Assembly: GCA_002633005.1 (NCBI GenBank) | Contig: NMRA01000026.1 | Location: forward strand, 977,934-1,039,213 | Direction of reading: 5' to 3' | Source of the DNA: Phoronis australis | Taxonomy: Eukaryota; Animalia; Phoronida | DNA: 61,280 nt | In this document: positions 1 through 61,280 of the stretch, piece by piece | How positions within the stretch are numbered: position 1 is the first letter of the stretch | Layout: every line of letters starts with the position of its first letter | The notes under the pieces: generated by a model | The model's database searches: none | What the model was told of the DNA's origin: nothing | Seen by the model: only the letters and a program-made list of their open reading frames with translations | Position numbers and translations under genes: made by a program

Positions 1-3000
1 CACCGATCTCTGGCCCCGGTGGACTTGTTCCACTACACCCAGGCTCGACAGTTGGGCAGGTACAGAGGCGACCCCAACCAGCTGGTGTCCGGCCACTTGG
101 CGGTGACTATGCCCAGTCTGTTTGGAGAGAAAGACTATAATTTGGGCAAAATCAACAAGGTGTTCACTGCCCAGTGGCTATCTAGCAAACAGGTGGTGAT
201 GGGTACAAAGTGCAATAAGGTACTGTATGCATTGTTTTAATTATTACGCTTTTTCTGTTGCTGTGTACTTAGCGTGAGGCTCATGCCTGTAACATCTCGC
301 CAACATCAGTCTGACATAATTTAGCAAAATTGTCCTTCCTCCTATTGCATATAGGTTTCGAATATTGTTGCAATTGCCCACAGTTTCTCAAAACATTGTC
401 TGATGGTGGCCAGGCCTTTATGCAGCGTATGTCCTGAGCATCCAAATGGACGCCCTAGCACTAATCTGGACTCCCTGGCAAGGATGCCCAATGTATCATT
501 TGGCCGCCCGCTGTCAATAGGAACCTTTCAAGTTTGGACTCACACATTGTAATGAATACTAGGAAGCCTCTGAAGGCTCACAGTGGGCTCTTTTTTCAAA
601 GCAGGAAGAAATATACAGTGTATATACAAAGTATATGCATTGTTGCTATTTTGACACTTGATTGACAGCATTGTAAAAGTCTTGGTCTACACAGTTTTTT
701 TTAGTAAAAATGCTCACCATAGAAGGCTGTAAAAACCTTGATCTATGCATTTTTTGTAACAAAATCTGTGTGTTTGGGGGTATTGCTGGGAGTGGGGGGT
801 TACGTGTCGGAATCATGGACGCCCTGGAATATTGGGAACCCCATTTTGGACACCCTATTTTCAAAATCCTGGATAAAGGCCTGATGGTGGCTATGGCACA
901 GCACTTAAGAATGATAAATCATTTATTTAGGACTCTGCCACTTATGTTTTTTGTTTAATTAAAAAATAAACTTAAAAGGTTCACTTGTAAACCATATCAT
1001 GTCTTAAGTTGCTTAGATTTTACTGTAGTATTAGAATAATGCACAGGCATGTGTGCCTAGTCGTGGGTTATCAGCGCGCTCAGTGATCCCATGTGGCTGT
1101 CTTGAACGAGATGTTTTGTCCTTTTTATCAATTTTCACTGATTTAATAGTTAATAGTTAAGTGGAATTCATGTCAACAACTTCTATGTCGAAATGGTTAA
1201 AGTTAAGTTTCCTGCTTGTAATATTTTAGATAATCTCTCCTCGGCTTTACTCAGCAAAATAGTTTTTGTCTGTTGTCGCATTTGCAAAGTAAGTTTTCGC
1301 GAAAAGTCATTTTTGTTGAGAAATTTGAGAACATGAAATTTCTCCTGTCTGTCATGTTGTGTCCTATACTGAAGAATTTTCACAATATTGCTTTGTTGTT
1401 CTACAGATCATGGTACTGGACCTGGTCAGTGGTCAGCTGGAGCATATACACAGTCTGAAGAGTAGCGATGAGAGTATACCAGCGGAGTGTCCCTGTGGTA
1501 TACACTCCATAGTCATCAATCCATCCAAGAGTCTTGTAGCCACTGGGGCGGAGTACACCAACGACCTGGCTATCTATCGTCTGCCGACCTTTGATCCTGT
1601 CTGTCTAGGGGAGGTATGATGATTTCGCATGGCGTGCATGTCATGAGGCTAGGTTCATACGATTGCAGGGGGTCATGGGAGTGAAAAGCAAATGAGTTTT
1701 ACGCGTAAAATCATGACCTTACTAATGCGGAGAAGTAACATGGCCACTATTGTTTGGATAAGTAATGGGAGAAAGTTACCCAGAATTCCCGGTCATGAGG
1801 AGTGAGCACTAAGCAGAGTTCACTGGCGTAACAGCTTTCCGTCATGTCTTGGAAGGAATGGAAATTTGCTGGATTGTTAGCGAGGTGAAGATGCCAGTAA
1901 TTTTCGTTGTAAACGGAATTGGCTGCTGGGAAAACAGTGTTTTGTCTGATGACTTTGGTGAATCCACGATCTTTTTGATTTGGAAGCAAATGCTCTGCCT
2001 CTAGACCACGCTGTGCATTTCATTTGATTTTCTTATTGCTCTGTTCTTGTCTGTGACAGCTTCCAATTTATACTTGCTATATTTTTGTTTTAATGTTTCA
2101 GGGAGGTCACACAGATTGGATATTTGATATCAAATGGTTGGACGACCAATTTTTAGTCACAGGTAGGTAGACTCCAACAGTTACAGCTAAAGCAGCGTTT
2201 AGCGCGGTTTGGGATGGTAAAAATTGTCATAGCTTGCTAAGTGAACAATCCGAATCCATGTCTTAAAATGGGCAAAAATTGCAATTTATCATAGGGAAGT
2301 GTGTCATTTTTTGCTTTTAACATTATTTTCCAGAAAAGCTTGTACATATGATTGCTTGAAATATACCTTTTTATGGTCGATGCGTAAAGAAACATATCCC
2401 AGATTTTGTAGCAAACTTGCGTGAGCACAATAAGACAGACGTTTCTCAATATATGTTGGCAAAACACGTTCTCAAATGACAATTTATCGTTATTTTTATT
2501 TAATATTAACATAAAGAGCCTTTCAATTTTTAGTGAATACCACTTACCATAACATTGAAAAATCGTTCTCAAATTAGTCCTGTAGTCAAACTGGATGTAA
2601 TTCCAGGTTGGCGAAAAAAATGGCAGTTCAGTATTGCTGGAGACAAGGATCTACAAGTTGGCTTGTTGTAGCATGTCGTTTTATGTGCCATGTATGGAGT
2701 AATGAACTGTCAGTTCTTTGCAAACCAAAAAGAAAACATTCATTTGTCGAGTAACAAACTGAGTCCAGTTTTGGAATGATAACGGGTCTAAATCGAAATA
2801 TTACTTTCTTGGACGTAATGCAAATTTGTTGCCACTTGAAAACATAATGATGAGAGAACCTCAACCCTTCTGTGGTAGACTCCGCTCTGTGGGCCTATGT
2901 TGTCAAATGTGGGAAGTCGAGTCTTAGCTACGGCAGTTGAATGTAATTTCGATTTTACTTTCTGAATTGCTTGCGTTAATGTGGCGCGTGAAGGCAGTCG

Positions 3001-5895
3001 TCATGACTGAGTCCTGTTCATAAAATGTCACGCTAGTGGACAACAGTGTAAGTGTATGCCGTTTTTCCTAAATTCCTATTACTGCAGGTTCCAGGGACAA
3101 CCACATGGCACTGTGGTGTATAAAGGACGACGAGGACTGTAGCTACCCCTGTATGAAGAGTCTTCACGTTCCTGAGTACAGCATACAGAAGCCTGTTATA
3201 GTTAAGTCGTGTAAAAAGGCGGAGAAAGTGCGGGCACTCGCTTACAATGAGCCTGGGCAGGTAACGAGAAGATGAAATCGTGCTACGTTACAAATGAAAT
3301 ATCTTGGAGATGCTTTGACATCTGTTTTTAGCAGCTATCCTATAGATGGCGCTGCATCTCACCAACGTATGTCAAGATGATAGGAGCTGTGAAGCCCATA
3401 GTTTTCTCAAAGATATTGCTCTGATCGATTATTTTTCGGAAATAGGTGTGCGGAGTGCAAGACCAAATTTCTGTCACTTTCATGAAACAGACTCTTAGTT
3501 TCCGAGGAATAAGTAAAAAAAATGTGTCGTGATCTCCACAAAACTTTCAGAATATGCATTTTCTCTAAATGAGGGTTGCACCTCTGGAACTGCATACTAG
3601 GCGATTGGTGCATTAGCACTGAATGGCTACCTCTATCTCTAGAACTGTTCCATGTATTTGTAGGAGATTGGTGAGTTGTCTCTAAATGACTACATGTATT
3701 GCTAGGACTGTTTCATGTATTTGTAAGAGATTGGTGCGTTATCTTTGAATCGCTACCTGTATCGCATCCTCTTACATTAAATGGCTCTGTTGTAGTATTT
3801 ATTCAGTACACTGAAGCAAGTCCTTTAGCTTCAACTACTAAACTCCATCTGTCTCCCAGTCTTCTACCCAAATTATAATAATGCACTTACATAATGATTG
3901 GCTAAGAAAAATCACATGATCTTATCTAACCCTATCATTGACTGCTACGATCTGATTTTCCTGGAATTCCCAGAACAAAAAAGATAAACATGTATCATAT
4001 ATATCACGTAGGTATCAAAGGTGCAGGTAAACATGGTTGATGCCTTGATTTAAAAGTTAAAATGCACAAATTTTGGGCAACTTCAATGGAACTTACTCTA
4101 CAAATTACGTAATCAATATTATTCTGTCAATATGATATTGATGCGTTATCTCTGAATAGCTATCTGTATCGAGGGGTCTGTTTCACATATTTGTAGGAGA
4201 TAGGTTGCGATATTTCAGAATAACTACCTGTATCTCTGGGACTGTTTCATGTATTCATAGGAGATTGGTGCTTTGTCTCAGAATAGCTACCTGTATCTCT
4301 GCGACTGTTTCGCGTATTTGTAGGAGATTGGTGCGTTATCTCTGAATGACTACCTGTATCGCTGGGACTATTTCGTGTATTTGTAGGAGATTGGTGCACT
4401 ATCTCTTAATGGCTATCTGCATCTCTGGGACATCGGTACATTCAAACAGAAACAGCACAAGAAACTGACCTACACTCGGGAGAATGTATGCATGGCATAC
4501 AGTTCACAGAGAGGTCTGTACGCGCTGGGGTCGCAGTCTCATGTGACTCTATTGGACCCGCGGACGATGAAGAATTCGCAGTGTATTCTATCGAAGCAGA
4601 GGAGATGTGGTGGGTTTTTAAGGACATGTGAGACCTCGTAGACGTGTCGGTATATTTCACCAAATATCTAGAAAATTACAGATTTTAACTAGTAGCATTT
4701 GATTTTTGACTTTATCTTTTTCTAATGACATACCAGGTGGTCTTAAGTCTTGGGCGTACTTCAATTTAAATGTACATAATTTTCAAAGCGCTTATTTAAG
4801 CAAGTACTGTTCCAAAACAAGATTCGGATTCTTGTTTTTCTTATTATTATTATGTACTTTGCAGGTATTCGTTCAGTGAGTTTCAACGAGAACGTTGTTA
4901 CCATTGGTACAGGTGCAGGCGCGGTGCTGTTCCATGACATCAGGGCGCGTAAATACCTAGAGTGCAGCTGCGGACACGCCTGTATGCTCACCGCTGGCAA
5001 GGGATGGCTGGTCAGTTAGTTATAATAACGTTTCAGTGGCTGTGGCTTATTCAAGTATGGCCAATGTAAAGTGATTTTTGACGAGTGGCAAACCTTAAGC
5101 CTTAGGCTCATTTCACTGACCATTAATTTAAACGAATAAATAAAACAAATATACAGAGCAGTAATGGTACAGTAATTCTTCAGTTCAGGCTATGCGTAAA
5201 GCAGTCTCAACACAAAGGTCTTTTTCTAGATGAAACAATTTTAAGTCTAAAGAAGGCACGGGAGACTTAACAAACTTATTTTGCAAAATCAAAGTTCATA
5301 AAGCTATGTGTTGTTGACATTTTCCCACTTCAGGCTGATTACGGATGAGTTGAACTTTTTTAAAACCATGTACTTGTATTATCTTATGTTTCAAGGCAGT
5401 GTCATCGCATTATTTTCTTTACAATATATCACCTGGAATTCCCTCAGATGATCAACTGCTTTGAAAACACCGTGCTGTGACCGGAAGCAATTTAATGGGC
5501 CTAGTCTGAAGCAGGAGTAGTCAGTTCTTCTCAAGGCTGGAAATCATTTCAAATCTGAGGAAAGAACTAGATAAGCCATGTTTAATGTTGGGTTTTGACA
5601 GAGGATGCTTGTTTATTGCCCCAGCCTTCAAATTCACACATCTGTTGAGTGGCAAGTTCCCAATCTCGATTGATGTACAAGAAATATTCCAACAGTTTGA
5701 TTTTTTTGGATTGTTGACGATTTTGTTTTTTTTGGACAGCTCCATGACGACACTTATCGGGACTTCTTCACCGACCAAGAGTACCCCAACGCCATCTACA
5801 CGCACTGCTATGACGAATCAGGCACCAAGCTGTTCACAGCTGGAGGTCCACTGCCGGCGGGACTCTGGGGAAATTATGGTGCAGTGTGGCAGTGA
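1..5895 (+). CDS. DCAF12: DDB1- and CUL4-associated factor 12 (WD40), 5'-partial; coding exons <1-219, 1407-1613, 2102-2162, 3088-3260, 4387-4609, 4865-5010, 5740-5895
   Basis: All exons join by GT-AG in consistent phase. Peptides [74 protein letters not shown] and [37 protein letters not shown] match DCAF12 as recalled. Confidence 0.96.
3595..4430 (+). repeat. 63-bp tandem repeat of the DCAF12 acceptor plus exon start (about 7 decoy copies in two blocks, then the real junction)
   Basis: The unit gtatttgtag|gagattggtgcgttatctctgaatgactacctgtatc(t/g)ctgggactgtttc recurs at about 3601, 3664, 3727, 4133, 4197, 4261 and 4324; the true exon starts at 4387. Confidence 0.9.
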
Positions 5896-6459
5896 CCCTG
5901 TGAAAACTTGATGAAAATAATTATGGTAGTGTTGACCTTTGACACAGAGTTCATGCCGTGTGATTGGATGGTTAGTAACACCATGTGTGATTGAGTGAAC
6001 ATATGTCTGCTGTGCGGAATTGAATACCATGCTTTGCTTTCTGTTTTGATGTCCTCTGGATGGAGTTTGTCTAACAGAAGTGCCATAAATACTCGTTCAT
6101 TTTTTAAAGTTAGGCTTCAAAGATGGGAGTTATATAACTGAGGCAAAATACGTATAGTTTCAGGCTGGAGAGGGGTTGTTATGTTATTACTGTGGTAGTC
6201 ATATATTGATATACATTGTACACATTAAGTGCTTATGGCGTGTCTCTTTAACATCTCGTATTGACATCACTGCCGGGAACTGCGACTGCATTAGGCAGAG
6301 ACCGTCTTAATGTAATTCCCTTTTTGTTGCTAATAATGTCATTTTGTTTGTAAACACCAGTTTTTATCCATAAGATTGTTTATGTCTTAACTGGTGTTGA
6401 CTATCACTCATTGTATACTGTAGGTGCTGTGTATTACCTGGTCCACTTATGACATTCAA

Positions 6460-7400
6460 CTTGGTACGCGCCCACGCGTTTATGCGTGGGCTCGTTATAT
6501 CTTCGTCCCTATTCGTCCGTCCAATCATCTGTTGCTGTATCTTCCAAACCTCGTGATGTACGTTCATGAAATCTGCATGCGTATTCCTTTCATGGAAATA
6601 ACGGCATGAGCGAATTTTTGGCTGGATCCAACTACCGGTGTTGCTCCTGGTGGCAGTTTTTGTGTTTTACAGCCTCCGATTCTTTCGAGTTCCTAAATGG
6701 ATTTTCATGAAATTTGACCAATATGTATCTGTTAGGGAGACGGCAGCACTTTTCTGTTGGATGTGACGTATTTTGCACCACCTAATGGCTATTGTTTCTT
6801 GTTTTCCTGTTTTTTTTTTGCCAGTCGCCTCTCCTACCTGCCAAACCACTCCAAGGATGATCATGAAATAGACACGTTCCTGCTTGAACGAGGACAGCTT
6901 ACTATAATTTCGGATGACTCCGACTACTGTGTTGGCGTCTAGTGGAATTTTTTTTTGTGTCCATGGTTGTGTCTCCTAAACCCTCAGCAGGATCTTCGTG
7001 GAATTTGGGAAGTGGATTTGTGTGAATGTAACAAGGGATGAAGACGACTTTTGGATGTATCTGACTATCATTGTGTCCCCTTATGGCAAATGTGTTTTTT
7101 TTACATTTTCCTCTGTATCTTCGGAGTGCTTTAACAGATTTTCATGAATTTTGGCAATATGTTTCCATTAAAGAGATGATAATACCTTCCCACTGCCACC
7201 TATTGGCCTTTTTTATTTTTTGAGTTTTTGTCACCAGCCTTTCTCTTGTGTAGGCATCATTGTGAAAACTGGCATGCGTTTCTTACAGGAAGTACATACC
7301 TGATGATGATTTTCAGACATGTCCGAGTGCTGTGGCACCCTCTAGTGGCAATTGTTTTCTGCCTGTTGCTAAATATCTATGAAATTCTTTGTCTTGTGGG
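6460..7400 (+). mobile_element. Helentron/DINE-1 (HINE)-like non-autonomous element with internal degenerate repeats
   Basis: 5' hairpin cccacgcgtttatgcgtggg, a cgtccgtcc microsatellite, then about 130-160 bp degenerate units containing (g)cc(a/c)cctagtggc. The same family occurs at about 16570-17500 and 48780-49900. Confidence 0.5.
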
Positions 7401-9385
7401 AGAAAAAGTGACGAAGTGGAAAGCAATCGAAAGATCATTTTTTGAAATTTGAAACTAAAAGAAAATGCTGTGATATCAACTGAAATCAGAAATCGTTTCG
7501 AACAAATACCTGGTGAACAGGTTGAATTCTGTTACAGAGGCAGAGAACCACGTTCAGTATTGCAATTTAGTCTGTTTATGGCATTCCAGACCTCTTTAAA
7601 TGGAATGTTATCAATGAGCGAACGTTACAATCCAGGGTCCCGTTTTATCGAAGGTCTGGCATGGCCAAGATGATCTTATGCTCAGTTTTTATTGGAAAAC
7701 AGTTTATTAATGTGGATTACAAAGTTGGACTTTCAACTTGTATGTGAACTACAATCGCGTAGCAATGATTCTTTTTCAAAAAATGTACCTTAACCTTTGC
7801 AAAAACATGGCCACAACCTTACTAACATGGGTCTCTGGTTCATTCTACGTTGGTTCGACTCCACAGAAATTGTACAATGTACCTTGTGTGTTTGACAGAG
7901 TCTGCAATTTGCTTACTGTACACATTTGATATTTTCTGGACATGTTAATAGTGTTTGTTGTTAGTTTGTGTACATATTAGTTGACTATTACATTCAAGTT
8001 TTAATTCAATCCTGTTATTTATTTTCCATTGTTGTAACATTGATAAATGTTATTTTATTAATAAACCTTGTTCTGGCTAACGGGTTTTGTATTGTTTTGT
8101 TAAAAGGAACATTAAACACTGATGTGCGTAACAATCACTTATGATTAAACATGGGCGACGCACCATAGGGGGCTATAGCCCTCCACTTTTTCCAATGCTC
8201 CGGCACCCGTATTAAACATGCATTTTAACCTGTGAATCACAAATCCAGCTTATGAATCACCGTCAAACATGCATTCCAGGAAGTGATCATATCTTACTTT
8301 TACTTAAACAGGAAGCCTACCATACTGTCTTGGGTACCCACCCCAAATCAAAAACAAAACTTTCAAAAACACCCATGCTCAGTTGTAAGTCCACCCCCAA
8401 GTTATACATTCGTGACTTTCACTCCTGTCCTTGCACATTCTCATAATAAAAATTTCAAGTACCAAACCCACAAAGCAAACTGCATTTTCGATATTCTGGC
8501 ATTTCTGATTGGCTCTCGTGCATGTGAAGTAGCTTAATATTATATCAACTGCAGTCTGGATGTTAACTCAAATCGGTCATTTGGGCATCTTTGTTTTCAT
8601 TTCTTAAAATTTTCTTTTCAAAACGACATGCTTGACTTAGCACACACCAATTTTAGTTTCTTAATTCACAGAACCTGGATTAAGTGTGCACCAATACTGT
8701 AACATATTGCATCATATTGCATCATATGTAAGAATTCTATGCTTTACTATCAACGCTCGGAATGACCCACGTACATTATTTAGTTGAAGTGTATATTACA
8801 TAGAGCAGTCTCTTCACATTCACAAGATTTGAACTTATCACTGAAGAATAATCCGTTAACTGACAAACATGGATCAACATTATCAAGTGACAAGTCCCTT
8901 GCATGCAATGATCTTAGAATACAATTCTACAGAAATGCCCAAACCTACAGCTTAGTGATTGTATGTGAACTTGTAAAGTCGTTCTAACATATTGACCTTC
9001 AAATAGTTGGACAGAAACTCTCCTTGTTCCCACATTACGCCAAATATGTCCTTCGAATGTGGCTTTTAAACACTGAATTGGCAAAGCAAAAATGGTAACA
9101 AGAAAAGACGTGTAAGTCGCATCCGACAAGATCAAGATATTTCACGTAAGTAAGACAAAATTCGACTGAAAGGCTGAGTGAACGAACTAGACAAGCAAAT
9201 CAAGGAAACTAATCCGACTTAAGCAGAAATCCAACTTGTGCGTGTCTGACTTATGCAAGTTACATTGTATTGACTAGCAACAGAACTTTAATGCCCAAGA
9301 TGTCCAGAGCTCAGCGATCACGGCGTGTGATTAGAATTTGAAGTTGTAATGGCACAATGTGCACTTCAGAACTGATTCCTGAATA

Positions 9386-9530
9386 TGACACATTCAGTGA
9401 TCGATGGAAACTCCATATGACACTTTCACATTCAATGATCGATGGAAACTCCACATGACACTTTCACATTCAGTGATCGATGGAAACTCCATATGACACT
9501 TTCACATTCAATGATCGATGGAAACTCCAT
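9386..9530. repeat. 38-bp minisatellite (about 4 copies) in the PTAR1 3' UTR
   Basis: Unit gacactttcacattca(g/a)tgatcgatggaaactcca(t/c)at repeats with period 38. Confidence 0.92.
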
Positions 9531-9548
9531 AACACAGACACTACGGTA

Positions 9549-12500
9549 TCAACTGGGAACAGAGTCAAGTACACCGTACTGTTGACGAATCCACTTTAAG
9601 TAGTGAGCAGACAATCGATTGGGCAGCGTTTCGACAAGATGTTGTTCTCTCAACAGCGCAGCAGGGTCGAGCTGAGCCTTCTTCTGGAGTCCATGTGTTG
9701 ACGACTGTGACAGACGGGAGGACACAACGAAACGTCTAAAAATAACAAACAGAATGGTTAACCGTAACAGCAGTTTGTATTCACTATCACATGGTAGCAC
9801 ACAGTTTGTGAAAGTGGCTACAGTGCACCATTCCTTTTAACTAAACCAGCAAATTCAGCGGATATTACATATTAAGTACACACTATGCAATAACTAAACT
9901 TAGTTTAGTAATGACTGATTCAGGAACATAAAAGGTAGCCCAAAATCCGACATAAACAACGCTTTTAAGTTCCTATTCAAAATAATTATATTTTGAAAAA
10001 AAAATTTTTGCATACAGGTGTTTTGCACATAGACATGCATGCCCAAATTTCAATTTTAGGCACAGGTGCATGAGGTATTAAACTGGATATTTTTGTCTGT
10101 GCAATGTCAATTGCTTTTTGATTGGTTACTAAAACTTGAGAAATTATCAAAATTTACTATGGTAACACAAATGTACCTCAAATGCTACAAACATTTGTCT
10201 CTGCTTTTGTTTCTCAAATACAGACACAAGAGCCAGTATACTAATACTAATATTTCTAGAATTTCCAATTTTCAAAATTTAAGAGTGGATGCAACATTGA
10301 CCTATGGTACCACAATGCCTCATGGTCTGGGTAGTGCTGAATCATTTCTTGGCTCAGATCCAACTCCCTGTCAAACAGCTGTCCATCATCAATCAACCTG
10401 GACAGCATGTCTAACACAACGTGTCTGTAATGAAACCCGCTGTGATCAGAAACGTGCATCCAGACCCAACGCTCGTTAGATCGCAGTTCGTTATGTAGGA
10501 ATGTAATTGTGTGATCATTGTCACCGGAGAGGAACCGTTGCAGTGTCCATACACGGTGACTCCATGCGGAGTAGTTGGAGGCGTAACGCTCAGCGGCTCG
10601 CTGGCATACTCTCATCTCCTGGATCAACAGGTCCATCGTACAAGGGAGACAACTCCCTATGTTTTTGTTGGAAACATCTGTGAAAGTGGCCAGTATCCAT
10701 TTTCTACAAGGAAAAGCAGAGTAAAGATAGTCAGTTTAGAGTATGAGAGACTTAATATGCTTATGTCCAAATTTGGCGAACTTTGGAGTGTAGTCAGTAA
10801 TTGCTGCTCAGATTCATCTGAAACATTCTGTTTTAGGTTTTATGCAGTGTTCCCCAAAATGCTGTTAGGAATTGTTTTTAGAAGATTCCACTTATGGTGT
10901 ATGACAGACTACCAAATTCTACAGACTTTCTACTTTCAGAAAACATCTGTTTTTCCTGAGAGTTAAAGTACACAAATTTCAAGATATTTGTCTAAAGACG
11001 CAAATTTGTCAACAAGGTCCCGCCTAATCTTAACATTCACCAGGTGGCGCTAATGAATAAAGGCTCCTCTTGTCAGCACCAGAGTAGATAAAGAGCAGAA
11101 TGTAGCAAATCATCAGCATATGGGTTAATGGTCCCTAATGTGACTACCTGAATACATGCATGCATTTATACAGACAGGTCCATTATTGCACAAGCACTAC
11201 CTAGTGAATTTCAAGTCACCCATCAGAAGAAAACATTGAGTGACACAAATCTTAAGTCCCACTGCTATTAAGATTTTAATGAGTAAGACCACTTAGCTCA
11301 ATAAAGTTCTGGAATGAGAAACACTTAGAGATCATTGCAGAAGACTGAACTCACAATTAAGTCAGAATTTATAGACGTGACATGGCCAATGAAAGCAGTA
11401 TGAGATAGGGTGGTTCCATGATTGGATGCTAGATGGAGCTAGCAGTGGCTGTACTGGGACTTTAAACATGTCAGGTACTGAATGCAAATAAATAACACTG
11501 GGGGTAAATATTACAGAATTACACAACTGGGTATTGCTAGCCACACACAATGCGGGCAAGTGCAGCTTACCTGCATACAGTACCTGACATGTTTAAAGTC
11601 CAAGTACAGCTACTGCTAGCTCCATCTAACATCCAATCATGGAACCAGCCTCTACTCCAGAAAAAGCCACACTGAGTGTGGATAACCTGCGTGATGCGAG
11701 CAACTGAGCACATTTTCATTATTACTCTCCACACATGATGTAGCTTTGGCTCCAACTATAACATAATGGAAATCGGCCGGAACGGGATCACAGTGGCAGA
11801 CATAGACAATACAGCCCCAACTTAGGCCCTGCGCACAATGTGACAACTCACTGTGCACCGATTAAGCCTAACGCCCCATTATGTGCAGCTGTCTTAATGA
11901 AGTGAACATAGAAGCAAGTCACCTGTGAGTGAATGTCTCAGGACTCTTGGGGTGCTTCCCAAGTACTAGAGATGTGAATGTCAGCTCCTGCGCAGGCGTG
12001 ATGGCTTTTGCTAGGAGGAGACTCTTCCTGTCAACACAAAGCAGATTACAGTTTTATGTTCACAGTATATTATGACCTGCAGATATCACTAGGTCAAAGG
12101 TCAAGGCCACATTACCTGTAGTGGGCAAAACGTGTAGTACACCGCAACATTTGATATAGCACTATTTTTACATTAGAAGATTAAGACAGTGGATTTTCAC
12201 TTTGAATTGAAAAACAGTTTCAGTAACTTTCTAATCAGTTTTAATTTTCAAGTGATATCCTAAGACCATAAAAGACGCAGTCTCGCAATAAAAAAACAGT
12301 GACAGACAACCATAACTAACCTTATATTCCAAACGGTGTAGCATTCAGAGTTAATAAGAAGAATGACTCTAGTTAACCGCACCTTGTCTTCATCACCTGA
12401 AAATGCACCATTGAGAATGGAACATACGACTAACATGTGACAAACATGTTGCAAAGAATAAAGCCATATGCAATACTAATGCTAGAGACATAGTGCAATA

Positions 12501-15500
12501 GCTTCAGGTTGGAATTCAAGTCAAGGTAATTTCCCTCATGGTATTGGTCGTATTTTATGAATGAACTTATGGTAATTGGCAATTATTTTCTTGAAATAAT
12601 CTTGCAACAGGAGTGCCACAGCAGTGTACTACTACAAATTGGTGAGACCGAACAACATTTTATAACTACGATGAAATTTCACCAATTTGGGACAAAAACA
12701 TTGGCCAAATCTAACCTTTCTTCATTTCCCAAAGGTTTCTAAAAGAGTAGCCCATGCCCACGATTTCTCAGAATCATTGTCAGACAACATTAAGGGTTAC
12801 ATGATCGCAATTACAAAGCATTATTCTGTTTTTAAGTGATCTAGTGGTAGCCAATTACAAAAGGCTAAAACACGATTTTGTTATCTTTTTAAATAATTCT
12901 CAGAAAATGTAAAGCTAAAAATAGCATAATTAATCCTGGTCCGTAGTCACTAATTTTGAATCCTGTGACTCAAAGGCTGAAATCAGGTGGTGCCGGGTGA
13001 ACAAAAGAAAAGACAATTATTCAGGTGATGTCAGGTGATGATGAACGTAAAACAAAAAGAAGGATCCCAAAAACACAACATCCATTTTCAAAAAAAAAGA
13101 ACAATAAATGCTATCTTTTGCCCTGAAAACCTAGAGTTTCACCTGATGGTTTGTCCAACAACTGCCTGTATGCATACAGGAACAAACTGGGAACAGCCCA
13201 GGCTTCAAGACCCAACTTGTTACCAGCCGTGATGACTGGGCTCTTGTTGCACTCGGCCTCCAACACTGGGATAACATCAAACTCATCACTGAAAAGTGTA
13301 AGGTTAACATGTTACTATAAGTACGACAGTAATGATCAAAAGTGAGGTCAATTAAAGATGCAATGAACCGTTCCAACAAAGAAGTCTAAAGACTTATGAA
13401 GAACTGGCACTTAGTCAATACAATGTTCAATGCTATGCTCATCAGAAAATGACCATTGCAATAACGAAATATCACATTACGGCGTTTTCCAGTTGCTCCC
13501 AACTTGTTCGATTCTATAGCCCAACAAGTTGGGAAGTTTACCCCTGTAGCCAATATCTTACACGACTGATTAACTCCATTCTGGCATTTATGGTTGGAGG
13601 GTCAGCTCTCTTTTGTTCGATAATTGCTCTAATCTCCAATAAGATTGTATCTAGCCTGACTAGGCTGTGCTGTTAAAAATAAAAGTTAAGTTATAACGTA
13701 TTTGAACATAAACCAATAGCATTTCTGAAATCCTCGACAAATGGTGATCACGTCTAGTTTTTGAATCGCCAAAATTGCCCAACTGCAACCGAAGTTACGA
13801 CAACCTATATTCTTTCCGAATTCACCAATTCACTCTGAGTTTGACTGTGTTCACATATGTGGTCTGTAATAAGCCTGGTAGATAATTGGCCTGCCTGTTG
13901 TCATAACAGACAAAAGAGTGTGCTTGACAGTTAATAAAGAAGCTAGATGTTATCACACGCTCACAACCCTCTACGTTTGGCAAAGTCACTGAACGGGAAA
14001 ACGCCGACATGAGCTGTCTTCAAGCTCAGAAGTCACTACTTCTACTCCCAATAAAGGAACATTTTCAAACAAATTGGATTTAATGATAAATGGTCAGAAT
14101 TATTTTTGACACAAAAGTGGGTTAATAACAAGCTTCAACAAAGACATTCAGTTCAAGAGTAACCCCGAAAATGCAAAAATCTACCACAATTCTTCAGTTA
14201 TTTAGCACACAATATGGCAGACATTAAATTTCTCCAAAAAATAAAGATTGATAAAAGTCAAGTCTGTTACGATTATGCTTTGTACTGCGTAAGAGCCATT
14301 AAGCAATTTTTGGTAAATTTTTGTTCTGATTGCAGTCAAAGAGTCAGCTTTTGAAAAACAAAAATTTAAAATGACGATTTGTGAGAAATAATTAACTAGA
14401 GACTCCCCCCATGGATGTTTAATTAAAAGTGCTGATTAAGCAAAAAACTCAAATCTAAAATCATGAAAAGAACCCCACGTTGACACTCCCACCGGTCGGG
14501 ATTGGACTACGTACTCAACCAGTTTGCATACCTCAGAATCTGCATGCCGCCATTGACCAAAGACACCATATTGCCCCATGCAGCTGATGTTATTATTCTC
14601 TAGATAACCAGACTCACCATAAAAACAACGGGAGCTACAATAGTATTTTCAAATTTGCGTTTTGAAAGTTTGTAAATAGCATATTTCAATAGTTCATGAC
14701 TATTATACGATTTTGAATTTAACAAGAAATGTGACTTTGCAACCTTAATGTAGCCATATGTTCCTCATTAATTCTGTTGGATGTGCAACATAACTGGGTC
14801 AATTACCAAACCAACCCGGCAGCAGCTGATAAAGAGGTAAGCCAAGTATCATAGGAATAATTCTTGGCATGTAATTGCAGCTTTTCACCATTTTGGTTTT
14901 AAGTACATGTTGTCACTAAACTGACGAACTATGATTCCATTTAGAAATCCAATATGCAATCTAGCTAGCTATGGCCTGAAGCTCACTATGACTAAACTGC
15001 AATGGCTTCACTGCATGTCAACTTTGCCTGTGAAATGGCTTAAATTAGTAAAAATCTATACTGCTTGTTAGCAGGCAGTTAAATTGTTCTTTGGATTATC
15101 AGTTTGGACACTAGACTTTGATTCTGGGGGTCGCTAAATTGATTCCCGGCTCGATCAACCAAGAAAAAGTTTGACACACATTTGCGAAATACTGTGAAAC
15201 ACTGATACTCGTAGTATCTACTTTTGGTAAGTCAAGTAAACAGTCCCCTCTTCAAAATGGATGCTGGGAACCAAGCAGTTTTCACTCAAGATGAAAACTG
15301 TTGCTGGCAGACATTTTGTAGGACTCATTTTGATTTTTACTGGCTCTTCATGCAATGGGCAGTCAGCTGTACTAACTGTTCAGGACTGAATGAAACTCTA
15401 GGCACAAAAGAACATCATTGAGATTACTGAGAAGTTTCTTATGTACTTAAGACACAACCATCTACAACTGTGTTGTCCAGCATACCCATAATGTGACATA

Positions 15501-15743
15501 AGAATCGGATATATTTAGACATTTCCTTCTAACAGTAGAGCAGTCTGGGTTGCCAGTCTTTGGCATTGTGCTCAGAGCTCAGAGTTATTAATTCATTCTG
15601 CTATTTCAAATTCTGACCAAATTAAAATGATTCAAATGGTTCCAGCACATTTCTAAATCACTTTGAAACGCTTTGTTGAAATCTTGAAAGATTCTAGTCC
15701 CTCGGACGTCATCCCTTTCGGTAGTTTGTTCACCAGTGTTCAT
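9549..15743 (-). CDS. PTAR1: Protein prenyltransferase alpha subunit repeat-containing protein 1; exons 15743-15649, 13288-13143, 12396-12321, 12027-11923, 10703-10302, 9735-9549
   Basis: The spliced peptide MNTGEQ..RIFQDFNKAFQSDLEI-DEFDVIP..NKSPVITAGNKLGLEAW..-LLINSECYTVWNIR-K..LGKHPKSPETFTHR-KW..AAERYASNYSAWSHR..WVWMHVSDHSGFHYR..YPDHEALWYHR..SAHYLKWI matches PTAR1. Phases are consistent; the first donor (GTGCTG) is weak. Confidence 0.93.
11408..11651. repeat. Intronic inverted repeat (arms about 85 bp, spacer about 75 bp), MITE/foldback-like
   Basis: ggttccatgattggatgctagatggagctagcag...ctttaaacatgtcaggtactg is mirrored by cagtacctgacatgtttaaag...ctgctagctccatctaacatccaatcatggaacc. Confidence 0.85.
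13476..14010. repeat. Interspersed repeat of about 535 bp; inverted copy at 41285-41820
   Basis: The two segments are recognisably reverse-complementary throughout, and their spurious ORFs both read TLP.VEGCERV.TSS..NCQA.SFV.YDNRQANYLPGL.QTT. Confidence 0.85.
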
Positions 15744-15909
15744 GTCATTTTAATCTGTCCTCTGCTCTGGCTCTCGGCTCTCTGCAATTTTAGAAATTAG
15801 CAGCCACCAGGTGGCGCTTGTGTACTTGGTACGCCATCTGGTGTGTGATTTAGACAAGGCGCCTTTCGTTGAAAAGGGCTGTTTTATGTTCCTATTGAAA
15901 CACCGCTAA
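15744..15909. promoter_or_regulatory. Bidirectional promoter/5' UTR region shared by PTAR1 and MORF4L1, with CTCF-like motifs
   Basis: Divergent ATGs at 15743 (-) and 15910 (+). gccaccaggtggcgct at about 15803-15818 and acgccatctggtg at about 15830. Confidence 0.7.
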
Positions 15910-18900
15910 ATGGCCCCTAAAAACAAATTTCAAGACGGTAAGACATTCCTAAGCATTACTGGGTAACCATTACTGGATATGCTGTTCCCTTGAATTCATC
16001 TTTAGATCATTAGTTTTCGGAGTAAAGTGCCAATGGTCACTGCTCGAGTGAGTTGTCTGACTGTGTCTGTGACTCTGTGGTAAACAAAATCATGAGGTTG
16101 GCGGGTATCGAACACGGGTCGCTGGCTTGGGAACCGAGCGTTCAAGCCTTTCTGACAAGAGGTATTTACCACTTGGCTAGTGAATTATTCAGAAGGATTT
16201 TTACAATTGTAAAGGAAAGTTGGCCTTTCACATGTTCGTGCTGTCTGACGTGATTGTTGGATGGTAATTCCCAAAGTGTCTTACCTTACATCTTAGTTCC
16301 GTGGTCGAGCTCCGAGTCAATAGGTCTGTTTTAGTGTGCGATCTGGATGTTGAATGCGGCTCTGCATCCCAGCACGTGTATCGGCCACAGGGCCGCTTAA
16401 TTAATATTCATGTTGCGCCCTCATTGGCCATTACTGGCATATGGGCCGGACAGCCGACGTTGACAGTCTCTAAGATGAACAACAGTCGTCTCTCGATGTC
16501 GACAGAGGGCGCGCAGGGCAGAAGGCCAGCACAGCAGTGAGACAGGTCAAATAACGTCTCACTACACTGCTGCCGACTACCGTGACGTCTGCTAGTGGCA
16601 GTTTTGTTTTTTTTTGAGTCTGGCTTTATCTCCTAAACATTCTGCAAGATCTTTGTAATTTGACAAGTGCATTTCTATGAAGTTGAAAACAGATGGCGAT
16701 GACGTAAGGGCTTAATTATGCTGTTTCCTTAGCAGAAATTTTATTTTTTTCCGTTTTCCTCTTTGCCTTTGGTGTTTCATGATGGATTTTACAAAATTAG
16801 GCTGGAATTATATTAAAAAGGTGATGCCAATGTATTGTTTTCTGATAGATGTGACCCAATGTAATCCTCTTAGTGGTCATTTTATTCTTTCTGATTCTGT
16901 TTTGGTGCACCATCTCTTTATCTGCCAAACCGCTCTAAGAATGGTGTTTGAACTTTGAAGAACAGGACAGGTTCAACTATTGTGATGCCCCCCTATTTGG
17001 AGTTTGTTTTTGGCATCCGCAGCTGTTTCTGGTAAGCTCCTGCAGGATCTTTGCGGAATTTGGCAAGTGTATTTCTATGAATGTGACAACAGATGACGAC
17101 AAATTTTGGGTACTGGTTGGATATAGCGGTCCCTGATTTAGAGAACCAGGCAATTACTGAGTAACGGGCCGGTTATTTAGTGGGTGAAACTGGTTCTCTA
17201 AATCAGGGACCGCTATATCCAGTCAGTGCCAACTTTTGGTCGTATCTGGGTACCACTGTGTCCACTAGTGGCATTTTTATTTTTTATGATCTTGGCAGAT
17301 GTCTTCGTATTCAGGAGTATTGCTTCCTTACTATGTTCCCTCTAGAAGCTATTGTAAGTTTATTGTAGCATTGCTCCCTTTAGTGGGTCTGTTCAAAACA
17401 ATGATCACCCCCTTACATGGCTTGTATCTGCGCTATATGCATGCACACGGTGGAGCATATCAAATTGCTGCATTGCTGTTATTTCTTATATTACTGCCAT
17501 TCTAGCACTCTTGTAGTTTTCCCCCTACATGAATTTAGGATGTTTCGCGCTTGACTTTATCCAGTTGGTATTATTTGCTCTTTTGCAGGTGAACAGGTGT
17601 TGTGTTTTCATGGTCCACTACTTTATGAAGCTAAGGTGGGTTTATGTACTTCATTAGATATTTGTCTTGAAGTTTCAGCTGCTTCATATGTCCATAGATT
17701 ATGGCGGAAAATAGCAGAATTCGTCCTGGTCTTCATTTATTTTAAAAACTGATATGGGCATGTTGTATTTTGTTAGTTTTCCATATTTTCAACAAAAAAA
17801 AAACAAAAAGTCATCTGAGGCCTCCTGAAAAGGGCTGGGTGTCTTCTTCCTTTTTTGTGTGACCCAAGATCAGCTTTGTGGCTCAGGTTTTAAAAACAGC
17901 TATGTGCAAACCAGAATCAATTGTGCAACATTTGACTTGACATGTCTCCTCACATTAACTTAGCTCTTCCATTCTTCAGTATGAAGGAAAATTCACTTGA
18001 TATCCGTGAACTCTGTAGCATTGCTATTGTGCTGGCAACTGACAACTCATAAATGGCAGCTCTTGAATCCATTTCAGTTCCTCTAATTTTTAGTCACTGA
18101 CTAGAGTGTGTATCTACAAACTGCTACACCACTCTTTCCCAATGCCATGAGGGGGCAGCACTATAGATGTAGGCTGACTGTCTTCTCATTGGTTAGGGGC
18201 ATGAAGTAACATTGAATTATTCCGCTTGTTTTGAAGTTGAGAAATGCCTTAATTATTCCACTTGTTTTGAAGTTGAGAAATGCCTTTTTTGACTTGTGGT
18301 CGCTGCAGTGGTGATAGGCTAAGATGACGTAGTCCTCGTCATTGGGCGATCCATGGGCACTGGAAGTACCGAAGCGTCTTGAAAGCAAAGTTTTTTTACG
18401 ACTGACATCAAAATCGGGGCACGCTCACTGTGTCTTGAAGTAACATACTCTGCATCTTTTCTCTATGGTCACATTGTGAAGAGTGTTCCCATGAAGGCAA
18501 TGCGTTGTCATTCTGCTGTTTATTTTCAGTGCGTCAAGGCTGAGATTAAGGACAAAATCACTCGATATTTCGTGCATTACAGCGGTTGGAACAAAAGGTA
18601 AAGCATGGTGAACTATTTCAAGGGATATTATCGGTTTTACAACCGGGATAAGGGTTGGATAGGATAGACATCTTGAAGATATTACTTTAGTCCAGAGCTG
18701 TAAAACAACAAAATCCATTGTTTTTGGGTATTTTTTTCAAGTCACGAATTCTCAATGTTTTCTGCCAGCCATTTGCTGAAGTCCAGACTGGCAACTTTAT
18801 CACTTAAGATTAGCTCTGTCAACAAATTGCAGATTGTTAAGACTGCAACTCCGGGAATTCAGGTTCTAGGTTCTATTGGGATGGCCGTGTCTGGATAGAT

Positions 18901-21900
18901 AAAATATGGCTTCACATGGTGGGTGGCCTCAGGTAGAGCCTTCACACTTGCTCTAGTGTTTGGAGCAGAGTGTCAATAAAGGGGAATGTTACCATTTTGA
19001 AGGCATTTTTGACCGATTTGGTATATTTTACTTACTCTGAAAGGTATTTTGAACCTTTTTATACCTGATTCTTATTCTTCAAAGCAGAAGTTGTGAGCAA
19101 ATTGTAAAATTCATAGACTATTTTATTAAGTTCATTATCTATTATGGCATCATTGCTCAAGTCGAACGGCAAATGTGCTGGGACTGGTACTGAAAATCTA
19201 TCGATATCGCGGCCATTGAGCACAGTTGTGCAAATTTCTTCTCTACAAGTGTTTGGGTCTTTAAAGTAATTGCAACTGGGCTGTTGTTAATGTTTGTCGT
19301 CTTATTTCCAGTTGGGATGAGTGGGTGCCAGAGAACAGGATACTCAAGTTTAACGAGCAGGGTCTGCAGAAACAGAAAGAGCTGAAGCAAGCACATCTGT
19401 GAGTAAAGGTTTATGTAAACAGCATTATGTTGTTTGGTCAGATGACAGGTGGGACATCTGATCAGCTGTCTGAAGAATCTCACACCTGAATGCTCACCAC
19501 TTGTCTAATTTACCCTTTTATGTATTTTGATGTTCATCTCCATACAGCTAACTGGCTGGGTATAGGTACTGCTCTTATGGGGTTCCCATTTTACTAGGGT
19601 ACATTTGTCTAGTAAGGCTCTGAGTATGCTTGCAAATTACTTGCCTTCACATGTGTGATTTTAGATTGTGTGGTCTTGCGCGATCTCACTTTTCTCGCAG
19701 TAACTTGATGTTCTATGGAACACTACCCAGGTTCCTTCAAATGCTGGGTTTCTTTGTTATCTGACCAAATGTTTTGACGATCTGCATTTCAGTGCGTCAA
19801 AAAAGAAGGCAAAGAAGGACCGAGAAAAGGAGAAGGAAGAAAGGGAGAAAGAAAAGGCACAAGCGACGACATCTGGTGACAAACAGGATAAATCAAAGTC
19901 AAAGGAGAAAGGTTTGTATTAACATGAAGGTGAGATGGAGCACAGCCTGAGCTTGTATGTAAATGAAGATGCGAGGACTTCACACAGTGATCTCAAGCAA
20001 ACTAGATCAAAATCTAAATCCGTTTCTTTTATTGTTCATTCAGTATACTAATAAATACTGGCAAATAGTTTTTCAAGTTGGGTTGGATTCTGAAGGCTGT
20101 AGACCCTACACTCTTGACAACTTTCAGACTGCTTTTTGCAACCACTACCCTGATGGCATTCCACATTTCTTTTCAATGGACTATTTCATAGATTGTGGGC
20201 TGCTAAACTGAATCGGTCAATAGCCTTGTCCGGAAATCAAGTGGCAACGGCACTACTCGCTGTTTAGCCACAATGCTTCATTTCTGTTAGTCACTGTTTC
20301 TGCCTCGTTTCTGTTGTTAACTCAACGCCGGTTATTGCTCATTTCCAAGATGACAGATTTTTGCTCTCGCTTACTGCTCGTGCATGTGTGTTTGTTTTGT
20401 GATATTCTGTGTGTACAGTAAAATTTCGCCAATTTTGGAAAAAATAACTGCCTAAATTTCCATTCTTTCATTTTTCAATGGACTCTAGCTCTGTAGTTGT
20501 ATATGTATACAGTTTTGCAAAATACTGTCTCCTGGTAGCTCTGGTACAGAATTTGAACACGGGAAAGCATTCATTTGGGGATGCATAGCTTTCAAGAAAA
20601 CACACAAGAAATGAAATTTCACTTAATTATTGTTTCTCAAATTGATGAGATTTTACTGTGTTTCTTAGTTCATCAGCTTACTTCAGTCTGTGCTTGTTAT
20701 CCAGTCTTTTATACTGTCCATGCTTTTCATTCCTCATCTTCGTCCTCGCTGAACCGGCACCAGTCATCTGCGGCCTCGCTGACCTGGCATCGGGCCGGCT
20801 ACATTAAGGTGCTTGTGCTGATTTTCTAGCTGGTCGCGAAACGCAGCCTGTTGAACCGGAAGAAGTTGTCCCCCCTGTGACTGAAGTGCGGGATCGTGCT
20901 GCGAGGCGGTCTAACAAAGGTGAAACTTGATATGTCTGTAATCGCCAGATGCCTTGTGCTTGGTTGTCACTGCTCTTCTGCAGTCTATATCTAAGAATGA
21001 CCTGGCTTCAGTTCTCATTATGAAATCTTGATTGAGAAGTGATTATCTGCCATTGAGTCAGATGGTAACTATAGAAAGTGTGGTAGAACTTCTATCTTTC
21101 AATAACAACTTATTCATCTGGAACAGTGAATTTCATCTAGAGTGACTGCCGTACAGCTCCCTCTCACAAAATTCCTAAGGTTTCACTTTAATTTAAACGT
21201 TCATCCTCAGCTTACTGACCACCCTGCCCCGTGTCGTTGTGAACATTTGCCTCACTCAAATTTTATCTCCCATAATGTACAAAACTTGCTTTGAAAAACA
21301 AAAATGGAGTCTCGTTTTACACCTATGCTGCTATTTTTCCCTTCAACGTCTCCGAAATTTTGTTTTTAAGCGCCCATGCTTGCTATAACGATCACTAGTA
21401 AGTCCTGATTTTTAGTTTCCCAATTTGTGTGTCCTGGGAGTTATCCCAGGCGAGAACAGTCTCACATCAGGGCACATTAACACAACGTTTCAGTGGCGAT
21501 TCTTGTTCTGGTTTCATTTTGTTTTTACTGAAGAACTAATTCAAGTATTGGATAAGAGTTAACTCTTCTCGTTATTCATGACCACATTATGTCCGTGTGG
21601 ACCTTAAGTGGCTCCTTTTGGTGTTTTACGCCATTCAAAACTTTTGTTTTCTTATATACAGAAGTGTCATGTATCTTGTTCTCTGAAAGCATCCTCACCT
21701 CAATGTTCCCATTCATTACATTATTACCAGAATACAAAGCCTAATTTTTTAACAATGATCTTTCAATGTCAGAATTTTAGAGCTTTACATTGCTTAACAC
21801 GAGTCCTGCATGCTGCTCAGTATAGATTGTTTTGTGGTCCATCTCTATGCTTTGTCATCATCCCTGAATGTCCACTTAGCTTGTGTTCCTCCATTTCTGT

Positions 21901-24900
21901 CTGCAGGTGTGGTGGCAGAGAAGGAGGCGGAGCCTGCTGCCAAGAAGAAGAGGACTCGTGCTGATGCCACTGTTGAGCAGGTAAGCTGTGATTGGCCTCA
22001 GCAATATTGTGGAGTTGTGTGTCGGGTCGATTTATTTTGTGGTCGTATATGCGTAAGTTGTCGATTAAGCAATTTTTATGAACCTGAAGGCTCAAAACAC
22101 CTTTATCATTTTTTTCAGTCTAGGTCAGAAGCGTCTAACTTTGGCGATGTTCTCGTCAGTGGAGAGTTCAAATAACTAAAATTCGTTTGTGATTTTCTCA
22201 TCAGTGGAGAGTTCTAAAAATTGGTTAGCATATTTGAAAGTGTGTATGTCTGCACTGACGGTTCTTTGTATAATGCTAGTAAGAGTTTGTACAATCATTG
22301 AAGTTGTGCCACTCATTGATAACTGTCTCCACATGCTTAACAAATGACTCATCTTCAAAGTGGTCAAATTCGTCCAAAATGAACACACGGAAATCCTAAC
22401 TGGTTGCCACAATAAATCATAAGAGGTCTTGGAGAACACAGTTTGGAGTTACGCCTATCACTGTAGAATTAACTTCAACTTGTTTTTTTCTTGTCTTTGC
22501 TATAAGTTAGTGTTTTATTCTTTAGAACTCGACTCCATAATTTGGCTTGACAAGGCTACTATGCGTCTGTAAATCCGGTGTATGGAATACTCTGCAACTT
22601 GTCTCTGATTTGAAAATCTTTCGATTACTGTCACTTACAGGCTTTTGTTCGACCTGTAGGTGCTGCCATTTTGAATGCAGATTACTTGGCTCTGAACATA
22701 CAGAGATTTCTGTTTTAGGAAGAAACATTTATCAACAGATTAGAGGTGAGAATCAAACTGCCAGATGACCTCAAGCCCTGGCTAGTGGATGACTGGGACT
22801 TGGTCACTCGTCAAAAGCAGGTAGTGTATACAAACGTGTGTTTCACTACCTTAAAAGTCCTTTCTATGGACCTGCAGATCACATTGTAATGTTCATTTTT
22901 GTCCATGTTTTCTTTTGCTTGCCTGTTGATTATCATTGCAAGCCACTTTGTGACTCTTGATGACTCATGATATTTGACACCTGTCCAGCTTTTGTAACAG
23001 GTTGTCACCTGCTGAGGTTTGAAGCTGTGTTGCTATTGCAGCACCTCCTTTGGGGATGAACCAACACTATTTGATGTTCACAGTATTTAAGTCTTGAAAA
23101 GGTTGTCCCATTGGTTGATTGCTTTCAAAGTGGCTTCAGTTATTTCAATGAACATTGAAACAGATGGAGAGGGCCTGACTCGAGTTAATTTTCAGACCAA
23201 CTCGACCATATTAACATACTGGAGTCATTATTTCCATTCACATTTTCTTCTCTGTGCATCATTTTACAAACATCACCACATAATTTTATGAAATTGTTAT
23301 TTGCTGGAAGGAAGAGTACCTTCAGTGTTTTAGCCCATTTTGACATTCTTGGAATTCCTGCGATGGGAGGTCATTCTAGTTTCAGCTTCAAGTTCGTTCG
23401 TCTCAGTGATTTCCAAACGCAAATTTTGTGCCCGTGGGGACCATGGTAGGAGTAAGCTCTTTACGCTACCACATGTATGATTTACGCTCTCGTGTTTCAG
23501 CTTTCAACTGAAGTGTGTCACATGTTCCCGACATACCTCCACATCAGTGGTTAGAGTGCCGGACTCGCATTGGTGAGATCCCGGCTTTGATTTCTATCTC
23601 GAGACAGGCATTTTTTTTCAAATTGGCAAGACAGTAAAGCCTAAGGGCTGTTCCAGTAAAATCTGTATGGGAAGGGGGGAAGGCACCTTTTTTTCGCACC
23701 CACCACCCATATTTTTCATTTATTTCTTCAGCCTACCACCCGTAATTTTTTATATAAGTTTGAAATGCAACCACCCGTAATTTTTTTTTGTTCTTGTGGT
23801 TGACTGCACAGGCGCTTGAGTTTATCTGTTCCTCCATCACTCTAACGTCATTCATTACTAAGAAAACATGTTTCTTATATATGGTTATTAACCATCAAGA
23901 AATTCGAGCACCTGTGGTTAAATGGTGTTATGGGCATGCCGATGAGGAGATCGGAGGGAGTGAAAAAGTCGGAGCTTTTTGCAAGTTGCATTTTTGTTTC
24001 AGTCTTTGATTCTGTGCGGATTGTTTATAAAATTTACTAAAATTACCCACCATCAAACATTTATGGCCCAATGAAACAACAACGACCTGTAAATTTTTAT
24101 TTTTTTGAAGTACGACCACCAGCCATTTTGAATTTAAATCAAACGCAACCACCCATAATTTTTTATTTCAGTTGCCTTCCCCCCCTCCCACACAGATTTT
24201 GCTGGAACAGCCCTAATATTAAATTGAATGAAATACTAATTGTGAATGAGTTTTCAACCATTGTCTTAAATTTGTACATTGTCTTTCAGCTGGTGAATGT
24301 TCCTTGCAAGAAGACAGTTGATGATATTCTGGATGAATATGTCAAACAAAGGCTAGCTAAAGACAAACACATAAACAGGTATTTCCATCTGGGAAGCTTT
24401 GTTTTACAAACTGCTCAAAACAGTTGAGTATCATTCTTTACCACGATAATTAAAAATTCGGTGACCATTTTGCAATATGAGATCTTTTTATTCACCAGGT
24501 GGCGCTAGCGAATAAAGGTTCATGTTTTTAAAACATAAATAAATTGATACAGCATAAAAGAATCTGTTATCCTGAAAGTCTCATGTGACCATCTGAATGC
24601 ATTCATTTCAATTTACTCTTAGGACTAGCCACACGCGTGCCATTTAATATATTTAAAGGTGCCCAAGCAATGGATGAGATTCTATTTCTGAACTACTAGA
24701 TTGCTGAGAAGGATTACAACGTAACTTACTTAGACGTCCTACTGTCAATTTCTCTAGTAGCGTATTGAGGCAGTTCTTCTTCAGCGTTCCCGGCCATATA
24801 GTGTAGATGGTCAGTCTGGTCTTCTGGGCAGTTTGTGGTTTGCCACAATGATGCTGTCGGGCCACACAGTTTTACGTTGAGTTCCACTGAACTGGGCCAT

Positions 24901-27900
24901 GTTTGGCACCTTATTAAGGCAGAAATTGATTATTAATCGAATTCTGTTTTTTGAGAAAGAGGCTGTGCAGTTAACTTTCTTTGTAGTCGTAACATGCTGT
25001 CAACTTTTGTTTCCATTTCAACTATCCATTCTTGTTGTTTTATTTACCGATTTATATTCTTCATTTCTTGAATCCATTCTTGTTGTTTTATTTACCGATT
25101 TATAACTATTTTTGCCAAATTCAGATACCACTAACAGTTAGTAATTGGTTCGACAATAAACCCGACAGCTTGTGAAAGATTTGTTTTATTACCTCCATCA
25201 CTGGTTAATTTCATGTGTTCCAGAGATGCCCTTTTGGAAGTAAGCCAGGGTATCCGCGAATACTTCAATGTCATGTTGGGAACTCAACTGCTATACAAGT
25301 TTGAACGGCCACAGTACTCAGAAGTAAGTTGTCCACCTAATGGTAAAACCCACAGCGTAAGTGCGTGGGTGTTATCCCTCTGCAACTGCTGATTTGATGG
25401 GCCTGGTATATATCTTAGCCAAAACATTCGGCTCACCAAGCTGGTCATTAAGCTGCGTTAGAGGCAAGTCTTGCTGTTGGGTAAAAATAAAGTCCTACAT
25501 AGAGACATAATTGAGTGCTACTGGTAGATTTTGAAGTCTGTGAGGTTTGGTAGGGATGTGCTCCGATCTCCTACGCTTATTCTCTATTGTCATGTGTTGG
25601 GGGATGTTATTCTGAATTCCTGTTATAGTCTCAAGTGGGCCAATGGAAGACGTGGCGATGGGCCAGGGCTTTGATTGGTGGGGACGAATTAGGAATTAGC
25701 GACCCATTTTGTGGGAGAGAATCCACCAGGGTCCAGTTTCATGAAAGTTATAGGCCGCATACCAACAATGACGTTGCATTATCATGTGCCAAATTGTTAT
25801 TGTTGAACAATGCACCTGACGTCATGCAACAATCAATAAGTTTTATGCAACCCATCCCTGGTTCACGGGACAATTCAGGATGTAGAAAAAGTTTTAAAAG
25901 TAAAAGTCTATGAATAGGTGTATGCTGTGCTGATGGAAGCCATTTTGAACTTTTGTTTGAATTTTTTTCTGATTGTTGACCGTAAATTTCTGAACTTGTG
26001 TATCCAGAGAATGGTACACATTTTTCACATTCCAGTACCACAAATTAAAGTAATCTTTGTTGTACTTTTTTGAAAATGAGTTATCAATCTGTGGAAAATG
26101 ATTGATATATCGAGCATATTCCAATTTACATTTTAGCCATCTTGTTTTTGCCTAACACACTCGCTGACAATGTTACTGCCTGGAAAGTACATACTATGGA
26201 AGGTGATAGTTTTTGCTCCAAAAACAGTTCCTTTGGCTCATATCAAACATGCACACATTGATTTACATTTACTGAGTATAGTTAGTGAAAATTCTTGGTA
26301 CAGCATAGTTTACAAATATTTATCTGCACGTGTAGCAATAACTTGGGGTTATGCCTCGAATATGTGGAAGACCTCATTGGGTGCCAACTGCCCTGTGAAG
26401 TTGGCTATACATCAATCATTTTGATCTGTCCTCGGCATTTGATAAAATATTCACAAGCTAGATCAAGTTCTATGAGTCTCACTAGAAAAATCTAACCAAA
26501 ATTATGCTCTCATTGAAGATGCACAGCGATGTCTCACAAGATCCTGCTTTTCTATCAAGACACTAAAAATATTGAACTCGACCCGTATTGCATTTTGTGA
26601 AGTTTCAAATGGTGTTAAGAAAAAGTAGTGAATGTAGTCTCAGTATAGTAGGTTAAATGTAAACTACGAAATCAGACACCAATTGTCCTCAACAGGTACT
26701 CAAGGATCACTCTGATACTCCCATGTCCAAGGTCTATGGGGCTACTCATCTTTTACGGCTGTTCGGTAAGAGACGAAAGGTTACTATAGCAACAGTACTG
26801 GTACACAGATATTGTAAAGCTTGTTTAAGTGTTTGCTTCGTTTTCATGTGACAATGGAAACAAACACGTCTAATTCTCAGGTTTATTCGTAATAAGCATT
26901 AATTTTGCGATCGTCAGGGTCTGCACTGGACTTACAATCCGAGAGTTGTTAAGACTAGTTACTTAGTCTGTAACATGTCTCGCAACTTCACCACATAATG
27001 TTTACAACTAGCCAACTTTGAAAACATGACAGGAATGAGCATTCAAAAGACCTACTTGAGCACAAGAGTAACATAATAGAATGATTCAACGCAACTAGAA
27101 TGCATGTTATGTAAATTTACACGAAAACTGGGCTGTGCTTCATCCTATAAGCAACTACCGAAAGTGTCCAATAGATGGCTTACTTCTGGATGCTTGAAAT
27201 GACATTGAAAGTCATAACTTTTTAAAGTTGGAGATTAATCTGACATGTGTCCTTGCTTGTTAAATGACAAGTTGTGCATGTGAGGTCTCCAATATGAATT
27301 AAATCCGATGTGCGTGTATGTGATTATTGAGACTCCTGTAATTTTTTTACTTGTTTTCAAATACATATACGACATCACTTTAGGATGGACAGCAACAGAA
27401 CCCTATTCGAGTGATGTCGAATGGGTGTCAAGTGCACTTACCGTAGATTTCATAAATTTTGGACACACTGATGCACAAGTAAAAGTTCATTTCGTTATCT
27501 TTTCCATGAAAGATACAAATTCACCAAATCAACGCTTTCCCATGTTCAAATTTGGTACCATAGCTACCATCAAATAGTATTTTGAACAGTTATGAGCATT
27601 TACAACTTTAAACGCCCTTGAAATTCAAAAAGGGGCAGTTTTAGCCAATTGTTTTGTCCAAAATTGTCGCGTTTTTTCTGTAGATGTGTTATGATATAGA
27701 CTTTCAACTATGTCTGTTAAATTTCAGTCAAGTTGGGCTCCATGCTGGCGTTCACAACTTTGGAGGAAAAAACAATGCAGCTTCTCATGTCTCACATCAA
27801 TGACTTCTTAAAGTAAGTATGGAGGTCTTATGAAGTTATCTCCCCTGTACAATGTGGTTACATGCAACTGACAGCAAAATGGAACTTTAAATTGGATTTG

Positions 27901-28648
27901 GTGCTTTACTTTTAAGGGGGAAAGAAAATATGGGTCTTCTGTGGTTATCTCCCCTGTATACTGGTCCCACATGTGAGTTAAAAATGTGGAAATTCAAATT
28001 TAACTGATTCTTTTCAAGTTACCTGTGTCTTCACTAGTTGTGCATGCATCGCTTGACATTACATTTCCACCCTACATCTATTCTGCCTGCCATTGCTGCT
28101 AGCATTAGTTACATCATGAAGATTATTTGGCTGTAACGAAAAATTGTGGCTATGATTTGCCTTCAAAAATTATTGTCCATAAGATTTGATTGTGCCAGAA
28201 CTAAAGTTTTTTTCAGATTTAGAGATTGTTGGGTCTGCAGACGGGAAAATGGATGTAATCGGCTACCTTAATCTCAGTGATGGAGACCTAATGCTGAGCA
28301 TTACTACTGGGGGGTATTATGTAATGCTAGTCACATCGAGATCTCTTGCTTTATGGAACAGAAATAGTGAACTACCCATAATTCCATATTTGGACCTAGC
28401 AGTCCAACCACTTTAGAGGTGATCGTTTGCAAGATGTGAACACTAGAAAGATTACAAGCGTACACTTAAAGCACTAGCTTGTCACTAGCGTGATCTCGAT
28501 TAACTTGCAAAACACTAGCCTTATGTGTTCTGGTCACTATAGTATGGAAACCCATTACAGGTACCTGCACAAGAACTCGGCCGCCTTGTTCAACCTACGT
28601 GACTACATGGTGGCGCCGCCGGAATACCAGCGCAAAGCCATCACATAA
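15910..28648 (+). CDS. MORF4L1: Mortality factor 4-like protein 1 / MRG15 (chromo barrel + MRG domain); exons 15910-15937, 17589-17635, 18530-18597, 19312-19398, 19793-19911, 20830-20919 (possibly cassette), 21907-21980, 22719-22820, 24290-24378, 25224-25323, 26696-26765, 27728-27812, 28561-28648
   Basis: [137 protein letters not shown]. All introns are GT-AG and phase-consistent. Confidence 0.97.
16090..16165 (-). mobile_element. tRNA-derived SINE head (degenerate)
   Basis: On the minus strand, B-box-like GTTCGATACC within a tRNA-length segment; no intact cloverleaf. Confidence 0.4.
16570..17500 (+). mobile_element. HINE-like repeat-array element (same family as 6460-7400), interrupted by a palindromic MITE
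   Basis: Units contain ctagtggca-tttt, caggatctt..gaatttggcaagtgt and gacaggt..actat. Confidence 0.5.
17105..17232. mobile_element. Palindromic MITE of about 130 bp; related copies at 41857-41940, 45160-45290 and 46596-46680
   Basis: ggatatagcggtccctgatttagagaaccag ... ctggttctctaaatcagggaccgctatatcc. GG(G)CAC-type ends suggest PIF/Harbinger. Confidence 0.8.
23645..24213. mobile_element. PIF/Harbinger-type MITE with TAA target-site duplication
   Basis: TIR gggctgttccagtaaaatctgtatgggaagggggga / ccccctcccacacagattttgctggaacagccc, flanked by TAA on both sides. Confidence 0.88.
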
Positions 28649-28839
28649 ATTATGCTAAGTGTCAAGCCGAGGACGCATCTCATTTGTTCTCCATATCATT
28701 CTGACACGCTTGTCAGACAAAAATAAAAACTGTGAACCATGTAATTTGTGCATACCTGTTTTTATACATAAAATTTTAAGCTGTGTAAAACTCGATGTTT
28801 ATTGTATAACAAATAATGGAAATAGTACAGTGAAATTTT

Positions 28840-30690
28840 AAATTTCATTTAAGTGCTTAATATTCCAGACGCGGCACATAATGTAAGAGCTTTACCATTG
28901 GTTACGTCCCATAGGCACTATACATTAGCTTGCACATGTAGTGAATATTCAATACACTAGCTTGCACAGGTAGTGAATATTCAATACACTAGCTTGCACA
29001 TGTAGTGAATATTCAATACACTAGCTTGCACATGTAGTGAATATTCAATACACTAGCTTGCGCATGCAGTGAATATTCAATACACTAGCTTGCGCATGCA
29101 GTGAATATTCAATACACTAGCTTGCGCATGCAGTGAATATTCAATACACTAGCTTGCGCATGCAGTGAATATTCAATACACTAGCTTGCGCATGCAGTGA
29201 ATATTCAATACACTAGCTTGCACATGTAGTGAATATTCAATACACTAGCTTGCGCATGCAGTGAATATTCAATACACTAGCTTGCGCATGCAGTGAATAT
29301 TCAATACACTAGCTTGCACATGTAGTGAATATTCGTTGAAGTAACAGAAGCTGTGAATTCTGTCCCATAATGCAACATTCCAACCCCACCGCCTATCGCT
29401 TCAGTGACCGCCATTTTGTTATAGCTAGTATGCTTCCAAGAATATTCACGAAAAACACGTCTTTCGTGTGATTTTGCGAGGTCTTTTGGGATCCTGCTTT
29501 TCTTGCAAGAAACATAGCTTATGGAATGCTACGCAGTTCAACTGGCAGAAGAATGGTGGTACAATCGAACTATATTACAATGAACTCTTGTGGGACTTTT
29601 GTGTTCATTTTAAGCAAATCGACTTGGCATGTGTATACTATACATTCATTGTCTTGAGAGCTGCGCAATGGTACATAATTAGCGAGTCAACGTAATACAT
29701 GGGGCAAGTTGCAAGGCAGTATGACAAACAAAGTGTAACATAATTACTTACCTTTAAAAGCCTACACAGTTTATTCCCCAGAAAAGAAACACCAACATTT
29801 GTATAAAAATCTACAGAAATAATACATTACATTTGCTTGCTCTGTAAAATTCCACTGCCAATACAATTTCATGTTAAAATATTGCATTTTGTATATAGTT
29901 ATATAATGGATTATAATTTTTACACTTAATTATATTTTTCAGCAATCCATAGGATCACATGAAATTTTTAATTTCAAGTGTTGTACATTCCAGACACAGC
30001 AAACAGTAAGAGCTTGATCATCGGTTGCATTCCATAGCCGCAATACATTAGCTAGCACATGCAGTGAATATTCGTTGAAGTAACAGAAGCTGTGAATTGT
30101 GTTTTATAATTTGTGAATTCCATCCCAGAATTCAGCATTCCTACGCCACCGACCTACCACTTCAGTGGCTGCCATTTTGTTATAGACTAGTAAGCTTCCA
30201 AGCATATTCACCAAAAACTAATTTTGCGAGGTCTTCCAGAATCCTCCTTTTTTGCAAAAAATGTAACCTACGGAATGCTACACAGTTCAACAGACAAAAG
30301 AATGGTGGTATAGTCAAACTATTTACACTGAACTCTTGCGGGACTTTTCTGAAACAGAAGTTCACTTTAAGCAAATCAACTTGACACGTGTACAGTACAT
30401 TCATTGTATTGAGAGCTGTTACAGTAGATAATTAGCAAGTCAACGTAATACATGGGGCAAGTTGCAAGGCAGTATGACAAACAAAGTGTGACATAATTGC
30501 CTTTAAAAGCCTGCACAGTTTATTGCCAAGAAAACTAACACCAACATTTGTATAAAAATCTACAAAAATAATACATTACATTTGCTTGCCCAGTAAAATT
30601 CCGTTGCCAATATAATTTCATATTAAAATATCGCATTATGCGAAAACAATATTTACACTTAATTATATTTTTCTGTAATGCATACGATCA
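28840..30690. repeat. Tandem segmental duplication (about 28840-29960 and 29960-30690)
   Basis: Colinear shared blocks such as attccagac..taagagctt, gtgaatattcgttgaagtaacagaagctgtgaatt and gtcaacgtaatacatggggcaagttgcaaggcagtatgacaaacaaagtgt. Confidence 0.9.
28921..29334. repeat. 32-bp minisatellite (about 13 copies) just 3' of MORF4L1
   Basis: Unit tagcttgc(a/g)catg(t/c)agtgaatattcaatacac. Confidence 0.95.
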
Positions 30691-31919
30691 CAATACAAAT
30701 TAAATACAACTGGTTCTGGTCTGTTTCTTTCATTAACATTGTAGTGATGCAGCATTCTTTATTAGTTGTCCATACTATCAAAAAGAAAGTCGATAACGCT
30801 CTTGCGTGACCTGGGTCCTGCAATTTGAGAACAAGTTTTCAGTCCACTTAATAACGGCATCAAACAGGCTCTCAAAATCCAGGACCCTTGTATGTGACTT
30901 GACAGAAAATTGCCCGATGCAGACAGATGAAATGGGTCAGGATCCCTTTTTCTCTAGCATCACTTGATTACAGCTAAAACTTTCTTTTTTACTCATAGTG
31001 TCAACTGATGCCATCTAAAATTAGTTAAGATCCTTTGCATCACCCAGCACTGCGCGATTCCACATGAGGAACAGGTTTCACAGTGGGTTGGGTGCAGACC
31101 AGAGTCAATTAATACTGTACTTTTTTAGCCTTGCATATCAAATTTAATATCCCATTCCACATTTCAGTTCCTGCATTATATGTAATGCCACAACAAAATT
31201 AATACAGCTGGTTTCATTACATATTAATATTCAATTGGATGTGCAAGAATGCCGTAGTTTCAAAAAAGATGACATGTGCTAGTTAATTACCCAGATTTTC
31301 TGTAGATAAGCCCACCCAATGAAACGCCCGTGTGTTTATGTGGAAAATCATGCTGAATAAACACCCACGAGTGTTTCTTTGGAGTTACAACTTTTGGGGC
31401 CTGTTCCATGCAAATGTTGTTTTGAGACCTTCCGTCATGCTAGAGAGATTAAGTTACCTGAAACAGTATCAACCAATTCAGTCAAAACAATTTTAATGAA
31501 ACACTCATTTCCATTTTTAAGATGCCAAAGAGTTGATGATTTTGGGCATCTTAAGCTCGACAGTAAATTGGCTAATTTCCTTTATATAGTCATTCAAGTT
31601 TGATAGCAGCCATTTTGAATTAGGAGTTGCCATCATAGCAATACATTTTAAAAGGAGGAAAACCATATTTCTCAAGTGAATGGTGCTCTCATGTGCCGAT
31701 TAGCCTTTAGCTTTTAAAAAATTTCCTTTTTCTAATCATGAATCTTTCATTTAATGGTGGCCATCAGCAATGTATTTTCATTGAATGGTAACCATCTTGG
31801 AAACATGGCCACAATTACGTAACGCAGACACTGTGTAATTTTTGATTAATTTTAGTTTTTATGTTACTTGTAAAATATTTCAGAAAAAAATAACAATTAC
31901 AAAAATGACAAATCCCTAC

Positions 31920-34075
31920 TTAAGGGCTCATTTTTTTAACGGAAAATTCCGGTACCATTTCACGATGTACAACCATAGGAGCTCCATCCACTCCAATTAT
32001 CTCTAGTGACAATTCTTCTTGAAAGAATTGTTTCAAATTACTCATGATCCTACTCGTCAATCTCTCATTGTTTAAGACTAAGCCAGAGAGACCAGGTTTA
32101 TCGAGCGGATACAATTCTTCCACCAATCTCAACACCTGCCCAACCAACTTATGCTTCTGGTGTTCTGGCAGCTGTCTGATTACATCAGAGACCGTAGCCC
32201 TCTTAAAGCTTCCAGCTAATGCACCAACAGCGACACCAACAGCTGCTGCGACTGGCAATGCTGATGCGGAAAGCGTGACGCCACCTACTGTGGCTGCAGC
32301 CGTAATCATTGATGATCCCCAGGACACCGATGCTCCTGTGGCCACCACTCCAGACAAAGAGCCAATGGCAGCTCCTGAAACGAAAATAAACACAAATTTA
32401 CTATCGTTGGCGTGGTAGAAATATGGTGCCCAAACCCCTCTGTTCATTGGAAAAAAGGCCTCCTGCTGGGCTGAAATTCATTACACTATAATAATTGCTC
32501 CCTCCACCAGCTCAATGCAAAGTGGCCCCCAGCCTGCCACTCATTTCAATCCCCAGGGTGGCCAACAACCTCTCCAGTAATGCAAGTCTGTTTTCAGACT
32601 TTGTCGATACAAAACATAGCGTCAGATATTTTGAAAATACCATGAGCACCAAAACTGCCCATGTCACAATCCTCTGAATTGAGTAAACACAAAAAGATGC
32701 TCATTGCTTCAATTAAATCATTTTAAATGCATCTAAATTTTATCTCAGCAAGACTTTTTTTGGAATTGGAAAGCATTGTTTGAAAAACTGAAACAAGAGC
32801 CTGGAGATTGAGTTGCAATGTGATTCCTCCAACCTACGATTTTGTCAGGTAATAATTTTGTAACAGACAGTACAAGCCAAAAGTATTTGCCAAAACAACC
32901 CAGAATTCCCCCATCACGACAGCCAGATTCATCTTCCCTCATGATTAGGAATAACGAGGAATTAACAGAAAACTTAAGGTGGCCAAGACATTCTGTGTTG
33001 TGAAATTTGCCACAATGGTTTTTCCAGTCATTTTTGCTGGTGATATTGACAAATTTCAGTGAACCTTGACTCATGTATGTGACAGTAATGCGCCATCGTA
33101 AGTTAATTTTCTGCAACACCCCTCCAGGGGCCATTTTAGTCTCAATGAGGGTGTTTTCATCAGCTGCACTTTAGGGGACAAGTGCCAACTGACAGATTTC
33201 AATGACACTTGACACAGAGGTAGCGTGACAACAGTATGTCGGCACCTGTCGTATTTTCGGGTGGATTTGACAAAAGCAGCACAACCTAGTGGTTGTTCCA
33301 TTTTATAGATAGCAGCTTTTTAGTTTTGAGTATATTCCAACAAGTGCTGCATCCATTATGTCATTTTGTGTCTATCCTTGTTCCTGCCAATCCTTGTGAT
33401 TGTTCTTAATAAAAAGTAGACTGGACCTGCTAATTTTGGGAAGCCTAGTGCTGTGTTTTATTTCTTTTTGCAAATGTTGAAAACTTTTCAATATTTTTAA
33501 GCTTTTTGACATGATGTTAGCAATGAGGTTTGGCAGACACAAGGATAGACACGGCAAAATGACAATGAGCACAGCACATATCAACCCCTTTAATGCTTAT
33601 CTTTTGTAGTTTTTCCACATAACCACCGGCGCTAATAAATGAGATAAACTCTTGCCCCGTTTTTTCTGCGCACTAGCTCAAAGCACACCTGATGCAAAAC
33701 AATATGAATGACACAAACAGCTTTTATAGTGGTGACTATGTATATTTCTGGGTTTCATTTAAATGATAAAAATAATGTAGAAAGTGTACAGCTGTTTCGT
33801 CCATATCTCACAGACTTGATTCACCACCCAGTGTGCCCTCTGTCGTTGTAAATTAAAACAATAAAAACAGTACATAGCTGTAGTTCCTTTACTATGGAAG
33901 ACATGTGATTAAGACCAACCCTTACCAAGAAATCCTCCAACTGCTGCTGCAACACCACCAGCTCTGACAGCCGCATTTTTGTTAAATCCAGTCACCGTCA
34001 TTCCATGGGTAAGACTGTCAAGAATATCCAGGATTATACTGTCCTGCTTTGAGCTGACGGGAGACACTTCTGCGA
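31920..34075 (-). CDS. C19orf12 (MPAN/Nazo)-like domain, last two exons
   Basis: IILDILDSLT..MTVT..NAAVRAGGVAAAVGGFLGAAIG...AVGVAVGALAGSFKRATVSDVIRQLPEHQKHKLVGQVLRLVEELYPLDKPGLSGLVLNNERLTSRIMSNLKQFFQEELSLEI parallels the C19orf12 pattern (GGAVGGLLGAWM..QFKPVPQILMELP..EQQRL...LTALVM.SEALQQQLL.MLVNYVTKELRAEI). Confidence 0.85.
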
Positions 34076-37000
34076 CTGTAAAAAACTGTTTCAAATGACA
34101 AAAATGGGAGGCAGCAGCGCATTCTTACCAATAAATACAACTGACTACAAGAACAATCGTGATACAAGTTGCCAGCATGGAGGAACCCCAGACTGTCCAA
34201 ACAGAGTACACCCCAAACTATTCTGACAAAATGACGGAGAATTCCGTGTCACAATAGCTGGGTGCAAGCGGAATTCAAGGTCAGAGTTAAACCTTCCTAA
34301 GAATGAAAAAGAATTGACAAAAAAGTTGATACAGTGGCTAAAACCATTCTGGAAATAAAATTTTCATGCACCATATCGGTCTTTTTTGCTAGTTGTTAAC
34401 AGAATTCTTCATCATGATGGGTAAACTGAATAATTGTTGATCACACAACATTGTTCGCAATTAAAAATATTCAAAGGCATTTGCCTGAGATCTGTATCTT
34501 TGACAGTTGTTCGCAGCACAGCAATGAGTGCAGACGGCCATGAGACATAAGAAAACTAATGATTAAAACGACAACTATGTTTGGATACTGTTCTTGTCTC
34601 ATAATCAGGCATAAATAAAATGACACGGGATGGGTCTATGTGACACACGGTACCAACTTAAGACGCAAGCCAATAGCAATGCTGAAAACACACAGATACT
34701 AGGAAAGCAGAGGGACGCTGTGTCATTTTTTTGCTGATATGTCTCTTGGCCAACTGCTTTTATTATTGTGCTGCAAATTTATGTCAAATATACAAAGAGA
34801 GCTTGAGCAAATATTGGAATTAAATTTAATTTTAATTATTAATCGTTGAATGTTGTGTGTTAACAGATTTTGTCTACACATTAGCACTGGTGCCGAATTA
34901 TTCTAGTTTACTGAAAATTTAGAAAATGAAACTGTCATCATTGTAGACCTACCCAATGCGACCTCAGAACGTTTTTGGCGACTTGGGAAAAATTCCAAGT
35001 CACCACAAAGTCGACGTGCGAGAACCTAGTAAGTTAGAAAATAATTCCCTCTAAATTCGTCTCAAAGATTGTGTTGACTTCCAAACTTAAATTTAATACT
35101 TTTCCTAGATTTACTACCTTTCAGTCACAATTGTTCCGTTTATTTTGTGAAATCAATCCATTTGTCATCACGCTTAAAGTACAACAGGAAGTAAACAGAA
35201 AGAAGTTGGAATTGTTTTGGGCAAAAATCGCACATCTGTGAAATTCACACCAGTCCATGAACAGTGACTTAAGGCCGTATTCAAGAGCCACCACACACCA
35301 TGACAATTCCGGAAAACTTAATACTGAGCAAAGTCACTCAATAGAAAAGCTAGCATGATCACGTACTTCGCTTTCTGTGTGAGGCAATGTCTGACTTAAT
35401 TGCGTGATACGCATTTTGCAAATTTCTTGCGTATACAGAACGCAGCCTTGCATGGTCAATTTAAAACTGATGTCTTGGGAAGAACTGACGTACATGTCAT
35501 TGCTGAAGACTTCTCACTCAAAAAGTTTGCACATTAGGAAATTGTTTGAAGTGATGCGGCATAAAAATGAACAGAGTCGTACAATTATAAAAATAATATG
35601 TGTTGTTATACATCAACGTGTTGACATCGTTAAGTAAGAATTATCTGCCTATTACACGAGCTATGTTGGTCACATCACATGACCTAAAGTGAAGTCTGAA
35701 AAGATTTTTGCCTTGACTGGGATTTGACCAACAGAGTGCATGTATAAGACTGATAATTCTTACCCAATAAACAGAATTGGTAAACCAACAACTTTTAAAA
35801 GCATCAGTCATATACATGCACTTTGTTGGTCAAATCATGTGACCTAAAGTTTAAGTCTGAAAAGACTAGTGTCCAACCGGCACAACTTAACAATTATATG
35901 GACGTCCAAGTTCGGAAGAGATGCCGCCTGTCACGTAAGTCTCTTTGGACTTCTGTATTCCACGGGTGGTCCAAACATTAATAGCTCAGAGGAATGGACC
36001 GTCTGCATGGTTAGCATAAGGTACTGGGCTCGAATCCCTGTCAAGGCAAAAATCTTTTCTGACTTAACTTAAGGTCACGTGATGTGACCAACATAGTTCG
36101 TGTAATAGACGAATAATTCTTACTTAACGATGTCAACACGTTGATGTGTAACAACACATATAATTATACAGCTCTGTTCGTTTTTATGCCGCATCACTTC
36201 AAAAGTGCATCCAGACAAATTTACTTACATCTCCTATGGAGGATTCCAACAAGTTCCCTGCCAATGTCGGAGAATTTTTTTGTTTGTTTGACTGTAAGAA
36301 TATGTTACAAATGAAAGTACTTCATGTCAGTTGACCAGTGAATCTTGAATAACTCAAGAGTTGTAAAGAAACTTTAGCACAATGCAAATAGCACCTGACA
36401 AATTTCAGAAATCCATCAGGGGAAGTTGGTGAAATGTTGTGAAAACTCATTAACACGTAGTCACTGGGAAATTTTGAATAACTCGAGAATAGTAAGTCAT
36501 AGCGAGAAGAATGGATGGAACATTTCCAAACATCAAAAAAAGGTCTCCAAAGACACTCAGCAGAGCCAAGGCCACACACACCAAAAACTTGGCAGCCAAA
36601 GTGCCATCTTGCATCTAATATCAGTACAAGGAATAGGCATTGACCTATTATAGACACACGCTTTGTGTGAATTTCATGTTGACATGTAGCAAACAGAAAA
36701 TGATGAAAACACACTTGGGGCTGTTCCAGCAAAATCTGTATGGGAGGGGGAAGGCACTTTTATTCAGTCGTACCCACCGCCCATATTTTTCATTTATTTC
36801 TCCAATCCATGACCCATAATTTTTTAATTATTTTTAATAGGTTAAAATATAAAATCCAACACTTGCAAACAAATTGCCTCCAGGAGGACCTGTTAAGAAC
36901 TTAGATGATTGACAGACAAGAACTAGTTGTCTTGTCCAATATTGTCAAAAACTAAAAGTAGCCTGTGTGCAATACTTTTGGCAGCCACCAGGTGTCTCTG

Positions 37001-40000
37001 TTCACCATGTGTCTATAATTTCAATGAACATTTTTTCAATTATAAGGATCTATGAATCTCAAACTGTCTCCACGAACTCTTTTATACTTCTATGTCAAGT
37101 TAATATTGGAACTTGTTTATCTTACTCCTCATACTTTTTATTTAAAAATCATCAATTTTCTTATATGTGTTAACACTAGTTTAGTGTTGCAGAACTTTTC
37201 AATTCAATAGGACTGCAGACAAACAGTTGGCTCAAATCAAGTTGCCCATGACTTGATTAATGGCTTAGTGAACATATTGCACTCTGTTCACTGGCAATAT
37301 GGGATTTTTGTTTTGGGATAAGTTAGAATATATGCCAGTTGCATTTTTTTTTGAGTTTTCACAGCTGAAGTAACCAACCTGTCAACATTAACAGGTCAAA
37401 AAATACCACCCATTTTTAATACATCACTTCTTACAGGAACGACCACCCATAATTTGAGTTTTTTTCTGAAGACCACCACCCATGAATTTTTATTTCTACT
37501 GCCGTCCCCCCCTCCCACACGGATTTTACTGGAACAGCCCTTGGCAAATTTCACTTCAGGCAATAAGAACAGAGTCATCTAACCAGAAAATCTTGACTGC
37601 TTCGTGAATGTCAAGTCAAAGAAATAGAAATGAGCTGGCACAATTGGAAATAGTTATAGGTGAGATTTATCTCCATGATGCTGTGGTATGGCACAAAACC
37701 ATCAAATAAAAGTATTAGTAGCCATTGGAAGATCTCATCTAACTAGAGATTTAAATCAGAGATTACTCTTGAAGAGATCTATCTGCGTACCAAACTACAA
37801 AAAATCCTCCCAGAGAGAGCAGAGCTAACGGTTTGGCAAACCAATAAATGGCTGCCCTAACACCACTTTGTGTCCAATTTCAACCAAAAACAGTAGTCTT
37901 CGAGCTGTACATTATGAGTGATTTCCTGTTAATTGGATAAGAAATGTAGCTTGTAGTGCGCATACAAACAAAAAGAAATTGATGAAAAATCAACAAACTA
38001 AAAATTACAACAGGAACTAATATATTAATTGATTACAGTTCATTAGTCTGTGAGCTACTTTCCATTGATAGTGTTCTCATCAAACTGGAAAATTTGGGAC
38101 TCTTAGTTGAATTCCTCAGGCTGAATGAATTCTGTTCATGCACATCTGCTAGGAAATTCAACAGAGGAAATATTGGACTTCCCAAATTCAAGAATTACGA
38201 GAAAGGCAACAAAATTAGCGATTTATGAGAATTTGGGACTACCATGATGCATTACTTGCTCAAGCCGTGTTTCTAGGTCAAGTAATTATCTCCAAATGAA
38301 GGTAAACAAACGATATTACACACTATGGGACACATTAAAACGTTTCAACCGTGGTTACTTTGGACTCTTTTGCAGACGTATGATACAAATATGGCCACGA
38401 ACGCCAAAATCGCCCATGTCCCAATCTTCAGAACTCATAAAATCTAAATTTGACTTGAATTTCGGTGTCTCAAATAATACTGACCATCAAACAGAAGAAC
38501 TTTAATCACAAACACCTTTTATGATGTCGTGTAAAGGACTAAAAGAAAACTGTTAAGTCAAGGCGTAAATTTAAAAAATGATCACGTCAGACTGTGGAGG
38601 GTAAGATGAGAGAAAAAAAAATGTTGAAAATGGACCAATAATTGTAGGTAGCTATGTGTACACTGACTATGATTCACTATGATTGCATGAAATGTTATTC
38701 AAATCCCAATAAAAATATCTTTAATCGGCATTTCTCTAAAAAAATCAGCAACTTAAGTTTAATTAATTCAGATAAACATCAATTCTAAATAGTTGTAAAG
38801 ATTAGTCTCGACTCATACCATACCCAGATTAAATTTAAAAGAATTGATAAATTGTGGTTCCCGAAGCCCTCCATGATCCAATCAAAAACGTTGGAATCCG
38901 CGCACTACAAATGCTGTTTTCAGTCTACTGCGCAACAGGCTGGTTATAAAAAGATTTGTCAGAATTTTCACTCATACTTAGAGTCTCAATGTTTTTCATA
39001 AGCAGATTTTGTAAAGTAAATAAGATATTTTGTAATCAGATCAAAAATCGCTTACATTAAGAGTGCCAATTATGCAAGAACTCACTTGGATCACTGATGG
39101 CCTCAACTTTTAGTTTGACTGGAGCTCCGTCGGCAAGCTTTAACACATCATCTGTCAGGAGTATCTCCTTCAACTCCTCGGTCAATACGCCATCTTGAAC
39201 TTTCTCCTTAAGTTCTTTGATAGCTTTTGGATTGTCCGACACTACAACAATCTCTATGCTTCCTCTTTTGACTTTGAACAGCTTCAGCACATAATTAGAT
39301 GAACGAGAGAGAAGACCATACGCCCACCCAACAACAGTTGTGTATAGCCTGGAGAGCACTGAGGGTTTCCTCAAGTTTTGAAGAATTTTCGCCTCCATAG
39401 CATCTCTTTCATCATTAGTCACACCATCTAGATGAACTTTAATGGTAACACTCTCTGTCAGTTGACCCTTATCAGGGAGATCAATGACAACTGAAAAATA
39501 CAAGACAGCCAACAATCGGTTTCAGCAGAATATCAGGCACATTCTCTTCTCAAAAACATTACAGAATCACCCGAAGTTCCCCTCCTCAGGCACAAAACTT
39601 CCTCTTGAATGGCAAACAACAATCACATTTAACTCACACAGACCCTTCATACACGAACATTCCAGCCTCCAGTGCACCATAGGCTTCGCAAAAGCCAAAA
39701 ATNNNNNNNNNNNNNNNNNNNNNNNNNNNNNNNNNNNNNNNNNNNNNNNNNNNNNNNNNNNNNNNNNNNNNNNNNNNNNNNNNNNNNNNNNNNNNNNNNN
39801 NNNNNNNNNNNNNNNNNNNNNNNNNNNNNNNNNNNNNNNNNNNNNNNAAATATAGGGGGGGGGGGGTGGTCACCCAGCCTAAAATATAGGGGGGGCTCGA
39901 ATTTCTTAGTATGTGGATCTTTTACTGAAAAAAGAAAAAGAGGTCTGGACTAAAAAAAGGGTTACGAAGTTCATGCCTATGAATTGTGCATTTGTGACAA

Positions 40001-40976
40001 ATTCCCGTGGCCTTTGTCTCGTTTTCTTGAACTTTTTGTTTCTCTGGTGTAGACCTTTTTGCCCACTATGCCAAATGCAACCTGCCCCCCTCCCCCTGTA
40101 CATCAAGTTGACTATAGCCCGACAGGTGTATATAGGTTCACTGGTGCGCATTTATTACAAACTAATACAAGCACAGTTTATGCAGACAGTTAGAACACAA
40201 TTGTGTCACCATTGCCCAGTACAGGGATATCAACATGGAATTTAAATTAAAAAAGAATTATTGTGACGAGAGAACCAATCTGTGCCTTAGTTGTGACAGT
40301 TAGTCTTCCTTGCTCAATTACCCCGTATTATTTCTCTGACCAATCATGAGCTACAACAGATCGGAGTCATCAAGTCTCTGCTAAGGTACAAGTCTAGCAG
40401 ACTTTCGGTATCTGGAGGTTTATTAAATGGGAAAATATGCTCAGCAGAGCGTACTGCCTCGACGAGGAGGTCAAAATTCGATACCCCTACCACCAAGGCT
40501 GCATGGCCAATTCACTACAAAAACCTATCAGACCTCTCCTTTATGTAACAAGCTGGATCTGCCTTTGAGAGGCTACAGTTTTACATGGGGCGATTCATCT
40601 GATAAAGTGGTTAAAGGTCCGTAGCATGGAAATATAGGAAAGACAAAGGAAATAACAACACTTATGACGATAATTAAAATTAACCCAAAGATGTATGGTC
40701 ATATCCTTCGCATTCATACCCACCTTCCTCTACTATGTTAGTTCCTGCAGGATGAACATACACGTCAAAATGAAGGTGCTGCTCCTGAATCAACATAACA
40801 TTTTCATTTCCCACTTGAGCATGACGAACACCTTGCATTCTAACAAGTCCACCAACAGACATCTCTGAGCGTGGTTGTCTAGTTCTTCTATAATCTGTAG
40901 GGACCGGCTGAACTGCTCTGGGGTCCACGGCATAAGTCACACTGGCCATTTCTGATGCCATTGCTGGACAAAGCAT
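31920..40976 (-). CDS. Predicted 433-aa RHIM-like motif + TRADD-N-like domain + C19orf12/Nazo-like protein; exons 40976-40685, 39490-39086, 34075-33926, 32374-31920
   Basis: Donors G|GTTAAT, A|GTGAGT and G|GTAAGG; acceptors tatttttcag|TT, ttttttacag|TC and tttcgtttcag|GA. All are phase 1 and total 1302 nt with no internal stop. An in-frame TAG immediately precedes the first ATG. An N-gap (39703-39847) lies in the first coding intron. Confidence 0.7.
35543..36204. mobile_element. Inverted pair of tRNA-derived SINE copies (35543-35730 minus, truncated; about 35980-36204 plus)
   Basis: The plus copy has an A-box-like tagctcagagg and a B-box-like ggctcgaatcc. Its body (gtcaaggcaaaaatcttt...ttatgccgcatcacttcaaa) is reverse-complemented at 35543-35730. 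Confidence 0.75.
36718..37540. mobile_element. PIF/Harbinger-type MITE with TTG target-site duplication
   Basis: Same TIR as 23645-24213 (gggctgttccag...ctggaacagccc), TTG on both sides, different internal sequence. Confidence 0.88.
39086..39490 (-). CDS. TRADD-N-like alpha/beta domain exon (symmetric phase 1-1)
   Basis: LKLFKVKRGSIEIVVVSDNPKAIKELKEKVQDGVLTEELKEILLTDDVL...VKLKVE has the strand-GS-strand-helix-G-L-helix-strand pattern of invertebrate TRADD-like N-terminal domains. Confidence 0.65.
39703..39847. other. Assembly gap (N run)
   Basis: Run of n characters. Confidence 1.
40788..40847 (-). other. RHIM-like amyloid motif LVRMQGVRH-AQVG-NENVMLI
   Basis: Fits the RHIM pattern hydrophobic strand + xQ[IV]GxxNx[ML]x[I]; compare RIPK3 VQVGDNNYL and RIPK1 IQIGAYNYM. 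The first core residue is A rather than I/V. Confidence 0.65.
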
Positions 40977-41284
40977 CTAATGTAACTGTAAATGAATATG
41001 TGGAAAACTGTCAAAATAACAACTCGAGTAACACAATACAGCAGTTTGAGCTCTGCTGTCAGTCCCACAAGATGTTCAAACCAACATGTTAAGCCAAGCT
41101 ATAGCAAGCCAAATTTTTATGGCACCTGCCATGAGATACTGGGTCCAGCAGGTGCCCGGTGGTCACTATCTATGCTCAATATAGCCATACAAAGTGCGCA
41201 AACTTTGTCCTCACCATAAGGCAGCCACTAAATAAGTGTCTGAAACGGCCTGGATAGGCCATCGAAAGCTTATGCATTACAGCG

Positions 41285-41820
41285 TTCTCCCGTTCAGTGA
41301 CTTTACCAGACGTAGAGGGTTGTGAGCGTGTGGCAACATCTAGCTCCTTTGTTAACTGCCAAGCACAGTCTTTTGTATGGTATGACAACAGGCAGGCCAA
41401 TTATTTACCAGGCTTAATACAGACCACTTGTGAACAATTTACCCAGAGTGAATTGCTTACGTTCGGAGAGAATATAGATTGTTATAACTTCGGTTGTAGT
41501 TGGGCGATTTGGCAATTCAAAAACTAAACATGATCAGCATTTGATGAGGAATTCAGATATACTATTGCTTTATGTTCAAATATGTTATAACTTAACTTTT
41601 ATTTTTAACAGCACAGCCCAGTCAGGCTTATTGATACGATCTTATTGGAGTCATAATAGAACAATTATCGAACAAAAGAGAGCCGACCCTTCAACCATGA
41701 ATGCCAGAATGGAGTTAATCAGTCATGTAAGATATTGGCTATACAAGGGTCATCTTCCCAACTTGTTGTTGGGCTATAGAATCGAACAAGTTGGGATCAA
41801 CAGGAAAACTCCGTAATGTA
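41285..41820. repeat. Inverted copy of the 13476-14010 interspersed repeat
   Basis: Reverse-complement similarity along the whole segment. Confidence 0.85.
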
Positions 41821-41940
41821 ACTGATCCAATTCAGACAGTAATACAGACTACCTGTGGGCACTTGGTGGATGTAGCCGTCCTAAAATTTGAGAACTAGGC
41901 AATCACTGAATAACGGGCGCGTTATTCTGTGGATGACCAG

Positions 41941-43521
41941 TGTAACATGATGAGCTCATATTTCTAGACAATAACCCTCGGGTTTTTCTAACGATGCTTT
42001 ATTAAGCAAGACGAATGTCCGTCTGAAACATACAAAATGAATATACAAATACTGTGAATTGAACTCTCTATAAACAACGAATGATAACTAATAATAACGG
42101 CTAATACACGTATGCGCCAGAAAATAGACAAACAAAAGAACTCATCAGCACTTACCTGGTTTTGTGTAGAAATGTACTGCGCAAACGTGAGGACGCCTTA
42201 ATAGCTGGCGTGACATGAGAGCGCAATCGCGTGTCACGTAAACTATTCTCTACCTCCCCCCTAAGTTCCTTACAAACGTTAGCACAGGTACGTTTGTTGG
42301 AACTGATCTTAAAATGTTATGTCTCAAAGTCATTGAGCCACGTAGGGCGTTTCCGAACTCTCGTGGATCGTCTTGGCAACATCTCTCGCTCTGGTGATGA
42401 TGGTTGCAGTGGTGTTTTGGCTTGAGGTTCTGTTGCAGATGGAGTTTCTTGTATGCATGGAGGCATTGGTGATGTGGGAGGCGATGGTGTTTCCTTAATC
42501 TTGTTTCGTGGGAGTGGTGATGATGGCACTGGATCTGAAGCTTGTCGATGTTCATTGGGATGTGGATCACGCGGTATGTCATCAAGTATGGTGTGGCGGC
42601 GTTCAGAGGTCTGTATGGGTATGAACATTCGCAGGAATTTTCGGTTGCGGATGGTTAACCTGCTAGAGCCGTCTACACGAATGACGTACTGGTCAAATTG
42701 ACGAACCTCGATGATTGTTCCAGTTTTGTCCCATTTGTTTGGATGATTTCCTGTTTGGTTTTGGATTCTGACTTTATCCCCTACTTTTAGTTGTGGAAGA
42801 CGTCTTGTATGCTCTGTCCAGCGTTCAGCATCAAGGATATGTCTATTCCGAAGAGCTTCTTCCCTTGCCGCCAATGTTAATCGCCAAGTACGGTGGGGAA
42901 GATAGCGGCCTGGTTGTATGGGTATAAAATCTTTTGTTGGTCGGCCAAAAACGCATTGGGCTGGAGACAGTTTGGTTAAAGGGTCTGGAGCATTCCTGTA
43001 TTGTAGTATCGCTCGTTGAAATGAGTTGTTGTCAAGTGTGCCGTTGGGTCCTGTGTTGTCCATGATTAGGCGTTTGATGGTTTTCACTCCAACCTCTGCC
43101 CGGCAATTGCTGTGTGGGAAGGCTACGGAGGCTAACCTGTGATGGACACCCCATTGTTGAAGAAATGTGCGAGTAGATGTTGCGGTGAATTCAGGGCCAC
43201 CATCAGAGCTTAATTCATCGGCTATGCCATACGTTGAGAATGTTTGTCGGAGGCATGAAATGAGGCCAGTTGCACCATTGGCTGGGCGTTCTACAATTGG
43301 CCAGTTGGAATATCTATCTACAATGACGAGATAATTTATTCCTTTGTAGGTGAAGTAATCAGCACAGATACACTGAAACGGGTATGATGGCTCCATTCGA
43401 GGAGCAGGTGGCGCGCTTGGCTGAGATGGTGCTATACGATTGCAATGTTCGCAGCGATTGCGAATGTGAGTGATATCATTTGTTATACCAGGCCAAAACA
43501 TTGATGATTCTGCCCGAGCTG
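41941..43521 (-). mobile_element. Ty3/Gypsy (Mag-like) LTR retrotransposon 3' end: integrase, PPT and 3' LTR
   Basis: Open pol frame 43521-42317. Minus-strand PPT AGGGGGGAGG at about 42253-42262. Putative LTR about 42250-41941 contains AATAAA and ends in ...TTACA. The 5' part is lost in the gap. Confidence 0.9.
42317..43521 (-). CDS. Retrotransposon integrase (C-terminal pol), 5'-partial
   Basis: FWPGI..C..C zinc-binding part; [16 protein letters not shown] and [11 protein letters not shown] catalytic D,D(35)E motifs; GPY/F-like C-terminal module. Confidence 0.92.
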
Positions 43522-44504
43522 NNNNNNNNNNNNNNNNNNNNNNNNNNNNNNNNNNNNNNNNNNNNNNNNNNNNNNNNNNNNNNNNNNNNNNNNNNNNNNN
43601 NNNNNNNNNNNNNNNNNNNNNNNNNNNNNNNNNNNNNNNNNNNNNNNNNNNNNNNNNNNNNNNNNNNNNNNNNNNNNNNNNNNNNNNNNNNNNNNNNNNN
43701 NNNNNNNNNNNNNNNNNNNNNNNNNNNNNNNNNNNNNNNNNNNNNNNNNNNNNNNNNNNNNNNNNNNNNNNNNNNNNNNNNNNNNNNNNNNNNNNNNNNN
43801 NNNNNNNNNNNNNNNNNNNNNNNNNNNNNNNNNNNNNNNNNNNNNNNNNNNNNNNNNNNNNNNNNNNNNNNNNNNNNNNNNNNNNNNNNNNNNNNNNNNN
43901 NNNNNNNNNNNNNNNNNNNNNNNNNNNNNNNNNNNNNNNNNNNNNNNNNNNNNNNNNNNNNNNNNNNNNNNNNNNNNNNNNNNNNNNNNNNNNNNNNNNN
44001 NNNNNNNNNNNNNNNNNNNNNNNNNNNNNNNNNNNNNNNNNNNNNNNNNNNNNNNNNNNNNNNNNNNNNNNNNNNNNNNNNNNNNNNNNNNNNNNNNNNN
44101 NNNNNNNNNNNNNNNNNNNNNNNNNNNNNNNNNNNNNNNNNNNNNNNNNNNNNNNNNNNNNNNNNNNNNNNNNNNNNNNNNNNNNNNNNNNNNNNNNNNN
44201 NNNNNNNNNNNNNNNNNNNNNNNNNNNNNNNNNNNNNNNNNNNNNNNNNNNNNNNNNNNNNNNNNNNNNNNNNNNNNNNNNNNNNNNNNNNNNNNNNNNN
44301 NNNNNNNNNNNNNNNNNNNNNNNNNNNNNNNNNNNNNNNNNNNNNNNNNNNNNNNNNNNNNNNNNNNNNNNNNNNNNNNNNNNNNNNNNNNNNNNNNNNN
44401 NNNNNNNNNNNNNNNNNNNNNNNNNNNNNNNNNNNNNNNNNNNNNNNNNNNNNNNNNNNNNNNNNNNNNNNNNNNNNNNNNNNNNNNNNNNNNNNNNNNN
44501 NNNN
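43522..44504. other. Assembly gap (N run)
   Basis: Run of n characters. Confidence 1.
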
Positions 44505-44514
44505 AAGTTCAAAG

Positions 44515-44910
44515 AAAATGTGTCGATTATTGGCCATTTGTGTCGCTTTCAGAAACGTTGGGTTGAACAATTTTGCGAGTTCAAAGAAATGTGTATATGA
44601 GTATCGGCGCCGGAGTGCGGAATCACGGTAGCCGTCGGGTCGGAGCCTGGCCAGTGGAAGACAGGGGGCGCACGTCCATACTGGCCAATTGAACACAGGG
44701 GGCGCACGTCCGTACTGGCCAGTTGAAGACAGGGGGCGCACGGGTAAGTTCATTGGCGGAGCGGAGACGGGACTGAGATTTGAGGTTTGCGGACTTTTGT
44801 TACTCCGGGCATGATTAGGAAGTTTCCGCGGGTTTTGGTCGCGAAACGAAATGTGTCGATTTCACCGTCAATAATCGACACATTTTAAAATGCTCGTTTT
44901 CACTATACCC
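44515..44910. mobile_element. Inverted-repeat element with an internal 34-bp tandem repeat (3 copies, 44647-44742)
   Basis: aaatgtgtcgattattg ... caataatcgacacatttt; internal unit ctggccagttgaagacagggggcgcacgtccgta. Confidence 0.55.
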
Positions 44911-45416
44911 TATATCGTGCCACTGTTGTGGTGTAGGGAAATCTTGAATTGCCCGTAGGTATTTCTGGCTGGGTTTATACTGCCAGATTGCATTTAACCA
45001 TATAGCCAGCAACATAATGCATGCAACTAGCTGTACGTGTGGTCTCAGTCTCACTTTGTATACTGTAGTGTTCAGATCTCTAAATTAATATATACTCTAC
45101 ATAGGCCTATAAGTCTCTTTTGCCTATAGTCCCGATAGTACCGTACACAAAACGGCATTATAGTCGGATATAATTATAATGCCTGGACGCTGATTTAGAG
45201 AACCACGTTTCATCTACTAAATAATGGGGCCGTTATTTAGTGATTGCCTGGTTCTCTAAGTCAGGGTCCATTATATCCGACTAGTGCCCACAAAACATTA
45301 CAAGTGCCATGCCATGCCTGGTTATCAATGGTTTAACTTTACCTAACCTAGTCCTAGAAACACTGCAGATGGAGACTTGGCAAAAACTCTGGTATGACGC
45401 CGACAGCCTTCTCGTT

Positions 45417-45520
45417 CAGTTTCACTTTAACTTTCAGCTTTATATCAACTAAATCGCCGCAATAACTCACTGATCCTTTGCGCCGATTGGGCATTTCCCA
45501 AGTGCGTCGCGGGTTTTTCC
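45417..45520. promoter_or_regulatory. Cluster of ISRE/IRF-like and NF-kB-like motifs
   Basis: cagtttcactttaactttcagcttt (45417-45441), gggcatttccc (45489-45499) and gggtttttcc (45511-45520). Minus-strand donor G|GTAAGT at 45807/45806. Confidence 0.35.
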
Positions 45521-48500
45521 ACATAGTTGTCAACTGACCAAAAACATGGTACGTCGTCTCTTTGGGGGACGAAATTAGCAGCATATCGATAATTACGCGA
45601 CCAGAATACCAATTACACTGTCTTGGTTAAGGACCATTAATTATAAATATATATGGTGTCAACAAAACTGGGCTAAGTTTTTTACAAAATAAGGGAAGAA
45701 AATTTTAGATTTTTTCACGCTTTCTCCACACAAAACACGGCAATCACTAGAGGGCGCTTGTCACTATTTTAGTTAACAAATTCACCGTTTGAGGACGAAG
45801 ACTTACCACGCTTGATTCCTGATCTGATCCAAAACGTTAACGTCTATGGTGAAGAAGTCGTTTAAATCTTGACACGAGTGATAGGTAATGTATGTGTTAT
45901 TTACAATCCCACTCCTGCAGTTGACGGGTTGCTTTGTTTTTGCTCTTGGCAGTCAGCTTGCCTATCAACCTATCGCCCTGTGAAAGACCCCCCACGGCCA
46001 CACACCCAGCCCCAGGTTGATGACAATAGTCTGAAAAAACAAAAGTTTTTTTGGCGTTCCCAACTCAAAAGCACTACTCATGATGACTGAAACTTAATTC
46101 TGCTACAGATTTTTAATCGGCTAATTCACATCGGGGAAAAAATACCGGCACACAAAAATAAGATCTGTCTGACAGCCACCTGAAATGCCATTTCAGTGAA
46201 ATGGCATCCGTTTTCTCAATCCGCAGCTGGTGACAGGGGATGAAAGCAAGCGACATCCACCATTTTGCAGGGAACGTGGGTCACGGCTAAGAAACTTGGC
46301 TTATCTCATTCAAAAACACAAGCAAATCACTTTCCTGACAATAAATGTTTTCAACAAATTCCTCGAACCTCCTGCCAAACTTAATTGACACACGCCCTGT
46401 ATTTAAAATTCTAGGGACTAGAAAATACCCTGTGGCTACAGCCTAACTGTTCAATGCCACCACACTCCTTCGGTCCCTCTTGAAAGCAAACGTGGTTCAC
46501 GACTGAGGGGTACTCCGAGGATACAATGTGACTAAAAAATTAAGTTTGCTTGATCACATGTATTGTGACCCAATGGCAATGACAATGTCATGGATGGCAC
46601 TCGGTTGGATATAGCGGTCCCTGATTTAGAGAACCAGGCAATCACTGTAAATAACGGGCCCATTATTTAGTGGGTGAACTGGACGGCTAGTCAAGATTGT
46701 AGCTTGTGCTACACTTCTGGTACCTGGCCTAGCAACGTAATTTACAAGTCTGGTACCAGACGGTTAGTCACTTACCCTTAGTAACAAAATGCGTGGTGGT
46801 GACGTATGAACAATTAAGGATTGGACTCTTTAAGTCATTTAAAGAGCAGGTGGTCATGTGGACAAAAATTGTCCACTTGTACCACGTCATGTTCTCCAAC
46901 TCCTTTAAAACACGTGGTTTTCAGGGCTCGATGCTATTCAAATCGCCAGGTCGCATTTTGCGATCTAGCCAAAATCCCAGATCGCAATTTCAAAATCCAG
47001 CTCGCGTTCATAAATGCCAGGTCGCAAAGATTTTCCGCCATTTTTACGCTCCAAAATTGATTTTTAGATCACCGAGAAAATGTTTAGATTATGTTCTTAC
47101 CTGCAGCGTTAAATACTGACAGATTTCAGATCGCAAAACTGAGTTCGTTCATGCCGGTACGGTATTACTGTTCTTCACGACCGCCATTGAAAGGCCCTAA
47201 AGCGCAAGGCAAGTTGCCGACGTGAAAGTTGAATCAATGCTCCCTAACTGACACGTGCATTCGAGTAGCAAGTTTGCGATGTGAAAAGGGAGAAAATGCC
47301 CGTTGAAGAAGTAGCCGTGATTTTGGTAGGTCTGACCTACAGGCTGTCATCAAAGTCGTTAAAGATCCAAACTAACTCGGAGTGTAAATTCCCTCCACTT
47401 CTTGTTCGCAACCCATATTTTGCAACTTAACTAGACGTTTGAAAAACATCTGACAAAAAAAACGTGAAACGATGTCCTAACCGAATGACGTATTTGGATG
47501 CGCGGGAATAATTCAGTGCAAATTTTATAACAAAAATGTGGTACTTATGCTGTTTACGTACTCAACAATTCGTTTTCTGTGAAATGAATAGCCTCAAAAT
47601 AATTCCCGACTGCGTGCGGGATTCCATCGCGTAATTCGAATTTGCTATTCAATACCTTCCAAGTAGGGGGAAAATAGGTCAGTCACGAAACGACACGCAT
47701 ATCACTAGTGTTAAGTTTCTTTCGCAGGTATGAAACAAAGCTGGGATTTGGTTTTTACATATTGAGGAAAGATGTTTTTGAAAACTGAATTTGTTGTGTA
47801 AAATGAGAGTGACACACTACATAGGCTGTGTGTCAATTTTAAACTACGCGCGATCGTTTGTATAGTGCGCTATGATGGGCGTTAGCCTGAACCGTGGGCG
47901 ATTAATGGGAAATTCTCAAAGGTTGAAGGGGAACGCTTAGTAAATCAGTGACCGCTTATTACAAAACACTTCAAAGGTAGGGAGTGGGCTTGTGCGTGAG
48001 CATTTGTCGTTAACCTGAGTGTTTGCGTTAAGAAGATATTAAACGACTGCAATGGTAAGAAACGATATAATAATAGGATTTTGCGAGACAAACTCCATCG
48101 AGTATAGGGGTGACTTTCTGGATATCGTTACCACCTACACTGTACATTACTAGCCACCCGGAATAATTTTGTTTTTAATTGCCCCCTTCAGCCGGAACAA
48201 GATTGTTTCTATTGGAGTCTGAACATTTTACGGCGACGGTGGTTCGGGGAGCGAAAACTTGCCAGGGGGGGTGTATGAAGAGAAGAATAAAAAAATCGCT
48301 GACCACAATTTCACATCTAGTACCCGTTTAGTTGCAACAGCTGGCTATGGGAATAGAGTATAGGGTTTAGGGAACATCAACCTCGGGAGACATCATCACA
48401 GAAAATATCAGTTCTGGGTTGTATCGGTACCGGGGAATATCGTAAAGTATCAGATCTTATATAACCGCCGGGAATCATTTTCAAATAAACCACTGGCACG

Positions 48501-48779
48501 TACCCGGGTGCTTAACCGAGCCAAGCTGGTATACTCTTTCACTTAAGACTCTAGCTGTTCTCTTTTGATTTGCAGCTTTGAAGTGGTGCGCACGCGTGAG
48601 TCCCCCCACTTGAATCGCAGGAGCAGGCCTACACTTTACATACGCGCACCCAGCCTAAAATATAGGGGGGCCCGAATTCTTCCATATGCGGACCTGTTAC
48701 TGAAAAAAAATCAATGAGGACTATAAAACGGGGCCACTAGGTTCAGGCCTGCCAATCGTGTGTCCGTGGCGAATTCCTG

Positions 48780-49900
48780 TAGACTTACGTTTACCTCTGT
48801 ATCTTCAGCAGTCCTGAATGGATTTTCATAACATTTGGTATATAATTACCTATTAGTGAGATGACGCTATCCTCCCGTTTTCAGATGGATTTGGCGAAGT
48901 TTGCGCCACCTAGTGGCCATTTTTACTGTTTTCAAGTCTTTTTTTGCATCCACCCCTCTATCAATCAAACCACTCAAAGGATGATTGTGAAAATTGTCAT
49001 GTATGTTCTTACTATGAAGTGGACGGCTGACGATGATTTTCCGATGACTTCGACTACTGTGGCGCCTCCTAGTGGCTTTTTTTGTTGCACCTATGTCTGT
49101 ATCCCCGAAACCGTTCACAGGATCTTTACTAAATTTACTAAGTGTATTTATATGATATTAACAACGAAGGACCACGACTTTCAGACGGATCTGACTGCTG
49201 GTGTGCCACCTAGTGGCAATTTTATTTTTTTACATTTGTTCAAAGGTCCTCAACATATTTTCATAAAATTTGGCATACAGACATCTTTTAATTAGGTGAC
49301 GCTATCTCTCCGTTTTCAGATGGATTCGACCTCGTTTGCGCCACCTAGTGGCCGTTTTTAGTGTTTTCGGACAGATCTGACTACTGGTGTGCCCCCTAGT
49401 GGCAATTTTAGTTTTACGTTTACCAGTCTGTATCTTCCAAGGTCCTCAACAGATTTTCATAAAATTTTGAATATAGACATTTATTGGTGAGAAGACACTA
49501 TCGTCCTGTTTTTGGATGGAATCGAGGTATTTTGCACCACCTGGTGGCCATTATTGTTGTTTTCAAATCTTGTTTTTGGCGTCCACCCCTCGATCAACCA
49601 AATCATTCTGGGGATGGTTTTGAAAATTGGCATATGTTTTCAGTGTGAAGAGGACGTTTGATGATGGCGACTGACTACTGTGGCGCCTCTTAGTGGTAGT
49701 TTTTTTTGCGCCCATATCTGTATCTCCTAAATCCACGGCAGGATCTTGATTTAATTTATTAAGTGAATTTATATGAAGGTAACAGACGACGACTTTCAGG
49801 CGGATGGAACGGACGCTGTGCCCACAAGTGGCAATTTCATTTTGTTCTCTTTTCTTTTGTTTCGCTAAAGTTCCTTGACAAATTTTTATGAAATATGGCA
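48780..49900 (+). repeat. Degenerate tandem array (HINE-like family) with a CTCF-like motif in each unit
   Basis: gcgccacctagtggcc variants at about 48903, 49062, 49203, 49338, 49389, 49534, 49683 and 49818. Confidence 0.75.
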
Positions 49901-49949
49901 TGTTCCATTTTTATGATACAAATAAATAACCCTAAAAGCACACCATTTG

Positions 49950-50825
49950 CAGAGCTGCCAACCGTTCCGTTTTTACGGGACGCGTTCCGTATTTGAGAGG
50001 GAAAATCTGTGTTCCGGGCGCTTTTTGAAAAATCTGTATTTTCAAACTCGAAAAATCCGTATTTTAAAGTCTTTAAAATCATAGAAAATACGCGGCGCAT
50101 TCCAGCGTTATGTTTTCTTTCCCACACTCTAAGGCTTGGAGCTGCGGCGAAATCTAGGTCAAACCACCGAGTACCGCCCTCTTTGAATAATTTAATTGAT
50201 GACTAAGTATGTCTCAAATATTTTATCCAATGAGAATCCAGCATTTACTCATGGCACGTGTTCGTGCTTGTCACTCAAATTCCTATTCTCTGCCAGCTGC
50301 TGTATCAACGATAAAAGGAGGTCAGTTCGCTAAAAAACTTGGAATGGCGCAAGTAGAAATGTTTGATAAAACAGAAATTAAATATAAAAAGCATGAAACG
50401 TGGAAGCAAACAAAAATATTTATTTCATGTTTTTGGGAAATGCTTGCTTTCATTTAAAAAAAAAAGTTTTCTTGCTTTCAAATTTGTGTTTTTTACGCTG
50501 TCTTGCGATAAACGTTTTCTTACAACTGTTGCAAACATGGCTGACGCGGGTGAGGGAGTATGCGACGGGCCCGCAAAAAAGAGGAAACAACGCTTCAAGA
50601 CCATTTATTCGTGCGAGTGGCCGTTCATCAAGGCAGGAAAAGACATGTACAAAGCGTTTTGTACATACTGTGCAAAAGAATTCAGTGTATGTCACGGAGG
50701 TAGATCAGACATTACGCAGCACGTGAAAACAGTTGCCCATCAGAATCGAGTTTCAAGCCATGGCAAGAGTGACATTTCGAAGTTTTTCAAGTCGTCAACT
50801 CAAGAAAGTGATAACTTGTCGACAT
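49950..50825 (+). mobile_element. hAT-superfamily DNA transposon 5' end with start of transposase, truncated at a contig join (n at 50826)
   Basis: Terminal CAGAGCTGCCAAC with subterminal ccgt repeats. ORF from 50537 reads MADAGEG..PAKKRKQRFK..EWPFIK..AFCTYCAKEFSVCHGGRSDITQHVKTVAH, an NLS plus BED/TTF-like zinc finger. Confidence 0.8.
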
Positions 50826-50849
50826 NTTATCATGACTGATAAGGGTACA

Positions 50850-53800
50850 GAAATATGAGTATACAGATAACATAAAGATAAAATAATAATCTCTGGAAAG
50901 ATGAGCAATAAAAAGCGCCACAAGAGATGTTGAAGACAGCTCATGCCCATCCGCAGGGAGTGACGAAGCAAAATGAACCTAAAAAATGGAAGGGTGACAC
51001 ATTAAGGACACCCGTATACTGGTAAATTGAAAAATTGAAAAAGGCATTAACCCGTAAACTGTTAAATCTACGCAAACTGGTTGAGTGTGATAAATAAAAT
51101 GGGAGAAATGAATCTGTCAAATGTGACACAAAGAAACCTGTGGTGATCCAAATTTAACGCAAATGATGAATCCGTAAAATGCTTTGACTAAGTCAAGCGG
51201 TTGATTGCGTTGAAAAAAAAGTGGAAAATACATGAGCTGAGGAAATACCAGGGCATATTCAGACTCGGTCAATGGATAAAGTCTCACCTATTGCATGAGT
51301 AAAGGTAATTGTTTGCCATCAATATGGAGAATTTTTCTTTCAAATTCGGATCCTCTTTTGAGGAGATGAACGCAAAGAAAGTGGGCCGATTACAATTCTC
51401 TCAATGCGACGGCTGAAAGATTTTTAATACATTTTAAATTAAGAGGTGTGTACATCAAAGTTGGATAAGTAATAATAATAATCAAATATGATAATAGGCA
51501 CGGAAGAATTTGCAGAAGTTGTCAGTGAAAAATGATGGGTAAAAAGCAACTAGTCAAGTATACTGGATAATTGAAATCAATCCAGTAACTGTCATGAAAT
51601 GGGTGATGTTATGAACTTCAAATTCTGTAAAAAGTTATCAATTTATGTATGATCAGGGGACAAATAAATAAACCTGTCAAAAATAACTTATGAAATGACA
51701 AAATATTAATGAACCTACGAAGAAATAAATCAAGAGAGATGTAATGATGATGATTAAGTAAAATGAGTGTGAGATCTTTCAGTCGCTACAAAGAACTAAC
51801 ACTGAATAATTGGTGTCATGATGTAAAGACGGTGAAATGGTGCGTAACTAACGAATCCGTAAATGAAGCCATTGTCAGTGTAACGAAGTTAAAGGCACAA
51901 ATAAATGAATCTCAAAATGTGAAAATTAGTAAACCATGAAAAGTTAATGGCAAAAACTGAAAGCGGCCTGGAACGCGATAAGCAGACTAAGTTGCAAAAT
52001 TGAAAGTTATTCTCTGCCACTGAAACAGAATTTGACGTGCTCATCAGGTATTTTTAGGGTTATTTGTTTGTAAATTTTTTAATTTCTGTTCTTATAAGTT
52101 TTTTCTTTTAGTTTCAAATTTCAAAAAAAAATGATCAGTCAACTGCTTGCCACTTCGTTAATTTTTCTCCCTCAATGCAAAGCATGGCAAGACATAGACA
52201 TGGTACATTTCCCTGGTATGGAAAAGGAAACCTTTGACCTCAGTCGACTTCAGTTAGCTGACTGTGAGCAGTTTTCCCTTCATGCATATTTTGAAAATCG
52301 TGAAACTTGTATTTTTTCTGGAAATTTCCTCACAGGGGAAAATTAATTCCTCTGTACTAGACGTTGCGGAATGGTACTTTTGTCAGGAATTGTTTAAAGG
52401 TATTTTTGACGAGTTTTCACATTCTTTGCCTCTTCAATGTAAAGTTACTGTATCAATCGTAAAATGTGAAAAATTAATAGTGATGAAATGAGAGATTTAT
52501 AATAAATGGTAAAATGCCACAAAAACTGTTTATCCTTTAGGGTGTGAGGAAGGAAAGAGATGCTGTGAAATGCGATAAGTGAAGCATATGCTGCTGAGAA
52601 CCAGCTACTACTAGAGAAGTGTCAATTAATCTGGAAAATGTGCAAATAAATAAAACCGCCAAATGCAATGAGTGATTGCGAACCCCTTAAATCTTTTTAA
52701 AGAATCTGTTAAAATGTGAATCAGTTATGTAGTTAAATCTGACAATTGAATAAATCAGTGAAATGGTTTGAATTATTGAATGTTACATAAATTGTGACAA
52801 TTGAGAACGCATGAACCTGTAAAATGCTACATCAAAGCAAATTGGTTGAGTGTGAAAAATAAAGTGGGAGAATTATCTGAACCCACATGTTGGGAAACTT
52901 TAATGAACGAACTCTGAATATAAGTCAAAAAATTCCGTTAAAATCCTCGTTCAAGGAATAAAAAGGCAAAAAGATGGGCTGATGACAATTGTCTAAATGC
53001 GACTGGTAAATGAATTCGTTACGCTTGACAAATTTATGAATGGGGAATTGTTCTTTCAAATTGCTCTTCCGAGTAGATGAATGCAAAGAAAATGGGCCCA
53101 TGATAACTCCCTAAATGTGACGGGTTAAAGACTTTGTAAAGCATGTTACATTAATGGGTTTGTAAAGAGCAAAATTGGATAAATAAATATAATGATAATA
53201 GACACTGAAGAATTTGCAAAAGGTGTGAGTGAAAAATGATGGGTAAAAAGCAACTAGTAAAGTGAAATCAATCCAATAACTGTCATGAAACGGGTGACGT
53301 AAATTAAAATGGTGCAGAAGTCATTGCCAGTGTAACGAAGCTAAAGGCAATAAAATGAACCCAAAAATGTGGAATACAATACGAGTTAATGACATAAACC
53401 TGCAAAGTAGTATAAAATTGAAAAAATAATGGACTACTGGAATGAGAGACTTTCATGAATGCAAAAAATGTCAAACCCTATAGTGTGTGACAAAAGCAAA
53501 ATGAGCATATAAAATGAGAGGGTGACACATTAAGACACCTGTATGCTCAGGTAAATTGAAAAAATTGAAAAAAGCATTAATCCGTAAACTATTACATCTA
53601 CGCAAACTGGTCGAGTGTCATGAATAAAACGGGAGAAATGGATCTGTCACAAAGAAACATGTGATGACACAAATTAAATGCAAATGATGAATCTGTAAAA
53701 TGCTTTAAATAAGTCAAGCGCTTAATTGCGATAAACAGGTGAAAAATAAATGAGCTGAGGAGGGCATATTCAGACTCGCTCAGTGGATAAAGTCTCATAT

Positions 53801-55680
53801 TGCAAGAGTAAAGGTAATAATTTTGCCATCAATATGGAGAATTTTTCTTTCAAATTCCTCTTTCGAGGAGATAAACGCAAAGAAAGTGGGCCAAAGACAA
53901 TTCTCTAAATGCGACGGCTTAAAGATTTTGTGACACACGTTAAATACGTAAATGGGTGTATACAGCAAAATTGGATAATCAAATATGATAATAGGAATGG
54001 AAGAATTTGCAAAAGGTTTGAGTGAAAAAATGATGAGTAAAAAGCAACTAGTCAAGTACACTGGATAAGTGAAATCAATCCAATAACTTTCATGAAATGG
54101 GTGATGTGATGAAGTGAAAATTCTGTAAAAAGGTGCAAAAACAGAATGAGAATCATGAAACCCTAACAGTCGATGGATATTAAGTGAATCCATTAATTGC
54201 TACAACAAGTCATGAAACGGTTGAAGTGATGAACTTGAAATTCTGTTAAGGGTAATCAGTTAATGAATTATTTCAAGACAAATTTACAAAACTCGCCATA
54301 AAAACTATTGAAACGGCTAAATGTGACGTGTATAATAAAGCCACGAAGTAATAAACCATTACAGAAATGAAATAATGATGAATAAGCAAAAGCCAGAGAA
54401 AAATTCAACTTATACAATGTTATGATCAAGTGAGATCCTTTAATTTCTACAAACAACTGACAGCGAAAACAGTTAAATAAATGGTTTCATGATCTAACGA
54501 GTCCATGAAATGCTATGGCTAAATGAAGCTGTTAAGTGTGACGAAGCTAAATGCGAAAACTAAATGAACCCAATATTATGTGAAAATGAGTGAATCAATA
54601 AAGGACCAGTTAAAGGCAGTAGTGAATGAAACCTTGAAATGTGAAAAATTAGCAGTGTAATGAAACTTAAATGAATGTGTCAAAAACAAAAAACCCTATA
54701 TAGGGTGTGACAAAAGAAATGAACCCGAGGGTAAAATGCGATGAGTGGTATAAAGATACTCTTATGCAGGTAGAACAAAAATGAATTTAACCTGTAACAT
54801 GTGCAAACTAATGAAATTGACATATGCAATGAGTGATTAATTCCAAACCCCTTCACTTGTTGAAAAAGTTACGTATTCGTTAAATGCAACAGTCGAAAAA
54901 ACCCAATAAAATGGATCGAATGAAATAAATAAAGCGGAGAAATAATTGAGCCCTCATAATGTGTAAATTCGTAAATGAACAAAACACGAATAAGTAAAAT
55001 GCAACATAAAGAAACCTGTAGTGGTCCAACCGATGAATCCGAAAAATGGTCTGACTAAATAAAGCCGTTGAATGTGATGAAGGAAAATGCAAAAATAAAT
55101 GAGCCGATTAAATACCAGAGGATGTTTAAAGTTGCTAGTTGGGTTGAAGAGAAATCCTTTACCTCAAGGAAATTCAAAGAGATAAAAGTAAACAAAGTGG
55201 GCTGATGACAGTTTTCTAAAAGTGACTGGTTAATGAATATGACGAATTAATGAATTTGTTAATTGCAAAAATGGGAAGATCTAATGAAATGAGAAATTTA
55301 ACAAAACCATAATAACTTTAATAGGCACTGAAGAATTTGCAAGTGTGAGTAAAACTATCAGTAAAAAGTTAAGTACAATGGATAAGTGAATCAGTTAAGT
55401 GCTGAAGTGATGAAACGGGTATTGTGTGATGAACTAGAAATTCTGTAAAAAGTTATTATTTATTGAATTACTATGTCATGAGTTAATGCACCCGCAAAAA
55501 TGAAATGGCAAAATGTGATGGACGTAATGAACCCTCCAAAAGTGTGACAAGTGAGCCTGCAAAATGTGGTAAGTGGAAAAATGCACAAAGACACGTATAA
55601 AACAGTTAAAACCAGCTAATATAGGGTAAATGTGCCAACTAATGAAACATCAAATGCAATGAGTGAATGATTGTTTAAAA
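50850..55680 (+). repeat. A-rich strand-asymmetric degenerate repeat block with internal duplications
   Basis: 50990-51635 resembles 53518-54133, with partial copies at about 53046-53300 and 55040-55460. The submotif aatgaa(c/t)ctgtaaaatgtga recurs. The same composition resumes at about 58150-59050. Confidence 0.75.
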
Positions 55681-58600
55681 AAATCTTGTGTGAGGACTAT
55701 AATAGACCAACAAACGTGCAGCGAGGAATTATTCAGTACTCTGAAAGGAACAGTCATCTGACCAGCTATATCTATAGAATATATATCGTCGACATAACAA
55801 ATTTAGGTAATAAACATGGCAGGAGATACACCACAGGAAATCAATCAAGGAAGGAGGACTCCTTGGAAAACCTCGAGAACAGAAAGTCGTATCAAAGAAA
55901 TGACTGCCAAAATGCAGATGGCTCTTTCTGCGATCTATCCGCACACCAAAGTTAAAAAATCCCCATGGTTCTACAAAGCAGCAAACTGAGAAATAGATGC
56001 CGCATCACCATCTTATACGTCACGAAAACAATAGGTCTTGAGCTATTACAGAAACCTTGAGTCTAAATTTCGCGTTGATCAATTTGAAAAATGTGACCCG
56101 TAGCACGAGTATCATACGAACATAGTTGCAGAAACGATTTGGTGAATAACATGGCAGTCTTCTGAATCTTGAATATCTCAATAATGTTAAGTTGGAACAT
56201 GTGCTCACGTGAATGTATTGGCATAAGTGCGGTAAAGAACATAGACCGTGTGTCACCAAAGCTCCATTTCAGAAATAAAAGGAGAGTCTGGTTGAGGAAA
56301 ATGGTCATTTATTATGACTAACAGTGAAAAACGAGCTTATTGCAAGACATGGGAACCATTTCAAGGCTATTAAGTGGTTGAATTTTCCAAGTAAGATTAC
56401 TAAAAATCCAAACGAAAGCTGAAGACGTGAACTGGGAACTATCGAAATGGCGTTCACTTGGAATCGAATCATAGACTGAGTATCTAACATACTAAATTCG
56501 AAGAGAATGTATCAGGAAGCATTATCTAATTTCTACTTGACAGATACAAGCCAAGATAGGTCTAAAAGAGGTTGATGAATACATTCGTGAATTTGATGCT
56601 GATCATATCATTGACAATCATTTTCAGCCATTCAGAAGCAGTAAAAATGAAACCGGTTAAAACGGAGTAGTCCTGAGTTGACCGTCGGCAAAATTACAGA
56701 TAAAGAACGTACTGCCGAATGTCATGAGTTGCACATTTCATGCTGTTAAACGAAAGTTGTACTCTGTGAGACCATTTAGTGACTAGGTGTAGCGATCAGT
56801 TGCACCTTTGTATATAGTGCCACGTGCCCAGGCTGTGTTATTGAAAATCACTGGGCAAGATCAAAAACAATCCGTGAAGTGACAAGCACACCCATGTTGT
56901 ATTTGAGTGCAACTGATGCAGAGGTTGTCAGGAAACCAAATTCTGGGTACCCACAGACTCGTGGCATTTTTGAGCTAGCAATAAACAATGTCAAAGCAGC
57001 ACTCAATCAGCAACTGAGATTTTCCCAGACCTCAGTGTATAAGGTCAGGCAGTAAGAAATTATGGTGTCCAGTTATGAAGAAACTTCTTGACATCTTGGG
57101 ACTTGTGTCTTCTGTCCATAAACTGGGCGTTTGCTCATTTGTCATTGCCATTTACTCTTTGCGTATGGACCACTGGCACTTTGAGGGATGTCTATGCATG
57201 TAGAATTGCAGTCTACGGTCTGCATATTGACGGCTCAAAGATAAGTGCATTCAAGATCGCCATCAACTGTTCGCATGTTCTTCAGCTGTACATCCTGGAA
57301 GGCCCACGTATCGAGGAAATGCATCAACTTTCTGCATCTGTGGGATCCATATATTGAGGAAGATTGACTCTCCAGGCCTTGAGAAACGTCCACGCCACGT
57401 CAATTGTACGGTGCACCTTCTATTCATGCGTTCATTGACGCCTGCCATTGGCTGCATGCATATTGACTGTCTAGGTGGGTAGATGGTCCATATGCATCCA
57501 GTTGATATATTGTACACATACTGACAGTCCAGGTGGGTGGATTGTCGCTATGGGTACAGTTGAGGTCAAGCAGCAATGAACGCATGTCATGTAGGTAGAA
57601 GGAATATGGCAGTCCTCAATATGTAGATGTTCCGTGTTTGTGAAAGATCAATATCTATTAGGTTGATGCTAGGCATCGATGCATAGTTGATATGCAAAAG
57701 GTTGATTGCAGTTGTGTCTGCCGGTCAGTACTTCTCAACTGTTCATGCATGCAGGATTGATTGTTATATGGATTCTAAACATGGATCGTCTGTGCATTGA
57801 TGCCAGTCTTCAACTCCGTTGCATCGAAGATCATCCACGCATAAATCATCGTTATCTGCCATCCATTTCCTAGATGTTTGCTTTTCGACACTGTCTAGTG
57901 CCTATCAACCAATGCATGCTTTGAGGTTTGCTATCTTGTCTCGGTATGTTGACCATCTACACATATAGGTCAATACCCAACAACATGGTGGATTGCTCGT
58001 TTGTATCTTCTAATCCACTGTTCTCATGTTGTTGCATAACCATCAGTTTTTCGCGTATCGGCCGTCCTACAATTAAGGATCATCCAACACCGTGGAGATT
58101 TGCAACCTTCTGCACTGAGCCCGCTATTGCATAGATGCCTACAATAAACCCTTCACATAACAAATGAGACATGAACACATCAGAGAAGTTGACAGACCTG
58201 GGCATGAATAGACGATTCACCAGAATCCGTGAAATAAACAAGTCTGTAAAAACAATCATTTGTGAAGTACGACTATTGAATGAGCCTGTAGAGTGCCATG
58301 AATGAACAAGGAAATAAATAACTTGTAAAATTTCAAATATAATAAAATCCTGAAACTTGGCGAGTTAATGGTCCTGTAATCATGATATCCAAAAAATTGG
58401 TGTAGTGCTGAAGTACCGGCAAGTGAATGAAATTGTAAAACTTCTTAGAATTAATGAATCTTCAAAATGTGCTGAATAAATAAATCTATGAGCAGTAATC
58501 AAATAATCCATGTGTAGAATAGAACTGTCAAGAGAATATATTTTAGAATTGGAAGCCGTGAAATGTGGTGATTTGGTTCTGTGTAAAGCAGCGGATTAAG

Positions 58601-60429
58601 GATTCGTGCAGCACTACAACAATATCTGGCAAATTGATGAATCCAAAACATCACAAACCAAGAATAAAACGGGTATAGCATAATAATAGAACCTGTAAAA
58701 TAAACAAAGGTGTTGAGTGCAAGGAAACAAAATGCTAAACATAAATGAAAGGTTAGTGTAAAATGGGAAAACCAATAGGCCCTTCAAGTATCATGAGTTA
58801 TTGTGAGGGAAATCAAAGTCCTTCAGTGTTGCTAGTCAAATATGTCCAGCCAATGCTAAAGGTTAATGCAATTAAAGAAAGGACAACTATTTGAAACCAT
58901 GAAATGCATTCAATTATTTAATTCTGAAAATTTCAGGGTTGAATAATTTTGTGAAAAGTAACGAGTTAATACAACTAGAATATGTTACATAGAAAGTAAA
59001 CTGGAAGTGCATCAAATAAATAAGTGAAAAAAGGAAGGTAGGGATGGTGAATGAGCAGGGGAAAAGGACTTGACTAGCTTGCTCTCTTTAAATTCAGTTC
59101 AAGGGAACATATTGATCAAACTTGGCTATCTTCATAGCCTTCTTCACAACAGTATTCTAAAAAGTAATTGACTAAAACTAAAAAGGTTCATTCACCATCC
59201 TGAGGCATATGGGCTTTGCAGCATTTTTTATTGCCCATCATTCACTTGTTGAAGTTTGGTGGGATAAGTCTTCTGCTAGCATTTTGTTGGTTTATTTTAT
59301 GCTGCATCAAGTGGTGGTTCCTTTTTTCACAAATTATAAAATTATGATATTCATCGTTGTCACTAACAATTAATGTTTTGTCTTCAATATGTGAGGATAG
59401 AAATTTGTGTTTCTTCGTTGAATTGTTCCAAACACCATGCTGGAACAACAAAATGGGTGTCGACATGATTTGTGTACACCACCGCTTATCAAAGTGATTT
59501 TACAGGAGCACGCCACCAAAAAACAACCCATTTTGTATCAATTTATTTCGAGTAGTTCTACTCCATAAGGTCACATACGGTTGCATTACCCGACACCTGA
59601 CGGCAGACAGAGGTGTTGAAATTATCCAATGACGTAATTGGTTTCACACGCAGTCTGTTTAGCAGTTCACAACACGGGTTACTGCTGTCAGGTTATCGCT
59701 TGTATTCATCGTTTAACACCAATAAATCATCAAACTTCGATGTAAAACCCTTAAAAATACATTGAGTTCTTATAAAAACGTCATAGCCTACCAACTAGCA
59801 GGAGTTTGGGGTCTGTTCGGAGATACAGACAGGAGAACCTAGAACTGTGTTGTTTAGTCTTATGATTTTTTGAGTTCTAAACACACAAAACGCCTGTTAT
59901 TTCGGCCAGTGGTTCGGAACCCAATCAGGCCCGTCACGTCCGCCGGGACTGGCATGAACATAAACCAGCTTGAGTTTTAAACTAAACCTCCAGTCAGGAA
60001 AAGACTATAACAGTGAGCCAAAGAAATAATGGAAAATAGTCACAAAACTAAAAGTCTACTTGTTGGGGGTCGCGAAGTCTGGCTCCCCTTCCACAGACCA
60101 TCAGATTTGTATTTCTAAATAAACATTCCCCTCACATGTGACCATAGCATATAAAATCTAGTAATTATTTCGCAACAGCTTTCTGTCAGCAAACACTGAA
60201 TTAGAATGCGCTCACATGGCCTCGGTGCCCGGTCAATTACCTTTGTGGCCGGCATCAATTTCAGCCGATAACGCATTGCTGGCTTCTCAAAATTTGCATC
60301 TCACGAATACTTCAAAGGCATTACAAATTGTATCTAATTAGAATGACTTTGGTTCAGTTTTATATAAGCATTTGTTAGGATGAGAATAATTCATTTTGAA
60401 CCAGAACGCAGAATAATACTAACGTCTAC

Positions 60430-60838
60430 ATGGCAACTCGCTCTGTGCCAATCCCGACTTAGTCAATAGCTCATCCGACGAAGACTTCACGAATCGGATC
60501 GTTAGGTTTTACAGGCTTTCAATTCGAACAGGAATACACTGATCAAGAAATACTAGAGAGGCGCCGTGAACATGTACAGGCAACGGTTAGTCAGAATTCG
60601 TCAGGGAAATCACTGTCGACGAAATGCAGGCCACAGACACGCAGATGTTTCACGCACGGCCTCACTACTTGCTATTACAGGCTATCAATTCGAACAGGAA
60701 TACACTGATCAAGAAATACTAGAGAGGTACCGTGAACATGCACAGGAAAAGGAATGTATGGATAGTTCTTTGGTAAGCTGTCAACGAAATGCCGGCCATA
60801 GACACAGAGATGTTTTACGGCCTCACACTTGCTATTAA
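60430..60838 (+). pseudogene. Degenerate, internally duplicated fragment resembling the P2X7-ballast-like (Nanor/KolX) protein of Kolobok transposons
   Basis: Two copies (period about 167 bp) of G(Y/F)QFEQEYTDQEILER, resembling PYQFEP..., and an EKECM remnant. Frames are broken. Confidence 0.35.
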
Positions 60839-60854
60839 AAGCATACCTTTCATT

Positions 60855-61280
60855 CTTCTGATTGGTCAGTTAAATTGAACTCTGATTGATAGGTCTGATT
60901 GGTCAATTGAATGGAGCTCTCTGATTGGTCGAATGAATGGAGCTCTATGATTGGTCGATTGAATGAAGCTCTCTGATTGGTCAATTGAATGAAGCTCTCT
61001 GATTGGTCAATTCTATGGAGCTCTCTGATTGGTCAATTGAATGGAGTTCTCTGATTGGTCAATTGAATGGAGGCCTCTGATTGGTAGAATGAATGAAGCT
61101 CTCTGATTGGTCGATTGAATGGAGCTCTCTGATTGGTCGATTGAATGGAGCTCTCTGATTGGTCGATTGAATGAAGCTCTCTGATTGGTCAATTATATGG
61201 AGCTCTCTGATTGGTCAATTGAATGGAGCTCTCTGATTGGTCAATTGAATGGAGTTCTCTGATTGGTCAATTGAATGGAG
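60855..61280. repeat. 26-bp satellite (at least 15 copies, runs off the window), each unit carrying a CCAAT/NF-Y box
   Basis: Unit ctctctgattggtc(a/g)attgaatg(g/a)ag, period 26. Confidence 0.95.

Follow-up and report, generated by a model that had tools for sequence, protein, structure and literature searches.

A stretch of DNA from Phoronis australis (61,280 nucleotides of contig NMRA01000026.1, called the window throughout) raises the question of whether a single gene joins an amyloid-type signaling motif, a TRADD-N-like adaptor domain, and a C19orf12-like membrane domain in one protein, and whether such a protein could act in innate immunity. A sequence-only reading had proposed this architecture. 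Transcription, splicing from exon 2 to exon 4, homology to C19orf12, and a ferredoxin-like fold with a GS motif are directly supported; the remainder of the reading is graded below.

Gene structure and transcription

An expressed, spliced gene lies on the minus strand at 31920..40976. The revised model has five exons, all joined in phase 1, and encodes 441 amino acids. The four minus-strand exons of the sequence-only reading, spliced there into a 433-aa frame, held up in their places, GT..AG borders, phase 1, and open frame, whereas a fifth exon of 63 nt had been missed. RNA evidence was drawn from raw-read runs picked by species label. In these reads, the strand of transcription is minus for all four exons originally called: in the bins that cover exons 1 and 2 and the larger part of exon 4, nearly all reads have their first mate on the plus strand, and exon 3 shows the same one-sided orientation. 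Read depth is ~4–13x per exon base in the bins listed for exons 1, 2, and 4.

The joint between exon 3 (33926..34075, minus strand, aa 241–291) and exon 4 (31920..32374, minus strand, aa 291–441 and the stop) was correctly placed at 33926/32374 (or 33925/32373), as 20 reads from three raw-read runs cross it (5 + 5 + 10). The predicted direct joint 39086/34075 from exon 2 (39086..39490, minus strand, aa 85–220) to exon 3 did not stand. Donor 39086 is in use in reads and in a contig, but it is joined to 36291 instead (1 + 0 + 2 reads, and a contig of depth 35.6 that extends 183 letters to one side of the joint and 42 to the other). As this donor is spliced onward, the alternative in which exon 2 reads into a TAA and serves only as a terminal exon is contradicted. 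The added exon (36229..36291, minus strand, aa 220–241), placed by reads and contigs, is 63 nt long with phase 1 at both ends, is flanked by AG..GTAAGT, and would supply a linker or a last helix after the TRADD-N-like domain. An isoform without it may also exist.

A contig passes in frame from exon 3 into the 63-nt exon, and three contigs of one run (X1), lying on exon 2, the 63-nt exon, and exon 3, share 30-nt overlaps at depths of 32–36. The exon-3 contig has 24 aligned letters on the 63-nt exon (37 if 13 loose letters, 8 of them matching, are counted), which falls below the 31-letter bridge rule of the aligner; it is 11% divergent from the reference and may originate from a paralog. Exon 2, the 63-nt exon, exon 3, and exon 4 are thus linked in one chain by reads and contigs, with the exon 3 link being the weakest.

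Exon 2 lacks a Met ahead of its first strand and so requires a further coding exon upstream. Exon 1 (40724..40976, minus strand, aa 1–85 of 441) has an open frame and ~8–11x read depth; no exon 1/exon 2 joint was found among the 15 of 53 joints listed. The claim of one polypeptide therefore stands for the portion from the TRADD-N-like to the C19orf12-like domain, through the RNA chain, while membership of exon 1, which is expressed, in phase, and open, is likely only. Its open frame was as described, but its donor is likely 40724 rather than 40685, a choice that rests on indirect evidence: AAG/GTGGGT at 40724 matches 8/9 consensus letters versus 5/9 at 40685, the read depth fits 40724 (6–11x versus 2–4x), and the exon-2 contig alignment reaches 39492, as expected if the preceding exon ends in AG. 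Position 40685 is an in-frame alternative donor.

Outside the gene, a retrotransposon-type integrase open reading frame (42320..43495, minus strand; Pfam rve, E = 7.9e-11) lies 1.3 kb upstream of exon 1 and extends into an assembly gap. Two kB-type sites occur in the window versus 2.28 expected.

C19orf12-like and TRADD-N-like domains

Pfam, AlphaFold, and the large protein searches were run exon by exon rather than on the spliced protein. The C19orf12-like call for the C-terminus was borne out. A phmmer search of exon 4 against 1.84 billion proteins returned nine matches, eight of them C19orf12 proteins (E 3e-5 to 8e-4) that all pass PF20721, and the match region covers aa 308–416 of the model. 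The ninth and top match, a repetitive bacterial protein of 2519 aa without a C19orf12 match, was rejected as a composition artefact. An hhalign comparison with a C19orf12 profile gave 98.6% over 110 columns, a value favourably biased because the profile was built from this query's own matches; the C19orf12 score is 67.8 bits versus at most 7.1 bits in 1000 shuffles. Against Pfam, exon 4 alone scored 20.4 bits with PF20721 (E = 4.8e-4), below the 30-bit gathering score.

As in C19orf12 (the human MPAN protein) and Drosophila Nazo (CG3740; PF20721), a glycine-zipper hydrophobic region is followed by a helical C-terminal domain, with a near-gapless alignment. The phase-1 intron of human C19orf12 falls in a zipper glycine (c.161-2del, Gly54), and so does the exon 3/4 joint here. 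Differences are also evident. Seven of the eight family matches stand alone at 138–208 aa and one is a tandem of 285 aa, which was left out of the family alignments, whereas the domain here follows ~290 residues; none of the eight, out of the 1.84 billion proteins searched, is a fusion of the domain. Identity to family members is only 24–29%, and the GP motif, invariant in the seven stand-alone matches, is missing, the GP turn of the family having been replaced. The region also has an extra hydrophobic glycine-rich stretch in front, giving two hydrophobic stretches with GxxxG runs. Exon 3 carries an amphipathic stretch and the start of the first of these segments; an internal duplication of the hairpin, with exon 3 derived from the C19orf12 N-terminus, is a suggestion, and the corresponding comparisons (2% by hhalign, and 0.8 bits in a separate scoring) are not significant. 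Exon 3 is also highly variable among the sequenced animals, with 9/11 listed sites, in 7 codons, being non-synonymous. The structure model of exon 4 is of low confidence (pLDDT 50), and this low-confidence model gave no match to a HeLo/HELL/MLKL-like fold at E ≤ 0.001. Taken on its sequence, exon 4 encodes a fused, divergent C19orf12 domain and not an ordinary member of the family, a reading that the comparisons support.

The middle exon had been called TRADD-N-like. Its AlphaFold2 model (pLDDT 76.9) is an RRM/ferredoxin-like alpha+beta sandwich with kinked helices, ordered as E12–21, H25–39, H42–57, E66–73, E77–84, H87–99, H101–110, H113–119, and E125–132. A uS (GS) motif is found in the beta2–beta3 turn, between strands 66–73 and 77–84, with G-S at exon-2 residues 76–77 (39263–39258). 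The ferredoxin-like fold is a common one. In Foldseek, the TRADD-N structure 1f3v_A had a probability of 1.00 and a query TM-score of 0.47, both the best of the listed rows, and ranked 14 by E-value; in VIA, the TRADD-N structure 1f2h_A ranked 17 (Z 5.8, rmsd 4.0, 95 aligned), with the best Z of 7.1 belonging to unrelated ferredoxin folds. All family-bearing Atlas neighbors are of the TRADD-N type (PF20694; top scores 0.91–0.92), at a recognition value of 2131, below the 2300 mark. No Pfam family matched exon 2 at E ≤ 10, so that no TRADD-N model (PF09034, PF20694, or PF13820) passes, and nothing relevant was found among PDB sequences. The call is carried by the predicted fold, the GS motif, 1f3v_A, and the Atlas neighbors but not by a profile, and exon 2 likely encodes a TRADD-N domain. 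Binding to TRAF2 MATH belongs to vertebrate TRADD and is not a universal property of TRADD-N partners (PMC8195603).

Neither the word-based searches (weak evidence by the method's own note) nor the metagenome contigs yielded relatives of exon 2 or exon 4, and no relatives of exon 1 or exon 2 appeared in the searches run. At the level of titles and the starts of abstracts, we found no protein that joins TRADD-N with a RHIM, C19orf12 with a RHIM, or C19orf12 with TRADD, and a literature search for C19orf12 fusions also found none.

The N-terminal motif and the known class of TRADD-N proteins

Marine invertebrates are known to have a class of TRADD-N proteins in which the effector domain is swapped (PMC8195603). 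This narrows the earlier claim of a new architecture: a TRADD-N with a variable effector had been described, whereas none of the papers found has C19orf12 as the effector or a RHIM-like head. The invertebrate expansions (DEDD2/NCOA6 clades; PMC8195603; PF20694, PF13820) have a single central TRADD-N with a uS motif, an interaction module before it, a variable effector behind it, and a retrotransposon nearby, all as in this gene; they differ in having a Death-fold domain in front, where this gene has the RHIM-like motif. Neither the main text of PMC8195603 nor 12 of its 13 supplementary files names C19orf12 as a TRADD-N partner, and some of the listed ‘TRADDN-DEDD2+TM’ proteins could hide a C19orf12-like domain.

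The RHIM-like motif (VRMQGVRHAQVGNENVMLI, 40788..40844, minus strand, aa 45–63) has the tetrad AQVG at 40820–40809, which fits the consensus (V/I)-Q-(V/I/L/C)-G at 3/4 positions, with an Ala at position 1 that lies outside it. The natural variants LQIG, CQIG, and TQIG, which also depart from V or I in first place, still supported cell death in human RIPK3 (PMC12119088). Like metazoan RHIM proteins (RIPK1, RIPK3, ZBP1, TRIF, and amphioxus proteins; PF12721), this gene has an x-Q-V-G core, a hydrophobic strand before it, and an Asn and a hydrophobic strand after it, all within an exon for which no folded domain was recognised; apart from the Ala, it differs in that the model contains no kinase, Zalpha, TIR, or death domain. 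The RHIM call was thus upheld as a resemblance in core and flanks but not as a family assignment. No Pfam family was found for the whole of exon 1 or for 30- and 54-residue cuts, PDB sequences gave nothing relevant to exon 1 or the motif, the Atlas gave no usable match to exon 1, and no RHIM paper with an AQVG, AQIG, or AQLG tetrad came up in the literature search. A four-copy complex prediction for a 38-residue motif region scored 0.01, which is no answer, neither for nor against. We regard the motif as an unproven resemblance to a RHIM.

This absence of profile support, together with the non-canonical tetrad, would fit a protein in which a TRADD-N and a C19orf12-like domain are fused, the N-terminal motif is a RHIM look-alike that arose by chance or decay, and a membrane-tethered adaptor or effector works through ordinary contacts without amyloid. 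The available excerpts of fig4-data1 (PMC8195603) point the same way, as they already list a TRADD-N followed by an unnamed TM in several marine invertebrates, with at least 18 ‘DEDD2+TM’ places. Yet the flanks fit a RHIM: in VRMQGVRH-AQVG-NENVMLI, alternating hydrophobic residues form the strand before the tetrad, and the G-x-x-N-x-hydrophobic order of the RHIM extension follows, with Asn, a variable residue, and apolar ones (judged by eye against the description in PMC4262963). The strict motif pattern has a single occurrence in the window and none in 200,000 shuffles of exon 1, figures that are overstated because the pattern was written after the motif had been seen. The motif also sits where TRADD-N proteins carry their interaction module, and in amphioxus, RHIMs occupy the usual place of Death-fold domains (PMC4262963). 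On balance, we consider a look-alike rather unlikely, although it is the strongest of the alternatives.

The gene could also be a young, exon-shuffled chimera of low expression that is drifting or has a lipid-droplet or organelle-contact role like that of ordinary C19orf12, without an immune role. No ortholog of the fusion was found among 1.84 billion representative proteins, all exons are in phase 1 with an integrase nearby, no kB site lies near the gene, the excess of amino-acid changes in exon 3 could reflect relaxed selection, and both C19orf12 and Nazo have roles in lipid turnover. However, the 441-codon frame is intact, with no indel listed in 33700–36700 in four runs, the 24–29% identity of the C19orf12 domain argues for an old gene, and the TRADD-N expansions have been interpreted as immune genes (PMC8195603). 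This reading appears quite improbable. A model that is incomplete or mixed, with exon 1 internal to a longer protein with an upstream domain or with a close paralog merged into the RNA chain, is less probable still: a further exon is possible given the polypyrimidine tract and AG immediately 5′ of the exon 1 ATG and the 1-kb gap and repeats upstream of the gene, and exon 3 RNA differs at 17/151 letters versus 3/183 and 5/254 for exon 2, but reference-like and divergent exon 3 reads coexist in two runs (2/8 and 4/10 at 33979), which fits alleles, the exon order is unchanged whether alleles or paralogs are involved, and no candidate coding exon was noticed by eye among the upstream frames of at least 80 codons in the window (two scanned).

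Proposed mechanism and its meaning

The reading that we tentatively favor, at somewhat less than an even chance, is that the five-exon gene, whose likely single 441-aa product combines a RHIM-like motif with a likely TRADD-N domain and a C19orf12-like membrane domain, is an amyloid-recruited immune switch. In such a switch, the RHIM-like motif would replace the Death-fold domain of other TRADD-N proteins and be templated by an upstream RHIM-bearing sensor. The TRADD-N domain may hold the flanking parts inactive until templating, as proposed for the class in PMC8195603. The freed glycine-zipper region would then insert in ER, mitochondrial, or lipid-droplet membranes, and the inserted C19orf12 domain could serve, in the manner of Nazo, as an antiviral or cell-death effector. 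These locations and the antiviral activity are those known for the human and fly C19orf12/Nazo proteins; Nazo is an antiviral effector in flies whose mechanism has not been worked out, and the documented roles of C19orf12 lie mainly in lipid metabolism, with multimers unproven. No demonstration of pore formation by C19orf12 was found in the literature consulted. The class described in PMC8195603 fits: a central TRADD-N is flanked by an interaction module and a variable effector, and a retrotransposon lies nearby. Domain shuffling, which is typical of TRADD-N genes in invertebrates, likely produced this gene in a lineage-specific manner.

A more specific version, which we consider unlikely, is that the protein is an animal counterpart of HET-S, where RHIM-type templating would open a TRADD-N latch and drive the C19orf12 glycine zipper into membranes, yielding a kinase-free death or antiviral effector. 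Fungal HET-S (a HeLo and a prion-forming domain) and bacterial Bell-BASS likewise combine an amyloid-type motif and a membrane-directed domain in one chain, in which templating turns the effector on (PMC13506858). The analogy is one of working principle. Unlike HET-S, this gene has the reversed order, with an N-terminal motif, a TRADD-N-like domain in between, and no HeLo/MLKL homology detected with the low-confidence exon 4 model.

The combination is thus new in detail, with its C19orf12 effector and RHIM-like head, within a known class, and its function is inferred. Its weight is limited by the single locus, for which no ortholog was found, and by the many partners that TRADD-N genes pick up. 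From a biological perspective, the gene bears on the molecular action of C19orf12, which is mutated in human MPAN, and of Nazo, an antiviral protein of flies. A C19orf12 domain placed where a TRADD-N protein carries its effector lends independent support, from context, to an immune effector role, and this pairing stands outside insects, as judged from the known range of TRADD-N genes. If the HET-S-like reading is true, the C19orf12/Nazo fold would itself be an oligomer-activated immune effector, and if the RHIM-like motif works, animals would possess an effector that couples amyloid directly to membranes, as those of fungi do.

Structure and transcription of the gene

The minus-strand locus at 31920..40976 is a real gene with a corrected structure. 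The four exons proposed in the sequence-only reading are present, with introns that are all GT..AG and in phase 1 and an open 433-codon join. Four RNA runs were available, three raw stranded runs (about a fifth of them read) and one contig set. Nearly all reads over exons 1 (40724..40976), 2 (39086..39490) and 4 (31920..32374) have the first mate on the plus strand, as expected of minus-strand RNA, at depths of about 8-11x, 4-13x and 4-8x, respectively. The proposed exon 3/4 joint (33926/32374) was borne out by 5, 5, and 10 reads in the three raw runs. The donor at 39086 is used as well, but its partner is 36291 rather than 34075 (1, 0, and 2 reads in the three runs, plus a contig of depth 35.6). 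This joint revealed an extra exon of 63 nt (36291-36229), which has AG and GTAAGT ends and keeps the frame. A splice form without it may exist alongside the five-exon form.

The link between the 63-nt exon and exon 3 (33926..34075) is the weakest of the RNA chain, since the 188-nt contig concerned diverges from exon 3 and has 24 aligned letters on one side, fewer than the 31-letter rule requires. In a second read mapping, this contig spans 33930-34080, then 13 loose letters, then 36250-36273. Eight of the 13 loose letters agree with the end of the 63-nt exon, 17 of 151 letters differ from reference exon 3, and the join is 3 nt below the model length and thus in frame. Contigs of depth 32-36 form a chain with 30-nt overlaps (39492-39239; 39268-39086 with 36291-36250; 36273-36250 with exon 3).

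No exon 1/2 joint was found among the 15 joints listed of 53. Exon 1 is expressed. Its donor is more likely 40724 than the 40685 first proposed, on three indirect grounds: the former matches the splice consensus at 8/9 letters and the latter at 5/9, read depth (6-11x versus 2-4x) fits 40724, and the exon 2 contig aligns two letters beyond the acceptor, consistent with the same donor. The corrected model encodes 441 aa, or 454 aa with the donor at 40685. A 1160-nt contig and reads also cover 30500-31630, immediately 3′ of the stop codon, possibly the 3′ UTR of the gene or a neighbouring transcript.

Three domain assignments

Two of the three domain calls are supported, to different degrees, and the amyloid step is predicted. 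The assignment of exon 2 to TRADD-N agrees with its fold, GS motif, and Atlas neighbours, although exon 2 matches no sequence in Pfam or PDB and homolog searches found none. A single-sequence structure model is fairly confident (pLDDT 76.9) and comprises four strands and broken helices. In Foldseek, TRADD-N (1f3v_A) had the best probability and query TM-score among the rows listed and ranked 14th by E-value; in a wide structure search it came 17th (Z 5.8) amid many ferredoxin folds. Atlas neighbours with a family were all TRADD-N types, with top scores of 0.91-0.92 and recognition below the mark. The GS pair lies in the beta2-beta3 turn, the position of the uS motif conserved in the superfamily. 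These tests, none proving alone, jointly make TRADD-N the very probable identity of this domain by our estimate.

Exon 4 scores 20.4 bits against the C19orf12 profile PF20721, under the cut-off of 30, but of nine proteins matched among 1.84 billion representatives, eight pass PF20721. The ninth, a repetitive bacterial protein, fails this profile and was rejected. The eight (138-285 aa) give a nearly gapless alignment with exon 4, about 110 residues long and at 24-29% identity, and contain no TRADD-N or RHIM family (Pfam, E<=0.01). This search could miss distant C19orf12 fusions, since ordinary family members were barely significant. An additional glycine-rich hydrophobic stretch spans the exon 3/4 joint, N-terminal to the exon 4 match. 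The last intron of human C19orf12 lies at c.160/161, in phase 1 at Gly54 (table entry for variant c.161-2del, PMC12384588), and the exon 3/4 intron is likewise in phase 1 within a zipper glycine, which suggests that the hairpin is partially duplicated here, although exon 3 taken by itself has no significant similarity to the family. A tunicate protein, P0002 (Clavelina lepadiformis XP_076809569.1), carries two tandem C19orf12 domains, so the family is not always one small domain.

The RHIM-like motif of exon 1, VRMQGVRHAQVGNENVMLI (aa 45-63), has the Asn-x-apolar extension reported for RHIMs (PMC4262963), but its tetrad departs from (V/I)-Q-(V/I/L/C)-G at the first position and it has no match in Pfam, PDB, or Atlas. 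According to PMC12119088, C, L, and T occur naturally at that position, and the tetrad variants tested in human RIPK3 all supported ZBP1-dependent death, while TQIG lost NF-kB activation. Patterns written after the motif was seen gave, in strict form, one match in the six-frame window and 0 in 200,000 exon 1 shuffles and, in loose form, 14 in 200,000. We consider the odds that this is a working amyloid motif slightly better than even.

Linker variability and genomic surroundings

The linker (33926-34075 and 36229-36249) is far more variable than exons 2 and 4, with mostly amino-acid-altering changes. Among sequenced animals, 9/11 sites in exon 3 are non-synonymous, compared with 4/7 in exon 2 and 2/4 in exon 4, counting the listed sites, which were selected by a support ranking. 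Two RNA runs contain both linker types. The variability may represent balanced alleles or a paralog; it fits an immune gene, but relaxed selection or a paralog would also account for it.

The window, with a GC content of 38.6% and spliceosomal introns, is animal genomic DNA, and the range of TRADD-N expansions described in PMC8195603 points to a marine invertebrate. Left of the locus lie housekeeping neighbours: DCAF12 propeller exons (1329-4638, plus strand), prenyltransferase alpha repeat exons (10259-10735, minus) and MRG domain exons (about 21800-25400, plus), the latter two presumably PTAR1-like and MORF4L1. All three are useful for synteny searches. Opposite DCAF12, a coding-exon-like open stretch of 98 codons (5524-5817, minus) has no Pfam match at E<=0.01. 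An integrase (rve) ORF of LTR-retrotransposon type, which we take to be Ty3/gypsy, lies 1.3 kb upstream of exon 1 (42320-43495, minus) and enters a 1-kb assembly gap, immediately past which are three GC-rich 34-nt tandem copies (44647-44748). Within an intron, a high-copy repeat with inverted ends (36718-37541, about 820 nt) resembles a MITE; it shows many opposite-strand joints, and its depth reaches the hundreds on either strand. There is a smaller inverted repeat near 35690-36070. A frame cut at an N (50357-50818, plus) has no Pfam match and resembles the zinc-finger region at the N-terminus of a DNA transposase.

Novelty and proposed mechanism

TRADD-N proteins are a known class, and the combination of TRADD-N, C19orf12, and a RHIM-like motif appears undescribed. 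Literature searches pairing TRADD-N with RHIM, C19orf12 with RHIM, and C19orf12 with TRADD, with most subscription papers outside their range, returned no such protein by title or abstract start, and no orthologs of the gene were found. Among the proteins listed in PMC8195603 are some in which unnamed TM segments follow TRADD-N; C19orf12 and RHIM appear neither in the main text of that paper nor as domain names in 12 of its 13 supplementary files. According to the paper, TRADD-N mostly occurs once per protein, in a central position with a Death-fold module on one side and a variable effector on the other. The paper proposes that TRADD-N keeps neighbouring domains inactive, states that TRAF MATH domains are not universal partners, and ties the architectural variety to retrotransposons. 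The present gene fits the same plan, upstream integrase ORF included. In amphioxus, RHIMs occupy positions otherwise taken by CARD-like domains (PMC4262963). Nazo, downstream of STING-IKKbeta, restricts picorna-like viruses, and the C19orf12/Nazo family is also active in lipid turnover. Because of the fit to this plan and the positions of RHIMs in amphioxus, the best reading, which we infer for all three steps, is that the RHIM-like motif would act as a recruiter, the TRADD-N-like domain as a latch, and the C19orf12-like domain as a membrane effector.
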